Made by a program: the position numbers and the translations under genes | Source: Hypomesus transpacificus | Lineage: Eukaryota | DNA: 64,000 nucleotides | Direction of reading: 5' to 3' | Assembly: GCF_021917145.1 (NCBI RefSeq) | Contig: NC_061076.1 | Span: forward strand, 13,096,768 to 13,160,767 | The notes under the pieces: generated by a model | Databases searched by the model: none | What the model was told of the DNA's origin: nothing | The model's input: only the letters and a program-made list of their open reading frames with translations | In this document: piece by piece, positions 1 through 64,000 of the stretch | How positions within the stretch are numbered: position 1 is the first letter of the stretch | Layout of the letters: each line of letters starts with the position of its first letter

Positions 1-457
1 AAATAGCCAAGAAGTTGTTGCTTCATTCTGCCTTCGCTAATTCAATTGTTGCACTCTCTCACACACTATCACTCATTCAAAGAGATCTGATTCGGCTATT
101 TACGATTGGAGAGTGGAAAGAAGGCCACTACATTCTGCACTTTCGATTGACACCTTGTTCGACCCAATAGGAGCTTCCATGCCCTGTTGACAGCCCTTTA
201 AAGCCAATTAGGTCTGTGCGTCCTGCCCCCTCCCTGCTCTACATCATACTCCCCTTACATACTCACTGAACCAGATCTGCAGCGTGCGCTCTTTATTTAT
301 TTCTTTCTTTGAGTTCAATTCTGGCTTTGTCTATCCCCTTTTTTCTTTCTTCCTCTGTCAGAGCATTGCCCATTTGCATCCATGCTTAGTCCACCCCTTA
401 GTTCAATGTATCGCCTTCCGCTTTCCCTACTTCTTTTTCCCTGATTCTCTCTGCCAG

Positions 458-676
458 CTTGAGGAAGAGGAAGAAGAGGATGAAGATGGACTGGGAGAGC
501 AGAGGGTCATGCCGGTAAAAAAAATCAGGATTAGCCGTCGCCCGGGCGACCGCTGGATGCTGCGAGGCCCAGTTGAGTATGTGCCTCCAGCAACCGTGGA
601 AGTGTTCCTACGGCGACAGGCCATTCCATTGGATGAAAATGAGGGAATCTATGTCAGGGACATTAAGACTGGAAAG
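458..676 (+). CDS. mvp: Major vault protein (MVP) internal coding exon, phase 0 to 0. Translation: [73 protein letters not shown].
   Basis: Translation aligns with the vertebrate MVP region '...[42 protein letters not shown]'. A pyrimidine tract plus AG at 456-457 precedes it and a GTGAGT donor follows at 677. The exact 5' boundary is inferred from that acceptor. Confidence 0.8.
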
Positions 677-863
677 GTGAGTGACTTGTGTTTCAAATTT
701 CCTGTTTACATCATTGTTAATTGTCATTGATAAAGTCATTGATAAAGTACCTATGCTGTTAAACATATAGACCATCCACTGATAGTTTGACAGCAGTTCA
801 CAGTAGCAATAAGAGTGTGTCATCACCCCCCAGCACGTACATCAAGCTTTTCTTTAATCCCAG

Positions 864-1099
864 GTTCGTGCCGTTATTGGCCACACCTACATGCTGACGC
901 AGGACGAGGAGCTGTGGCCCAAGGAGCTGCCTCAGAATGTGGAGGCCCTGCTGTGCTCCAGCAAGGACCCCCTGGCCGACCGATCGGACCGCCATAAGGT
1001 GGAAAACAGGAATGTCAGGGACAAGACCATGGTGGTCTCCTACAGGGTACCCCACAACGCAGCCATACAAGTCTACGATTACCGGGAGAAGAGGGCCAG
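864..1099 (+). CDS. mvp: MVP coding exon: [79 protein letters not shown] (ends in phase 2).
   Basis: Acceptor cag at 861-863 and donor GTAAGG at 1100. The protein continues exon 1 in frame and matches MVP '[15 protein letters not shown]...[23 protein letters not shown]'. Confidence 0.9.
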
Positions 1100-1439
1100 G
1101 TAAGGATGGATATATTCACAAACTTAAACACCATGTCATAAACAAAATGCGTTTTGTAGTTTTACATGAAGGAAAATAATTTAACGAACAATTTAGCTGT
1201 TAACTTCAAACAATCACTATTTAACAGTATGTCAGGGTGAGCTCTGCCAGTAATTCCAGGTGAAATATTGTAAATGTTATTATTGAGTTAAACCTACATT
1301 ATCGGGTTAAGTGTTATTGAATCAAAATATCCTTAATGTAGTCAATTGTGTAATACTCAACTTAAAATTATTATAACTATATACACTGCTCATGAAATTA
1401 TGGGAAAACGCAATCATCACGTAAATTAAACTTCAGGGA

Positions 1440-2552
1440 TATCAATCTGTCCAGTTAAGAAGCATAAGCAGTTGTGAATCAACGTCAGTTGTTTTGGTGC
1501 AAATGAAAGTGACAACAGGTGCACTGGAGAGGCAACAGTTAGACAACCCCCAAAAAGGGACTGGTTTTGCAGGTGGTGGCCACAGACAATTGCTCTCTCC
1601 TTATCATTCCTGAATGATTTTCCTCTAGTTTTGAGTGTCCTTGTCACTACTGGTAGCATTAGGTGGTACCTGCAGCCCATCGAGGTGGTCCAGCTGCTCT
1701 AGGATGGCACATCCATACTCGCTGTCAAAAGAAGGTTTGCTGTGTCTCCCAGTATAGTCTAAGGGACATGGAGGAAATACCAGGGATTGTATGAGGAGAA
1801 CTGGACAGGGCTGTAGAAAGGCATCGACTTAGCAGAAGGACCGGTATCTGCTCCAATGAGCGAGGAGCACTGCCAGAGCCCTACAAAATGACCTCCAGCG
1901 GGCTACTAGTTTCTTACCAAACAGTCAGAGACATAGTCCATGAGGGTGGAGCTGACATCCTGCAGTAGGAACTGTGTTCACAGCCCAGCACTGTGCAGCT
2001 CAATTGGCATGCGCCAGAGAACACTGAAATTGTCAGGTCTGTCATTGGTGCCCCATTCTCTTCATAGATGAGAGCAGGTTCACACTGAGCACATGACAGA
2101 CGTGAAAGAGTCTGGAGACGCTATGGTGAACGTTATGCTCCCACCAACATCATCCAGCATGACCGGTTTGGCGGTCACACAGACCTCCATGTGGTAGCCA
2201 GCTAGACTGCTGGTAGGTACTGGGATGAAATCCTCAGGCCCATCATCAGACCTGATGCTGGTGTAGTGGGCCCTGGGTACCTCAGGTTCAGGACAATGCC
2301 CGACCTCATGTGGCCAGAGTGTGTAGGCAGTCCCTAGATGATGAAGGCTTTGATGCCATTGACTGGCCCTCACTTTCTCTTGACCTGACCAATTGAGAAC
2401 CCCTGGGACATTATGTATTGGTGCATCCAACGCCGCCTAGTAGCAGGTCTAGGAGGAGATCCCGCAGGACATCATCTGCCATCTCATCAGGAGCATGCCC
2501 ATATGTTATCGGGAGTGTATACAGGCACGTGCGGGGCATACACACGTGGTTT
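1440..2552 (+). mobile_element. Degenerate Tc1/mariner (Tc1-like) transposon copy with a pseudogenised transposase.
   Basis: Frame-broken translation carries Tc1 transposase motifs: 'VVQLLQDGTSILAVKRRFAVSPS', 'FIDESRFTLSTCDRRERVWRRYGERYAP...DRFGG' and the C-terminal 'MP..CRE.IQARGGHTHV'. No terminal inverted repeats were identified. Confidence 0.6.
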
Positions 2553-4215
2553 TATGCGTCACGGAGACATGGCTGTGCGAATTGATCCCGGACAATGCGC
2601 TACAACTGGCAGGCTTTCAACTTGTCAGAGCTGATCGGGACACGGCCCTCTCCGGCAAAACTAAGGGCGGTGGCATTTGTTTTTACATCAACAGTGGCTG
2701 GTTTGTAGATGTGACAGTGATTCTGCAACATTGTTCTCCGGAATCAGAATAATTTTTTATAAACTGTAAACCCGTTCTACCCGCCTCGCGAGTTCGCGTC
2801 ACTCATTCTCAACAGAGCTCAGAAGGTTGAGGTCGGAGAAGGAGGAAGTATTTAGGAGTGGGGATAGAGACAGTTTCAAGGTGTCGAAGAACAGGTTTAG
2901 CAAGGCAGTGAGAGAGGCTAAACGACTGTACTCAGAGAGACTGAGCACCAGTTCTCTGCCAATGACTCTGCTTCTGTCTGGAGAGGGCTCAGGCAGATTA
3001 CCAACTACAAGCCCTGAGCCCCCCACTCCACTAACGACTCCCGCCTGGCCAACGACCTGAACGATTTTTACTGCAGATTTGGAAGACAATTGGACTGTCC
3101 TGAACTACCCCTTCCCACCATGAGGCCTCCCCCTTCTACAGTGACGAATCTCTCCATTCAGGAGGGTGTAGTTAACAGACTTTTCAAGAGGCAGAACCCC
3201 TGCAAAGCAGCTGGGCCGGACTCTGTGTCTCCAGCCACCCTCAAGCACTGCACTGACCAGCTGCCTCCAGTGTTCACCAACATCTTCAACATCTCCCTGG
3301 AGACATGCCATGTGCCAGCCTGTCTCAAGTCCTCCACCATCATCCCTTTGCCCAAAAAGCCAAGGCCAACAGGACTTAATGACTACAGACCCATCGCCCT
3401 CACCTCTTGGGTAATGGAGTCTTTTGAGCGCCTGGTCCTGGCACACCTCAAAGCCATCACGGACCCTCTCCTGAACCCCCTGCAGTTTGCCTACAGAGCT
3501 AACACGTCTGTAGACGACGCAGTTAAAATGGCCCTCCACTTCACCCCTCCAGCATCTGGACTCACCGGCATCCAACGCCAGGATCCTCTTTGTGGACTTC
3601 AGCCTTTGCCTTCAACACCATCATCCCCGCCCTGCTTCAGGACAAGCTCTCCCAGCTGAACGTTCCCCACTCCACCTGCAGGTGGATCACAGACTTCCTG
3701 TCTGACAGGAAGCATTGCGTTAAGCTGGGAACACAAGTCTCTGACTCCCGGTCCATCAGCACCAGATCTCCTCAGGGCTGTGTCCTTTCCCCTCTGCTTA
3801 TCTCCCTGTACACCAACAGCTGCACCTCCAGTCATCCGTCCGTCAAACTTCTGAAGTTTGCGGACGACACCACCCTCATTGGGCTCATCTCTGGCGGGGA
3901 TGAGTCTGACTACAGGTGGGAAGCTGACAACCTGAGGCCCACTCATGCTGCTCATTCAAATTCTTATGTATTTTTCATTTTAAATTGTTTTTTATTTCAT
4001 TTTAAATTGTTTTATTTTATATATTTTTTGTTTAGTTCTTTAAATTAGTTAAACTAATGTACTTTTTTACTTAATTTAAGTAAAAAAGTACCTTTTTTAC
4101 TTAAATACTTTACCTTTTTCCGTATATGTTTATTGTCTGCACCTTCCTGCCACAGTAAATTCTGTGTTTGTGTAACATACATGGCGAATAAACCAAATTC
4201 TGATTCTGATCATAA
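2553..4215 (+). mobile_element. L2/CR1-clade LINE copy A, with a truncated endonuclease and deleted RT ORF2, plus its 3'UTR and conserved tail. Pseudogene.
   Basis: ORF fragments 'CVTETWL...GKTKGGGICFYINSGW' (endonuclease N-terminus), then RT: 'KAAGPDSVSPATLKHC', 'NDYRPIALTS', 'LQFAYRANTSVDDAV', 'QGCVLSPLLISLYT', 'KFADDTTLIGLISGGDESDYRWE'. The tail 'tgcaccttcctgccacagtaaattc...catggcgaataaa..ttctgattctga' (4137-4213) recurs at the 3' end of the three other copies. Confidence 0.7.
4059..4091. repeat. 33-bp near-perfect palindrome gtacttttttacttaa(t)ttaagtaaaaaagtac inside the LINE 3'UTR.
   Basis: Read directly; 16-bp arms with a single central mismatch. Confidence 0.8.
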
Positions 4216-4317
4216 ATAACGAAATGGCCCCAAAAACATTGTGGGTAACCAAAACATGAAGCATACATTATGAAAAGCAAATAAGTGCCAATAGGAAGAC
4301 ACATAAGAGCATGTAGT

Positions 4318-5200
4318 TAAACAAATAACAAATTAACCCTTTCCTGCCTAAGCCAAACTTCTGAACATTACATATACTGTTGAAATATGATATTCATATT
4401 AATTATATTATGAATTTTCATATTCAATCATACACCTTAACTGTTTATACCATATTGAAGAGGAGAACTAGGGGATTTTTATGATGTGAATAAATATATG
4501 ATTACTTAAACAAATCATCCTTTATCAAGGTGATTCAGGAAGCAATTTTTTACAAAAATCTTCTCCATCCACCATACCTCATCAGACAATAAATTCTCTT
4601 AACTCTTAACCACTTTAATTACAAGGAATACTTTGAGTAGGTGGAATATCCACAAATCTGTGGGCTATATAGAACAGAAGACAGATTAGAAATATCATAT
4701 TTTGATTAAAGGTTATGACCATTATAGTGATTATTGGAAACATGGGGGAAACCGGAATTCCTTTCCCCCAAAAGTAGCTAGCGCTATGGCTGGATACTCC
4801 TTTTCGTAACTAAAAAAACTTTCAACTTTCTTCCACAATCGACCAAATTGGCCAGACAAGGCATGTACATTTAGCTTAAAGTGTACATAATCTAGCTAGT
4901 TCATGTCGTTTTTCCAAGTTTCACAGAAATCTGCTAAAATCGAGGCTAAACAGTGCTACTACCGTCATAGCTGTCTGTCACGAACAGCCAAGCCGGACAT
5001 GTAATTCTTTCCTGAAAAAACTCATCACTCCCACAAACAAATTCTTCGTAAGTAAAAAGTTTAGACTTTTAATTGACAATATTGACAACACATTAAGAAA
5101 CTTGTCTTTACTCATAATATTGTCTCCGATTTCAATTCGAAGCGGTAAATCTAACACTGTAGGCCATCTCCCATGGTATGCGCTCTGCCTCCGCCTCGGA
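4318..5200 (+). repeat. Unclassified ~0.87-kb non-coding interspersed repeat, copy A.
   Basis: Near-identical over almost its full length to 46540-47420 (reverse orientation) and 11800-12590, and partially to 13050-13400 and 17990-18120. No ORF and no terminal inverted repeats recognised. Confidence 0.75.
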
Positions 5201-5204
5201 AAAC

Positions 5205-5347
5205 ATTAGGTGTGTTCGACTTCATGCAGCGCCGGCGGCGCTGACAGTTGGCTGCAGCCGGCTGCCTTGAAGCTGAGAATGCCATTGGCTTCTTCAAGTC
5301 AGCTGGGCTGCAGGCGACGCCGACGCTGCATGAAGTCTAACACACCT
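5205..5347. repeat. Hairpin: 26-bp inverted repeats (ttaggtgtgttcgacttcatgcagcg / cgctgcatgaagtctaacacacctaa) around a ~90-bp GC-rich spacer.
   Basis: The arms at 5205-5230 and 5322-5347 are reverse complements with one mismatch. The hairpin directly abuts the end of repeat copy A. Confidence 0.8.
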
Positions 5348-6559
5348 AATGGCTGTAGTAATTTGACAAAGAATTTAAGAAACGTTGAGAGGAGCAATTC
5401 AGTGAGAGATCCCCTCCTGCAAGGACGGTTGGTGAAACAGAGGTGCAGAACACAGTCCACACAAGTGTTGAAACACAGAAATCTAAATTACACCTTGGGT
5501 CAGAGTTGGCGAATGTCATTTCAAGCAGTGGTAGCCACAGGACTGGGGTTGTGTGATCGGCGCAGCATCACAGGACAGCCAGGTAGATGGATGGACAGGA
5601 AGGGACCAGGAACTACCTTCCGTCAATGGAGACCGCTGTCCAATTGGCAAGTAAGTCCAACGTTGGCAGACCATCATAGACTGATGTCCACTGGCAACCA
5701 GGTCCAACTAGGGCAGGTCCAAAGAAGCTGGTCCACCGGCGACCAGGCAAATGTTGACAGCTCAACACCCCACACCACAGGGGAGGTGTGGAAGGGGTTG
5801 TGGAGGGGGAACAGAGAGAAAAGAGCAGGAATTTGAGAATGGAAAGGAGCAACTCGGTAACACTAACAGTAAGGGTGAGGTCCCCACCAGTCACGTGTGA
5901 ACTAGTGCAGAAGTTTAGCAGACAAAAAGGGGTATTTGATGTAGCCCTAGACAACAAGACAGTGCCAGCCCCCTAAAATCTTTACATGAATCTGTTCCAG
6001 GGAAGAGAAACTCTAAATAAAAATGCCCTGTCCCCCTCATCTCCAACTACCAACAGAAACAATAATAGTTACAATCAAGTACAGGTTTACTTTATTTGTA
6101 AATTCCAGTTATATGATACATATGGAGACATATAAATGCTTTATTTCTCATAAACACGCACTTCATGTTTGCTTTATTTGCAATTAAGTTTAAAACTAAA
6201 CATACAAGCACACACACAAACTTAAGCAGCTGTAAAACTGACTAAACAGAAAGGTTTTTAATCTAGCTTTGAATGTTGAAACATTGACAGTCTCCCTAAT
6301 TGAAACAGTTTTTGTTTGTTCCAGAGAACAGGTGCTCTATCTGAGAATGCCCTGCCCCCAGCATTTCTTTGGTTGATTTTAGGAACCACCAGATAGCCAA
6401 TATCTTGGGATTTTCCTTACTGGGTAATAGGATGTGAGGATACCAGAGAGGTAAGGTGGTATTAATCCATGGAGAGATTTGTAGGTTAGGAGTAGGACCT
6501 TGAAATCAGCTCTGGCTTGGATTGGGAGCCAGTGTAGGGAGGCGAGAGTAGATATTGTG

Positions 6560-7020
6560 TATAGTAGTTATATGGTCATATTTTCTTGCTGCTGCTTTTG
6601 GCACCAGTTGCACATTTTTTATGTAGGTACTTGGGAGACCAAAGAATAATACATTGCAGTAGTCCAATCAGGATGTTGGGATGTCAGTTTCTCAGCATCA
6701 TCCTTTTAGACTAAATTTCTAATTACCATTACAATTATCAACCTATCATTTCTTTATCAGTGGACAAACGTACAAAACTAGCAGGGGATCAAAAATGTTT
6801 TTCCTGACTGTAGGTCGAGGAGAACCAGGACAGAAATAGGGCCTGCGTCCAAGGCCAATGGTAGATGATTGACTACCTTGGCGAGTGCTGTTTTAGGGCT
6901 GTGGTGAGGACAAAATCCGGACTGGACGGGTTCATACAACCGATTTGTGGAAAAGTGTTCAGTGAGCTGTTGTACCACAACTTTTTCAAAAATCTTTGAG
7001 AGAAATGGCAGATTTGGAAT
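6560..7020 (-). mobile_element. LINE reverse-transcriptase fragment.
   Basis: Minus-strand ORF 6778-6978 carries an RT segment: '[18 protein letters not shown]...[16 protein letters not shown]'. This is the FRPG-to-SAFDTV region typical of fish LINEs. Confidence 0.45.
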
Positions 7021-7756
7021 TGATGAGAGATCCGGGATTTTTTTTTTTTTTTTTTAGCATGGGCTAAATAATTGCTTGTTTAAAATCGTCAAATATTATG
7101 GGCAATGATGAGCCATTTGTGGTGTGGTTGTAACTCATGGCCTATACTTTAAATGTCTCAGAATTTTGACAACTTTTTAGCATTGCATACAAAATTGGAA
7201 ACGCAATAACACCAAGATCCACCAGGGCCGTAAAGGAGTCCGTAGCAATTAGCCAAGCATGCACATTTTAAATATTCACAATAAATCTTCTTTTCATCTT
7301 ACATTCAACTATTTCTCAAATTTGTGTACTGAACATTGTCAAGAGTCTTCACATGAACTTGTGATTGAATCAGAGTATCAGTTCTTTACTGGCAAATGTG
7401 TAAAGCATTATTTTAGCTTTAGTGATAAATTAGATTTCCTTTAATTTAATAATTTTTGGAGCTATGAAGTTGCCTTCGCACATGGTAACATTTTGTAGTT
7501 TCTTCCTCAGGTTTGGAACAGATCAAGTCCCTAGGTCAATGTGGCCCTTTTTATGGACACATGAAATATGTGCTACAGTTGTATATAAGTAAATGTTAAT
7601 AATTCTGTAATATATTCCTTATTGCTTATCGCCTTATAGAAAGACATACACACATAGGACCCAGGATCAAGTCAATAGGAGCTCCAGTTCATGAGGAGAA
7701 GATGTTTATAGTTTTGGACAAATCTTTGGTTCCTCATGAGAAATAAGGCATAAATA

Positions 7757-8215
7757 CTAGTGCTGTCAAACGCGTTATTAACGGTGTTAACGCCAACCCA
7801 TTTTAACAGCGTCAATTGTTTTATCGCAAGATTAACGTTCTTTTTGGCCTATCAACCTTGGTAGTTTTTTTCACATGCTGTTGCAACAACTACTGACGTT
7901 AGAAAAACTCCACACCAGATCTAGCTAGACCGGAAACAAAACAGGCACGCTGCATACACTTGTTTGGGCTTGCGAGCCGGATAAAGAGTAGTAGGCTAAC
8001 GTTACGTTTTGAGTGGGTGGCGAGCGCGAGACGTCGAAATAGATGCCAATAAGATTCGGAATGGGACATTTGCTTTTAAAAAGTTGCCAAATGGTTCCAT
8101 TGACAAGACCAAAGTGATCTGTGTGTTTTGTCGTTGTGAACTGAGCTATCATCGCAGCCTGAAATGTCCAGTCTGAAATACCACTTGATGGCCACGTACA
8201 CAGCTGTTGCTTCTC
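7757..8215 (+). mobile_element. 5' portion of a hAT-family element (terminal inverted repeat plus possible BED-finger start), truncated by the downstream LINE.
   Basis: Terminus 'tagtgctgtcaaacgcgttattaacgg' resembles the ends of the hAT MITE at 15223-16087. Plus-frame 'FAFKKLPNGSIDKTKVICVFCRCELSYHRS / SSLKYHL' is BED-finger-like. The overlapping minus-strand reading could instead be the LINE C-terminus, so this call is ambiguous. Confidence 0.4.
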
Positions 8216-10045
8216 CACATTCACAGGTGGTTGGGCCAGTCTTGAAGCCCCATCTCACCAGAGCATCTTTGGATCGTCCCTTTCCCGTTCTGAGGCGGTT
8301 GAGCATTTCCATTGAGCCCATGATGTTTCTGAGCCAGGGGGTAGGTTTTCAGTAGGGGGAATTCCATGCCAGTTGGAAGAGGGTCATTTTCAAATTCTCC
8401 ATCCAGAGTTGGATTCTGGATTCATCCCGAGACTTTGTTAGGGGTTGGACATGGCTGGGAAAGCTTTTTCTCTGACTCTGATCTAGGGCTATGGTGAGGT
8501 TTGCTTCTACTGCTTTGAAAGTTTTCTTGAGATGTTACACAAAGATCGTCGGCATAGATTAAACGCTCATTGTTCTGGTCCATTGGCTGGTCGTTGGTGT
8601 ACATGTTATATAGTAGTGGGGCCAGCATGCCACCTTGAGGTAGGCCATTTCGTTGTCGCCAGCTTGTTATTCAGGACAACAAAGAAGCGCTGTCTTTCAG
8701 GAGGGCTCCAATGAGGTCTGTAAGGTGCCAGGTCTTTTGTCATCTCTAAGATCCTTTTTAGGAGGAGATGATGGTTCACAGTAGCAGACAGATCAACAAA
8801 GACAGCTCCTGTTACCAGTCCTTTCTGGAATCCATCCTCAATGTGTTGTGAGTTTAAGAAGTTGGCTTGTTGTAGATTTGCCAGGTCGTAATCCAGCTTG
8901 TTGAGGGATGATGGCTGGTTCTGCAACAGGGGCAAGCCTGTTGAGAATCAAGCGTTCAAACAGCTTGTAGAGGTGGCATAGCAGAGAGATTGGGCGGAAG
9001 CTCTTTGCATGCGCTGGATCTTTGCTTGGTTTGAGAAGAGCAATAATCCTGGTTTTCCTCCAGATCTTTGGGAGGGCTTTTGTCAGCGTGCACTTATTCA
9101 TCAGCTGGAGGATCCATTTCCTCATTAGAGGTCCAAAATGCTTGATCTCTTCAGTGTAAATGTTATCCAGTCCGATGGCTTTACCGGTTTTAAGGGTGTT
9201 GATGCTGATGTTGAGCTCTTCAGGGGAGAACAGCTCAGTCAGTCCCATGGTTTGGGAGCTTTCCTCGATCTACCTTTGGTCTTGGCTGTTTAGTGGTGGA
9301 TTTCCCATTGTGCAAAAGCTGGTGCGCAACTTGGCAGTGGCCTTATACTGTTATTGAGTTGGGGTTGATGGGTTATTGCAGATTTTTCAGATGAGGCTCC
9401 ATGCCTTTTTGCGGTTCTTTGCCATATCAGTTGTCTCCAGCGGGTTTTTTCACTTCAGCTGGCAGCATTCTGTAATAGAGGCCATGAGTCTCTCACCTAC
9501 TTTGGTGGTAGTTTCAGCAAAGGGGTCAGATTAATAGAGCTGTTGGTATTGCTCTAACAGTTTTGTACTTGTGGCGTCAAAGCCCAAGATGTATTGGGTG
9601 TGGCAGCCTCTTGGGATGTTCTTGCTTGCTGCTTTGTGCACAAGCTTGGTGAACTTGTCATGATTCCTGGGGTCTGCTGGGAGATGGGCAATCTTCCTAT
9701 CAAGATCTTCTTGGAAGCCAGGCCAGTTTGCATTTCCAAAGTCGAATCTTCTTTGGAATGGAACTGTGGCTGTGGTTATTGCAGGATTGACTGTAATGCT
9801 GATAGGACGGTGTTGGGTCCTTGGCAGTGGCTCCAAGACTAGCTTTTTGCTTAATCCAGTGATCTTGTGGCTGACAAACGCAATATCAGGGCTGTAGCCT
9901 GCTGTACATCGTCCGCTGTTGAAGGACTTTGGCTGTTTTGCGTTGTGGATCAGATTAAGATGGCAGTTTTCGGCCCACATTTCTACTGCATCTCCATCTG
10001 TGTTGTTGGCATATCCATAATCCATAATGCCCTCCGACAAAAAAT
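8216..10045 (-). mobile_element. LINE ORF2 (AP-endonuclease plus reverse transcriptase), frame-broken and near full-length. Clade uncertain (RTE/Rex3-like or CR1-like).
   Basis: Minus ORFs contain endonuclease motifs 'FQRRFDFGNANW' and 'QHRPISITV', and RT motifs 'IGLDNIYTE', 'ALPKIWRKTRIIALLKPSKDP', 'FRPISLL', 'AGLRPGKSTTSQ', 'GAVFVDLSATVNHHLLL' and 'LIYADDLCV' (YADD box). A possible C-terminal 'CECGEATA' motif follows. Confidence 0.7.
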
Positions 10046-10599
10046 TAAAAATGAACGAAAGCGATCAGTTTGAGTTTTACTATCCATATCTAACTTCGGT
10101 TTTGGTGTATCAACCTCGTTAAAGCTCGGTCAATATGTTAAAGCCCAGTTTGATAATTACCGGCATGAACTCACTCTCAGTAAGTAGTTAGCCTTCACTA
10201 GTCATCCGAGATCAAAAATGCTAGCAACGCCACCAGTGTAATTTTACAACAATTTTACAGCACGAGACAGAAAATTTGAACAACAAATCAAATTGGTTGC
10301 CTGCAGAATGGGTCATCAAATATATAATTAATTAGCATCGGCATGAATGTGGTCCGCTTAGACAAAATACACTCAAATTCTGTCAGACCAACGCAAATGT
10401 GCTTCAAGGTCAAACGAAAATAGCAAATAAAATAAAAGTTAAACTACAATTCTAAATATCGCAAGAATACGATTTATATGATGGCTTATATACAATACAA
10501 CAACCAGACATTTAATTGACACATGTAGTACAATAATATAATATAAAAGTATACCGCGGTTGAAACGGTATAGCCAAATCTCTCCCATGTAGACACATT

Positions 10600-11715
10600 T
10601 CTACCGTCGCACAGTATATACCGTCTTATACCATGGTCTGGGTGAATACTCGATTCTGATTGGCTGCAGAGGTGTCCATTATCGGGTGATAACGGACACC
10701 TACTGCGTCATTGCAGCAAAACTGTCTTTTCACTGTTCTAAATTATTCCGCTGGCTACACAGGAGCCTGTACAAAATATCTGAAATAAGTAACCATAACA
10801 ACAGTGACGGAGTCAAAACCTACATTTACAATTTTGAAAGACTTTAACAAGCTAACTTGTATTTACAACAATGAGTGACTTCAATATTTATTTTAACCTA
10901 TTTGAAAAATGTTTCTTTTCTGAATGTGGTGTGTCAGTGTCATGTAACCGCTCATCTCACATCCCATTCGCTATTCACCTTGCTAGTCAATCTACTTCAG
11001 ACAGGCTACTGGCAAACACGACAGTGGCAGCAACTCTACACATGGCCGATCATTTTCTTCTTAAAAATCTTGATTTTTGGGGGGGACAATGACATGGCTC
11101 GATAGTTGCCTAGTCTTGTTGTTAAACATACTGTCAAATTATAATCACTGTTTGGAGAAAATGTAAACTTTGATGAGGTCATCTCACATCCATTTGCTAT
11201 TCAACTCGCTCCACAGGCTGCGGCCATACTGTAGCCTAGTACTAGTATATGGCCGATATTGTTCGTGAAAATCTTGATATTGATTTTGGGACAGTGACAT
11301 GGCTGGTTAGCTAGCAAATCTTATTGTCAAACATACTGTAAAATTATATTTACTGTTTCTCAACCGTACACAGTTATTGCCTCTGAATCTTACTATCCTA
11401 ACGTTAGCTTTCGGGCTAATTGCTCAGCCAAGGGGAAAGCCGGTGTTGGTTCTATGAGCTGAGCGGACTATAAAATATCAGAGTTGGCTAACGTAAAAAA
11501 ACATTTGATTTATTTAGCAAAACGCCTGAAAACATGTTTATTAATGTTTGTAAAAAAATTGTTGGCAAGTGACCATGGTATAAGCGGGATAATGCCCTTC
11601 GAGGTGTCCAATATCACTTGATAATGGACTCCGCGGAAGCTCCGCGTTGGACGGTTCACGCCTCTGCATCGTCCATTATCAGGTGATATTGGACACCTCA
11701 TCGGGCATTATCCCT
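10600..11715. repeat. Two related palindromic modules in opposite orientation, bracketing a ~0.9-kb segment that itself contains a ~190-bp tandem duplication (10950-11350).
   Basis: 10660-10689 holds the 30-bp palindrome 'ggtgtccattatcgggtgataacggacacc'. 11585-11712 is a 128-bp hairpin with 27-bp arms ('ggtgtccaatatcacttgataatggac' / 'gtccattatcaggtgatattggacacc') nested inside 'gggataatgccc'/'gggcattatccc'. The flanking 'accatggtataag' sequences are also inverted. Confidence 0.6.
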
Positions 11716-11799
11716 TTCATACCGCCCTGTCCTAGTACAGAATTTTCAAGTCAAATTCCATTGTGACTTCATGTACTGACATAACTGTTTCTCACCGAG

Positions 11800-12590
11800 T
11801 ACATTTTTACACCGTTAAACACTTTCCTGCCTGAATAGGCAGACTTTTTCCAATAATATACCTCAACTGTTAATACCATTTTGAAGACAATATGTAGGGC
11901 TTTCTAATGATGTGAATATGTATATGATTATGTTAGGCAAATCATCCTTTATCAAGAAGATTTTACGGAGCCATTCTGACAAAAATCTTCTCCGTCTGCA
12001 TTACTTTTTTAGAAAACCTCATTTTTAACCTATTTCAATACAAGATAGAGGACAGATTAGAAAATGTGCATAATGTTGTTGTGAATTCAGAACACCAGAC
12101 AGATTTAAGATAGACTATTTTGTTTAAAAGTTATGACCACTGAAGTGATGAGTGGGATAACACTATTTCAAGCTGGCACGATGGCTCTCCATATCTAAAA
12201 ACGGTTCAACTTTTTTCCACAATCGACCAAATTGGCCAAACAAGGTATGTACATTGAGCTTATAGTGTACATAATGTAGCAAGTTAATTTTTCTTTAAGC
12301 AAGTTTCACAGAAATCTGCAAAAATCGAGGCTCAACACTGTCATAGCTGACCGTCACTAACAGCCAAACCGGGGTTACAAAAGGTTCACTGCAGCTGGTG
12401 TTACTACGAACAAAGGCTTCGTAACTGATTTTTTTTTACTTTTAGTTGACAATATTCAACACAGACGTTAAGAAACTTGGCTTTACTCTAAATATATTTT
12501 CCGTTTTCAATTTGAAGCAGTAAATCTAACACAGTAGGAATTCTCCCACGACATCCACTCGCTCCGCTTTGACTAAAAAATGTTTTCTCA
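11800..12590 (+). repeat. Unclassified ~0.87-kb interspersed repeat, copy B. A partial copy D lies at 13050-13400.
   Basis: Collinear with 4400-5200 ('ttccacaatcgaccaaattggcca...cagtaaatctaacac...tctccca'). Confidence 0.7.
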
Positions 12591-13861
12591 GTCCACTACA
12601 CATTAGACAAGAACATTTTCGAGCACTTTCAATACAAGATGTTAGACGTTAGAGTTGATATATATACATAATTGTGTGGGCAATGTAGCCTGGCTGCCAG
12701 CCCAACTTCTCCCCGCCCACAATTTTTTTTTTTCGGGAAGTTGGGTCTGGAGGGTCTCGTATTGGGGACAACTACAGAAAACCAGAATCGGGACGGACCA
12801 ATGAAATTGCCAGGGCGGGCTTTATACGATGATGGACAGATGATCAACAGTAACGTAATCAACAACGTCACGAAAGAGCGCTTGGGTTGAATTCGTTTTC
12901 AACAAACACGTTGCTCTGATTGGTTGTTGGTCTATCCAATTGAGCGAAGAGGCATTTGTTTTACGAGTTCGGTTGAAACACGCCCCGTAGTCACAGCCCA
13001 ACGGAGAGTTTTCAGACTCATATTCTGACTAGAATTATGAGTTTGACAACGTCAGGCTATGGGCAATGTAGAACAGCAGACAGATTTGAAATATGATCTT
13101 TTGTTTGAAAGTTATGGCCATTCTAGTGACGAGTGCTTAAAACGCCAGCTACGACTGTCATCATAGCTGCCATAGAACGGCGAAACCAGGTCACATAGCT
13201 AGCTACGTCTATTGTTCGTTACCTACAAACAAATGCTTCGTAACAAAATTTACTTTTTCTCGATGATATTTACAACAGAGGTTAAGGAACTTGTCTTTAA
13301 TCAAAAGATTGTCTCCATTTTAAATTTAAAGCAGTATCCAGCTTACTGTAGGACATCTCCCATTGCATCCTCTCTCTACCTTCTTCAGCTAAAGATGGAC
13401 GACAATTACGATGCATGCATTATTCACGCCTACGGTGTTAATACAGTCTAAAAATACCACTTTGACACACTTCCAAGAAATGATCCGCTGGTTAGATGTA
13501 GCATGATCTTATTTACCATAGCTTTTGCAGTTGTACAACAAAGTCACGTTATGTGACGAGATTGAATTTAAAAGTATAAAAAACTCACAAGGGACAACGT
13601 CTACATCGGCAATCCTGCACTATGGATTATTATTTTGATGTCATCTTTAAATTAAGTGTCTGAACAGGACTGGTTTTGCCGGCACACATGATAAGTTTCT
13701 CCTCCATCTTGAACCTAAAATCTAGATTCTAAGTTAGAAATGTTGACAGTGACCAACGAACGGTTGCTACATTATAAGAAACAAGGAACCGATCCAGAAA
13801 AAGCTCTTCACTGTTCCACTGTTCAAACTTTTTTCTGCTTCTACATCTTTCAATTATGAAT

Positions 13862-14665
13862 ACTTTTCAGAATGGGTTTTATTCGCCAAGAAACATCACA
13901 CAGACAAGGAATTTACTGTGGCAGGAAGGTGCACACATTAAACATATAAGAAGCTTAAAAAAGAAGGTTAGAAGTCTAACTAATATTAAGGGGCAAAAAA
14001 TGTAAAAGGGTTAGAATGAAATAACATATAAAATGGCTATAATACAAATAGGGCAACAGTGCAATATGGCAAGATGTCTTGTGCAGATAAAGTGATAAGT
14101 CGTCAAGTCAGTGTGAGTCCTTTGCCTTGTTGAAGAGGCCAGCAGCGGATGGGAAGGAACTGTTTGTGTGGCGTGAGGTTTTGGTCCTGATGGACCGCAG
14201 ACTTCTGCCGGAGAGGAATGACTGAAACAGAGTGTGTCCAGGGTGGGAAAAGTCGGCGACAATCTTCCTTGCTCGCCTCAGGGTCCTCGAGGTGTGCAGG
14301 TCCTCTAGGGTAGGCAGATAGCAGCCGATCCCCTTTTCAGCAGTACCGATGATACGCTGCAGTCTGCTCTTGTCCTTGGCAGTGGCAAATGTGTACCAGA
14401 TGGTGATGGAGGAGGTGAGGATGGACTCAATGATGGCTGTGTAGAAGTGCACCATCATTGTCTTTTGCAGGTTGAATTTATTCAGCTGCCGTAGGATGTA
14501 CGTCCTCTGTTGTGCTTTCTTGCTGGGGGAGCTGATGTTCAGTTCCCACTTGAGGTCCTGGGAGAGGATAGTGCCCAGGAAGCGGAAGGACTCCACAGTG
14601 TTGACTGGCGAGTCGCACAGGGTGATGGGGGTGACTGTCTGAAGAGCATTGAGCTCTAACATAAC
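13862..14665 (-). mobile_element. L2/CR1-clade LINE copy B. It is 5'-truncated, carrying only the ORF2 C-terminal region, 3'UTR and tail.
   Basis: Minus ORF 14108-14662 'LELNALQTVTPITLCDSPVNTVESFRFLGTILSQDLKWELNISS...FYTAIIESILTSSITIWY' is co-linear with the 26410-26871 and 37165-37821 copies. The tail at 13865-13935 is the reverse complement of the 4137-4213 tail. Confidence 0.7.
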
Positions 14666-15222
14666 GCTTTAACATTTATAAAATTAAATAAGATACCCTT
14701 TTCGTCACTCGATTTTCTCCTTTTTCAACCGCAGGAAAATATTGCAATGCATAACAATGACAGATATACTTTTAACACTGTCTCAGCATTTTGGTTTCAA
14801 AGCAACACTTTTTTCACCTTCATACTGCTGACATACTTCTGTCTGCTATGATATTGATAACTGGTATGCAATATACTCATCACTATATTTGCTCATTTTT
14901 CTAACTTCAATCTTTTTTTCTGTTTCTCAGTCTTTCATTCTTTAATACTTTTAACCTTTTTAATTGTATGAAAACAAATCAGATACTCTTTTCATCAGTT
15001 TTTTCCTCAATGTTCAACAGTAAGAAAATATCGCAATGCATAACAATGACATATACTTTAAAAAAAAAATCCTCACCATTTTGTTTTTAAAGCACATACC
15101 TCTTTTAAAGAAAATAGTTAAACCTTTTTCACTATTTAAGCCATCAAAACAATTGTTACAACTGCTTTCAGCAAACACGCATATTTTCTTCAGGAAATGT
15201 ACCTTCCCAGCTATATAATTAA

Positions 15223-16087
15223 TAGGGCTGTCAAGAGATTAAAATATTTAATTGCGATTAATCGCATTATTTCATATGATTAATCGCAATTAATCGCAAA
15301 ATTATTCAATCTTAAAGTTTTACCCCAATAAATGATTTTTTTTGTGGAAATAACATTAAACGGGAGTTTTATTCACTCACAAACTATACTGCTGTATAAT
15401 AAACATCCACAAAATTAGACTTATTAGTCATGAACATATATTTGCAACCATTTTCCTAATTGAAAGGGCTAGGGGTAAACTAAGGGCTAGGGGTAAGGGG
15501 TAAGGGGGCGTATTGGGATTCGGCCTTATTATGGAATATAAAATACATTTAAGACATGTTGTCTCATAGCCTATTACGATATCCTGCTCCATAATATTCA
15601 AATCTCACTCAAACATACTTCATATACTTAAACAACCACAGATTGACCTTAATATTGAACAATACAGTTTATATCTTGTTGAACCCAGTCAGCTGCTAAC
15701 TTCTTTTGCAAGTGTTGTCTGCCATATATTACCGGAGCGAACGCTGCTGCTGCTGCTACCGCTACCCCTAACACTGCTAATGCTGCTGCTAGCTGTGTGC
15801 TTTCCTTGCATGTAATATTTTAGGCTGGAAGTACTCCGATGATAACTAAACTCAGCCTGACAATCAGTAGGCTACACACAGCCTTAGTTTTGTCAACCGA
15901 GCCGTCTCAGAACTTTTTGAATGGAACTTCCCATCTAAAATCCCTCTCTCCATCATTCAGCTACCGTCTGCAGCCGAAATCATGTGACGACAGGTGATTC
16001 CCAGGGACAAAAATAAACCTGCGTTAACGGCACTTTTCTTTTGTCGCGTTAAAATGAGATTGCATTAACGCGTTAATGACAGCCCCA
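15223..16087. mobile_element. Non-autonomous hAT element (MITE-like, 865 bp) with 8-bp TSD ATAATTAA.
   Basis: Terminal inverted repeats tagggctgtc... (15223) and ...gacagcccca (16078-16087). An identical 8-bp ATAATTAA flanks both ends (15215-15222 and 16088-16095). Subterminal 'gcgattaatcgc'/'gcgttaa' repeats and no ORF. Confidence 0.75.
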
Positions 16088-16195
16088 ATAATTAAATTAT
16101 TGTTATAATTGTCACATATATATACAGTATATATATGTGGAAATTACATATTAGGTATATTTATACACTATATAAATAAATACATTAACTTATTG

Positions 16196-16525
16196 GGCAG
16201 CACGGTGGCTCAGTGGTTAGCACTGTCGCGTCAGAGCAAGAAGGTCTCTGGTTCGAACCCCGCTTGCTCCAGGTCCTTTCTGTGTGGAGTTTACATGACT
16301 GTGGGTTTTCCGGGTACTCCGGTTTCATATGTTGGAATGTTGGTGGTGGTCGGAGGGGCCGTAGGTTGATTGGTAGCCACGCTTCTGTCAGTCTGCCCCA
16401 GGTCAGCAGCTCTGGCTACAGTATCGGCATACCACCACCGGTTTGACTGTGTCTGAATGAATACTGGACTCTGTAAAGCGACCTTGAGTACTTTGAGTTG
16501 TAGAAAGCGCTATATAAGATCAAAT
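16196..16525 (+). mobile_element. tRNA-derived SINE.
   Basis: tRNA-like head 'ggcagcacggtggctcagtggttagcactgtcgcgtcagagcaagaaggtctctggttcgaaccccg' with A/B-box-like segments, then body '...tgtgtggagtttacatg' and tail '...aaagcgctatataagatcaaataa'. This matches a widespread teleost SINE architecture and is not a functional tRNA. Confidence 0.7.
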
Positions 16526-16589
16526 AATACATGTACATATTTCAAAATGACGTTTTTGTACAGACGATTATTTATTTCATGGGACTTTT

Positions 16590-18660
16590 ATTTCCTAATG
16601 CCACATATATTCTGAACATCACATTTATTTCTGTGCTGTATTTATTTCCAATCCTACATGCAAGCGAGAGGGGCATGGTTATCTTCAGACCAAAGCAGCT
16701 GCACAAGATCGAAGGCAGATAGGGACACCTGGATTTGAGAGATGATGGAAGACATAAGTGGTGTCAGAGATGGCATGCTGGCCTTACAAATCAAATTGAT
16801 CAGCATGGCTTGTCAGGGGACATCATTTTGGCCATCATTAGGTACATAAGTGCTCTACGGAACATAGACATTGATCACAACGTCTTAAATAGTTTGAGAC
16901 GCATCAAGCACTGTGTTCGTGTGCAAGACGGCAAGTGTAGAAAGCCACCATGGGGCTAAAGAGATTAATTCTTTTTCTGCTGTTTATCAAAGGGTTAAGC
17001 GTATTTTGATCTTATTGTCTGGGTTAACAGCGACGATCTAAGTATTAATTTGTAATATGTAATGTCATAAGGGGCTGTAATATTGTGGTAAATAGGGCTA
17101 TTGCCTCGAGACAACCCAAATTATATGATTAGCCTACATTTGGGTAGTGTGCCCACGGTAACCAGGTGTTTTCGATGAACCCAAAACAAAATGTTGCTTG
17201 AATGCCAAGGTAGTTAATAAATAAGTGACTGAAAGGATATTTGATCCATAAGCAGCTCACATTGTAAAGCAGCGGACTAACGATATAATGTGTTTTTGCT
17301 CCAGTGCGATCGAATCCCACTTCATGCTAATTGCAAAGGTTTCATTTTCTTAGCCTACAGCAGCAAATATGAGATGCGACCTGAAAATCGCCAGCAAAGT
17401 TTGTGAATTTGTGACAAATCTGGTGATAGAGGCAGATGGCAGCTGCTGCTGTTGGGTGAACGCACACCTGTGCTACAGGGAGCTACCTGTATGGGGGGTG
17501 ACAGGTACCCTTGCACGGCCGAAAAGTGTACAATGTAGACAAGCTTTGCCCACAATGTCTGTGTCGTCTCTGTCTTTTTATCATTGGTTCCCAATGGGAG
17601 TGATGGCGGCGACGTAGTACGTGTGGGGACTTACGACCTAGCGCCAAAGTTACCTTTGTAACCTTGCATTAGCTTGTGTGATGTGTAACCCGTAGGCAAA
17701 GCACTGCCACCGCTACGTCTTCCTTTAGATGGTATCTTAGCTATAACCGGTCTCAAATTTGCAACTGTAGGGTAAGTGGCTGGCTAACTATCAATGGGGA
17801 AATTATAAAAGGACATCATCAGTGTGGCTATTTCAGCTAGCTAGTGTTGGGCTTTATTGGCAGAGACTTGAACAGCCAAAGCCGTTTTGTCACTGACTGG
17901 TCATTAAAACGTTAGTTAGTGGTTATAGTGGTTTGATTTAATATTGAAGAATTACATAAATTAAAATATCTGGGAATGGGGACTGTGTACCGTGTTGAAT
18001 GGGTCTTGGTCTGGAAACTTCTTGGTTAGTTGCAACTTTTAATTTCCAATATTGACAACACGTTTAGAAACTTAAGGATCGCCTCACTTTTCAATTTGAA
18101 GCAGTAAATCCAAAGGTATGGGTAATGTCTTGAATGGTCTGGCTTCACTTCCGGTCTCACTAGATGATAATACCGGCATGGCATAATGGTGAGGCTAGAT
18201 AGTTATAGCTAGCTGCCTAGCGTAGCGGTGGCAGTGATTGCCTTCTTTGTTAGGCGTAGCGACAGTTGCTAGAATTGTTAACATTACCTGGCACTAATCA
18301 ACCCCCAAACTACCTGTACATCTTGCACATAAACACGGTGCTTGATAAGTCTCAAACTATTTAAGACTTTGTGATCAATGTCTATGTTCTGCACTTACCC
18401 GCCCAAGTACCTCTTCAATGTGTGCCAAAATTATGTCCCCTGACAAGCCATGCTGATCAATTTGATCTATAAGGCCAGCATGCCATCTCTGACACCACTT
18501 ATGTCTTCCATCATCTCTCGAATCCAGGTGTCCCTGTCTGCCTTTGATCTTGTGCAGCTGCTTTGGTCTGAAGATAACCACGCCCCTCTCGCTTGCATGT
18601 GGGATTGGAAATAAATACAGCACAGAATTATGTCATCTTGAAGACTGTTGGTTTGAAAAA
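16590..18660. repeat. Large imperfect palindrome (inverted duplication / foldback-like) with ~0.35-1 kb diverged arms.
   Basis: 16600-16960 is the reverse complement of 18330-18660; ORFs 16735-16959(+) and 18375-18623(-) encode the same peptide 'DDGRHKWCQRWHAGL..QIDQHGLSGDIILA'. Weaker inverted similarity continues inward ('cactgccaccgctacg', 'tagctataac'). Confidence 0.65.
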
Positions 18661-19685
18661 CCATCAGTCAAAATTACATTTGATTTATTGACACATACAT
18701 TTCGAGGCAATGTGGACAATTACATTTTCTTAATTTTTCATAAGTAAAAAAATTGGAAAGACATCAATTCTATACCTGTGTACTTAATTTGAGGTGAATT
18801 GGATTTACGGTTCGAGAGAAGAAGAATTCTTTAGGTTTTCCCAAATGTTCACTGTACAGGAAAATCCATTGTGTGGTGAATTAGACCTACTTTTATCCAT
18901 CCATCATGTATGAGGAATCACCTACTGCATCACAGGCACTGTACTATCTATCTATAATTCCAGAAATCTGTGTGTGTGTGTATCTCACTGACATAACTGA
19001 CTGCATCAAGGGCACTGTGCACTCGTGTTAGTAATTTTATACGGATAACCAAAATAGAGTAGAGGCTGGATTTCAAGTATTTCTATTTGTTACAATACAG
19101 GGCTGTACAGACAGTGAACGAGTGCAAGATTGCACTCACTGGTCGCTGGTCACTTTACATTGATACATTTCTCACTAGTCACTTTACACACTGTCACCTT
19201 CAGTTCATGATTGCACTACTTTACCCCACTTGTCTTAGGTTAGTATAGGTCTTGTCTAAAGGTCAGTTAAGTCTATAAGGTTAGTATAGGTCATTATGTG
19301 TTAGAGGTCTAGTATATTGTATATTGCATACTATTTTGTATATTTAGGAGGTTTATTATTTTATTTCTATTCTATTTTAGCTTATCATAGATGTAATCTG
19401 TTTTCTTAGTACTTATATGTTGTGTTATGCCAGGTTGCTCGCGTTGTCTTGTCCCAAGACTTTCAGTGCCCAGTCTGACATTGTGTTGTTCTGTGCACCT
19501 GACAATAAAAAACTTGAAACTGCAAACATTTCCGTCCATGTCAAAGACTAGGCATGTATGATGATTCACCTTATCTATGGGTTATTCTACAGATGCACCT
19601 AATTAATGATCTAGGGCTTGACTGAACACAAATGAAGCCACTTGCAAAACTCCCTCCCAATGTGTGCCCAACTATTTCCTGTCAG

Positions 19686-19883
19686 GGTGGTGTTTGGCCC
19701 AGAGATGGTGATGCTGGGACCAGACGAGCAGTTTACAGTGCTGTCCCTGTCGGGGGATAAGCCCAAGAGGGCTAACGTCATCAAGACCATCTGTCTGCTC
19801 CTGGGGCCTGACTTCTTCACTGACATCATCACCATAGAGACAGCAGACCATGCCCGCCTACAGCTGCAGCTCTCATATAACTG
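19686..19883 (+). CDS. mvp: MVP coding exon: (R)[65 protein letters not shown](W).
   Basis: Acceptor tgtcag at 19680-19685 and donor GTAACA at 19884. Phase is continuous with the previous exon across an ~18.6 kb intron. Matches MVP '[29 protein letters not shown]...[28 protein letters not shown]'. Confidence 0.9.
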
Positions 19884-21908
19884 GTAACAGAGTGTTAATC
19901 AATGGTAACAGAGGGACAGCGTGTGTTTAGTCTATGTTAATGTGTGTATATTGTAATGTTTAATGTGTAAATACTATATCACTATGTGTATATTTTATAT
20001 GACCACTTCTAACATCTGTGAACAACACCAGTATATTTTGTAAACCAAGAAAGAGCTAGAGGAGAGGGGGAGCAGAACGCCCAGATTTTGGGAGCCACCT
20101 GGTTGTAGAAGGCTATGGACAGGACATGTAGGGCAGGATTCAGGGGGGGGCTGGGGTGGGCTGCGCCCCCCAGATTTCTGCCGCGCCCCCCCCAAGCTCC
20201 TTCTGACTTCAGCCAAAATGGTTACATGTTGAAGCTATGAAAAAGTCTGTTAGTGCTTTCAGTATTGCTTTTTTATTACCAATCTGTTTAAAAGATTCCC
20301 CAGTGATTGTCTGGTTGATAATGGGCAACTTAGGTTAGAACTCCGCATCCACGTTTACCGATAAAAGTGAAATCAACCTCGAATCTCTTGCCACTCACTT
20401 GTTCTCAAAATTATTGTATATCGGTCTTTTGTGGAGGGCTTTTGACGAATGGTAAAGTGTAGCATTGGTGTTTAATGTTAGACCCTGGAATTTCATACTT
20501 CTTTTTCAGTTGTAATCTTTATTTGTTTTCATAGAATATAAACGGGTTAAAGACGTTAACAGTAGTCTTTTTGCTTTGTTAGCCATCGATTGTTCTTTGC
20601 GTGGGTGTTTGTACCTACAAAGAAAACCTTTTATCAGGCATCGATTTCTGATCCCCAAACCATCTACTACTGCCTCTGCGACAAGGGATATTAAACTCAT
20701 ACTCCAGAGCAGGCAGAGCTTGCTGGTCCTAGTGGAAGCACTTCCCTGTCTCTCGGTACCAACGTTACCGCTGCTGTGGGTGAAGGCGAGCATGGTTTGA
20801 ATCCAATGCAGCCTGTTCTGCAAACATTTTCAGCGCGTTTTCATCCAAGGTCCTAGGGCATCGCTCTCAAACTTGGTTAGAATACTCAGTCAAGCTACAT
20901 GCATATTTCTACTTCCCTTGTCGACAATTTGGAGCCAGAAATGATAGACATCACCTTCATAGACAAGGTTTTTACCAATTGGAAAACGGCGGCGGTTTAT
21001 TTTACATAGAGCTCAAAAAACTATTTTGCGCTCAAATGAAAGCCCAAAACTTTCGCTCATGCGCTGGGTGCGCTCGCACTGTAAAGGATCCTATCCAGCA
21101 TCAGATCAAACCCAGGATATGTCCTGGGTCTGGGTTAAGCCCCAAATGTGTATAACATCTGGCTCCGTGCCTGATTAACACTCGGATCTTTAAGCAGACT
21201 CAAAAATAATAAAAAATGGTTAATAAAATAAATTATACAACCCCCTTCCATAATCATGATGCCCCCCCAGTCAAAGCAGGCTGCATCCGGCCCTGAGGAC
21301 ATGGAAGCTCTTATCGGGTCAATTGAGTACAGTGGCCATTTTGACACCAAGATATCAGGAATAGTCACAAGGGAACCACAGTTATGACCAAGTGTACATG
21401 AGTGACTGGACGCTTAAGTCTGCAAATTTAGAATGTTGCAAAAAAAGTTAATGGCTGTTTTGGAGGAAATGCTCTACATGGTTGGCTTGTTTTGACCTTT
21501 GGGAATGTAACCAGACCATTTTTGTTGGGATGTTTTGCATAATTCGACAACTTCGAGACTTGTTAGGTGAGCAGTTTGCTTTCACTTTGTTTACGTGTTC
21601 GTGGTCGAACAAAGACGTTGATTGTGCTGTTGTGACTCAATCCTGAAATGGTTTACATCAGTAGAATCACAAGAATCGTAGCTTTCCAACGATATATGGC
21701 ATGTGTAGCACTCAAACAATATTTAGTTGTTTAGTACTGAAAAATCAGCCGCCGGGCCGTGGAAGGTTATTAATCACCGTACCAATATAAAAGCTTTAGA
21801 CCCATCAGCTCACCCAATTAATCTCCTTCCCATGAAAATAGACAACTGTTTAGACAACTGTTTATCTTCTAAATATATGTTGTCCCTTCTTCTTTCAATC
21901 TCTTTCAG

Positions 21909-22053
21909 GCATTTTGATATTAAATCTCGAGAGGATCTGGTGGCGGCTGCAGCTCTTTTCTCTGTGCCAGATTTTGTTGGTGATGCATCCAAAGCAATCG
22001 CCTCCCGTGTCAGAGGAGCTGTTGCCTCCGTGCAGTTTGACGACTTCCACAAG
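21909..22053 (+). CDS. mvp: MVP coding exon: (W)[48 protein letters not shown].
   Basis: Acceptor tttcag at 21903-21908 and donor GTCTGA at 22054. Matches MVP '[48 protein letters not shown]'. Confidence 0.9.
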
Positions 22054-22815
22054 GTCTGACAGTTAATAGTTGCCAGTTTAAACAAGTCCTTCTTGACAAT
22101 TTATTTATGTTGTTTTCTAGGTCTGTCTTTTACGGCAGCGTATTGCTGCCACACCAGAAAAGAAAAAAACGGATCAGTATCACATTATAACGTGATATGT
22201 TTCTTGTTATAACAACATGTGTATCACATTATAACAAGTTATTTTCATGTTACAACGTGCTGCAAACGTGGACGTTATAACAAAATAACAACTTGAAATA
22301 ACATGAATAGTTTAGTGTTATAATGAGAAGGGCTGGGAGGTAGATCCCTTCCCCCAGTATCCTGTTGTGAACTGTGCACTAGTTATAGGCACTTAATTGG
22401 CCTTTTGCAATGAACTACTATTACCATAGCCCAAAATACGGACGTACCACTGTTGAGATTTCTACGTAATCGCTGTGTACCAGAAGAGTACCTCCCACGC
22501 ATGGAACAAGAACATGTAAGTACATTTTTACTTAGGCCAGTTCTTGTAAAAACCTGTATTTTATTCCAATGTTACATTGTGCATGGTTAGCAAAAGTTAG
22601 CTAGCCAGCCAGCCTGAGTGGCACAGTCCAAAAGTGTAATCTTTTTACACTTCTTTCTTTTCTTGGCGCTTGCTCGATGAGAAAGTCACGCAACGCTATG
22701 TAATTAAGTTGAATCAGCTGCATAGTGTTGGTTAGGGTACCGCCATCACCAGAGTGAAAGCCGGTGCTTCATACACACAAATCGCTGAAGGCTGTGTTTG
22801 ATTTGTTGTTCCCAT

Positions 22816-24417
22816 ACAGTTCTTTGCAAAAGTATTGATCCCCCATGGCGTTTTTCTTATTTTGTTGTCTTACAACAATTTATTTTTATTTGGATTTCAT
22901 ACAATGGACATACACAAAATAGTTAAAAAATTGTTGAAGTGAAATGAAAAAAATAACTTGTTTCCAAAAATTCTAAAAAATAAATCACGTAAAAGTGGTG
23001 CGTGCATATGTATTCACCCCCTTTGCTATTAAGCCTCTAAATAAGATCTGGTGCAACCAATTACCTTCAGAAGTCACATTATTAGTTAAATAAAGTCCAC
23101 CTGTGTGCAATCTAAGTGTCACATGATCTCAGTATATATAGACCTGTTCTGAAAGGCCCCAGAGTCTGTAACACCACTAAGCAAGGGGTGCCACTAAGCA
23201 AGGGGCACCATGAAGACCAAGGAGCTCTCCAAACAGGTCAGGGACAAAGTTGTGGAGAAGTACAGATCAGGGTTGGGTTATAAAAAAATATCCAAAACTT
23301 TGAATATCCCACAGAGCACCATTAAAGCCATTATAAAAAAATTGAAAGAATATGGCACCACAACAAACCTGGCAAGAGAGGGCCGCCCACGGAAACTCAC
23401 GGACCAAGCAAGGAGGGCATTAATCAGAGAGGCAACAAAGAGACCCAAGATAACCCTGAAGGATCTGCAAAGCTCCACTGCAGAGATTGGAGTATCTGTC
23501 CATAGGACCACTATAAGCCATACACTCCACAGAGCTGGGCTTTACGGAAGAGTGGCCAGAAAAAAAGCCATTGCTTAAAGACAAAAAATAAGCAAACACG
23601 TTTGGTGTTCGCCAAAGGCATGTGGGAGACTCCCCAAACATATGGAAGAAGGTACTCTGGTCAGATGAGACTAAAATTGAGCTTTTTGGCCATCAAGGAA
23701 AACGCTATGTCTGGCGCAAACCCAACACTGCTCATCACCCCGAGAACACCATCCCCACAGTGAAGCATGGTGGTGGCAGCATCATGCTGTGGGGATGTTT
23801 TTCATCGGCAGGGACTGGGAAACTGGTCAAAATTTAAGGGATTATGGATGGCGCTAAATACAGGGAAATTCTTCAGGGAAACCTTCAGTCTTCCAAAGGT
23901 TTGAGACTGGGACGGAGGTTCACGTTCCAGCAGGACAATGACCCTAAGCATACTGCTAAAGCAACACTTGAGTGGTTTAAGGGGAAACATTTAAATGTAT
24001 TGGAATGGCCTAGTCAAAGCCCATACCTCAATCCAATTGAGAATCTGTGGTATGACTTAAAGATTGTACACAAGTGGAACCCATCCCCCCCCCAAAAAAA
24101 TATCCCAGTGTCTAGATGTGCCAAGGTTATAGATACATACCCCAAGAGACTTGCAGCTGTAATTGCTGCAAAAGGTGGCTCTACAAAGTATTGACTTCGG
24201 GGGGGGGGGGGGGGGGTCAATAGTAATGCACGCTCAAGTTTTTAGTTTTTTTGTCTTATTTCTTGTTTGTTTCACAATAAAAAATATTTTGCATCTTCAA
24301 AGTGGTAGGCATGTTGTGTACATTAAATGATACAACCCCCCCCCAAAATCCATTTTAATTCCAGGTTAAAAGGCAACAAAATTCTAAGGGGGGTCAATAC
24401 TTTTGCAAGGCACTGTA
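22816..24417 (+). mobile_element. Tc1-like DNA transposon, full-length (~1.6 kb). Both TA-flanked terminal inverted repeats are present and the transposase is lightly frame-broken.
   Basis: Left end 'tacagttctttgcaaaagtattgatcccc'; right end '...gggggtcaatacttttgcaaggcactgta'. ORFs 23210-23578 (HTH), 23622-23837 ('[11 protein letters not shown]') and 23844-24194 ('FQQDNDPKHT...EWPSQSPYLNPIENLW') together form a Tc1 DDE transposase. Confidence 0.85.
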
Positions 24418-24689
24418 CGTGACTATTGGGAGTCGCTTTGCATTGCGGATAAATAATAATCATCTAAAGAAGTTACAAAGTGCACAGATAGAAACTCAAG
24501 GCTCCAGTACAGTTAATACAGTCAGCCAAACCCTGCCAGAACACCACCTACCACTCTGTCTTTCCTTTCGGTGTGTGTGCATGAGCGTGTGCATAGTGTG
24601 GTGGGGGAGGGTGTTCCAGGTGTTCCCAGCTTTGTCTTGAGTTGTAATAATATTGTCTGTCTTCACAGATTGATGCGACGATCATTGAC

Positions 24690-26056
24690 TGTATGGACAA
24701 TGACTGCATATGGCAATCGAATAGCCGCAAGACGCTTCTGTTTGGAGAAACAAGGTGCAACAAAGTGCAAAACAATCAAAAAAACATTCATTGCTTGAAA
24801 AATTTAAGAAAAAGATGGGTATCGATGAGAATGATGATAGGAAATCTGATCATGCGGAGGCTTCTGCTTCAAAAGAAGAAAAATTACCCAAAAAACTATA
24901 AATGGGCTGAAAAGAAGACCAGAAAAGTTGAGGTGGGTGGATTCATGAAGGTAAACAAGTAAGAAAACACAGAGGTAGGGGAATAAGGACCCTTAAAATA
25001 CCCAAGGAGTCCAAAAAAGCTGACATGTTACAGTATGCTGAAGACCTTTTCTTCCCAAATGGGCAAAGTACATTTGGAAGATGTGAGACACTCAGTCATG
25101 ACATATTAGACTATCAAGAGGAAGCTGTATTTGATGAAGATACCACAGTTGGGGAACTATACACAGCACTAGGAATGGGAGTGTTAAGGTTCTACCTGTG
25201 TTACTAAGAGCCTGATAGATGACGATGATGGAGGACATGATGGGGAAAAATCAGATGGACACAAATGAATGAGATAAGCAAGTTACTCAAACCGTTGTCA
25301 TCCTGTCACCAGATTGGAAGTAAGTTGATGTGACTGCATTATTAGATGCAAATGGTGTCTCTGAAGATGTGTGTGCAGTATTTTGGGCAGAGTTTATGGA
25401 CCACACAGCTGAAAGGGAAGAACTTAGGGTTCCATCACTGTCTCCTAAATGGCAGGAAGAAGAGTGGAAATCAATTGTCCGAATTCTACTTCAGGGATTT
25501 CAAAACTATGGATACTTTCCCTGTCATCTTGCCCGTCTTCACAGTGGCACTTATTTTTGGTGAGAATGAAGTGTCAGATGAAATCCTGTTCGAAAGTCTT
25601 CTCCTGTACAGAAATCAGTCAGATAGAGATCTGATAACCGCTGCATTAAAGGAAGATTTTTTTGATGAGGACAGGGATGAACCACTTGATCTTTTGGACC
25701 GCTTGGATGCAACAACACTTCCAATACAAAGTAATTTGAAAGCCCTCCTTCTAAAAGTAGCGCACAAGCAGTTGATCCAAAAACCAAGATATGCAGCAGA
25801 TAGTGTTTCATTAGTTGCTAGCCACTTCTTAAAAGAAGCGTTTGTGAGGCCACAAGAAATGTATGAGGATAAAAAGAAGAAAGCTTTTGAAGTTGATGCA
25901 AGCATCTCCCAAAACCGTTTCCTGCAACAGTACACCCAAGGACTGTGTGATTGTTGTTTGTTGAATAGGCATGAAGCCAAACCAAAAGTCTTGAAAAGCC
26001 ATCAATATGCTCCACTTATGCATATAACATATGGCTTTAGTTTGTCAATGTGCCAC
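24690..26056 (+). other. Cluster of same-strand ORFs of unknown affinity (24693-24962, 25025-25207, 25330-25563, 25346-26116). The last is 256 aa long, but its 3' end runs into a Tc1 terminus.
   Basis: Long open frames in an AT-rich intron with no motif I can assign to a TE family or host domain. Example: '...ILFESLLLYRNQSDRDLITAALKEDFFDEDRDEPLDLLDRLDATTLPIQSNLKALLLKVAHKQLIQKPRYAADSVSLVASHFLKEAF...'. Confidence 0.3.
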
Positions 26057-26244
26057 ATAAAATTAGGCCCAGGGTTAATGTATACAGTGAGGGAAAAGAT
26101 TATTAGATTCCCTTGATTTTGTACGTTTGCCCACTGGCAAAGAAATTATCAGTCTATAATTTTAATGGTAGGTTTATTTGAACAGTGAGAGACAGAATAA
26201 CAACAACAAAATCCAGAAAAACGCATGTCAAAATTGTTATAAAT
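26057..26244 (+). mobile_element. 5' terminal fragment (terminal inverted repeat plus leader) of a second Tc1 family, split from its remainder at 27889-28903.
   Basis: 'tacagtgagggaaaagattattagattccc' is the inverted match of the 3' end 'ggggatcgaataattatttccctcactgta' at 28874-28903. Confidence 0.6.
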
Positions 26245-26383
26245 GGGTCACCGGTTAGGGAGTCGGGCTATTAATCAGAAGGTTGTTGGTTCGATTCCTG
26301 GCCATGCAAAATGAGGTTGTGTCTGTACTTACTGTAAGTCGCTCTGGATAAGAACGTCTGCTAAATGACTAAATGTAAATAAA
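26245..26383 (+). mobile_element. HpaI-like tRNA-derived SINE with an L2-type tail.
   Basis: Head 'gggtcaccggttagggagtcgggctattaatcagaaggttgttggttcgattcctggcc'. Tail 'tgtaagtcgctctggataagaacgtctgctaaatgactaaatgtaaataaa' is the reverse complement of the L2 3' tail at 45040-45075. Confidence 0.7.
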
Positions 26384-26479
26384 TTGATTTGCATTGAAGT
26401 GAGTGAAATTTGTATATGACCCCTCTCAATCAGAAAGATTTCTGGCTCCCAGCAGTCTTTTATACAGTTAACAAGCTGA

Positions 26480-27888
26480 GATTTGGAGCACTCCCTTTAA
26501 GAGTGTCCACCTGGTGCAGCCAGAACAACCTAGAGCTCAATGCTCTCAAGACAGTGGAGATGGTTGTGGACTTCAGGAAGAACGCAGCCCCACTCACCCC
26601 CATCACCCTGTGTGACTCCCCAGTCAACACTGTGGAGTCCTTCCGCTTCCTGGGCACTATCCTCTCCCAGGACCTCAAGTGGGAACTGAACATCAGCTCC
26701 CTCACCAAGAAAGCACAACAGAGGATGTACTTCCTGCGGCAGCTGAAGAAATTCAACCTGCCAAAGTCGATGATGGTGCACTTCTACACAGCCATCATTG
26801 AGTCCATCCTCACCTCCTCCATCACCATCTGGTACGCTGCTGCCACTGCCAAGGACAAGAGCAGGCTGTAGCGTATCATCCGCTCTGCGGAGAAGGTGAT
26901 TGGCTGCAATCTGCCTTCCCTCGAGGACCTGCACACCTCGAGGACCCTGAGGTGAGCGAAGAAGATTGTGGCCGACTCCTCCCACCCTGGACACTCCTTG
27001 TTTCAGTCACTCCCCTCCGGCAGAAGGCTGCGGTCCATCAGGACCAAAACCTCACGCCACACAACCAGTTTCTTCCCTTCCGCTGTTGGCCTCCTCAACA
27101 AGGCCAAGAGTTCACACTGACTGTAGCGACCACAAGAATGTCGCTGAGAGGCTAAGTAAGGGAGATTCACTTGAGTGACGTGCTGCCATCAATTTCAATG
27201 TCCGCTCTGGAAGTTACGTTCTTCTGTTTATTTATAGGCAGATACATATATTTCTTGAACAGGACAGCAGATAGAAAAGTGCAAGTGCTTCTGTGCAAAG
27301 TAGCGATATAAAAAAATACATGCAATTCTTCCAGTAAGCGTTTTAGTTAATCCAAAATTCCAATAGTCAGCATATTGAGCGGTCAACAAAAAAAGTGCTC
27401 TCCCTACTCACCCCCTTGCCATACTACCACAGGTGCCCAGGTGCATATATTAATTCACTAATTCCTATGCCAATACCCACGTGACTTGCATACACACCCA
27501 CCAGATACCAAAATAAAAGCACCAAAGCACAGACCAATTCAACCATGGCATATGGCTGCTATACTGACTTTAATGACTTCATGTCTTAAAACAATTGCAT
27601 TTGCACTACTCACAATTCGTGTAATATTTGTATTTTAGACTGTATTTTATACTGTAAATTGGCAACTTATATTTCATTTTATGGCAACTTATATTTTATT
27701 TTATTGTATATTTTATTTTAATTGTATTCCACTTAGTATTGCTAGTTTATGTATCCTTAGTATAGTTAGACCATATATCTACATTTAAGATTCCTATATG
27801 TTTATTGTATGCACCTTCCTGCCAAAGCAAATTCCTTGTCTGTGCAAACTTTCATGGCGAATAAATCCCATTTCTGATTCTAATCTCA
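26480..27888 (+). mobile_element. L2/CR1-clade LINE copy C (5'-truncated: ORF2 C-terminus plus 3'UTR plus tail), inserted into the Tc1 element.
   Basis: ORF 26410-26871 'LELNALKTVEMVVDFRKNAAPLTPITLCDSPVNTVESFRFLGTILSQDLKWELNISS...' and the conserved tail at 27803-27888. Confidence 0.7.
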
Positions 27889-28903
27889 TTTCGTTCCCTG
27901 TATTAAAACATTTGTCCACAGAAGCAATCAATCAATCAGATTCTAATCTCTACACCATGGCCAAGACCAAAGGGCTGTCCAAGGATGTCAGGGACAAGAT
28001 TGTAGACCTACACAAGGCTTTAATAGGCTACAAGACCATCGCCAAGCAGCATGGTGAGAAGGTGACAACAGATGGTGCGATTATTCGCAAATGGAAGAAA
28101 CACAAAAGACCTGTAGATCTCCCTTGGTCTGGGGCTCCATGCATCTCACCTTGTGGAGTTGCAATGATCATCAGAACGGGAACGGGAGGAATCAGGCCAG
28201 AACTACACGGGAGGATCTTGTGAATAATCTCAAGGCAGCTGGGACCATGGTCACCAAGAAAACAATTGGTAACACACTACGCTGTGAAGGACTGAAATCC
28301 TGCAGCGTCCGCAAGGCCCCCCTGCTCAAAAAAGCACATGTACAGGCCCATCTGAAGTTTGCTAATGAACATCTGAATGGTGAACTGGGTGAAAGTGTTG
28401 TGGTCAGATGAGACCAAAATCGAGCTCTCTGGCATCAACTCAACTCGCGAACGCACATACCATACGTGTTTGGAGGAGGACAACAGGACAGGACAAGTCT
28501 CCAGACCATAATCCCATAGAAAATCTGTGGAGTGAGCTGAAGGTTTCAGTTGCCAAACATCAGCCTCGAAACCTTAATGACTTGGGGAAGATCTGCAAAG
28601 AGGAGTGGGACAAAATCCCTCCTAAGATGTGTGCAAACCTGGTGGCCAACTACAAGAAATGTCTGACCTCTGTGATGGCCAACAAGGGTTTTGTCCCCAA
28701 GTACTAAATCATCAATCATGTTTCGCAGAATCAATTTATTACAATTTTGATGTGTTTTTCTGGATTGTATTGTTGTTTTTCTGTCTCTCATTGTTCAAAT
28801 AAACCAACCATAAAAATTATAGACTGAATTTCTAGAATTTCTTTGTCTGTGGGCAAATTTCCAAAATCAGCAGGGGATCGAATAATTATTTCCCTCACTG
28901 TAT
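27889..28903 (+). mobile_element. Remainder of the split Tc1 element, with an internally deleted transposase.
   Basis: ORFs '[38 protein letters not shown]', '...KKAHVQAHLKFANEHL...[11 protein letters not shown]' and '...[64 protein letters not shown]'. The DDE core between 'WSDETKIEL' and 'DNPKH' is missing. The 3' terminal inverted repeat ends 'cactgta'. Confidence 0.75.
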
Positions 28904-29075
28904 GCGTCTCCTTCGGGGATTTCTTTGTCTTTGCTCAACACCACAGGGTTCTAGAAACTTCAGCTTTTTTATTTTCTGGTGTTGCAGCAATACGCTGTCA
29001 TAGAGAAAGACTAAGTTATTGGCTGTCTAAAAAAAATTCCATTCCAAAAAATACATTCTGCTCCCATGTACACAG

Positions 29076-29287
29076 AATTCTAACCGCATCATCTGCTCGG
29101 CGGTATTCGGCTTCGATGACAAACTGACTGTACGCTCCAGTTTCCGCTTCAGCCAGAACGGTCTAGTGATCAGCAGTGTGGACATTCAGTCAGTAGAGCC
29201 CGTGGACCAGCGGACCCGTGATGCCCTGCAGAAGAGTGTCCAGCTGGCCATTGAGATCACTACCAACTCTCAGGAGGCAGCTGCACG
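29076..29287 (+). CDS. mvp: MVP coding exon: [70 protein letters not shown](R).
   Basis: Acceptor cacag at 29071-29075 and donor GTCAGA at 29288. Matches MVP 'NSARIIRTAVFGFE...[45 protein letters not shown]'. Confidence 0.9.
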
Positions 29288-30001
29288 GTCAGACAGTCAT
29301 ATATCTTTAGCTTTGGTGGTTTGCTCTATCTGTATTATTTTATTTTATTTGTCTCCTCTGTGCACTACAGCTTAGTTTTGATGCAACTGTTTCAACTAGG
29401 CTATGTGAGGCTCCTACATACAGTATCATGGGAAAATGTGTCCAAACTTTTGACTGGTACTGTACATACATACTAACTCTTGCACTTTCACGCTTTGTAA
29501 TTTGAAGAGTAAATAAGCAGCAACAAATGTATGTTGTATGCTTTTTAATCGATGCAATCTTCGATAGTAAGTATGCATATTTTATTTTTATATACATACA
29601 GACATATCAGTTGAAAAATGTAAGTACACTTATGAAAACTTTTGTCCTTCTCTAAATGTTTGGATGTTTGATATTAGTTTAAAGGTCACATGACATGAAA
29701 ACTTCACTTTAAGAGGTTATTTAACATTAATATGTTAAATAGTTCCCCTAGCCTGCCTTTGGTCCCCAGTGGCTAGAATTTTCGATAGATGTAAACCAAG
29801 CCCTGGGTGTTCTTCTCCGCCTTTGAGAAAATGAAGGCTCAAACGCTCTGTTTGAAAAGCTGCTTCTTGTGACGTCACACGTAGCTAGGCTACCGCCCTT
29901 CTCTCTACTTTGCCCGCCCAGATAATCTGGCCCGCCCATGGAAAACTAAGCTAAGATCGTGCAAAGGCAAGTCCGATATCGGTTTTTCCTGGAGAGACAT
30001 C

Positions 30002-30300
30002 ATGGCTAGCAAATGGACAGTTGCTCAGTGTTTGGATGTACAAATCAAAACAAAAGTATTTTTGAAATTCCTTCATCCAAGCCTCTGCACAACCAGTATC
30101 TTAATTTTATTTTCACTGGAAATGCGCCGACACAACTTTCCAAAGTTCTGTATGTCTGCGCCAAACATTTCAGCCACTACTGTTTCCTCTACTTGAGCCA
30201 ACACAAAGCTGCCCTTGCTGAAATTAAATTCTGGCTCATTACTAACTCTCCTTGGTCAAGCTACAAACCTTGGACAAGTAAGTTAACTAACGCTATATAA
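30002..30300 (+). pseudogene. THAP-domain-like fragment (frame-broken).
   Basis: 'CSVFGCTNQNKS.IFEIPSSKPLHNQYLNFIF...VCAKHFSHYCF' has C-x2-C...C-x2-H spacing and an 'F.FP' motif typical of THAP zinc fingers. Possibly a P-element or Kolobok remnant. Confidence 0.35.
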
Positions 30301-30379
30301 TTTTGTTGCTTTACTGTATATGGTTACCTAGCTTGCTACCCTTAGAATGTGGCAGTAACATTAGCTCTGCAGCTAACAG

Positions 30380-30865
30380 CTGAGTTACTGTTGCTAATGT
30401 AAAGGTAGATGGCATCATGTCTGTGTGTGAATACAAACGCTGTAACGCCAGTGATGTACACTTCTTTGTTATTTGGATAACCGTTATGCTGTTGGTGTTA
30501 TGGCGCATGCGATATCCGCCTTTCCCCTCATTGAAATTATGAGTGTGCACCTCTGCAAACCAGGGTGATCAGATGAGAATGGGCAAATTCGAAGCATCTT
30601 ACAGCAACGGGGCTACGAGCCAGCTGAGTTACTGTTGCTAATATAAAGGTAAAAGGCATCAAGTGTGTGTGTGAATACAACGCTGTCACACGAGTGTTGT
30701 ACACTTCTTTGTTATTTGGATAACCGTTCTGCGCTTGGTGTTATGGCTCGCGATATCTGCCTTTCTCCTCATTGAAATGACTATGAGTGTGCACCTCTTC
30801 AAACCAGGGTGATCAGATGAGAATGGGAAAATTCGAGGCATCTTACAGCAACGGGTGCTACGAGC
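30380..30865. repeat. Tandem duplication, about 245 bp x 2.
   Basis: 30380-30622 ('agctgagttactgttgctaatgtaaaggtagatggcatc...caacggggctacgagcc') is repeated at 30623-30865 at ~90% identity. Confidence 0.8.
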
Positions 30866-31376
30866 CATTGCAATACATCCGTTGTAAACATTAGCGCATG
30901 TTGCCGCCCCTCTCCTCCTCATTAGCATTTAAAGCTACAGACACAGAAACAGCGTGTTTTGAGGAAAGCTCATTGAGGGACTGCTCGTTGTGGCTGTAAT
31001 TATGCACCAAGGCTGAATTTCGGGGAAAGATACTTCAGATACAGTAATAGGGAACCGCTAAGACCTATATAAAAGCATCCAAAAACAGCATATCATGTGA
31101 CCTTTAATTTATAGGTTTGGAGGTGATATGGTAAAGAAACCCATTGCAGCGGCCGCAAGCACACCTCGCAATTTCTGGGGAAATTGTATCCTCTCTAGTT
31201 CTCCCTATTATTTCAAACATTTGGCATTCTATCTTAATAGTTATTTGATATTCTCTATAAATTATAATTCCTCAGATTTACAATGTAAGAGCTACAACAT
31301 CAGGCCTGAAAAGGCTGTGTAATCAAGTAATTTTAACTAATAAATCAGTAACTGGAGGTGTTTTCATGGACTGCAG

Positions 31377-31493
31377 CCACGAGGCGGAGCGTTTGGAGCA
31401 GGAGGCGCGGGGCCGCCTGGAGAGACAGAAGATCACGGACCAGGCCGAGGCTGAGAAAGCCAGGAAGGAGTTGCTAGAGTTGGAAGCCCTCAG
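31377..31493 (+). CDS. mvp: MVP coding exon: (R)[38 protein letters not shown](S).
   Basis: Acceptor ctgcag at 31371-31376 and donor GTGACC at 31494. Matches MVP '[38 protein letters not shown]'. Confidence 0.9.
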
Positions 31494-31789
31494 GTGACCA
31501 AGAACAGGAGGATAGGCTTACTAATGTCATGGCCTGCAAGCGATGATCTTATAGACGTGCCACTGCACAACTGGAACTATCACTGTCAGCGTAGATTAGC
31601 ATCAAAACATGACAGCTTGTCAAACAGTATTGTATAACACAGTGTGTGCGTTCGGTTAGTATAAACGTCATATATTATACGTATGTTATGTATGTTAGTG
31701 CTACCAAAACTATCCAGGCTGACAAGATGTTCCTGTAATATTTGTACTACTTGACATTGAGTGCTGACTTGTGGTTCTCTAAAATGCAG

Positions 31790-31916
31790 TGCAGCGGTGG
31801 AGAGCACTGGGGCAGCGAAGGCTGAGGCCCAGTCAAGAGCCGAGGCCGCTCGTATCCAGGGAGAAGCAGCCGTCAGCGAAGCCAAACTGAAGGCAGAAGC
31901 TCAACGTATTGAGGCT
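31790..31916 (+). CDS. mvp: MVP coding exon: (S)[42 protein letters not shown].
   Basis: Acceptor atgcag at 31784-31789 and donor GTACGT at 31917. Matches MVP '[43 protein letters not shown]'. Confidence 0.9.
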
Positions 31917-32064
31917 GTACGTAATATACCACTCCTGAGTGTGTGTGTGTGTGTTTATCATCATTCATCTGTATGGATGCTTCTGTTTGTGTGCTCTACA
32001 ACACAGTGCTGTGTGTTGTAAAGGTGTGTAGCGTTTTCACATCTACTGATGTGTGTATGTGTAG

Positions 32065-32253
32065 GAGGCGGAGCTGCTGCGGCTGGCTAAGGCGCGTGAG
32101 CAGGAGTTGCAGTATAAGAAGGAGACAGACCGCTTGGATATGGAACGGCAGCAGAAAATAGCAGAGATTGAAAGCCTCCGTTTCAAACAGCTGGTGGAGA
32201 GCATAGGAAGAGACACACTCAAGGACATGGCCAGAGCAGGGCCAGAGCTACAG
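32065..32253 (+). CDS. mvp: MVP coding exon: EAELLRLAKAREQELQYKKETDRLDMERQQKIAEIESLRFKQLVESIGRDTLKDMARAGPELQ.
   Basis: Acceptor gtgtag at 32059-32064 and donor GTGACA at 32254. This is the coiled-coil region, homologous to MVP '[63 protein letters not shown]'. Confidence 0.9.
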
Positions 32254-33134
32254 GTGACACATGTTAAACAACCATCAGTAAAGCACAATACCAATTACAA
32301 ATATAGCACCAATGGCGGATTCCTCCTCCAGATTGTGGGCCATTTCAAAATGTACATGGTAGAGAAATGTATCCCACAGATATATACTTTTCAAGGCATT
32401 TAGATCAATGGGCAATTTAAAGTTCATTTTTGTTCTTGTTACAAATGATCATTGTACAGAAAAATACATCACACGGACATGAGTTCTTGAGAATTTTTTA
32501 TTTACCATGAGCAATGAGACATGCATACCAACTTTATTTATTTTTTGGCCTGATGGATTGGGTCAAAATCCCATCATTTAGAAAATGACAACCTCGAGGC
32601 GTGGTCTGTAGCGCCACCTATGCTCTTATCAGGCCCATGCTTTCTTATAAGTGTAAGTCTAACCTTTAGTATCTGTGCCAAAGCTGAAGAAAAACCTGTG
32701 TTTGGTTGATTCAACTTTATGGTTCTGGAGTAGAATACTTTCTGTTTCAGCAGTGGCATTAACTGTGGCCATACTCTCCAGAATGTCTTATTAACAGACA
32801 GACAGGACACTCTTGCCAGAAAGCCTCAAACTCACGCAAGTGTCTCAATTGTGTTTGAGAGTGGATATGTAAAGCATTATTTTAGTGTTAGCGGAATCTT
32901 AATAATAATTATAATAAAACTAACAATAAACTGAGGAGGAATCCTCAGTTATTTATTAGGAATCCTAATAAAACTAAAAATAACAATAGCTTTCCTCCTG
33001 ATGGAGGAATCCTAAATATTGTGGTAACCTTGATGTTATTACTTAAAGCATTATAAAGAAACTGAACCCTAACATTGCTAGACTGTCATGGCTGAAGAGA
33101 AGACTCTCCTCTTTCCCTTCTCTCCTTCCACCAG

Positions 33135-33254
33135 GTCAAACTCCTGCAATCACTGGGACTCCAGTCCACGCTGATCACAGATGGCTCCTCCCCCATAAAC
33201 CTCTTCACCACAGCCAATGGCTTGCTGGGAGCTCTGCAGGGCCAAGGCAAGTAA
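33135..33254 (+). CDS. mvp: MVP terminal coding exon: [39 protein letters not shown], including the TAA stop at 33252-33254.
   Basis: Acceptor caccag at 33129-33134. Matches MVP '[32 protein letters not shown]'. The C-terminal tail is shorter than in mammalian MVP. Confidence 0.85.
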
Positions 33255-33406
33255 GGGGAGAAGAACAAGGAAAGGAGGAGAAGAAGAAAAGCCGGATGAA
33301 TAGATTCAAAGGATTCAAAACCAACTCCCACATCATCTCCTAAAGTTTTGTTTTTGTGTTTTCTCATGTGAACAGACATGATAGGTACTCTGTCTAGATT
33401 GTAATT

Positions 33407-33412
33407 AATAAA
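33407..33412 (+). promoter_or_regulatory. mvp: Putative polyadenylation signal AATAAA of mvp, ~150 nt downstream of the stop.
   Basis: AATAAA hexamer in the short 3'UTR. The Harbinger terminal inverted repeat starts at 33567, so the UTR is at most ~300 nt. Confidence 0.5.
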
Positions 33413-33566
33413 GGGGTTCATGCTTCTTCAGTGTACCCTAAATATCTGATATTAACAGGCTAGAACTTTAATACATGCCACTTTAATTTCCAATATAAAC
33501 ACAATAAGTGTGTAAGTGATCATTGCATCTGTGCTAGTTCAAGGATTAAAGGTTATATTTGGTCTC

Positions 33567-35446
33567 CAGGGGCCGGTTTTTCAAAAATCTAATCTGATTG
33601 GATTATGGCTATCGGATTGGATCAAATCTTGAAAATTTGTATTTCAAAAGAAAAAAAGGATTCAGAAATTGGATTGGATCACGTAATTTAATCTTGTTGA
33701 TCCGGATCAAACCTTGAGTTTGGGTTTTTAAAAACTTTTTGGTAGGATCGGGATCAATTTGATCTAAAAAATCAGGATTAAACTGATCCCAGCAGGAGGG
33801 TGGTTTCATGGAGGATTTTAGGTAACTGAACTTGGTTAGTTAAATAATACAAGATTTATATCATGCATTTTACAGTATTTATATTTAATTATAAATATTT
33901 CGGCCCCATAAAATAATCCCCCAAACAGCTGTCAATATTGAACTCAAATAATAAATTCTGTCTTTGTTTATTAAACATTAACCACACTGACACAATCATC
34001 AGTCATGGACTTATCAAAAATAGTGTCTAACAATTGCATCTCTTATTGGTCGTCCAGTCGGGCCCTCATTCTGACAGAATGCCGGAGGTTGGTCAGTGTC
34101 TCCAATGGGCTCAGGTGCAGGGATGTCATCACAGAGAGGGACTTTGCACCTGGTCGCGATGTTGTGTAGTACAATGCAAGCAAGTATTATGTTGCATGCT
34201 TTCTGTGGTTCCACTCTCAAGTAGTTAAGGCATGCAAAGCATCTGTTCAGAACTCCAATTAAGCGCTCAATGGTTCATCTTGTTTTGCAATGAGCAGTGT
34301 TGAAGCGTGCCTGCTCGGGCGTGTGTTTAGCCAGAAAAGGGGTCATCAGCCATGGTAGAAGAGGGTAGGCACTGTCTCCTAATATGATACCATTCGGTCG
34401 GTTGGTTTGGAGCTCTCTATATAGAGCGCTCTCCCTCAGGATGCGCGCATCATGGACAGACCCAGGCCACTTCACAACACAGTTTGTGATGAGCTCAGCG
34501 TTGCCCACAAGTTGAACATTGATGCATTGTCTCCCCTTTTGGTTTACAAACTCCCACTCATTCTCATGAGGTGCTTGTATGTGCACATGGGTGCAGTCGA
34601 TTGATCCAATAATATTGGGCATATTCCCCAAAAGAAAATAATTCTGCTTGGCCTGGTCATCCTTCGGAAAAAAAACAAAGAAGGCCCATGAGGGTAAATC
34701 TCTGTGGGATTTTGGGGGTGACATAAAATAAAGGATCTTGCTTGAAAGCGATTTGCAGCCTAGAACTAGGAGTCTAGGACTGCAAAACCTTTAATTAAGA
34801 TTATACCCAAGTTTAGGTATCTTAATCCATGATGTTCATCATACATATCTCTTGACTACTGACTATTACCATAGAACGTCTGCTGCAGAAACCCATATTA
34901 ATTACTCTAACCCATACTGTCACAGTAAGTAAATCTAAAATGTTATGATGATTTGACAAATTCATTAATCAGGCTGGCCAATGCAGTTGAAACAGTTTTC
35001 AGAACATCACAAACAGTTGATTATTCCACAACAATGTATGAGTGGACTGCCTGTTTCCAAGACATGGACAATGGTCAAGTTCAAGTCTTTTATTAGATTC
35101 TGTCAAATAAAATACTTTTATTGGAGGGGGGATGTTTATATTGTTTGTTTGCTGTTCCGTTCAGTCCTATTTTCTGTTCAAATAAAGCATATTGGAGTGA
35201 CCCCTCACTATTCTACCTGTTGTTCTTTACATAGCTAAATTGTGATAGTCCCATTTAGACCACAGGTAATCCAGATTTTGTAATCCTGAAAAATTAGAAT
35301 CCAGATCAGAGTAATCCAATCCCACATTGCTTTGAAAAACCAGCATAAAAATCAAATGGATTACGTGATCCTGGATAGCAGAAAAAGAGATTTCCAAATC
35401 TGGATCAGTTTGATCCAGATTAAAACTTTTGAAAAACCGGCCCCTG
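33567..35446 (-). mobile_element. PIF/Harbinger DNA transposon (1.88 kb) with 20-bp terminal inverted repeats. The transposase is split by one frameshift.
   Basis: Terminal inverted repeats caggggccggtttttcaaaa (33567-33586) and ttttgaaaaaccggcccctg (35427-35446). Minus ORFs 34275-34724 and 34014-34220 carry DDE_Tnp_4 motifs: 'GSIDCTHVHIQAP', 'NQKGRQCINVQLV', 'WPGSVHDARIL', 'ILGDSAYPLLPWLMTPF'. No Myb-like second ORF and no clear 3-bp TSD. Confidence 0.8.
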
Positions 35447-35699
35447 ATTACTGGGACGCACTGGAATTTATAATGATGTGAAGGGTGCATTCATAGTTAC
35501 CAGGCATTCCTCCTTCAGGTCGCATTCCTCCGTACTTTGGCTGGACTGATGCGTATGAGTTAATTGGTGTGAAGGAGTAGTCTTGGTGTGCTGTATTCCT
35601 CCCGAACTTCAGTTAAATCTAACTCCATTGCGTGTCAGTAACAACGTCCCTGTCTGCAGACTCTAGCCGTGCTATAAGTAGGGAAAGCTGCTTGGCGCT

Positions 35700-37830
35700 T
35701 TTAGTCTTAATAGTCAGCCCACCCTTCCCAGAAAGCCTTGGATGTGTGTGCGTGTTCCCAAGCTCGTGCCTGGATGTGTCAGTGAGAATTTGTGCAATAA
35801 GTACAATAAGACAGATGGACTTTATGATAGTGTTAGTGGCAGTTGGGAGTTCTGGGCCTTGTTGATGAGGCCAGCTGCAGACGGAAAGAAACGATTCTTA
35901 TGGCGTGTGGTTTTGGTCCTAATGGACCCTAGCCTCTAGGGCTGTAGTCAACCAAAGAAATGCTTAGTCGACCAAAGTCTTGTCCTGCCCAACGATCAGT
36001 CGACTAAAAAAAGAAAAAAAAAAGAGACGCGATGTTTTGCATTTTGATTGACCATTTATTATTTATTTGTCCGTTACCACTGACAGCCGCTTCTCTGGTG
36101 GAATGTTGTAAGTGTCCGCGACTTCAGTGAGTCGCGCAGCGACATTTTCTCCCGTGTGCGCTTCATCCATCTGCTCTGTTTCTAACACAACGCTATTCAT
36201 TTTCCAGTCTGCATCGATAAAATGGGCCGTAACTGTCATGTATGCCTCCATTCTAAGCGAAGACCACAAATCAGTTGTGAGGCTTACAGCCTCGGAGGAT
36301 TGGAGTAGCTGGTTTACATTTACTTTAAGTCCATCAAACCGCGAACGTAGCGCACGCATGACAGTATCCCGTGCTGGCACAGTATATCTTGGCTCGACGA
36401 TTTTAAACATGTTCTTAATGCCCTCTCCTTCCACTGTGTTGACTGGCCTCATATCTTGGGCGATGTAATGCACAATCCCCTTAGTGATGTCCTCCTTTGT
36501 CTTTGCCGACAGAGGATGGACCAACTCCAGTTGCGTCTGGGTGCTTCCTGACGCCTGTGGCATGGCCTGGGGATGCGCCTAGTACATAACCAAAACAATA
36601 TATAAACTTTAAGACATTAGACATAGCAAGCTCAGCTGTATGACACGTGTATAAATCGCTTACCGCTTTTAGGTGATAGGCCATATTGGTCGTTGAGCTA
36701 TGGTAAATTAGCTTTAGGCCGCATAGCTTGCACTCCACAGTCTTGTCGTCTTTTTTTGTAAAATGCAGCCAGACAAAAGATTTAGATTTCTTGGACATTT
36801 TGTCGACTAAAGACAAAACACGTAGCGTTCTAACTGAATGAATACAGCAAAACTACCCATATTCCTTAGGCTACTGAGCGCGAAGCAGCGGTGCAGCCAG
36901 CCACGTGCGGTTCCCGAGTGTTCTACGTGGTGCGCTAAACTGTGGCGCTGTTACGAAATAGCCTAAATTAAAGCATTTAAAGTTGGGGATAAAACATAAG
37001 CTAATTATATTTTGAATACAGTAATATATAACTGCTTATAAAGGAATAAATATCAAAGAGTAAATCAATGAAAATGTCTTTATTGGTAAAAAAAAAAAAA
37101 ATAATCCAACTGGTCGACCAATGAGAATGTCAGTCGACCAAGACGAAATCGACCGATTAGTCGACTAAACGACTAAAGTTGACAGCCCTACTAGCCTCCT
37201 GTCGGAGGGGAGGGGCTGGAACAGTGTGTGTCCAGGGTGGGAGGAGTCAACCACAATCTTACTTGCTCGCCTCAGGGACTTTGAGGTGTGTAGGTCCTCG
37301 AGAGATGGCAGATTGCAGCCGATCACCTTCTCAGTATTGCGGATGACACACTGCAGTCTGCTCTTGTCCTTGGCAGTGGCAGCAGTGTACCAGAGGGTGA
37401 TGGAGGAGGTGAGGATGGACTCAATGAAGGCTGTATAGAAGTGCACCATCATTGTCTTTGGCAGGTTGAATTTCTTCAGCTGCCGCAGGAGCATCCTCTG
37501 TTCTTGGTGAAGGAGCTGATGTTCAGTTCCCACTTGAGGTCCTGAGAGAGGATAGTGCCCAGGAAGCGGAATAACTCCACAGTGTAGACTGGGAAGTCGC
37601 ACAGGGTGATGGGGCTGAGTGGGGCTTGGTTTTTCTTGAAGTCCACAACCATCTCCACTGTCTTGAGAGCATTTAGCTCCTGGCTGCACCAGGTTGTGAG
37701 CTTCCCATCTGTTGTCAGACTCATCCGCGCCAGATATGAGCACAATGAGGTTGGTGTCATCCATGTGGTATGTTGTGCTCTGTCTCGTGTTGGATGACTC
37801 AGGGAATGCGAGGCAGAACATGAACTGGAT
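35700..37830 (-). mobile_element. L2/CR1-clade LINE copy D (ORF2 C-terminal region plus 3' part), interrupted by the hAT insertion at 35937-37190.
   Basis: Minus ORF 37165-37821 '...FNLPKTMMVHFYTAFIESILTSSITLWYTAATAKDKSRLQ...' and ORF 37476-37760 'ELNALKTVEMVVDFKKNQAPLSPITLCDFPVYTVELFRFLGTILSQDLKWELNISS'. Sequence on both sides of the hAT is contiguous when compared with copy B. Confidence 0.7.
35937..37190 (-). mobile_element. Internally deleted hAT transposon nested in LINE copy D, with a perfect 8-bp TSD CTAGCCTC.
   Basis: Terminal inverted repeats tagggctgtagtcaac... and ...gttgacagcccta. TSD ctagcctc at 35929-35936 and 37191-37198. Minus ORFs carry a BED finger ('FVWLHFTKKDDKTVECKLCGLKLIYHSSTTNMAYHL') and the hAT N-terminal catalytic region ('VSLTTDLWSS...EAYMTVTAHFID...VLETEQMDEAHTGENVAARLTEV'). 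Confidence 0.8.
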
Positions 37831-37899
37831 CAGGTTCAGGAAGGCCGAAGTTCTCGCTCAGCTAAAAACCATGCCTCTCAACGTGGTCCTTCAGAGTTG

Positions 37900-38670
37900 A
37901 ATCACAATACTTTCAATACATGCAGCAGGTGTGCATCAGCCAATGGAAGTCTTCACACAGCACACGCTTGTGCCTTTCCCAGAACTGCAAGTGTTCCCCT
38001 CTGAGAACAAACATGAGCATGTTGGCAAATACCTCACGTACTGCGGGGCCAAATGCAACGGTTGCAGCCTCTTCCATAACAGAATTGACCTCCTCTTCAT
38101 TGTCAACAACCCCATGCACGATGCAGGATGCTAAAAATGTTTCCATGACACTATTACCAATAAATCACAGGTGGTGGAAGCTTGTTGGCCCAGGAACGTG
38201 GCACAGTAGGATGCGAAGATAGTATAGCTTAGCAGTATGAGGGTTGCATGTAATCATAGGGAGTCGTCCAACTGTGTCAGCCATTCGGTCATCCTGATAA
38301 CTCAATCTTTTCTTACACAACTGAAACCTTTCACAAGTAGGTGAAGTGTTGAAATATTTCTGGATAAACAAGATGTCGCATGTCTGGATGTTGAGTCATG
38401 GCATCAAAAAACGCAGTGAGAGTGGTTGCAGTGGGTCCAGAGTCCACCAGGTTCTGGACATCGCCTTGGTCATCGAAGGTTATCACCTCCTCATCTTCCA
38501 GATGAATTACCAGCATCTTCACTGGTGGTTGCTTGCGTTGAATGGGGAAGTAGTAGAATCGCCAGGATCCCTCAGATGCAGAGATATACCGGCTTAGATC
38601 ATATTGTGTCACTTCATCATGAACCAATGCCTCTTGAGTCTCATCATTGGGCATGTCCACCTCGAACAGG
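37900..38670 (-). mobile_element. Helitron-like Rep/helicase protein fragment.
   Basis: Minus ORF 38331-38660 'YISASEGSWRFYYFPIQRKQPPVKMLVIHLEDEEVITF...TATTLTAFFDAMTQHPDMRHLVYPEIFQHFTYL' matches the conserved segment between the Rep and Pif1-helicase domains of Helitron proteins ('S.PEA.WRI..F.....P.V.RL.VHL...Q.V.F', 'T.LT.FF......A..LLY.E.P..FTW'). Assigned from recalled motifs only. Confidence 0.4.
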
Positions 38671-38764
38671 CACTGATCTGGTCCCTTTTTTAGGTTTCAC
38701 ACTGGTGACACTACTGGTATTTCGAGGTTGCTGTGAGCATTGTACTGGAGTAGAATTAATGGAA

Positions 38765-41700
38765 GCACCAGGGGTCTCATTTATAAAGCTTGCGTACGCA
38801 CAAAACGGGGCTGAAAATGTGCGTACGCCACTTTCCACGCAAAGGGTGTGATTTATAAAAAACTAACTTGACGGGAGGATGTGCGGCCCTCCACGCAAAC
38901 TCTGACCCTCCCGTAGGCCTATGCACATTTTGGAAACAGTTGGAATTGGCGACGCAGATGACCCTACTGTAGTCAGACTGCCAGGGATTTTGCTAGGAAT
39001 TCTGTGCCCCCTAAAAGAATATTAGTGTGGGCCCCCGCCCCCCGACTTTTCATCGCCAAAGATCAATTTTACACCACTTTTTCTTAGACTGTATTATGTT
39101 TTCTTGATTTTTTCTGTTTCTCTATGTTCTTGACAGTGCCTGATGCAATGCACACAATTTGTTAATTTTCTTCAATCAATCACTCAGACTCACTGGGTAT
39201 TATTATGTAAAACTCAAGCACCTGGTGCAACACACCCGAGCACTGCTTTTGTACACATTTATGTTTATGTTAAATGGCACAACTGATGAAGAACTAACAT
39301 ACCTAGTCTTGGCATTAACATAAAAAATCTAAATTGGCTTATAAATGCCATAACTCTAGAGAAACAGCTTCACGTTATTATTGTATGAGGATATCAAGAT
39401 GTAAGATTAGCCCCAGCTTAACATTAAGAAGACTAATGTCAATAGGCTACAATAGCAGTTTAGTTTTAGTTAACACAAGAATGGAAAATTGTGTCCTACA
39501 GTACTGCTACTGGACTTTTTTGACAGCGTATTATAATGTTTGGCGAATTATAACCTTACTAATCTTTTCTGTGGATGATATTTAGTGGATAATTTTGTAA
39601 TGTCAGCCTTGTCAGTGGATTATTTTACACTGCTGACCACACGTAACGTATGGAGGATTATAGGGGCCAAAACTAAATAAATAAATACTTGGATAAATAA
39701 ATAATTATATAACACAAAGCTTAAATAAATGACACAAAATATAAATGTTACATGTATTTGTGTGTATATATATATATGTTTACGTTTTCATGTGTTTACA
39801 TTTATTCATTTATACTTACATTTATTCATTTATACTTACATTTATTTATTTATTTATTTATACTTACATTTATTTATTTATACTTACATTTATGTATTTA
39901 TACTTACATTTATCCACGGTGAAACTTCCTGCAGCAAAATAAATCTGTCGTCCCCCCGTCACCAAGTCAGGGGGCGGGTCAAAGCCTCTGATTGGTGGTT
40001 CAACTTGAATCGACTGCTTTTGACTATTCCAAGGTGGCAGCACATGTTACATGTAACATTTATATCTTTGTGTCATTTATTTAAGCTTTGTGTTATATAA
40101 TTATTTATTTATCCAAGTATTAATTTATTTAGTTTTGGCCCCTATAATCCTCCATAGCTAAGCGCTAGCTCCTGACATTAGTCATTCCAACATGGTGACG
40201 TTGGACGCGGCGAGCTATGCTATGTCTCGTGAACTACAGGACGCCTGTGCAGCTATCTTAACACTCTCACCTTTCTTCTGAAAAGAAATCGCTGATATTC
40301 TGGGCTCCTGATGTGCTCTTGGCCTCTCTTTTCTTCCTCTCCTCTCTTTTTTGGCGTCCCGATTTACATTTCTGTTTTGGCATTGTCAGTTCTCTATTGA
40401 TAACTGGCTGGCTGCTGCTGCTGTTTGTGAGCAATAACGTTACGCGCACATTTTCTAAAGAGGAGCAAACAATGGACCCAATTTTTTTTTTTAAAGGGTG
40501 TTAATGCTCGGAAAATAGAAACATTAATTTTTTCCCAATTTTGCTTGATTTTGTGGCTTTGTTTTAACTCTGATGCATTAGTGCATGGCCTACATAATAG
40601 GCTACTGGGGTTTTTGTGGGGCCCCCCTGGGCTGTGGGCCCCTAGAATTATCATCACTTTTCACCCCTAAACTATGGCCCTGCAGACTGCAGAAATTGAA
40701 TGTGGGAAAAACAGTACTCGTAATATTTATATATTTTGTTTTCCTCACACACGTTTTTTTCATTCAATTTCATGATTATCATGAAGATTACTAGCCTGGC
40801 TCTGCCCTCCTACGTACTTCCGCTCAATTTGGATTTTGCTTCTGTACTAGGTCTGGGAGTTTGACTTTGCAGTCTGTTTTCAGAAACACATTTTTTGTAG
40901 ATCCAATCAGCGAACAGAGGGAGTGGCTGAGAACGATGACGTTAATGTCGTGCACTAGTTTGAGTAGTTCAGTAATGGCGGCGGAGAAAGATGCGAGCGA
41001 AGCTATTCTGCGGTTGTGGCAACGCTGCCGAATATCCATAAGTTAAAGCCGGAGCAAGAACATTCCTTGCTGAGTTTTGTTGGTGGCCCTCCTCCCCACA
41101 GGGTTTGGGAAAAGTTTGATTTTCCAGCTACGGCAGCTAGCTCCGTTACAGTAGTGGTGAAGGAGTTGGCTAAGGCGAACGCTTGTGATGTAACTTGGTT
41201 ATGGCAGATCAGAGTGGTTCTGGGCAGATCCAATAGTTTTAAACTTCAACAGAGGACCCGCCTTCAAGGAAGTTAACACTTGTCAATGGAGTGATCCCAG
41301 ACCCTCTGTACAAATGAAATGTACGAAGGTCTGGTTAGGACCAGGCTAGAAGATTACATCCAGCAGTGTTATTTGCTGAGTGATACTTGTTCCATAAACA
41401 CCTTGTACAATCCAACTCAAATTTTAAATAAAAATTCTGCGCTTCCTTACAATCAGATCCAGTCCACTACAGGAGTGCAGGAGGGAGAGATTCCCCAACT
41501 GCATGGAATACAGAATAACATCACATATCCTACCTTTAGATAACTGCAGAACAAAGTGTATAACTAAATATATTTCTTTAATACTGTGCAAATATCCTCA
41601 TATGGCAAAAACTGGAAATACAGTCGTTAAGCTCCCGTGCAATCCCTACACTCTACGTCCTCGTTAACATTCCAGACTTTAATAGACTACTGTTCATAAC

Positions 41701-42142
41701 AAAAAGCTTTTATTTGCAAATTGTATCCGACTCCGGGTATTGTATGGCTCAGTTGACGCCACTCGCACAGTTTTTTTTATTGGTGATCCACCAGACACCA
41801 AATAATGTGGTTTTCGGGCCTCCGCCAATAGGCTAACAGTGTCTGGGCATTTTCGTTTTTTTGGTCGCCATGATTCACCATGAAGAACAATTGCATGCCA
41901 GGGTCATGAGATACTAGATTAGCATTCATGAGGTGCTTTGGATTGACCATTTATGGTTAAAAATGGGCGTGTAACATGCTGATTCATGTACGCACAGTTG
42001 TGGGTAATCTGTGATTTATAAAGGGAACGTTTCATACAGGTGTCTGAATTTTTGTGTGCGTACGCCATTTTAAGGCTTTTGGCCGTACATACACTTTTAG
42101 TAAGAATCCTACGCACGGTTTTATAAATGAGACCCCAGGTGC
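38765..42142. mobile_element. 3.4-kb non-autonomous DNA-transposon-like element bounded by ~25-40-bp inverted repeats; family unknown.
   Basis: Left end 'gcaccaggggtctcatttataaagcttgcgtacgcac' (38765-) and right end '...gtgcgtaggattcttactaaaagtg...ttataaatgagaccccaggtgc' (-42142) are inverted copies of each other. Internal ORFs show no recognisable domain. Confidence 0.5.
39650..40157. mobile_element. TA-flanked MITE/foldback (508 bp) with ~105-bp terminal inverted repeats and an internal 20-bp-unit tandem array.
   Basis: Arm 39650-39757 'tggaggattataggggccaaaactaaataaataaatacttggataaataaataattatataacacaaagcttaaataaatgacacaaa...' is the reverse complement of 40050-40157. A TA dinucleotide flanks both ends. 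The core 39760-39920 is (acttacatttattyatttat)n. Confidence 0.7.
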
Positions 42143-43928
42143 TGTTTCTTCATTTCTCCTTTAGAGAGGGTAGGAGTTTTCAGAAAAGCTTGTCTCCTCT
42201 CGTAGGGGTTTTTGAAAGTATTTTGTACACATCCGGTCTGCCATACAGGGGTGTAGTGGAAATTTTGGTCATATGCATAGATGTATGTGTATGAAATCTA
42301 TAATCTTCTATGTTCATTGGTAAGAGACAGGAAGGGAAAATAATTAAGTTGAGTTCAAAGGAATGTGAGGTGCTGATGGCTCTGTGGGCAGCTTGCCCTG
42401 GGGGATGGGTGAAGCATCTTATATGGCCTTCTGTCCTCTGGTTACTGTAAGGGGTCAATGAGACAGTTGCTCTGAACTTTGGCTAGAAGGACTGTGTCCT
42501 GTTTCATTGTTTGTGTTAATTAAAAGTATTGTTTGAAGATGGTCACACAAAGGACAGTTGACAATTTGACTGGTCAACCCCTGTGGCTTTATTATCTACT
42601 GCTCTGGAGAGAGCTGTGACATCAAAGAACTTTGGGACGCACCGGAGATGTATTGTTTCAAACTGTCACTAAGTTGAGTTAGCCAATCACAGAGTTTGCT
42701 ACATTGATTGATTGACCTTATAAAATGCCATTTGATCTTAAGTTTATATAAGGCAGTGCATGTGTGATGGTTGGTATCACTCCTGCGAACGACTTGTGTG
42801 GATGACACCTCCTTCGCTGAGATTGATCAGCAAAGCTTTGTTTATGTAATTGTATAGTCTAATAAATTGTATTAAAACCATATCCCTTGACTATTCAGAT
42901 CTACACAGTGCCACTCGAATTCTTCCTTAACAGGGGCTGGCATTATTCCATGCTCCACATGGGCCGTGTATCATGTGTGATGTGACGATGCAATGCAGTT
43001 CTGGATTTGTGTCTTTGTTAGGAATCTTGGAAGAGACCACACGGTCATGGCTCACGGCCTCTGTTGAGGTTCATGGTTTCTATCGAGCTACCATGGTCAG
43101 GAGCATGTGAATATGGGGAAGGTGGCGCTTTTGCGTTTGTTTCACCATCACAAAGACCACGTGCCCCAAGATATCATGTTTCATGAACACTCCCATGATG
43201 ATGTCTCGTCTTTGATTGGCTGGCTGACCCTCAAAAAGTGATTGTGTTTTCTGGCTACTTGGGGTTGCAGGTGAACCTCTTAACGATCCTTTGGAATGCT
43301 AAGTACTAAACTAAGCGATGCACCAAATTATTTTATATTAGTACACATGGCATATCTCGTTGGAAAGCTACGATTCTTGTGATTCTATTGATGTATACAA
43401 TTTCTAGATTGAGTTGCAACAGCAGGTACAATCAACATCTTTGCCCTGCCACCAACATGTCAACAAATAGAAAGAAAACAGAGACTCACCTATTGAGCCC
43501 CACAGTGGTCCAGTTTTTAAAAAATGGTCTGGTTACATTCTCAAAGGTCCAAATGATCAAGTAAGATATTTAGTCCAAAACACAGTATGACATCCATAAA
43601 TACTTATGGACTTGTTACATTATTCAATTGCATTGTTTATGCAGAGCAGTCAAACATCGGTTAAGATAATGCAGTATTCAATCATTTTTAATAGCTAACC
43701 TACCTCCTGGCCTAAACAATACTATGGTGCATCTTAACCATAGGCAATATTTGCGGTTTCTAATTTGAAGCTAAAACAACCTTTATTATTCCTCAAATTA
43801 CTCAAGACAACTCCTTTGCAACTAAAATCACATAATTAACCCATAAAACCTTAGATCTTCTAACGTCTTTCCCTGTCCCAGGCTAGATTGTATTAAGATT
43901 AACCTGCCATCTGTCCCACTATAAACAA

Positions 43929-44645
43929 TTAACCAAACCCTCTTTTCTTCAGTTCAGCATTTATCTGGTGTGACCCCATGTTACGTGTTCCACCCTGTTT
44001 GTCCGCTGGACTGAACCCCAACGATTCTTGCACCGTCTCGCGTCCAGCAAACAGCACCAGTGGCACACCCTCGTCCCAGTCTTTCTGGGCATCCGCGCAA
44101 TATTTGCGCAGCATCGCCTTGAGGATCTGGTGCCAGCCGAGGCACCAGATCCTGTCTCTCCGGGTGGTATGCACTTGATATGTTGTGGGATATGGACAGC
44201 GTCTGTAACACTTTTGCGAACAACAGAGATAGGAAATGTGTTCACTGATCTGGTTACACTTTAGGTAGACCGAAGGTAGAAAGAGCTTTGACCACAGCCC
44301 TGGCAGTGGTTGTCCGAAGAGGAATAGCCTCTGGATATCTAGTGGCACTGCACATCACAGTTAGTAAAAACTGATTTCCAGCTTTGGTTTGAGGCAATGG
44401 GTCGACACAGTCTACTATTACTCTATCGAATGGCTCCCCGATCACAGGTATGGGGTAGAGAGGAGCCCGAGGTATCATCTGGTTAGGCTTCCCCATCAAC
44501 TGACAAGTTTTGCAATATCTAGCTATGTCGGATTTCATACTTGGCCAAAAGAAATGCCGCAGAAGACTATCATACGTTTTCGTTATCCCCAAGTGACCTG
44601 ACAAATCCTGATCATGGGCCAGAGACAACACCTGTTGCCTCAAGT
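43929..44645 (-). mobile_element. LTR-retrotransposon/retrovirus integrase fragment (HHCC zinc finger plus start of the DDE core), frame-shifted.
   Basis: Minus ORF 44254-44643 'GHLGITKTYDSLLRHFFWPSMKSDIARYCKTCQLMGKP...PFDRVIVDCVDPLPQTKAGNQFLLTVMCSATRYPEAIPL' and ORF 43929-44348 '...WDEGVPLVLFAGRETVQESLGFSPA'. Confidence 0.65.
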
Positions 44646-45039
44646 CTCAAGTCTTTTATTTGTCAGGTACACAGAACAACACAAGGTCAGACTGGGCACT
44701 GTAATTCTTAAGACAAGACAAGACAAGCACTTGGCATAACATAACGTACACAGAACATAATTAACATCTTTGCTGAGTTTAAATAAGTGAAACTTCCTAA
44801 ATATACAGATAGCAATAAATAATCCACTATACTAACCCTAATACTAAAACTTCCTAAATATACAGATAACAATAAATAATACGCTATACTAACCCTAAAT
44901 GCACATAGGATCTATTCAACCTATAACCTATTCTAACCTAGGTGTAGTACAGTACAATAGTGCAAAATTACAGATAGTGCAACATTACAGATAGTGCAAC
45001 CAGCAGCTGAGAGTGACAGTGTGTAAGTAACTAAGAGGA

Positions 45040-45770
45040 CAATTTACATTTACATGTATTCATTCAGCAGACGCTTTTATCCAAAGCAACTTCCAAGAGA
45101 GAGCTTTACAAAGTGCATAGGTCTCTGATAATAACAACAAGATAGCCCTAAAGCATTGCGGGTAGCCAAAACAAGCACACATTGTGAACAACCAAAAAAT
45201 AAGTGTCAATGGGAAAAACCATAAGAGCATGTAGTTAAGCAAGTTACAATTTAAACAACATGAATCTGTAAGTGCAAGTGTACCCGTAGAAAAACAAGCA
45301 ACAGTAAAATAAAAATATAAGATTAACTAAAATAGAATACAACAGTTTAAATCAGCTACCACTAACCAACAAGAGCAACAAGTCTATAAGCAAGAGTCAT
45401 TGTGATCCTTGAGGAAACTAGCATCGGGTTCAGCAAACCATTCCTAAGTACTCCCTGAACAAGTGCGTCTTGAGCCTTCTCTTGAAGGAGGAGAGACAGT
45501 CTGTGTCTCTGATGGAGGTGGGGAGTTGATTCCACCACTGGTGGGCCAGGCAGGAGAAGAGCTTGTGTTGAGACCGGGCAGTCTTGAGCGGTGGGACCAC
45601 CATGCTCCTCCTCCTGCCGCCTCCTATAGTCCACAATCATCTCCTTGGTCTTGCTGATGTTGAGAGAGAGGTCCTGACACCATGATGTCAGGGTGTCAAC
45701 TTCCTCTCTGTAGGCTGACTCGTCACTGTCAGAGATGAGGCCCACGTTGGTTGTGTCGTCAGCAAACTTT
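45040..45770 (-). mobile_element. 5'-truncated L2-clade LINE: RT C-terminal segment, ORF2 C-terminal region, 3'UTR and (TGTAA)-type tail.
   Basis: Minus ORF 'GLISDSDESAYREEVDTLTSWCQDLSLNISKTKEMIVDYRR' (RT) and 'PLKTARSQHKLFSCLAHQWWNQLPTSIRDTDCLSSFKRRLKTHLFREYL' (the LWN.LP..IR...S...FK..LKT.LF signature). The minus strand ends '...gcgtctgctgaatgaatacatgtaaatgtaaa'. Confidence 0.7.
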
Positions 45771-46539
45771 TCGGAGCTCTCGTCGGCGCAGCCATCTCTA
45801 GGCGCACCCTGTATCTGTGTTTATTGCCAATAAACTAAATCATAGCACATTCTACCTATGCTCTTTAGCAAGCTAAACTAGTTTACATGCCTACAGTCTA
45901 GGTTTTTTCGCATCTAGCTGGTCTTGCATTCCTTGCAAATCAGCGTTAATAAAAAGCAGATGAGCTAGAGTCTACATAACATTGACTCAACGGGCATGGC
46001 TGATGTTTGTCTATACCGTAGCTTTAGCGTAGAAGATCCCTGTGCAGTTCGACCCTCAATTACACATTTGCTCAAACCATTTCACCAAGGACAATGTAAA
46101 GCTGGATTTGCTTTGAAGCTGTTGCTGAGAAGAGGGGCGTTCCAATCTTAGTTATGTTCATCACAACCGCAAAGCCGTAGGACGATTTTGTCGGTAAAGT
46201 TATTAGCAATGCTAACGTATCCTGTATCTAGCACCTGCCTTTCTCCAGTTCTTTCAAATAGATCATCTAGACCAGCGGTTCTCAAAGTGGAGGCCCTTTC
46301 GGGGTCGCAAAAGGTTTTCTGGGGGTCAATAAAAATGTTCGGAGGCGAGATGATTCCTGCCGGACAATTCAAATATGGGAAATACAATTCCCATGTTTCC
46401 TGCCTTGATATCTTTGCCGTCCAATCACCGATTTTATTTCTGAAAACTGCCAGATACTCATGACAACTTAGCTCAAAGCATATATCATTGGTTAAGGGGT
46501 TACTGGGAGGGGGAAATAAATGTATCGTCAGCAACGGCA

Positions 46540-47420
46540 GCCATTGTTTTCCAAGGCGGAGCCAGAGCGGATACCATGGGAGATTGCCTACAGTAGATTT
46601 ACAGCTTCGAAATCGGAGACGATATTATGAGTAAAGACAAATTTCTTAATGTGTTGTCAATATTGTCAATTAAAAGTCTAAACTTTTTACTTACAAAGAA
46701 TTTGTTTGTGGGAGTGACGCGAGTTTTTTAGGAAATAATTACGTGTCCGACAGGACAGGCAGCTAAGACGGTAGTAGTAGCACTGTTAAGCCTCGATTTG
46801 AGCAGATTTCTAGAAAACTTGGAAAAACAACACTTGCCAGATTATGTACACTGTAAGGTAAATGCACATGCCTTGTTTGGCCAATTCGGTCGATTGTGGA
46901 AGAAACTCAAACGTTTTTTAGTTATCGAGAGGAGTATCCAGCCATAGCGCTAGCTACTTTTGGGGGAGGAGAATTCCGGTTTCCCCTATGTCTCCACTAG
47001 TCACTAGAATGGTCATAACTTTTAATCAAAATATGATATTTCTAATCTGTCTTCTGTTCTTCATTTCCCACATATTTGCGGATATTCCACCTACTCAAAG
47101 TATTTCTCCATCTTGTAAATGAAGTGGTTAAAAATGAATTAAGTTGTCTGATGAGGTATGGTGGATGGAGAAGTTTATGTAAAAAACGGCTGCCTGAAAT
47201 CACCTTGATAAAATATTATTTTCCTTAAGTAATCATATATTTATTCATATCATAAAAATCCCTTAGTTCTCCTCTTCAATATGGTACAAACAGTTAAGGT
47301 GTATGATTTAATATGAAAATTCATAAAATATTAATATGAATCATATTTCAAAAGCATATGGAATGTTGGCTTAGGCAGTAAAGGGTTTTAAATAGGTTAG
47401 GCAGTTTAGTGCCATCTAAT
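46540..47420 (-). repeat. Unclassified ~0.87-kb interspersed repeat, copy C, nested in the hAT-Buster 5' region.
   Basis: Reverse complement of 4318-5200 at high identity over the whole length. Confidence 0.75.
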
Positions 47421-47585
47421 GGCCATTTTAGAATAATTATCTTTTTTGCGTTGGTCATTTGCAGCAGCTACAGCTGGCTTCGTTTCCACGGCAACAGGAG
47501 CCGTTAGGCTGTGGTATACCGTGACTGAGTTAGGGTCGGAGGACAGGTCATTTCGGGGGTTGTTAGCATACACATTTAACAGAAA

Positions 47586-49511
47586 ATGGACAGATGGCTG
47601 CTAAGAACGTCAGAGAAAAGCTCGGAAGAGCAATCCACCAGTGCCTCTGAACCATCCACGAGTGCCTCTGAACCATCCACCAGTGCCTCTGTTCCGCGAT
47701 CTTCAGGTGGGACAGGCATTTATGATGCAGGGGACCCCGGTGAGAAAAAAAAGCATCGCAAATTTCTAAAGGAATACATTCAATTCGGATTCACGTGCCA
47801 TGTTAAAAATCCGGTGGAGCATCCACAATGTGTGCTTTGCGGCGACGTTCTGGCACACGAAAGTTTAAAACCTGTTAAAATGAAAAGACATTTAGAAACT
47901 CGACACCCAGATCATGCCCAGAAACCCATTCAGTTCTTTCAAAGAAAAGAAACGGCACTGCTTGGGCAAAAGTCTGCAATGCATGGGCAAGCAACTGTGC
48001 CCACCAAAGCCCTCGCAGCATCCTATGAGGTGGCCCACCTGGTAGCAAAATCTCTGAAGCCACACACAATTGCTGAGAGTCTACTCCTCCCTGCAGCAAT
48101 TGCAATGGTGAGTGCAATGCACGGCGAAAAGGTTGCGAATGCATTGAAGACCATCCCGCTCTCCAATAACACCATGTCCAGGCGCATTTACGACATCGCC
48201 CACGATATGAAATGTCAAATGCTTGAGCGAGTACAAAACAGCAGATTTTCTTTGCAGCTGGACGAGTCCACAGACATGGTTGGTGTCGCACACCTGATGG
48301 TGTGTATTCGTTACAGTCACGAGGGAAAACTCCACGAGGATATGCTGTTCTGTGCTCCATTAGAAGGACGGTGTACTGGTGATGACATTTTCAATTGTCT
48401 AAAAAGTTGGATGGAGGACGCAGGATTGTGTTGGGAAAAATGCATAAGCATATGCACTGATGGAGCCGGAGCTATGATGGGGAAAAATAAAGGACTTAAA
48501 GCAAAGGTTTTCACTGTTGCACCACACATCAGGTTTACCCACTGCCTTATCCACAGGGAAGCCTTGGCAGCGAAATCACTGGAACCAGAGCTGGAGGATG
48601 TTCTCCAAACAGCAGTCAAAATAGTCAATCACATCAAGTCACGCCCCCTAAACACCAGACTCTTTGCCATTCTATGCCAAGAGATGGGAGCTACTCACGA
48701 ATCACTTCTGTTCCATTCAGAGGTTAGGTGGCTTTTGAGAGGAAAGGTTCTTACACGCCTATTCGAGCTGAGAGATGAGGTGCACACCTTTCTCTACAAC
48801 ACACACTCCACTTTTGCGCATCATCTTGCCGACTCAACATGGATCGCATGTCTTGCATACCTGTCGGGTATATTTGACAAATTAAACTCACTAAATATAT
48901 CACTGCAAGGCCCCAACAGTAACATCCTATCCCTGTCAGACAAAGTCAATGCTTTCATGAAAAAGCTGGAGCGTTGGGCAGCCCGTATCGAGAATGGCGA
49001 TTTCGAAATGTTCTCAGACCTACATGAATTTTTGGAAGAGAATGCCATTAATGTCACTTCACTTAAATGCTCAATAATCAGTCACCTCCACCAGCTCCTG
49101 CAAAAATTCCACCAATACTTTCCCGCAGAGAATGTGGAAAAATATGACTGGATACGTCAGCCATTCAGCAGCTGCGCTTCAAGCGAAGTAGACTCTGAGC
49201 TCGAAGATGCGTTGCTTGAGCTCTCCAGTGATCGGACGTTGCAGATGTCGTTTGCATCCAAGACACTGGATGAGTTTTGGCTTTCAGTTGCACAGGAGTA
49301 CCCCGCACTGTCTGCGGCCGCTATGGCCATTCTTACACACTTTGGGTCGACATATCTGTGCGAAAAGACATTCTCGTCCCTAGTGTACTTAAAAAACAAG
49401 TACAGATGTCGGCTGAGCAGCGTGGAGGAAAATCTCCGAGTCGCCGTGTGCGGCATCAGCCCAAGAATGAATGTCTTATGTTCCAAAAAGCAGGCCCACC
49501 CTTCACATTAA
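47586..49511 (+). CDS. hAT-Buster / ZBED5-like transposase, 641 aa, apparently intact.
   Basis: Uninterrupted ORF with an N-terminal zinc-finger region ('KKKHRKFLKEYIQFGFTC...QCVLCGDVLAHESLKPVKMKRHLETRHP'), a DDE/RNaseH-like core ('SLQLDESTDMVGVAHLMVCIRY', 'CISICTDGAGAMMGKNKG', 'HCLIHREALAAK') and a hAT C-terminal dimerisation domain ('LSSDRTLQMSFASKTLDEFWLSV...YLCEKTFSSLVYLKNKYRCRL'). Confidence 0.8.
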   Translation: MDRWLLRTSEKSSEEQSTSASEPSTSASEPSTSASVPRSSGGTGIYDAGDPGEKKKHRKFLKEYIQFGFTCHVKNPVEHPQCVLCGDVLAHESLKPVKMKRHLETRHPDHAQKPIQFFQRKETALLGQKSAMHGQATVPTKALAASYEVAHLVAKSLKPHTIAESLLLPAAIAMVSAMHGEKVANALKTIPLSNNTMSRRIYDIAHDMKCQMLERVQNSRFSLQLDESTDMVGVAHLMVCIRYSHEGKLHEDMLFCAPLEGRCTGDDIFNCLKSWMEDAGLCWEKCISICTDGAGAMMGKNKGLKAKVFTVAPHIRFTHCLIHREALAAKSLEPELEDVLQTAVKIVNHIKSRPLNTRLFAILCQEMGATHESLLFHSEVRWLLRGKVLTRLFELRDEVHTFLYNTHSTFAHHLADSTWIACLAYLSGIFDKLNSLNISLQGPNSNILSLSDKVNAFMKKLERWAARIENGDFEMFSDLHEFLEENAINVTSLKCSIISHLHQLLQKFHQYFPAENVEKYDWIRQPFSSCASSEVDSELEDALLELSSDRTLQMSFASKTLDEFWLSVAQEYPALSAAAMAILTHFGSTYLCEKTFSSLVYLKNKYRCRLSSVEENLRVAVCGISPRMNVLCSKKQAHPSH

Positions 49512-49895
49512 TGTAAAAAAAAAAATACAAACGACAACATGCTGTGATAAGACTGGAAGTCCCAAGCTATAAATACCCTCAATACATTAAGATCGGATGC
49601 ATGCTCTTGGCTTTAATTTTATTTTTATAAATGTTTTGAGGTTTGTCGCTTATGCGTCTTGTTCAGGCCTGTCGTGTGTAAGTTCTTGTTTTAAATAAAC
49701 TAGTCACCTTGTAATTTTTCCTTTGATACAATTGTTTCTTGTTTGATTATTTTCCTTTCAGTTTGTACAATTGTGGGAACATGCAATAAGCCGGTTTTAA
49801 AATGAGAAAAAAAAAATAGGGGGTCGCCAGACGTCACCACAGAATTTTGGGGGGTCGCCAGGGGAAAAGTTTGAGAACCGCTGATCTAGACAGAC

Positions 49896-49930
49896 GTTAG
49901 CAATAGTCTAGAGTCTAGACTATTGCTAAC
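49896..49930. repeat. 35-bp perfect palindrome gttagcaatagtctaga-g-tctagactattgctaac, immediately 3' of the Buster TSD.
   Basis: Read directly. It is part of the longer palindromic insertion target (45925-46272 / 49884-50085). Confidence 0.85.
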
Positions 49931-51224
49931 GCCACACATAGACTTTTCAGCAACTGCGGCTTAGCTGTTGGCTTAGCTGACTGTCCTCGGTGAAATGGTT
50001 CGAGCAAATGTGTTATTGAGGTTCGAACTGCACAGATATTCTCATATAGACAAACATGACACAGCCCATTGAGTGTTTGGGTCCTTAAGAAGACTCTGAA
50101 AAGTGTCAGCATTCCCTGTACAGTCTGGAACACTGCATTTATTCCCATAGTCCATTTTCAATATGCTAGAAAAACCTTCTTTGTAATTCTGTGGAAGTAC
50201 ATAGAGCAGCGCGCAGCAAATTTTGGGGCGTGACAAAGGTACAGACCAGAGCCAAAAACGTGGAGCCCCGTTGAGACGCCACAGCAGGGAGATTTTTCAG
50301 GAACTAATGTTTCACAGCTACATTTTTTAATTGGGAGATTTACATAGGAAAGAGGTGTCAATGGACTTTGAGGTTCACTGTATGTCCATTTTACCCACTG
50401 AACTGTCGTTATTCAACTGTGACAAGGTTCTGCAATCAATCGCCCCTTTAACCTTTAATAAACCCTTCTAACCCTTCCTCAACACTCTTCTAATACCTTT
50501 CCTTAAACAAAAATAAAATTACACTTATGAGCTCCCACAAAATACACAGCTTAAAAAAATTACCCAAACAACTGACAAAATGCTAATTGACTCCATGTCA
50601 ATGGATATTGAAGTGCACGTGGTCTTAAAAATCAGAGATACCAGGGCTCCAGACTGCGACCAAATGGTCGCATTTTGCAAGACTTTTTTTTTTTGAGACA
50701 TTTTTTATAAGTACTTGTGGATGTGCAACCTACAAATTTGGAATGCATTTGATGTACACAACGTCAGCACACATTAGCAACGACGCATAGATACGACGTT
50801 CTAGTAAGACAGCGATATCAGCAGCCCTCAGCATTAGTACTGTAGCTAAAAGTCTAGGAAAGTTGAGGCTACTTTTCGCTAGGTACCTATAAACCTAGTT
50901 AAAAGTCTTGGAAAATGTAGGCTATTTTTCGCTACGTGCCTACGAACATGTCTTTATCTGCCAGACAAGTGGGTTCCCCTTCATTCTTTGGGTGAGCTGT
51001 CTCACGAGCCTTTCTTACCCGGCGTCATGGAGCCGAGCAGCTAAATACTTATTTAGCACTACCGTTGTAAGCTACTGGATCTCAGCCTGTGTTTGCGCTG
51101 TTGCTCAGCAGGCGATTCTAGGATCAGACTATTAGGGGTACAGCCCCCAATGACAATGTGACATGAATACAGTACAGTGCCTTGCAAAAGTGCAAAACCC
51201 CCTTGCTATTAGATCCCTAATTTC

Positions 51225-51640
51225 ACTGGATAACAATTTACATGTATTCATTTAGCAGACGCTTTTATCCAAAGTGACTTCCAAGAGAGAGCTTTACAAA
51301 GTGCATAGGTTACTGATAATAACAACAAGATAGCCGCAAGCATTGGGGGTAGCCAAAACAAGAAGTACACATTGTGAACAACCAAAAAATAAGTGCCAAA
51401 GGGAAGAACCATAAGAGCATGTAGTTAAGCAAGTTACAATTTAAACAACATGAATCACTAAGTGCAAGTGTACCTGTAGAAAAGCAAGCAACAGAAAAAA
51501 AAAAAAAAAAAAAAGGTTAAACTAAATAGAATATTTTGCAGCCAATACAACAGTTTAAATCAGTTACCACTAACCAACAAGAGCAACAAGAGTCATTGTG
51601 ATCCTTGAGAAAACTAGCATGGGTTCAGCAAACCATTCCT
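51225..51640 (-). mobile_element. Second 5'-truncated L2 3'-end copy, preceded by a Tc1 terminal-repeat fragment (51172-51215).
   Basis: About 90% identical to 45040-45460 ('tacatgtattcatttagcagacgcttttatccaaagtgacttccaagagagagctttacaaagtgcatagg...'). The fragment 'tacagtgccttgcaaaagtgcaaaaccccc' sits just upstream. Confidence 0.7.
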
Positions 51641-52900
51641 GATGTAGTGAGGTCAGCAAGACCACACGGAGCCAACATCTTGCCACACCTGAAGAGTGAT
51701 TCAATCACATCAGACAAACCTAATCAGCCTTTGTGACACCCACAGTATGCTGATTACCCACCAAATGCCGATGCAAAGGAACCATAGAAATGGGGGGGGG
51801 GACCTCCCCAATCTCAGCCCTCCTGCTAGCTTGCAAGCTTCAAAGGGCCTGCTTGAGACAACACGTCTCCAGAAACCATTTGCATCCGTTTTGGCGGCAG
51901 TTGAACAAAGAACATACCTTAATCAGTACTTTTGAGGAAAGTTCTTCAGATTTCACCTTTACCACGAGAGTACAAGGTGGAGAATTATGAGAGGGATATT
52001 TGTGTCATGTTTGTTACTTTGTTTTAATGTTGTGTTCACTGAAATCTTGATTCTAGTAACTAATCCTTCTTCCTGAAAGATAACCATGTCATTCTTGGTA
52101 TCTACACAAAGCTCTCATAATAAAACAACCATTAAACTATATTTTGTAACTGTACCAAGATGTCCAGAACAATATTTGAATGATCTTTTGAACCAGCCAG
52201 AGACCAGATCACACCTTTGGTAGGTGTGAAGGAAGGAGGGGAGAGTTGACAACCCAGCTTCCCCCAATCAACGTCTGACCCAGACAGGTCCTCCCTCGAA
52301 CTCTGAACTGTATAAATATCTGAGATGACCATTAATCTCAGACTCCAGCGAAACCAACCATGGCATGAACGCCATCGGGATTGGCGTTCCCAAGCTTCTC
52401 CTGAGATCGCGACACTATCTGGACGTTTCAACAGAAGAACCCAAAACGCAACTATCATTGCGACTTGACTGAGATCCCGCAGATTCAGCCACACGACCTT
52501 GCAGCGCAGCCGTGCTTTCACTTCCGATTCTTCAAATGGACCTTTGGCGCAAACCGCCCTCAACCTCATTGATCAACCCCTGATCAAACGTAACTATGGC
52601 TAACGCTCTTTCCTCCCAGACATGGCATTGGCGTGAGCTCTGTTTATGATTTGTAAGGATGTAATCATTGATTTACCATTTCTGTCTTTCTTTAAGTTAG
52701 TCCATTTCATTCTGTTCATTGAAAACAAGCGAAGCAGGTTCAGGCAGGGGGACGCGAGACCTAGCGCGACTAGCAATCGTCATCACGCGTCAGGCACACC
52801 CTTCTAATAGGGCAGGGTATATAGCAGGGAATCCCAGTCCTGCAGGGCTAGTGCGACACAAACACTCTCGGTCTCCTGCGGATTCTCCTACGGTATAGCC

Positions 52901-54100
52901 ATGTCCGATCGCTCCGAGTCCGATATGGAAGGTACGGAAGGTGTAGGCGCCGGCTCGGGGGAAGAAGTCGAGGTATTCCCTGCGGCTGGAAATTCTAAAC
53001 TGCGACGGAGTGGTCGACTGGCGGGGCGTCAACCCGTCCCGCTCGACGATTGGCCTCTACCTCGTCTCTTGGCCGGGTTTTACGAAAAAGGATGCACTCC
53101 TCCGATCGGGCTGTCGCACGAAGAGCTTTACCTCCGCTTCGTGGATCTGTGCGAGGAGGAGACGGAGGTTCCAGTTCCTCGCAAGGCAACGAGGAAGAGC
53201 AAGTGGGGTCCAGCTGCGGAGGCAAGTTCGGCTGCACATTCTCGGGCGGGATCCTCGGCCGGCCCGGTCGACTTGCAGTCTGGCCTCGTGCTTAAGGCAC
53301 TCGTCGACCTTCGGGGCACGCTAGCCTCGATGGATGCACGCCTGCTTTCCCTCGAGGGAGCCAGGGCCCTGGGCGCGGCTCTTCCATCCCCGCCGAGGAT
53401 CCGGCCGGCTGCGCATGCCATCCGGCCCTCCTTCACCCTGGCCAGCGCGTTGCCCGTGGCGGCCGCGGGCGCCTCCTTCCTCCCTCCTTCGGCAGCCCTC
53501 CCCGATGGCCTCCGGGAGAGCATTTTGGCAGGTAAAGACGTGAATCTCGTTAAGATCTTGTTGTGTAGGCCCGAATCTTTAGGGAGTCGGGTCGTGGAAT
53601 GCGGCGATGTGGCAGTGGTCTTGAGGGACGCCGATCCCAGGCTCACCAAGATGTTGACTCTGGCGGAATTCGTTGTGGCATTCGGTGTTTTCCGCGATGT
53701 CATCTGCGAGGAGTTCCCCGAGAGGCGTATGGAACTCGACACCTACCTGGCCGTCATCGCCGACCTCGCGCTGTCATACGGGGGCGGCCTGTTTTATGAA
53801 TATCACCGGGGCTTTTCCGCTAAAGCCGCCCTGTACGTCCGTCGTTTCAATCAGCGTCTGGACTGGTCGGTGCTGGACCTGGAGCTGGTCAGTCGCACCT
53901 TCTCTGGGCTTCGCCCGTTATGCTGTGCAGTGTGCGGGTCCTTCACCCATTCTACCGGGCTCTGTCCGCACAGGGTGGCGGCCAAGGTGGGTGGGTCCGC
54001 GCCCGCCGAGCAAGGCGGTTCCGGTGGTGCGGGGCGGCGTCCGGGAAAGCACCTCCGTGGTAAACACGACCCACGTACCATATCAATAGATAAAGCTTAG
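52901..54100 (+). CDS. ORF1 of the Ngaro-like element: 399-aa Gag-like protein with a C-terminal CCHC zinc knuckle.
   Basis: GC-rich uninterrupted ORF starting 5 bp after repeat A1. The C-terminal 'CAVCGSFTHSTGLC' fits C-x2-C-x4-H-x4-C. It is Ala/Ser/Pro-rich and carries a basic tail. Confidence 0.55.
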   Translation: MSDRSESDMEGTEGVGAGSGEEVEVFPAAGNSKLRRSGRLAGRQPVPLDDWPLPRLLAGFYEKGCTPPIGLSHEELYLRFVDLCEEETEVPVPRKATRKSKWGPAAEASSAAHSRAGSSAGPVDLQSGLVLKALVDLRGTLASMDARLLSLEGARALGAALPSPPRIRPAAHAIRPSFTLASALPVAAAGASFLPPSAALPDGLRESILAGKDVNLVKILLCRPESLGSRVVECGDVAVVLRDADPRLTKMLTLAEFVVAFGVFRDVICEEFPERRMELDTYLAVIADLALSYGGGLFYEYHRGFSAKAALYVRRFNQRLDWSVLDLELVSRTFSGLRPLCCAVCGSFTHSTGLCPHRVAAKVGGSAPAEQGGSGGAGRRPGKHLRGKHDPRTISIDKA

Positions 54101-54660
54101 GGGCACTGTCTGCGCCAAGCTACACTCGTCTAGATATGCATGGCGCAGACCCTATTTACATAGAGGATTGCACCTCCATGCGGTGCGGTGGTACGGGGAC
54201 ACACAGTGCTACGCAGCTCACGGTCACTCAGTACGATAGATAAAGCTTAGGAGCACTGTCTGCTCTGAGCTACACTCGTGAAGGTACTCATGGCTAGATG
54301 AGGCTTAGGGGCACTGTCTGCTCTGAGCTACACTCGTGAAGGTACTCATGGCTAGATAAAGCTTAGGGGCACTGTCTGCCCTGAGCCACACTTGAGTAGG
54401 TCAATCATGAAGCTTAGGAGCACTGTTTGCTCTGAGCTACACTCGTAGATTAAGCATGGCTAGATAGAGTTTAGGGGCACTGTTTGCTCTGAGCTACACT
54501 TTATCATGTCAAACATGCACAACATGCTGCTCGTTCACAGGTAAGGCTTAGGAGCACTGTCTGCTCCGAGCTACGCATGTACAGGATAACATGGATAGAT
54601 AAAGCTTAAGGGCACTGTTGCTCTGAGCCACGCTTACTCCAGGTAGCATAGCACTTTCAC
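54085..54660. repeat. Minisatellite, ~58-bp unit x ~9-10.
   Basis: Repeating 'gataaagcttaggggcactgtctgctctgagctacactcgtgaaggtactcatggcta' with variants, directly after the ORF1 stop. Confidence 0.8.
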
Positions 54661-56713
54661 TCACTCGCGTCACTCACACACACACAGATTAGGCTCGGGA
54701 CGCGTCTGCAGAGCGCACCTGTGAGGGTAAGTATGGCGAACACCAGTCACTCTAGCACTTCAGTGGTTGCACATACACACAGCAGTCTCGTACGTTCATC
54801 TCGTCTGGTGTGTGGTTTGTGTTGGGGAATGCTGTTGCTGCTCTCTGCCCGGATGTCGAGACGGTGTCTCAGGGAGACGGTGTCTCCGTTGGTGCGGCAG
54901 GGAGCCGCTGCGAGCACAACCATACGCCAAACCAAATATTACAATGATGTATTGTATCATGTGGAATAAAGTATCTGTAACAAAACTACCAGTCCTCCTG
55001 CCTGAAACAAGCGAAGCAGGTTCAGGCAGGGGGACGCGAGACCTAGCGCGACTAGCAATCGTCATCACGCGTCAGGCACACCCTTCTAATAGGGCGGGGT
55101 ATATAGCAGGGAATCCCAGTCCCGCAGGGCTAGTGCGACACAAACACTCTTGGTCTCCTGCGGCCTCGCCTCCCCGGCCTCCTCCCTTTTGTCTGGTTTT
55201 CTTTTTCTTCTTTCTCAGGGGGAATGCTGTTGCTGCTCTCTGCCCGGATGTCGAGACGGTGTCTCAGGGAGATGGTGTCTCCGTTGGGTGCGGCAGGGAG
55301 CCGCTGCGAGCACAACCATACGCCAAACCAAATATTACAATGATGTATTGTATCATGTGGAATAAAGTATCTGTAACGAAACTACCAGTCCTCCTGCCTG
55401 AACCAATAACTCATATCAAACCCATAATCTAACTTGTTCATAAGATCTGTTTACCTTACTTGAATAAATTCATTGTAAAGATATTTTGACGTGCGTGTTC
55501 ACTGATGCTACGATTGGCTCTACACTTAGAACGAATTCATTCCTAAAGATGAGACTGATTATTACATGTTAAATATAGGATTCCCTAATGTCCTAAACCA
55601 ATATTAGGGTGGTGCCCCGAACTTTATGATAAATTAAGTATTTCTATTTTAACACGACGAGACCCCGCTACACTAGGTACCGTTGTACTCCCGGAACAAG
55701 TGCGTCTTGAGCCTTCTCTTGAAGGTGGAGAGACTGTCTCTGATGGAGGTGGGGAGTTGATTCCACCACTGGGGAATCAATTAATTCATGTATGTATTAT
55801 TATGCAAAATATTGAATGAATGAAATAACTAAGGATGTCCCATTCTTCAGGAACTATCAGCATCAAATGAAAATAAACAATAATTTTTATTTTATTTATT
55901 ATTATAATTTTTTGGCTGCTGAGATGAAATTTGGGTGTGCTTGAGCACCCCTAAAAAGGGTCTAAAATCGCCACTGGTAGGAGGACTGATTGATAAGTGC
56001 ATCATAAATTTAAGGCATTTAGCTAAGACTTGCATGTACAGTACGTAATGTTACATTAGATGTGTATTTAAACTCAAGCTTGTGTGGTGCGTGGCTGTAT
56101 ATCCAGGGCTCTAGAGTGCGACCAAAATTTGTACGGGTGCAACTAAAATTGTTCCTAGGTCGACCGGTGCACCTAACCTCCTCGCATCCGCTGCCTCTCA
56201 AGGAACGAAGCGTTTGTTTCTTCTTTGACGGAACTCACACTCATGGTTGGATCATACTGTGATCTAAACCATAGACATAGTAAAGAGTAAACGCCGCATC
56301 GACCGCTACTGCTTACTGGCGCTGACGAGCCGTGGGGCCGCCATCTTGGAAAGGTCCACCGCTCCACTCAGTGTAATCTGTTTGGCTGGGGCAATGAGCT
56401 GTCAGCGCATTTAATTAATCATACCGAACTGATTTTCATACAGTTTGCTTTGCTGCAAAGGTCATACATGTAGCTATGATACAGGACATGGTTATTATTT
56501 TCACAAAATACAACCAATAGTATGGTTATCTTACTTGTAAAAAGTAATGCCCTGAGCCCTGTTTTCGATTATCCGTCGATTTGAGCAGGAATATGCTGCA
56601 CAGTGCTGGCACCTTGTTTATTCTGATGCTAAGCAACTATTAACTTGACCTTTCCAAGATGGCGGCCGCATTTCTTGCGCCCAGCAGCCAAATATTATGT
56701 CTATGGTCTAAAC

Positions 56714-57995
56714 GAGTGTTTCCCAAACTTTTTTTCCTGGGGACCCATATTTTAAAAGTCACAAGCCTTCGCGACTCAAGCCAATAGACATTATTCGTAA
56801 ATCACAATATAAATTGATTTGACCATTAATGAGGATATTTTATTGCTATTTTATAAATGATATTTTATTGTTATTTCAGAACTTGTAGGCCTTCTGCCAT
56901 TGTAAATAATCTATGTCAGTTCAGAGTGATCACATCTCTTTGAACAATTAAACCAGAAATATTTAAAGAAGGTATTAACAATAAGTGCCTATTTGGACAT
57001 TAAATATAGGCTATTAAAAAACATTTCCATGTCTTCTTCTTTTCAACATAAGATTACAAATGATACAAACATGTTGTACCAATTCGACATTAGCCTACTA
57101 ATGAGATAGGTGGGCCTGTCTGCGTTTTTGTAGTGTGTTCCAGTCCGGGGTGCATGAGGAGAGCGCTACACGCATATCAGGCGCAGCATTCAGTCTGTTT
57201 CTGTGTCTTGTCTTCATTTTTGTGAGCACAGAAAATCCCAATTCACACATGTATGTGGTAGTGAAAGGAATAAGCATAGACATGCTGGCCCTACTAAGGA
57301 CAGGATATTCTGACGATATGCTTATCCAGAATGACGATAAGGTCACAGATCCATGGCGTCTTTGCAGAGTGCGATCGCAGCTGAGCTGCAACAACTCGGT
57401 TTCTTCTGCAGGACTAAGAGTCAACTCAAGCAAAGCCTCAGGACTCTCAAACTCGAAGGGATTTTGGATACACCTTTTGTCATGCAGAATGGCATACCTC
57501 TCTGTTGGAAAATAGCGTTCAAAGTTCTCAATGAGCGCAACGAGATGAGTTTGAATGAGCGCAGATAGGTGTTTCAGTTGTGTGGCCGCAACATCGTGTT
57601 CTTCTACGTGCTTCAACACAGTAGGAAACATGTAGTGACTTGGGTCTGGCCTTCTGAGTCGTGCAAGTCACAGCTTCAAGGACTTTTGGAAAGCCTGAAA
57701 AAAATTCCAATTTAGGAAAACATTGTCGTTGCGTCCCTGTAATTTCGAGTTCAGGTCGTTAAGGGATGATTAAATATCGGCCAAATAAGACAAATTGAGA
57801 AGCCAATCATCATTGAATAATTCGGCAAGAGTGGACTTTTTCTGGATGAGGAACGCTTGCCTTTGGACAACCAGCGTACTTCAGTGTGAAACAGTAAGTG
57901 TGTGTGTTCTGCTCCCATGTCAGTGCACAGTTGATCAAACAGCCGGTTGTTAAGTGCACTGGCCTTAATGAAGTTTACAACGCGAATGACTTCGC
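56714..57995 (-). mobile_element. Decayed, 5'-truncated copy of the same hAT-Buster family.
   Basis: Minus ORF 57098-57631 'LSCDRTLQRRHGSVTLSSFWISISSEYPVLSRASMSMLIPFTTTYMCELGFSVLTKMKTRHRNRL...KRRQAHLSH' parallels the C-terminus of the 47586-49511 ORF. ORF 57751-58188 contains 'SEVIRVVNFIKASALNNRLFDQLCTDMGAEHTHLLFHTEVRWLSKGK'. A terminal-repeat-like sequence 'gagtgtttcccaaactttttttcctggggaccc' lies at 56714. Confidence 0.65.
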
Positions 57996-59229
57996 TCAGT
58001 GTTTTGTCGAAGGCGGGGGGGGTATGCCCTTGCATGTGTAACGGGTGTGCAACAGTTCTCGTGTTAATATATAGAAGTGCACATCCGTTAACGGCGTAAT
58101 CGTCTGCGTTGTGTTCTGGGGGGGTGTGAATGTTGGATGAATGGAAGGATGGGAGACTGGACCACAAAGGAGGCTGGCTTTCTCTCATTTATTCGCTTCT
58201 GTATGAGCCAAAGAAACCAACGTGTCAATAGTATAAACGGTCGTAGTCGGGACCAACATTCCCTCCTCCGCTCAGACAGTAAAAAGCCTTCTGACGACGT
58301 ATAAAATAATATGAAAATAAATAGAATAACATACTAGATGCACTTCACTGCATATACACAAACATAACCAGCATCGATAATATAAAGAACATAAAACATT
58401 CATACCTGTATGAGCCAAAGAAACCAACGTGTCAATAGTATAAACGGTCGTAGTCGGGACCAACATTCCCTCCTAGCAAACAAATAAAGAGGAAACACTG
58501 TAATACCCGGACGCACATGTACACAACAAAAACTCTCAAAAAGTGCATTTACTAAGTGCTAGCTAACAAAACAGCGCTGTAACATGTTCACACACTTAAT
58601 TCACAACACACTTAGTTACACATTAAACATTTTCATTGTACACAAAACGACCTATATGCTAAAATATGACGAGAAACACAACAACATACCTCCGCTCAGA
58701 CAGTAAAAAGCCTTCTGAGCTTTGGCGCCACACACACGTCACAAAACACGGACTTCTCTTAAAGCTACAGTACAGGTACAAAAACACATCAACAAAGGAA
58801 CAGGTTACCAAATGTACCTAAACATATACTGGTACATTTAAATCAGCATTGGTGACATTTCAACACAACTAAAAAAACGCTGTTTCACCCTGGTTACATA
58901 CACCCCTCCTGAAATTCACCAACATCCTGATTTAAGGATGTCTTCACAGGCGTACAAAAAGTCTAGCACTGACACAACCTGGCACAAATGAACAATGGAC
59001 CTTGTCCACATAGTCAACTTGAAAGCTACCTTAACACAAGGTTCAGGAAAGAAAGAGGTTGATCAAATCTCTAGATTCCCCTTAGTTTGATGTGACGCCT
59101 CGTACGTCACACAGCATTTGGCCCAAAATACATAGTCCATAGACATTTGCAGGTTTATAAAACCTCATAGTTGGCCCCTTTTGAAAATGTATCACATAAG
59201 CACTTTCAACACTTAGTCACGCCCAACTT

Positions 59230-60894
59230 TTAAAACAGCTGGGAACGGCCGTCCATAAAAAACTTGGACCTTTCAAACAATGGTTTCTGAACCATAGATT
59301 CTATCAATCTGTTCACTGATTTCACCAATCTTCCAGCACGTGTTCTGACAATGCCATCATCCTCAGCGTGTGCATGAGAGTCAGTGCAACCTGAGGTGTC
59401 AGCATGCTGGGCTGGCCTTGTGTCTCTGTGTGGAGCGACTGAGATGGATGGACAGTCATTGATAACAGCAGCAGGACAGAGTGCTGGACTAGGCTGAGCA
59501 TGCTCTTCTGCAACAGCCAACTCGGACTCAGGTGAGTCGTCAAGTGATGAGATTGAGAGCTCCTCTTCATCTCTGGAATCTGACACGTCCTGGGCATGTT
59601 CACCCTGAGTCAATTCTCCAGACACTGAAGCCATTTCATCATCATCAGAGACGCGATCTTCCTTATCAGACTCCTCTTCAGCCCACGACTGATCAGTTGC
59701 ATCAGCAGACTCGGCTTGGTCCAATCCAGGGAGAGGCAAGAAGTTCACTTCCAGTAAGAGATTCCTGTGCACAACTCTTGTGTGTCCCACGGCATCCTGT
59801 ATTTTGTAGACATGGATACTTGGATTCACTCCAACCACTGTGTACACTCCATCTTCCCATTTGTCGGCTAACTTCCTCTTTCCTCGTCCCCCTTTATTTG
59901 ACACCAACACACGATCTCCCACTGACAGGAAGGTGCCCTTGGCTCGTTTGTTGTATTGTCGGGTCTGGTGCTGCTGCTCAGAGGAAGTATGTTTCTGAGC
60001 GATCTCCATAGCACTTTTCAAGCAAGAAAGCAGGGATTTTGCATATGTGTCGTAGTCAGCAACTTCAGGGTCGTCCAGAACCCGCCTGAACATGACGTCC
60101 ACCGGCAGCCTAGGGACACGCCCAAACATGAGGAAGAATGGAGCGTAACCCGTCGTCTCGTGGACGGTGGCGTTGTATGCGAACGTGAGGGTCTGGACTT
60201 GTTGTGGCCATTGCTGTTTTTCTTTTAGGGGAAGGGCTCGGAGCATGTTGCCCAAGGTGCGGTTGAATCGCTCGGTACCCCCATTGCCCATCGGATGGTA
60301 AGCTGTCGTGTGGGATTTTGCAACACCAGCCAAACGGAGGAGCTCCGCAATCAGGTTGCTCTCGAAATTGGCGCCCTGGTCGGAATGTATCCTCGCCGGG
60401 AAACCATAAACACAGAACACATTATCCCAAAGCTTCCTTGCGACCTGCTTTGCCGTTTGATCGGCACAAGGGAAGGCATGAGCGAGTTTGGTGTAGTGGT
60501 CGGTGACCACCAAAACATCAACGGACCGCTGCTTGCTGTCTTCGGCAGTCCAGAAATCCATGCACACTAACTCCATTGGAGCTGAGCTCTTGATGCTCTC
60601 CAGAGGAGCGCGAGCAGCTGGTTCCGGTGACTTCCCAAACACACATCTCTGACAGCATTTTACATGTGCCCTCACATCCTTTTCCATATCAGGCCAATAG
60701 AAACGCTGTCTTGCAAGCGAAAGAGTACGATCCTGGCCCTGATGACCTGCCAGATCATGGATGCCGGACAGTGCTTTGTCCTTTAGACTCTGAGGCAACA
60801 CATATTGGGATCGTCGCTGCTTGGAAACTGGATCTCTTGAGACCCGATACAGAACTCCATCATGGACTTCCAGCCTTTCCCATTGCTTCAACAA
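59230..60894 (-). CDS. Gypsy pol segment 3: integrase (554-aa ORF) with an acidic, Ser-rich C-terminal tail.
   Basis: HHCC 'HDLAGHQGQDRTLSLARQRFYWPDMEKDVRAHVKCCQRC'. DDE core 'LVCMDFW...VLVVTDHYTKLAHAFP...IHSDQGANFESNLIAELL...YHPMGNGGTERFNRTL'. GPY/F module 'DGVYTVVGVN'. Confidence 0.85.
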   Translation of the reverse strand: MLKQWERLEVHDGVLYRVSRDPVSKQRRSQYVLPQSLKDKALSGIHDLAGHQGQDRTLSLARQRFYWPDMEKDVRAHVKCCQRCVFGKSPEPAARAPLESIKSSAPMELVCMDFWTAEDSKQRSVDVLVVTDHYTKLAHAFPCADQTAKQVARKLWDNVFCVYGFPARIHSDQGANFESNLIAELLRLAGVAKSHTTAYHPMGNGGTERFNRTLGNMLRALPLKEKQQWPQQVQTLTFAYNATVHETTGYAPFFLMFGRVPRLPVDVMFRRVLDDPEVADYDTYAKSLLSCLKSAMEIAQKHTSSEQQHQTRQYNKRAKGTFLSVGDRVLVSNKGGRGKRKLADKWEDGVYTVVGVNPSIHVYKIQDAVGHTRVVHRNLLLEVNFLPLPGLDQAESADATDQSWAEEESDKEDRVSDDDEMASVSGELTQGEHAQDVSDSRDEEELSISSLDDSPESELAVAEEHAQPSPALCPAAVINDCPSISVAPHRDTRPAQHADTSGCTDSHAHAEDDGIVRTRAGRLVKSVNRLIESMVQKPLFERSKFFMDGRSQLF

Positions 60895-60942
60895 TCTGAG
60901 GACCTTCGAGTCAGCACCATGCCTTTCTCGCCTAGACGGTCG

Positions 60943-62031
60943 TCACCTGGCAGAAACAAAGGGCAACACCCTGGAGATAACTGGATCTTGCTCTTGAGCC
61001 AGCTGTAGCTCCTGGGCAGAGAACATGGGCAGTGCATCTTGACCACTTGAGCGTTGTTGGACTTTTTGTGTCAAGAAGAGTGCCCTGGACTCTGCCGTGT
61101 CATTCCAGGCACAGTGGGCCTGACAGAGAGCTCTGATCTCGGCTGTGTCGTACCCCGTCCTGGGTAGTGGATGGTTTTCCAGTCTGAGGGTTTGAGACTG
61201 GCAGCTGAGCCTGAAAACATCCTGCACAGAATCCCCTTCCACCTCATCGGCTTCCTGAGTCAGAGTGGAATATGGCTCCTTGAGCAGCCTCTGGCCAATG
61301 GTTCTCGCAAAGGGATCGCGACTCAAGGCATCTGCCACCACATTTTTCTTCCCAGGTAAGTGTTTGAGATCAAAGGTGTACGACGCCAGCTTAGACACCC
61401 AGCGGATCTCACATGCGTCTAGCTTCGGCTTTGTTAGAAGGTAAGTAAGTGGATTATTATCAGTCCAAATGGTGAAGCTATGACCCTTCAGCCAGTGACT
61501 AAACTTTTCACACACACTCCACTTCAGGGCCATGAACTCCAGCCTGTGAGCTGGATATTTCCGCTGTGATGCGCTGAGGGTCTTGCTCGCAAAAGCAATC
61601 GGTCTGGCCTTGGATTCTCCTCGGGGCACTTGGGAGAGTACCGCACCAAGTCCATCCAAAGACGCATCTGTTGACAAGATAAATGGTTCATCGAAGTCCG
61701 GATGAGCCAGCATGACGCAGTCCAACAGCCTGGCCTTCATGTGCTCAAAAGCGCTCACACATTCCTCTGTCCAATCCGCAGCAGTGAGTTTACGGTAGGC
61801 CGATTGGGGCTTTCTACCCTTAGCTGACTTCCCTCGCCTCTTCTGACCAGCTGTAAGTGCGAACAGCGGCTTTGCAGTGGAAGACAGGTTGGGGATAAAG
61901 TGTTGATAGTAGAACACCATGCCGAGGAATGATCTGAGTCTTCGAACAGAAGGCGTGCATCCATCTGTATCCATGAGGTCTTGTACCTGCATGCTGTTGA
62001 TTACTTCCACCTTGGCTGGATCGACGGACAC
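60943..62031 (-). CDS. Gypsy pol segment 2: RT C-terminus plus RNase H (362-aa ORF).
   Basis: 'FLGMVFYYQHFIPNLSSTAKPL' (RT thumb), then RNase H 'FILSTDASLDGLGAVLSQ...ARPIAFASKTLSASQRKYPAHRLEFMALKWSV...FTIWTDNNPLTYLLT' and 'VADALSR'. Confidence 0.8.
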   Translation of the reverse strand: MSVDPAKVEVINSMQVQDLMDTDGCTPSVRRLRSFLGMVFYYQHFIPNLSSTAKPLFALTAGQKRRGKSAKGRKPQSAYRKLTAADWTEECVSAFEHMKARLLDCVMLAHPDFDEPFILSTDASLDGLGAVLSQVPRGESKARPIAFASKTLSASQRKYPAHRLEFMALKWSVCEKFSHWLKGHSFTIWTDNNPLTYLLTKPKLDACEIRWVSKLASYTFDLKHLPGKKNVVADALSRDPFARTIGQRLLKEPYSTLTQEADEVEGDSVQDVFRLSCQSQTLRLENHPLPRTGYDTAEIRALCQAHCAWNDTAESRALFLTQKVQQRSSGQDALPMFSAQELQLAQEQDPVISRVLPFVSAR

Positions 62032-62105
62032 ACCCCCACCGTTGATGATGTGGCCAAGGAACCGGACTTACTTCTGCAGAAGGTGGCACTTTTTAGGAGC
62101 CAGTT

Positions 62106-63806
62106 TCAGGTTGTTCGCCCGCAACCTCTGAAACACTGCTTCGAGTCTGGACAGAGCCTCTTCCTCCGTTGGGGCAAAGACAAGAAGTCATCAAGATAAC
62201 ACAGAAGCTTTGTGAAGTTCATGTCCCCAAAGATACCAGTCATCACCCTCATGAAGGAAGCAGGGCTATTACACAGACCTTGTGGCATGCGGTTGTATTC
62301 ATGCAGCCCGAGAGGAGTCGTGAAAGCTGTGTACTTCTTGTCGTCTTCATGCATCGGAATGTTGAAGAAGCCAGAGGTGAGGTCCATTGTGCTAAAGAAG
62401 CAGTTGCCACCAAGGGCAGCGAGACAGTCTGACTGGTGAGGCAGGGGATGTGCATCCTTTATGGTTCTGACATTCAACCACCTGAAGTCATTGCAAACCC
62501 GCAACCCACCATCCTTTTTCCACACCATCACCAAAGGAGACGCATATTCGCTTGTGGACTTTCTGATGATCCCCTTTTCCTCCATATCAGTGAGAGCCTG
62601 CCTCAACTTCTGATAGTGGGCTGGAGGGACTCTCCTGTATGGTAGGCGAAACGGGCGATCGTCAGTGAGACGGATGCGGTGTGCGTAACCCTTGACCTCA
62701 CCGCAGTCAAGCGAGTGCTTGGAGAAGATGTCTTGATAGTCAGTTATCAGTTGCTTGAGCTGGGACCTACAAGCTTCGCTAACCTGACATGAGGCTACAT
62801 CGACGTCGCTTAGACCCAACTCTGACAGACTTTTGCCGGACTGGGATGAAAGACTAGCACCGGAAGAAGCATCATGCTGTCGTTTCTCAGTGTCAGGTTG
62901 CTCTTTCTCCGAAGCTGCCTGTGAGCCCTGGAAAACATCAAGATCCTCGACTGCCAAGCACGGGAACACATCAGCCAACTTGCAATTCCTCTTCAGTGTA
63001 ATCGCTTTGTCAGATGGGTTCACAACAGTCATTGGCACCCATCTATCACCCCAGAGAGGTGTGACAAGACGACCCACTAGGACACCTCGTGGCATGGCTT
63101 TTGAGTTGGTCTGCTCCACGACAACAGTGCTGCCAGGTGACATAGGCGACTTAGCAGGGAGTCTGCCCCAAACCAAGTGTTCATGCTTGGGTAGGAGGGT
63201 CACAGCCTGGGTGAGCTTAACCGTTCCTATCTTTTCAGGGACTGCGCTCCCCTTCCAGCGCTCGACATTTGTGAACATGGACAAGAAGTGACCGATCTCG
63301 GGGTCAGATTGATGGTCATGAAAAGATGCAAGATCCCAGTACTCGTCACCACCTTTCAGGACATGAGTGACATATTTGATGATATTCGAGCCCAATATGA
63401 GATCATCCTGCTGGCCAGACACAACCAAAGTGGATACAATACATGGAACACCATACAGCTGCATCTCCAAGTCATAAAAGCCCTCAGGCTGGGTCTTCAG
63501 ACCACCACAACCAATCAAGACAATGTTCTCTTCGGGGTACCGCTTCTCTGGCAAAACATCAGCACATCTGAGCTTCTCTACTGCTTCCTCACTGATGCTA
63601 CATACCATAGAGCCAGAGTCCCACATGCCTTTAAGCTGCACACTGTGGTTGACGAGGACTGGAGCATAAAACAGCTCTCCGAAAGCTTTGATTCTCTGGG
63701 TAGCTTGAATGGCTATTTTTGTACCCTTAGGTGCATTGGCACAGCTCTCTTCATATAACTGAGCTAGGTCACAGGTTTCAGAAGGGGTTCCATTTACGTA
63801 ACCCAC
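62106..63806 (-). CDS. Gypsy pol segment 1: aspartic protease plus reverse transcriptase N-terminal part (566-aa ORF).
   Basis: Protease-like 'LIGCGGLK...DLILGSNII'. RT motifs 'YRRVPPAHYQKLRQALTDMEEKGIIRKSTSEYASPLVMVWKKDGGLRVCNDFRWLN', 'FSTMDLTSGFFNIPMHEDDKKYTAFTTPLGLHEYNRMPQGLCNSPASF' and 'YLDDFL'. Confidence 0.8.
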   Translation of the reverse strand: MGYVNGTPSETCDLAQLYEESCANAPKGTKIAIQATQRIKAFGELFYAPVLVNHSVQLKGMWDSGSMVCSISEEAVEKLRCADVLPEKRYPEENIVLIGCGGLKTQPEGFYDLEMQLYGVPCIVSTLVVSGQQDDLILGSNIIKYVTHVLKGGDEYWDLASFHDHQSDPEIGHFLSMFTNVERWKGSAVPEKIGTVKLTQAVTLLPKHEHLVWGRLPAKSPMSPGSTVVVEQTNSKAMPRGVLVGRLVTPLWGDRWVPMTVVNPSDKAITLKRNCKLADVFPCLAVEDLDVFQGSQAASEKEQPDTEKRQHDASSGASLSSQSGKSLSELGLSDVDVASCQVSEACRSQLKQLITDYQDIFSKHSLDCGEVKGYAHRIRLTDDRPFRLPYRRVPPAHYQKLRQALTDMEEKGIIRKSTSEYASPLVMVWKKDGGLRVCNDFRWLNVRTIKDAHPLPHQSDCLAALGGNCFFSTMDLTSGFFNIPMHEDDKKYTAFTTPLGLHEYNRMPQGLCNSPASFMRVMTGIFGDMNFTKLLCYLDDFLSLPQRRKRLCPDSKQCFRGCGRTT

Positions 63807-64000
63807 ACCGGGCCCCTCAAGGTGTGGGTTTAACAGTTTAACTGCTGAGACTGGCCACCAGCGCTATCATCAGGCTGAGAGCGGCGCTGGTTAGGCTGCT
63901 GGTTGTGGTTACCAGCACGGCCATTGTGCTGAAAGCGGTGCTGGTTCGTCCGTTGAGGACAGTCCCTCTTCCAGTGACCGGGACACAAGCACTGTAAACA

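Follow-up and report, generated by a model that had tools for sequence, protein, structure and literature searches.

What gave rise to the protein-like open reading frames (ORFs) that lie within an intron of mvp in Hypomesus transpacificus? A sequence-only reading of the window, meaning the whole stretch of 64,000 nucleotides analysed here, had described a cluster of four same-strand ORFs starting at 24690, the longest of 256 aa, situated between a Tc1 element and a Tc1 terminus and matching no transposase, reverse transcriptase or integrase signature. Two sources had been proposed for it: a nested or retro-copied gene, and the protein of an uncharacterised transposable element (TE) family.

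The ORFs are frames of one decayed gene

Same-strand ORFs were indeed present on the + strand between 24690 and 26116, and both of the peptide strings that had been cited were located in the 256-aa ORF (Table 1). When the window peptides were searched on their own against Pfam and PDB sequences, no useful match emerged, and the HECT profile was among those left unmatched. Three-frame translation showed that the ORF pieces continue one another across frame changes, which suggests one decayed gene and not four. Using a frame-joined query of 413 aa against a large protein database, 74 proteins were matched with a best E value of 8e-143 and up to 72% identity, far above chance. The named matches were all teleost proteins of ~630-670 aa, annotated either as ‘uncharacterized protein LOC…’ or as ‘HECT domain-containing protein’. 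The first ORFs of the cluster correspond to the ubiquitin-like domain of these proteins, the 77-aa and 256-aa ORFs to the HECT N-lobe. The ORFs are pieces of one decayed HECT gene: they are real, as the sequence-only reading had stated, but they represent frames of a single frameshifted exon and not separate genes. The missing transposase, reverse transcriptase or integrase signature had been noted correctly, because the protein is a HECT-type ligase homolog.

Regarding the limits of the cluster, its start had been set too late, as homology begins at 24669 and a separate small exon 1 lies further upstream. At the other end, homology to the HECT protein stops near 25951, before the end of the 256-aa ORF. 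The last ~55 codons of this ORF consist of an antisense transposase remnant followed by the end of a Tc1 element and are therefore not part of the HECT protein.

The intact HECT gene of the related element L001 consists of a 31-codon exon 1, an intron of ~670 bp and one large exon 2. The window copy keeps this two-exon layout: exon 1 runs into a GTAAGT donor at 22516, and exon 2 opens with ATT behind a …CACAG acceptor, whose polypyrimidine tract spans 24655-24668. The exon 1 match (22435-22533), ~2.1 kb upstream of exon 2, was found by tblastn with many family members, and no in-frame ATG is left in it. Residues 10-560 of the family protein P0001 map by tblastn to 24700-25960 in all three frames, so that the exon 2 remnant covers the end of the N-terminal helical domain, the ubiquitin-like domain and most of the HECT N-lobe. 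Compared to the closest intact gene (L003), exon 2 shows 87.5% nucleotide identity over 1331 nt, and the alignment ends at codon ~557. The exon is damaged by stop codons and by at least 10 indels that shift the frame, and ~350 nt (~120 codons) have been lost from its interior. For the last ~70 HECT residues, which hold the catalytic Cys, tblastn found no match within the 64-kb window. The window copy is an inert molecular fossil, because its start codon is lost, its frame is shifted at least 10 times, an internal stretch is deleted and the catalytic lobe is gone.

The same 64-kb search gave a second ‘HECT-like’ match at 27831-28010 (+), to HECT residues ~400-465 with 30-35% identity and E values down to 5e-5. 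This match overlaps the N-terminus of the second Tc1 transposase (…LSDEDRDELLDL) and was judged to be due to chance or composition.

Table 1. Features of the mvp intron and its flanking exons, in window coordinates.
Feature	Position	Strand	Details
Upstream mvp exon	21909..22053	+	Pfam MVP_shoulder, E 2.9e-22 with the downstream exon joined
IS3EU/GingerRoot-type element, whole	22131-29002		Inverted termini of TACGG…CCGTA type
Left terminal inverted repeat	22131..22251	+	Terminus TACGGCAGCGTATTGCTGCC; 72% over 122 nt to both terminal repeats of the intact L001 element
HECT exon 1 remnant	22435..22515	+	NTDVPLLRFLRNRCVPEEYLPRMEQEH, then GTAAGT donor; tblastn P0005 aa 4-36, 61% identity
Tc1/mariner element in HECT intron 1	22817..24415	+	TA-flanked, 45-nt inverted ends; Pfam HTH_SB, HTH_Tnp_Tc3_2, DDE_3
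Decayed HECT exon 2	24669..25951	+	tblastn P0001 aa 10-560, three frames
ORF	24693-24962	+	89 aa
ORF	24755-24901	+	48 aa
ORF	25025-25207	+	60 aa
ORF	25330-25563	+	77 aa
ORF	25346-26116	+	256 aa
DDE transposase remnant	25935..26084	-	~aa 120-171 including the IDGFSR...WLHAYSTNN block; tblastn P0075, P0076, P0083, P0090, E ~5e-14; DNA match to L001 15068-15215 and L002 13948-14096
Second Tc1 element, inside transposase remnant	26085..28900	.	Inverted ends 26082-26113 / 28872-28903, plus further arms
Transposase remnant, far side of second Tc1	28903..28963	-	Matches L001 15224-15284 and L002 14110-14156
Right terminal inverted repeat	28960..29002	+	...GCAGCAATACGCTGTCATA, decayed form of ...CGCTGCCGTA; 43 nt, 86% complementary to 22131-22173
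Downstream mvp exon	29076..29287	+	MVP_shoulder, joined with the upstream exon

Architecture of the intact protein

Intact family members of ~630-670 aa open with a small helical domain at the N-terminus, which is followed by a beta-grasp domain of the ubiquitin-like type, an acidic linker modelled with low confidence, and a divergent HECT domain whose catalytic Cys is placed ~35 residues from the C-terminus. With a Pfam HECT cut-off of 23.9 bits, three of the family proteins (P0001, P0005 and P0013) and the oyster ORF scored 29.8-34.5 bits; the Danio aesculapii ORF scored exactly the cut-off (23.9 bits) and P0002 fell below it (20.2 bits). An AlphaFold model of P0005 was poor overall (pLDDT 56.5, pTM 0.32). 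Its confident parts were the helical region (~5-65), the beta-grasp (119-216) and much of the HECT N-lobe (430-560), and the HECT C-lobe was of low confidence. Foldseek and a PDB profile search ranked HECT domains first (HUWE1, NEDD4L, UBR5, AREL1), weakly, with E values of ~1e-3 to 1e-2; all fold matches had E > 1e-3. In the case of the ubiquitin-like domain, Pfam gave a sub-threshold match only, to DUF7676. The N-terminal helical domain had been considered as a SAM domain; neither Pfam nor the PDB profile search supported this, and it is left unnamed.

The family thus resembles the cellular HECT E3 ligases (NEDD4, NEDD4L, HUWE1, AREL1, UBR5) in that intact members pass the Pfam HECT threshold, align with NEDD4L and HUWE1 at the start of the N-lobe and at the catalytic Cys motif of the C-lobe (…AHTCGP.LELP.Y…), and carry this Cys at the same distance from the C-terminus. 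It differs from them by its high divergence (E ~1e-3 to solved HECT domains) and by an N-terminus made up of helical domain, ubiquitin-like domain and acidic linker. Furthermore, the family gene is transposon-encoded and multi-copy, the enzyme is a putative ligase, and the window fragment is without the catalytic lobe.

The surrounding element and the growth of the mvp intron

The placement of the cluster in an mvp intron held up: the two flanking exons match MVP_shoulder, and the mvp assignment is therefore right. The intron extends from 22054 to 29075, of which 77 nt before the transposon and 73 nt after it (~150 bp) are its own sequence. As only these nucleotides lie outside the transposon complex, an intron of ~150 bp has grown to ~7 kb, first by insertion of the IS3EU element and later by two Tc1 elements that landed inside it. 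The HECT gene is oriented in sense relative to mvp.

The left end of the element reads TACGGCAGCG at 22131 and the right end …CGCTGTCATA at 29002, a decayed CCGTA. The left terminus is near-identical to that of the Epinephelus element L004, and 22131-22251 matches two inverted sites in L001. In the left repeat 121 nt align to L001; the right repeat has only 43 nt left after a deletion. Between the repeats, ~2.7 kb are deleted relative to L001; the deletion took the HECT C-lobe, the sequence between the two genes and the greater part of the transposase, so that the HECT exon is now joined directly to the transposase remnant. Another ~690 bp of inner sequence adjoining the right end is deleted. 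The two transposase pieces are contiguous in L001 and L002, and 25937-26076 together with 28903-28963 match one unbroken stretch ~2.4 kb downstream of the L001 HECT gene; in all, the window copy keeps ~75 transposase codons. Both Tc1 landmarks of the sequence-only reading were found, the upstream element with its Pfam domains and the downstream terminus beginning at 26085, which is the edge of the second Tc1. At the ends of the window element, no 6-bp target duplication is recognisable (GTCTTT vs GAGAAA).

Taken as a whole, the ORF cluster is very probably what remains of the accessory gene of a cut-and-paste DNA transposon of IS3EU/GingerRoot type, which inserted in sense into the mvp intron when the latter measured ~150 bp. 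The assignment to this superfamily is based on structural hallmarks and on the Pfam integrase-core match of the transposase. The proposed ‘protein of an uncharacterised TE family’ came close to this result: the protein does belong to a TE, as a non-transposase gene between inverted termini, but the element fits a superfamily that had already been described, and the feature in the window is a dead copy of it.

Some further details of the window element were seen. Its flanks at 22125-22130 and 29003-29011 show partial inverse complementarity to each other: read on the opposite strand, the right flank gives GTCTTTCTC. The second Tc1 is composite, with a tRNA-like SINE (~26245-26385, recognised by eye) and a LINE fragment. 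The latter is a C-terminal reverse-transcriptase piece at 26410-26871, whose ORF matches the Pfam model named ALKBH8_N.

Intact relatives of the element

Intact relatives in fish measure ~6.4 kb and show terminal inverted repeats (TIRs) of ~200-250 bp, TA…TA termini and clean 6-bp target-site duplications (TSDs). The L001 element (9640-16017, 6378 bp) has perfect TIRs of 201 nt, TACGG…CCGTA ends and the TSD GATTAC, and it carries a HECT gene (+) and a transposase gene (-) in convergent orientation. Its transposase matches Pfam PF24764 ‘Integrase core domain’ (E 1.7e-25), and some transposase homologs also match PF00665 rve; the intact length is ~385 aa. Likewise, a TACGG terminus was seen together with a TSD in the elements of Epinephelus (L004, CTTTAC, repeats of ~250 nt), Coilia grayii (L005, CTCTGT), Antennarius (L007, CAACAG, repeats of ~240 nt) and a sea cucumber (L009, CAATCA). 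The termini of the relatives read TACGGAAGCG…CGCTTCCGTA. Long repeats ending in TATGG were present in the Danio aesculapii element (L010), and no clean TSD was found at the ends of these repeats. At the loci of Astyanax mexicanus (L002) and oyster (L008) no paired termini were found, and at L006 the right terminus was found without a partner.

The transposase family gave 1199 matches from teleosts, sturgeon, bichir, frog, echinoderms, molluscs, insects and a hemichordate, and the zebrafish protein zmp:0000000984 is 88% identical to the L001 transposase. Two copies of the element in the firefly Photinus pyralis (L011 and L012) are 99.87% identical over 6.3 kb. Because of this identity, and because L001 has perfect repeats and an intact TSD, the comparison suggests recent or ongoing activity in those genomes.

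Some of these loci also contain other sequences. The Epinephelus element bears a nested hAT-like insertion at 15423-17560 (Dimer_Tnp_hAT), and at the Coilia locus another pair of 327-nt inverted repeats (TTATGTCCC…) at 8917-20947 overlaps the IS3EU copy. Annotated gene models at both loci fuse TE genes. A FIIND-CARD gene lies at L001 3433-4929, ~5 kb from the intact element, probably by coincidence.

A HECT gene as partner of the transposase

The convergent pair of HECT and transposase genes was also seen in Coilia and Nothobranchius, and in Mugilogobius the two genes are adjacent by their locus tags. In the case of distant families, the search began from the transposase and the neighbouring gene on the opposite strand was then examined. 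In Pacific oyster, a HECT gene adjoins the transposase on the opposite strand, with 39.5-39.9% identity over its full length. Danio aesculapii has a HECT gene by the transposase with ~31% identity, an intact ORF of 673 codons and again a small exon 1. In the firefly, a HECT gene accompanies the transposase in both copies (33-40% identity), and the sea-cucumber element L009 was without one. Judged by these loci, IS3EU/GingerRoot elements from three animal phyla carry a HECT-like gene as a regular component.

The catalytic motif H634-T635-C636-G637 was invariant in all 34 of the 34 aligned fish family members. The oyster, D. aesculapii and firefly ORFs keep its Cys as well; the window copy has lost it by deletion. 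Among fish copies, pairs with unsaturated dS gave dN/dS values of 0.17-0.29; the HECT gene is under purifying selection in these copies. An exhaustive profile search with a limit of E ≤ 1e-30 returned 803 clusters (50% identity); many are full length, and the named members include proteins of pearl oyster and grass carp.

Pairwise identities of transposase and HECT protein were compared for four elements, and their ranks agreed for the closest pair only. An argument from co-phylogeny was thus set aside, as the identities are only partly congruent. For the same reason we grade co-inheritance of the two genes no higher than likely. On the other axis of comparison, between hosts, the HECT genes of Coilia grayii L005 and Astyanax mexicanus L002, i.e. 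a clupeiform and a characiform, differ by a dS of 0.28, and those of several other distant fish pairs by 0.56-0.76. Such low values for host splits of this age hint at possible horizontal transfer of the element.

Alternative explanations

Could the remnant instead derive from a host HECT gene of the ordinary, non-mobile kind, as a pseudogene that segmental duplication has placed in the mvp intron? In many teleosts, NCBI annotation treats family members as ordinary genes (‘uncharacterized protein LOC...’), the Astyanax locus shows no paired termini, and the window copy keeps an intron, all of which could be read in this sense. However, the inverted termini in the window agree with the ends of mobile copies from other species, the copy is followed by a remnant of the element's transposase in the position and orientation seen in intact elements, and intact copies elsewhere carry perfect TIRs and TSDs. 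The termini and the transposase remnant largely refute a host-gene pseudogene, which we consider very unlikely. A retro-copied (processed) gene fragment would fit the fact that most of the coding sequence forms one continuous block without internal introns, but the intact gene likewise encodes this block in a single exon. Moreover, ~550 bp of non-Tc1 sequence remains of the conserved intron between the donor at 22516 and the acceptor at 24668, a poly(A) tail is missing, and at the 3' end a deletion has fused the copy to the transposase gene. Because the intron is retained, a retrocopy is excluded, and we find it scarcely credible. The nested or retro-copied host gene of the sequence-only reading is therefore not supported, given the conserved intron (GT at 22516, AG at 24667-24668), the transposon termini on both sides and the transposase remnant that follows.

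It is also conceivable that the remnant was co-opted, with mvp drawing an alternative exon, or a regulatory element, from its sense splice sites or from pieces of its ORFs. The HECT gene shares the orientation of mvp, the consensus GTAAGT donor and the acceptor with its polypyrimidine tract are still there, and the transposon ends lie 77 and 73 nt from the mvp splice sites. Stops and frameshifts nevertheless break every reading frame, and a divergence of ~12.5% with many indels looks neutral, which makes co-option highly improbable. Chance open frames in AT-rich intronic DNA, finally, could account for the failure of window pieces alone to match anything in Pfam and PDB searches. In view of the E value of 8e-143 among 74 proteins and of the 87.5% nucleotide identity to an intact gene over 1331 nt, we give this explanation no credence at all. 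The decayed accessory gene of an IS3EU/GingerRoot-type element is thus the reading that we retain.

Relation to known transposons and possible function

GingerRoot elements have been described by a 6-bp TSD, TA..TA termini, TIRs of 100-150 bp and an integrase-related DDE transposase (PMC6839031), and IS3EU elements by TA..TA termini and a 6-bp TSD (PMC10045372); fungal IS3EU ends read TAYGG..CCRTA (PMC12730594). According to a paper from 2025, IS3EU structure and function are largely unexplored (PMC11934779). The relatives of the window element share these features with Repbase IS3EU (e.g. zebrafish IS3EU-1_DR) and Selaginella GingerRoot (PMC6839031, PMC10045372), having 6-bp TSDs, TACGG…CCGTA ends, long repeats and an integrase-like DDE transposase of ~385 aa. 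The host range also agrees with what has been reported (fish, oyster and other animals), the transposase family occurring in Danio, Oryzias and Crassostrea. Unlike the published accounts examined, in which the transposase occurs alone or, in fungi, together with an alpha-kinase and TET/JBP, the elements described here carry a HECT gene. The window copy itself differs further, as it has no recognisable TSD and has lost the larger part of both the transposase and the right repeat.

In the literature searched, no HECT or ubiquitin-ligase gene was described in IS3EU/GingerRoot elements, though Repbase entry notes may record the ORF. To our knowledge, no HECT ligase encoded by a eukaryotic transposon has been reported earlier, and this one would be the first. 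Enzymes of the ubiquitin and ubiquitin-like systems are otherwise found in several transposons: ULP1-type proteases are encoded by some Mutator-like, Ginger1 and Zisupton elements, and OTU proteases by some Helitrons. These elements resemble the present ones in that, besides the transposase, such an enzyme is conserved in the element lineage. Theirs are however deconjugating proteases, often fused to the transposase, whereas here a separate gene of the conjugating (E3) type is found.

The closest parallel in layout is offered by fungal IS3EU elements, which carry an alpha-kinase gene opposite to the transposase, with or without a TET/JBP dioxygenase, the latter being thought to act against silencing (PMC12730594). 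Both groups share the superfamily hallmarks and combine the transposase with an oppositely oriented second enzyme gene, thought to help against the host; they differ in that the accessory enzyme here is a ubiquitin-like/HECT protein and not a kinase or dioxygenase, and in that the hosts are animals. Because fungal elements carry an alpha-kinase and sometimes a TET/JBP enzyme thought to counter silencing, by analogy a host-manipulating role of the HECT accessory enzyme is plausible.

A working model can be outlined from established DDE transposase and HECT ligase biology, in which the part given to the HECT protein in transposition is purely our inference. The transposase would bind the repeat-rich ends, excise the element at its TA termini and integrate it with staggered cuts of 6 bp. 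The HECT protein would be charged with ubiquitin by a host E2 at its catalytic Cys and pass it on to a target whose modification aids the element, possibly a factor of host silencing, chromatin or repair, or else the transposase. Our tentative suggestion, which we hold to be possible rather than probable, is that animal IS3EU/GingerRoot elements of chordates, molluscs and arthropods carry a selected second gene, a ubiquitin-like plus HECT-type E3, which manipulates the host ubiquitin system for transposition or for escape from silencing. If the ligase is active, these elements would provide a testable case of a transposon with its own E3 enzyme.

Consequences for gene annotation

At the level of the locus, a previously unassignable ORF cluster is now fully explained as a fossil of nested transposons. 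At the level of databases, hundreds of the ‘HECT domain-containing’ clusters are probably transposon genes and not expansions of host families. A warning for annotation follows, namely that the 803 clusters from the profile search could be misread as growth of a host gene family. If the suggested second gene is true, it would explain many of the ‘uncharacterized HECT-domain’ expansions, and possibly ‘G2E3-like’ ones, in fish and invertebrate annotations. Unclassified fish repeats have been reported to give G2E3-like matches, and a sea cucumber to have a ‘G2E3 expansion’ of 20 copies (PMC5638112, PMC9700323). Such gains in G2E3-like copy number may be related to the elements described here, in which case the reports may need re-reading.

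As a last observation in the window, the next mvp intron contains a THAP zinc-finger ORF at 30022-30261 (+) (Pfam THAP, E 7.5e-07), presumably part of another mobile element.

Follow-up and report, generated by a model that had tools for sequence, protein, structure and literature searches.

Positions 46273-49883 of a 64-kb window of Hypomesus transpacificus DNA (the window being the whole stretch that was analysed) very probably represent one insertion of a DNA transposon of autonomous type that belongs to the Buster family in the hAT superfamily. The element is 3,611 bp long, is the single copy of its kind seen within the window and resides in a TE-rich intergenic region approximately 13 kb downstream of MVP, which encodes the major vault protein. 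It is a transposon insertion rather than a domesticated gene, and the retention of its protein features and of both its ends suggests a young or still-competent copy, neither a fossil nor a host gene.

Structure and termini of the element

The two termini, the 14-bp terminal inverted repeats (TIRs), the perfect 8-bp target site duplication (TSD) and the 641-aa open reading frame (ORF) reported by a first-pass annotation of this DNA were all confirmed exactly when the sequence was read directly. The features discussed below are as follows, with related Buster insertions designated by L numbers.

45967-46146, no strand: left arm of a foldback, core 46040-46095
46265-46272, no strand: left TSD ATCTAGAC, read directly, identical to the right copy
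46273-46286, plus strand: left TIR CAGCGGTTCTCAAA, perfect 14/14 complement of the right TIR
46273-46544, plus strand: non-coding part of the left end (272 bp), upstream of the foreign segment
46301-46308, plus strand: subterminal GGGGTCGC motif of the left end, candidate binding repeat
46545-47387, no strand: unclassified interspersed-repeat segment, 843 bp, with copies elsewhere in the window
47388-47585, plus strand: ATG-proximal 5' non-coding region, matching L006 and L002
47586-49511, plus strand: ORF of 641 aa, uninterrupted, assigned by sequence to the Buster-clade hAT transposases
47628-47691, plus strand: three in-frame tandem copies of a 21-nt unit (STSASEP), within the low-complexity region at the N-terminus
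47829-47906, plus strand: zinc finger C82/C85/H102/H107, within the ORF
48261-48263, plus strand: catalytic D226, by profile alignment to Hermes
48459-48461, plus strand: catalytic D292, by profile alignment to Hermes
48543-48554, plus strand: C320..H323 (CxxH), invariant among homologs
48729-48731, plus strand: W382, invariant among homologs
49272-49430, plus strand: hATC dimerisation region, aa 563-615 (PF05699)
49362-49364, plus strand: catalytic E593, by profile alignment to Hermes
49512-49869, plus strand: 3' non-coding region, with GGGGTCGC at 49820-49827 and 49851-49858
49870-49883, minus strand: right TIR, reverse complement of CAGCGGTTCTCAAA
49884-49891, no strand: right TSD ATCTAGAC, read directly
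49895-49931, no strand: perfect 37-nt palindrome (18+1+18), separated from the right TSD by 3 nt
49922-50097, no strand: right arm of the foldback, core 49980-50035
about 56713-58026, minus strand: 5'-truncated, frameshifted Buster remnant of another family, 38-42% protein identity

TIRs of hAT elements are short, about 10-25 bp, and usually begin with CAG or TAG. Exact matches to CAGCGGTTCTCAAA in the 64 kb number two, both being the element's own termini (a search allowing up to 2 mismatches is expected to yield 0.48 chance matches over this length), and the flanking ATCTAGAC copies agree at 8/8 positions, with TA at positions 4-5. The latter fits the Buster consensus nnnTAnnn, as established for TcBuster, in which 96% of 27,985 integrations occurred at TA (PMC3499496). 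The element displays the features of the hAT superfamily, namely an 8-bp TSD, short TIRs, and a transposase whose RNase-H-like DDE core is split by an insertion domain and followed by a C-terminal hAT dimerisation region. The GGGGTCGC motif occurs three times in the 64 kb, every time within the element ends, recurs at the ends of L001 and L003, and may act as a transposase-binding repeat. Homology to relatives extends to other non-coding parts: the last 64 bp of the element match the right ends of L001 and L003 at 75-78% identity, positions 47389-47504 are 85% identical to L006 239-368, and positions 47549-47631 match L002 1734-1814.

The description of the element as intact, which was part of the earlier annotation, holds for its structurally complete ends and its ORF, but overlooked an unrelated 843-bp repeat embedded in the 5' non-coding region, 272 bp from the left end and about 199 bp ahead of the ATG. 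The nearest copy of this foreign segment in the window lies on the opposite strand at 4335-5205 (85% identity) and another is found at 11852-12571 (68%); neither adjoins hAT ends, and no TSD or TIR of its own was recognised for the segment. Without it the element measures 2,768 bp, and the relatives, at 2.7-2.8 kb, lack such a segment and have a TIR-to-ATG distance of only 355-408 bp. The insert may separate the promoter from the ORF. The left end required for transposition of AnBuster is about 240 bp (PMC12637253), and by this comparison the 272 bp retained here could suffice.

Transposase and relatives

Judged from its sequence, the ORF is a Buster-clade hAT transposase. It aligns with AeBuster1 (A9X5H4) at 41% identity over 100% of its length (E 5.5e-151), and similarity scores group it with AeBuster1 and not with Ac/Hermes. 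The protein search recovered 656 homologs, many of them named ZBED5-like or SCAND3-like and others FAM200A-like or 'SCAN domain-containing protein 3-like', and the domains PF27073 (FAM200-ZBED5_RNase-like) and PF27046 (FAM200-GTF2IRD2-like) occur among the homologs; the exact 641-aa protein was not on record in the database search. The hATC domain PF05699 was recognised on aa 563-615 with 25.1 bits, above the cutoff of 21.4. Hermes transposase was not detected by a single-sequence search with the ORF, but was the sole match of a PDB search with a profile of 31 homologs (E 4.7e-5), in which D226, D292 and E593 align with the Hermes motifs DLWTD, TDRG and SERTFS. The Pfam hit, the homologs and the profile bear out the zinc finger, the DDE core and the hATC region that had been read from the letters, as well as the assignment to Buster, and the catalytic triad and the core tryptophan, W382, are in place. 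Another hAT fragment of the window, of Ac type (36063-36563), was not hit by tblastn with the ORF at E 1e-2.

All invariant columns are kept in the ORF, including every catalytic and zinc-binding residue, and among columns conserved at 90% or more only 4/141 are changed, compared with 12/145 by the same count in AeBuster1, which is active. Two of these changes, Y60F and L212M, are private; S369A is common to L005 and L006, and S384L, which replaces a nearly invariant serine two residues past W382, is common to L005 only. Copy number of the 21-nt tandem repeat varies among close relatives, L002 being 42 nt and L006 21 nt shorter.

The closest sequences found reach 94.5% nucleotide identity and are themselves frameshifted, as is every one of the nearest relatives L002, L005 and L006. 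On the element's own branch dN/dS is about 0.34 (26 synonymous and 31 non-synonymous changes), and the private substitutions are distributed over the codon positions as 17/16/24, not far from uniform, so that part of the 3% private divergence may be neutral decay. Relatives, including those in Eleginops maclovinus and Xyrauchen texanus, sit at unrelated loci and have TIRs of the type CAG(T/C)G(G/A)TTCT(T/C)AAA; the TSD is perfect in six of the seven, that of L003 being degraded (5/8), and TA occupies TSD positions 4-5 in all 8 Buster insertions examined. L001 (Eleginops maclovinus CM070452.1, 7330-10153, 2,824 bp) and L003 (a JGI metagenome contig, 265-2949, 2,685 bp, carrying a frameshift) resemble the present element in amino acid sequence (72-76% identity), in their GGGGTCGC subterminal repeats and in 8-bp TSDs with a central TA. 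They differ from it in their TIR, CAGTGATTCTTAAAC (3/14 positions), in their 355-408 bp 5' regions with no embedded repeat, and in their loci: L001 adjoins MOV10, its flanks having nothing in common with the window. Its TSD, CTCTAATA, is perfect as here, unlike that of L003.

A second Buster sequence downstream had been taken for a decayed copy of the same family (56714-57995). This remnant retains no more than the C-terminal half (aa ~317-626) together with a 3' end similar to ...GTTTGGGAAACACTCG, shows 38-42% protein identity to the ORF and likewise to all 120 retrieved homologs, and has no blastn match to the element. On these comparisons it belongs to a different Buster family and is not an older copy of this element, and a long-standing activity of one family at this place is therefore not supported.

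Flanking foldback and target site

The flanks of the insertion carry long inverted arms able to fold back, as in MITE/foldback elements. Their core (46040-46095 versus 49980-50035) is identical at 51/56 nt (91%), and a weaker, gapped extension (about 45967-46146 versus about 49922-50097) brings the arms to approximately 180 nt. The palindrome of about 0.5 kb described earlier is thus reproduced, in a smaller and patchier form than the proposed 45925-46272 and 49884-50085, and the 126 bp abutting the insertion (46147-46272) have no partner on the right flank. The perfect palindrome beside the right TSD, previously given as 35 bp at 49896-49930, is 37 nt long and centred on GTCTAGA-G-TCTAGAC. 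No second copy of the foldback was found within the window, no match in viral_contigs, and no TSD was recognised at its ends, 45967 and 50097. The foldback is a local structure older than the insertion and is probably an unrelated repeat.

It had been proposed that the element landed at the palindrome axis, possibly reflecting a structural target preference, and the idea that palindromes prone to form cruciforms or hairpins are preferred by Buster transposase, DNA structure having directed the element to this foldback, has a number of observations in its favour. The flank inverted-repeat score is reached by 0.4% of control positions in the window, only two local inverted repeats of such strength exist in 60 kb, and the reconstructed empty site folds, as single-stranded DNA, into one long hairpin of -120.3 kcal/mol against -56.3 +/- 4.3 kcal/mol for its shuffles (z = -14.75); in addition, L001 and L008 are flanked by (GT)n and (CA)n tracts in inverted arrangement (scores reached by 2.6% and 7% of controls, respectively), and a rough hand-made Fisher combination over the six non-discovery sites gives p ~0.05. 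However, no inverted repeat is seen in the flanks of five of the seven other Buster insertions (L009-L012 score at the 28-46% level of controls; L003 scores 8.5), the two positive cases consist of nothing but microsatellites, which are ubiquitous in fish, and none has a comparable long palindrome. The insertion point, moreover, falls within the apical loop, at a distance of about 48 bp from the foldback axis and 25 bp from that of the small perfect palindrome, and the target sequence is explanation enough, with its TA centre, T at -2 and three TCTAGA motifs clustered within 30 bp of the empty site. The case was, besides, picked out post hoc, and nesting is common in a TE-dense region such as this. 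Targeting by structure is on balance improbable, and the position inside hairpin-forming DNA looks like coincidence.

Status of the copy and relation to known Busters

Recruitment of the ORF as a hAT-derived host gene (ZBED5/FAM200/SCAND3-like), maintained by selection for a role in the cell and having ceased to be a transposon, would account for an open reading frame under purifying selection (dN/dS 0.12-0.26 versus relatives) and for the gene-like names of many homologs, and co-option had been raised in the first-pass annotation. Such names are, however, automatic annotations of TE copies, and domesticated hAT genes have lost their TIRs and TSD. Here the perfect TIRs and TSD, the subterminal repeats and the catalytic triad are all retained. 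Relatives with 72-76% amino acid identity occupy unrelated fish loci with TIRs and TSDs of their own, and the frameshifts in the close relatives are the pattern of a TE family and not of an orthologous gene; no single orthologous locus emerged among the relatives compared, a comparison confined to genomes other than those of close species. Domestication is accordingly very hard to credit. The domesticated Buster/Charlie-derived vertebrate genes ZBED5, FAM200, SCAND3 and GTF2IRD2 belong to the same protein fold families, but lack TIRs and TSDs and lie at conserved syntenic loci.

A more serious alternative, if still a somewhat doubtful one, is that of a structurally complete but dead copy, an older insertion that is no longer mobile or making transposase and whose ORF is still open merely because too little time has elapsed. 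Candidate causes would be the 843-bp segment that separates the left end from the ATG, itself differing by 15% from the nearest of its copies in the window, host silencing, or S384L beside the core tryptophan, which with Y60F and L212M alters conserved positions. The excess of non-synonymous over synonymous private changes, their near-even spread over codon positions and the frameshifted state of the nearest relatives point in the same direction. On the other hand, 137/141 conserved positions are kept, the active AeBuster1 deviates more, and both TIRs and TSD are perfect. S384L is shared with L005 and is thus older than this insertion, the left end is untouched over its first 272 bp, more than AnBuster requires, and a 1.9-kb ORF is unlikely, by our rough estimate, to remain open past ~1% neutral divergence. 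It is quite possible, from what one window reveals, that the copy can still supply active transposase and/or be mobilised.

The steps of transposition are well established for hAT/Buster elements, as is hAT excision through flanking hairpins. In the present case a transposase dimer would bind the CAG... termini and the subterminal GGGGTCGC repeats, and excision would leave hairpins on the flanking donor DNA; the 3'-OH ends of the element would be joined to the target with an 8-bp stagger centred on TA, the repair of which would create the ATCTAGAC duplication. The element would have landed in the foldback loop, where the sequence offers a good target (T at -2, a TA centre, a TCTAGA cluster), and it has acquired the piece of unrelated interspersed repeat in its 5' region. 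Excision via flanking hairpins is presumably common to this element and Hermes (Musca domestica; PDB 2BW3, 4D1Q), whose D, D and E motifs and hATC region align by profile, although Hermes is an Ac-family element with target consensus nTnnnnAn, detectable by profile only. TcBuster footprints agree in that they point to hairpins and to end-joining (PMC3499496).

AeBuster1, from Aedes aegypti, and TcBuster, from Tribolium castaneum, are the active hAT transposons on which the Buster family was founded. They share with this element the invariant CCHH finger, the DESTD, TDGA and CEKTFS motifs, the CxxH and the W, as well as short CAG... TIRs and an 8-bp TSD with central TA (PMC3499496), AeBuster1 transposase being homologous over its full length. 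The present element differs in its teleost host, its TIR CAGCGGTTCTCAAA and its extra foreign repeat, with about 59% protein divergence from AeBuster1, and is a candidate for activity only. Within the same host class, LlBuster (Lota lota) and LcBuster (Larimichthys crocea) are intact young Busters, each genome holding 7-22 intact, near-identical copies, and LlBT has proved active in human cells (PMC12637253), an experimental demonstration that sets it apart from this element, known here from the sequence of one window. Compared by described architecture, they match: a single ORF, 14-16 bp TIRs, an 8-bp TSD and BED and DDE domains, intact or active fish Busters being 2.5-3.0 kb long with 597-677 aa (PMC12637253). 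The combination of features seen here had been called rare for a vertebrate hAT, but intact young Busters are documented in ray-finned fish, where 308 intact elements have been catalogued (PMC12637253). In conclusion, this element is a further Buster of known type, one of a kind of which intact copies are already catalogued in hundreds.

Anatomy and family of the element

Direct reading of 45800-50200 places the element at 46273-49883, exact to the base as the first-pass annotation had it, with perfect terminal inverted repeats (TIRs), a target site duplication (TSD) and a transposase ORF.

46265-46272, left TSD ATCTAGAC, read directly
46273-46286, left TIR CAGCGGTTCTCAAA, directly inside the TSD
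47586-49511, + strand, transposase ORF of 641 aa, a single ORF
49870-49883, right TIR, exact reverse complement of CAGCGGTTCTCAAA, directly inside the TSD
49884-49891, right TSD ATCTAGAC, read directly

The 14-mer CAGCGGTTCTCAAA has two exact matches in the 64 kb, both of them the TIRs, against a chance expectation of 0.48 even with up to 2 mismatches. A repeat search returned an apparent 21-nt inverted repeat at the element ends, which extends past the 14-bp TIR because TCTAGA, a part of the TSD, is a palindrome of its own. The window contains three copies of the octamer GGGGTCGC (46301, 49820 and 49851), each of them subterminal in the element, and related elements of other species carry it in their ends as well; this confinement and its presence in relatives make it a good candidate for a subterminal repeat to which the transposase would bind. 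Rejoining the flanks around a single TSD gives the reconstructed empty allele ...TTCAAATAGATC ATCTAGAC AGACGTTAGCAATAG...

It was found in a Pfam search that the ORF carries the hAT C-terminal dimerisation domain above the curated cutoff, and a search of a large protein collection retrieved 656 relatives, many of them automatically named ZBED5-like, SCAND3-like or FAM200A-like. The top named relatives are teleost (Eleginops maclovinus, 76%; Gadus morhua, 70%), and the AeBuster1 transposase of Aedes aegypti (A9X5H4), known from experiment to be active, aligns at 41% identity with 100% query coverage (E 5.5e-151); an exact-sequence look-up of the 641-aa ORF found no identical protein on record. 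Conserved residues were read from an alignment of the ORF with 30 full-length homologs, in which the zinc-finger ligands C82, C85, H102 and H107, all present in the ORF, are invariant. The DESTD motif is present, with E227 and D230 invariant and D226 nearly so, as are the TDGA motif (D292), the CxxH motif (C320, H323), W382 and the CEKTFS motif (E593). Since a phmmer search of the PDB with the single ORF sequence gave only noise, a profile was needed, and the alignment profile had the Hermes transposase as its sole match in the PDB (E 4.7e-5). The catalytic D, D and E of Hermes, in I-D-LWTD, V-T-D-RG and S-E-RTFS, fall opposite D226, D292 and E593 respectively. The D-D-E triad and the tryptophan of the DDE core, which the first-pass annotation had left to be looked for, are thus both in place.

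At alignment columns conserved at 90% or more, the ORF differs at 4 of 141 (Y60F, L212M, S369A and S384L) and AeBuster1, by the same count, at 12 of 145. S369A is common to L005 and L006, two frameshifted close relatives, and S384L to L005, so that both predate the insertion; Y60F and L212M are conservative changes private to the window copy. Every defining feature of hAT and Buster elements that could be tested was found, and the architecture, chemistry and target site of the element are textbook Buster. Near the N-terminus of the transposase, 47628-47691 holds three in-frame copies of a 21-nt tandem repeat (STSASEP), whose copy number varies among close relatives. Full-length crustacean relatives (Penaeus japonicus, 58%) equal or exceed many fish relatives in identity (Xyrauchen texanus, 55%); horizontal transfers have already been reported for Buster elements, and the patchy host pattern of these relatives has a distribution typical of such transfer.

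Relatives, selection and intactness

It had been suggested that the copy was possibly co-opted, although neither of the two features that define a domesticated gene is found here, and the element is a transposon copy rather than a host gene, its relatives with flanking DNA behaving as mobile elements. For example, the Eleginops copy (L001, CM070452.1, 7330-10153, 2,824 bp) has the TIR CAGTGATTCTTAAAC and the perfect TSD CTCTAATA and adjoins MOV10, with flanks that have no sequence in common with the window. A metagenome-derived copy on a JGI contig (L003, 265-2949, 2,685 bp) has the same ends as the Eleginops copy, and distant Buster elements in Xyrauchen texanus and four other assemblies show the perfect TSDs ATGTAGAG, GCGTAGAG, CCCTAATC, GTGTAAAG and TTCTAGTG. 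TA occupies TSD positions 4-5 in 8/8 Buster insertions, the window element included; the Buster TSD consensus is nnnTAnnn, and 96% of 27,985 TcBuster integrations lie at TA (PMC3499496). TIR/TSD detection was negative at L013-L017 and L020-L023, which were left out of the target-site test.

A second Buster sequence lies downstream.

57101-58026, - strand, Buster remnant (tblastn), aa ~317-626, with a frameshift near 57853

Its N-terminal half is missing, and at ~56713 there is a 3' end similar to ...GTTTGGGAAACACTCG. It had been read as a decayed copy of the same family, indicating long local activity, a view contradicted by a protein identity of only 38-42% to the window ORF and to each of 120 retrieved homologs and by the finding of no nucleotide similarity between remnant and element. 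The remnant belongs to a different Buster family and is silent on how long the element's own family has been active.

Regarding selection, dN/dS of the ORF is 0.12 against the Eleginops copy, 0.16 against the metagenome copy and 0.26 against the frameshifted relative L002. The closest sequences, L005 and L006 (ENA assemblies ERZ507056 and ERZ506946), have 94.5% ORF identity to the window copy and are both frameshifted; they are 99.3% identical to each other and have in common a frameshifting 2-nt insertion relative to the window ORF, so that they represent either one locus sampled twice or a defective element that was still propagated in trans. The terminal branch of the element carries 57 private substitutions (26 synonymous, 31 non-synonymous; omega ~0.34), an omega which indicates that most of the branch divergence accrued under selection, with a short neutral phase on the element's own branch possible. 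The 1.9-kb ORF has no stop or indel and the 44 bp of TIR and TSD are all perfect, which by rough estimate fits only a young insertion or an active lineage. CpG observed/expected, taken as an age proxy, is uninformative (0.69 in the element vs 0.55 in the window).

The element measures 3,611 bp, compared to 2.7-2.8 kb in its relatives, the excess being an 843-bp segment (46545-47387) that is 85% identical to 4335-5205 (opposite strand) and 68% identical to 11852-12571. hAT ends accompany neither of these other copies, which makes the segment part of an unclassified interspersed repeat unrelated to the element; it lies 272 bp in from the left end, and the ATG follows 199 bp after it. A non-autonomous derivative of the element was also considered for this segment and rejected, as the other copies are without hAT ends or hAT flanking sequence. 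No TSD, TIRs or Helitron-type ends were recognised around it, and an ordinary nested insertion and filler DNA taken up in gap repair are both possible origins. The internal 5' regions of the element, L002 and L006 are mutually non-homologous, and what the three have in common is confined to the outermost left end and the stretch next to the ATG. The left end is undisturbed over its first 272 bp; AnBuster requires 240 bp of its left end (PMC12637253), a length that the retained 272 bp would exceed if the analogy with AnBuster holds. The right boundary of the repeat (47387-47389) falls within 2 bp of the start of L006 homology (L006 238-239), upstream of which L006 has unrelated sequence, and TTAGGCAGT stands on both sides of this right junction (47370 and 47397); the junction may be a recombination or gap-repair hot spot.

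Target site and foldback

The flanks form an inverted repeat with a core at 46040-46095 and 49980-50035 (51/56 nt identical), gapped extensions reaching ~45967-46146 and ~49922-50097, and the arm sequence CTGTGCAGTTCGA[AC]CCTCAAT[AT]ACACATTTGCTC...; a search of viral_contigs with the arm gave no matches. As single-stranded DNA, the 527-nt empty site folds into one long hairpin (-120.3 kcal/mol vs -56.3 +/- 4.3 for shuffles, z = -14.75), with the 126 bp abutting the left junction unpaired. The first-pass annotation had placed the insertion at the centre of a palindrome; the flank inverted repeat is real, but the insertion point is in the apical loop, off the foldback axis by ~48 bp, and a separate palindrome, perfect over 37 nt (49895-49931), begins 3 nt away from it.

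Only 2 local inverted repeats of comparable strength exist in the window, and the flank inverted-repeat score at the insertion is reached by 0.4% of control positions, so the coincidence of element and foldback is real, yet it was noticed post hoc. A structural target preference, raised at first as one possibility, is not borne out by seven other Buster insertions: in the same test the flanks of the metagenome copy gave nothing, and the scores of the more distant insertions L009-L012 were reached by 28-46% of the controls for each. The Eleginops copy (2.6%) and L008, another distant insertion (7%), are each flanked by a pair of inverted microsatellites, (GT)n and (CA)n; such tracts occur everywhere in fish, and these pairs could be chance in microsatellite-rich genomes. 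The (GT)n left and (CA)n right tracts lie at 6919-7030 and 10214-10338 in the Eleginops sequence and at 2790-2813 and 4910-4940 in L008, where they abut the TSD directly. A rough Fisher combination by hand, leaving out the discovery case, gives p ~0.05, a hint of structure preference at most. On the other hand, the site is a good Buster target, with a central TA, a T at -2 and 3 TCTAGA motifs within 30 bp of the empty site. Sequence-level target quality is the simpler explanation of site choice, and insertion in the foldback loop is probably a coincidence.

Outside the TSD, position -2 is T in 8/8 Buster insertions and +2 is A in 7/8 (window 46263-46264 / 49892-49893; L001 7320-7321 / 10162-10163; L003; L008; L009-L012). 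Positions -1 and +1 are mostly G or C (-1, G in 5 and C in 3; +1, C in 5/8). These eight sites suggest an extended palindromic Buster target, T-S-nnnTAnnn-S-A.

The 37-nt palindrome, 3 nt from the insertion, has the centre GTCTAGA-G-TCTAGAC, which equals the palindromic 8-mer GTCTAGAC written twice minus one junction base. GTCTAGAC fits nnnTAnnn and is 7/8 identical to the present TSD; its -2 and +2 bases, T and A, agree with those of the other insertions examined. From its sequence, the centre could, with low probability, be read as having the shape of a hAT excision footprint on GTCTAGAC. An earlier insertion would then have occupied the precise axis of symmetry of a 30-bp perfect palindrome, excised and reinserted ~22 bp away; that the element is a live Buster copy after such a local hop is quite unlikely. 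Were it true, the pre-insertion foldback centre would be a single GTCTAGAC rather than GTCTAGAGTCTAGAC, and the hop would hint at a preference among Buster transposases for targets that are extended palindromes or prone to form cruciforms. Loosely defined footprint-like shapes number 19 in the window against 5.5 in Markov simulations, too many to carry weight; the scan was anchored on an intact left copy and so did not register GTCTAGA-G-TCTAGAC. A palindrome alone can generate the footprint pattern.

Genomic setting and place among Buster elements

Nine exons of the major vault protein gene (MVP) were mapped at 527-33230 (+) using a human MVP sequence, with large, TE-filled introns, and the element lies ~13 kb downstream of the last one. 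In database searches the exons matched best at 87% and then, in Champsocephalus esox and Caranx melampygus, at 82%, which shows only that the host is a teleost. Dense LINE, Ty3/gypsy, Tc1, Harbinger and Ac-type hAT fragments surround it.

26321-26374, + strand, UnaL2 LINE 3' element (Rfam RF00436, 56.8 bits)
27798-28223, + strand, Tc1-like fragment
34275-34724, - strand, Harbinger-like DDE fragment
36063-36563, - strand, Ac-type hAT fragment (LTTDLWSS...VVTDK)
59230-63806, - strand, Ty3/gypsy-like pol with long open frames (554, 362 and 566 aa)

The second local inverted repeat (39649-39756 and 40048-40156; 109-nt arms, 98% identity, 291-bp spacer) looks like a MITE or small TIR element. Direct repeats of ~400 bp (45048-45445 and 51236-51640, 86%) bracket the locus 0.8 kb upstream and 1.35 kb downstream, with a third partial copy at 4205-4336; their overlap with a LINE reverse-transcriptase-like ORF (45362-45745, -) makes separate LINE fragments more probable than LTRs.

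The combination of intact features had been called rare for a vertebrate hAT. Among ray-finned fish, however, intact Buster elements are no rarity: the catalogued total of intact elements stands at 308, Larimichthys crocea and Lota lota hold 7-22 intact, near-identical copies, and LlBuster transposes in human cells (PMC12637253). The present element, a tidy and possibly still competent Buster copy, adds one more to this known kind and leaves knowledge of hAT elements unchanged. Its open, well-conserved transposase gene and perfect ends make it a candidate, of modest practical value, for the panel of Buster gene-transfer vectors (TcBuster, AnBT and LlBT), and it marks recent DNA-transposon activity in the lineage of its host fish.
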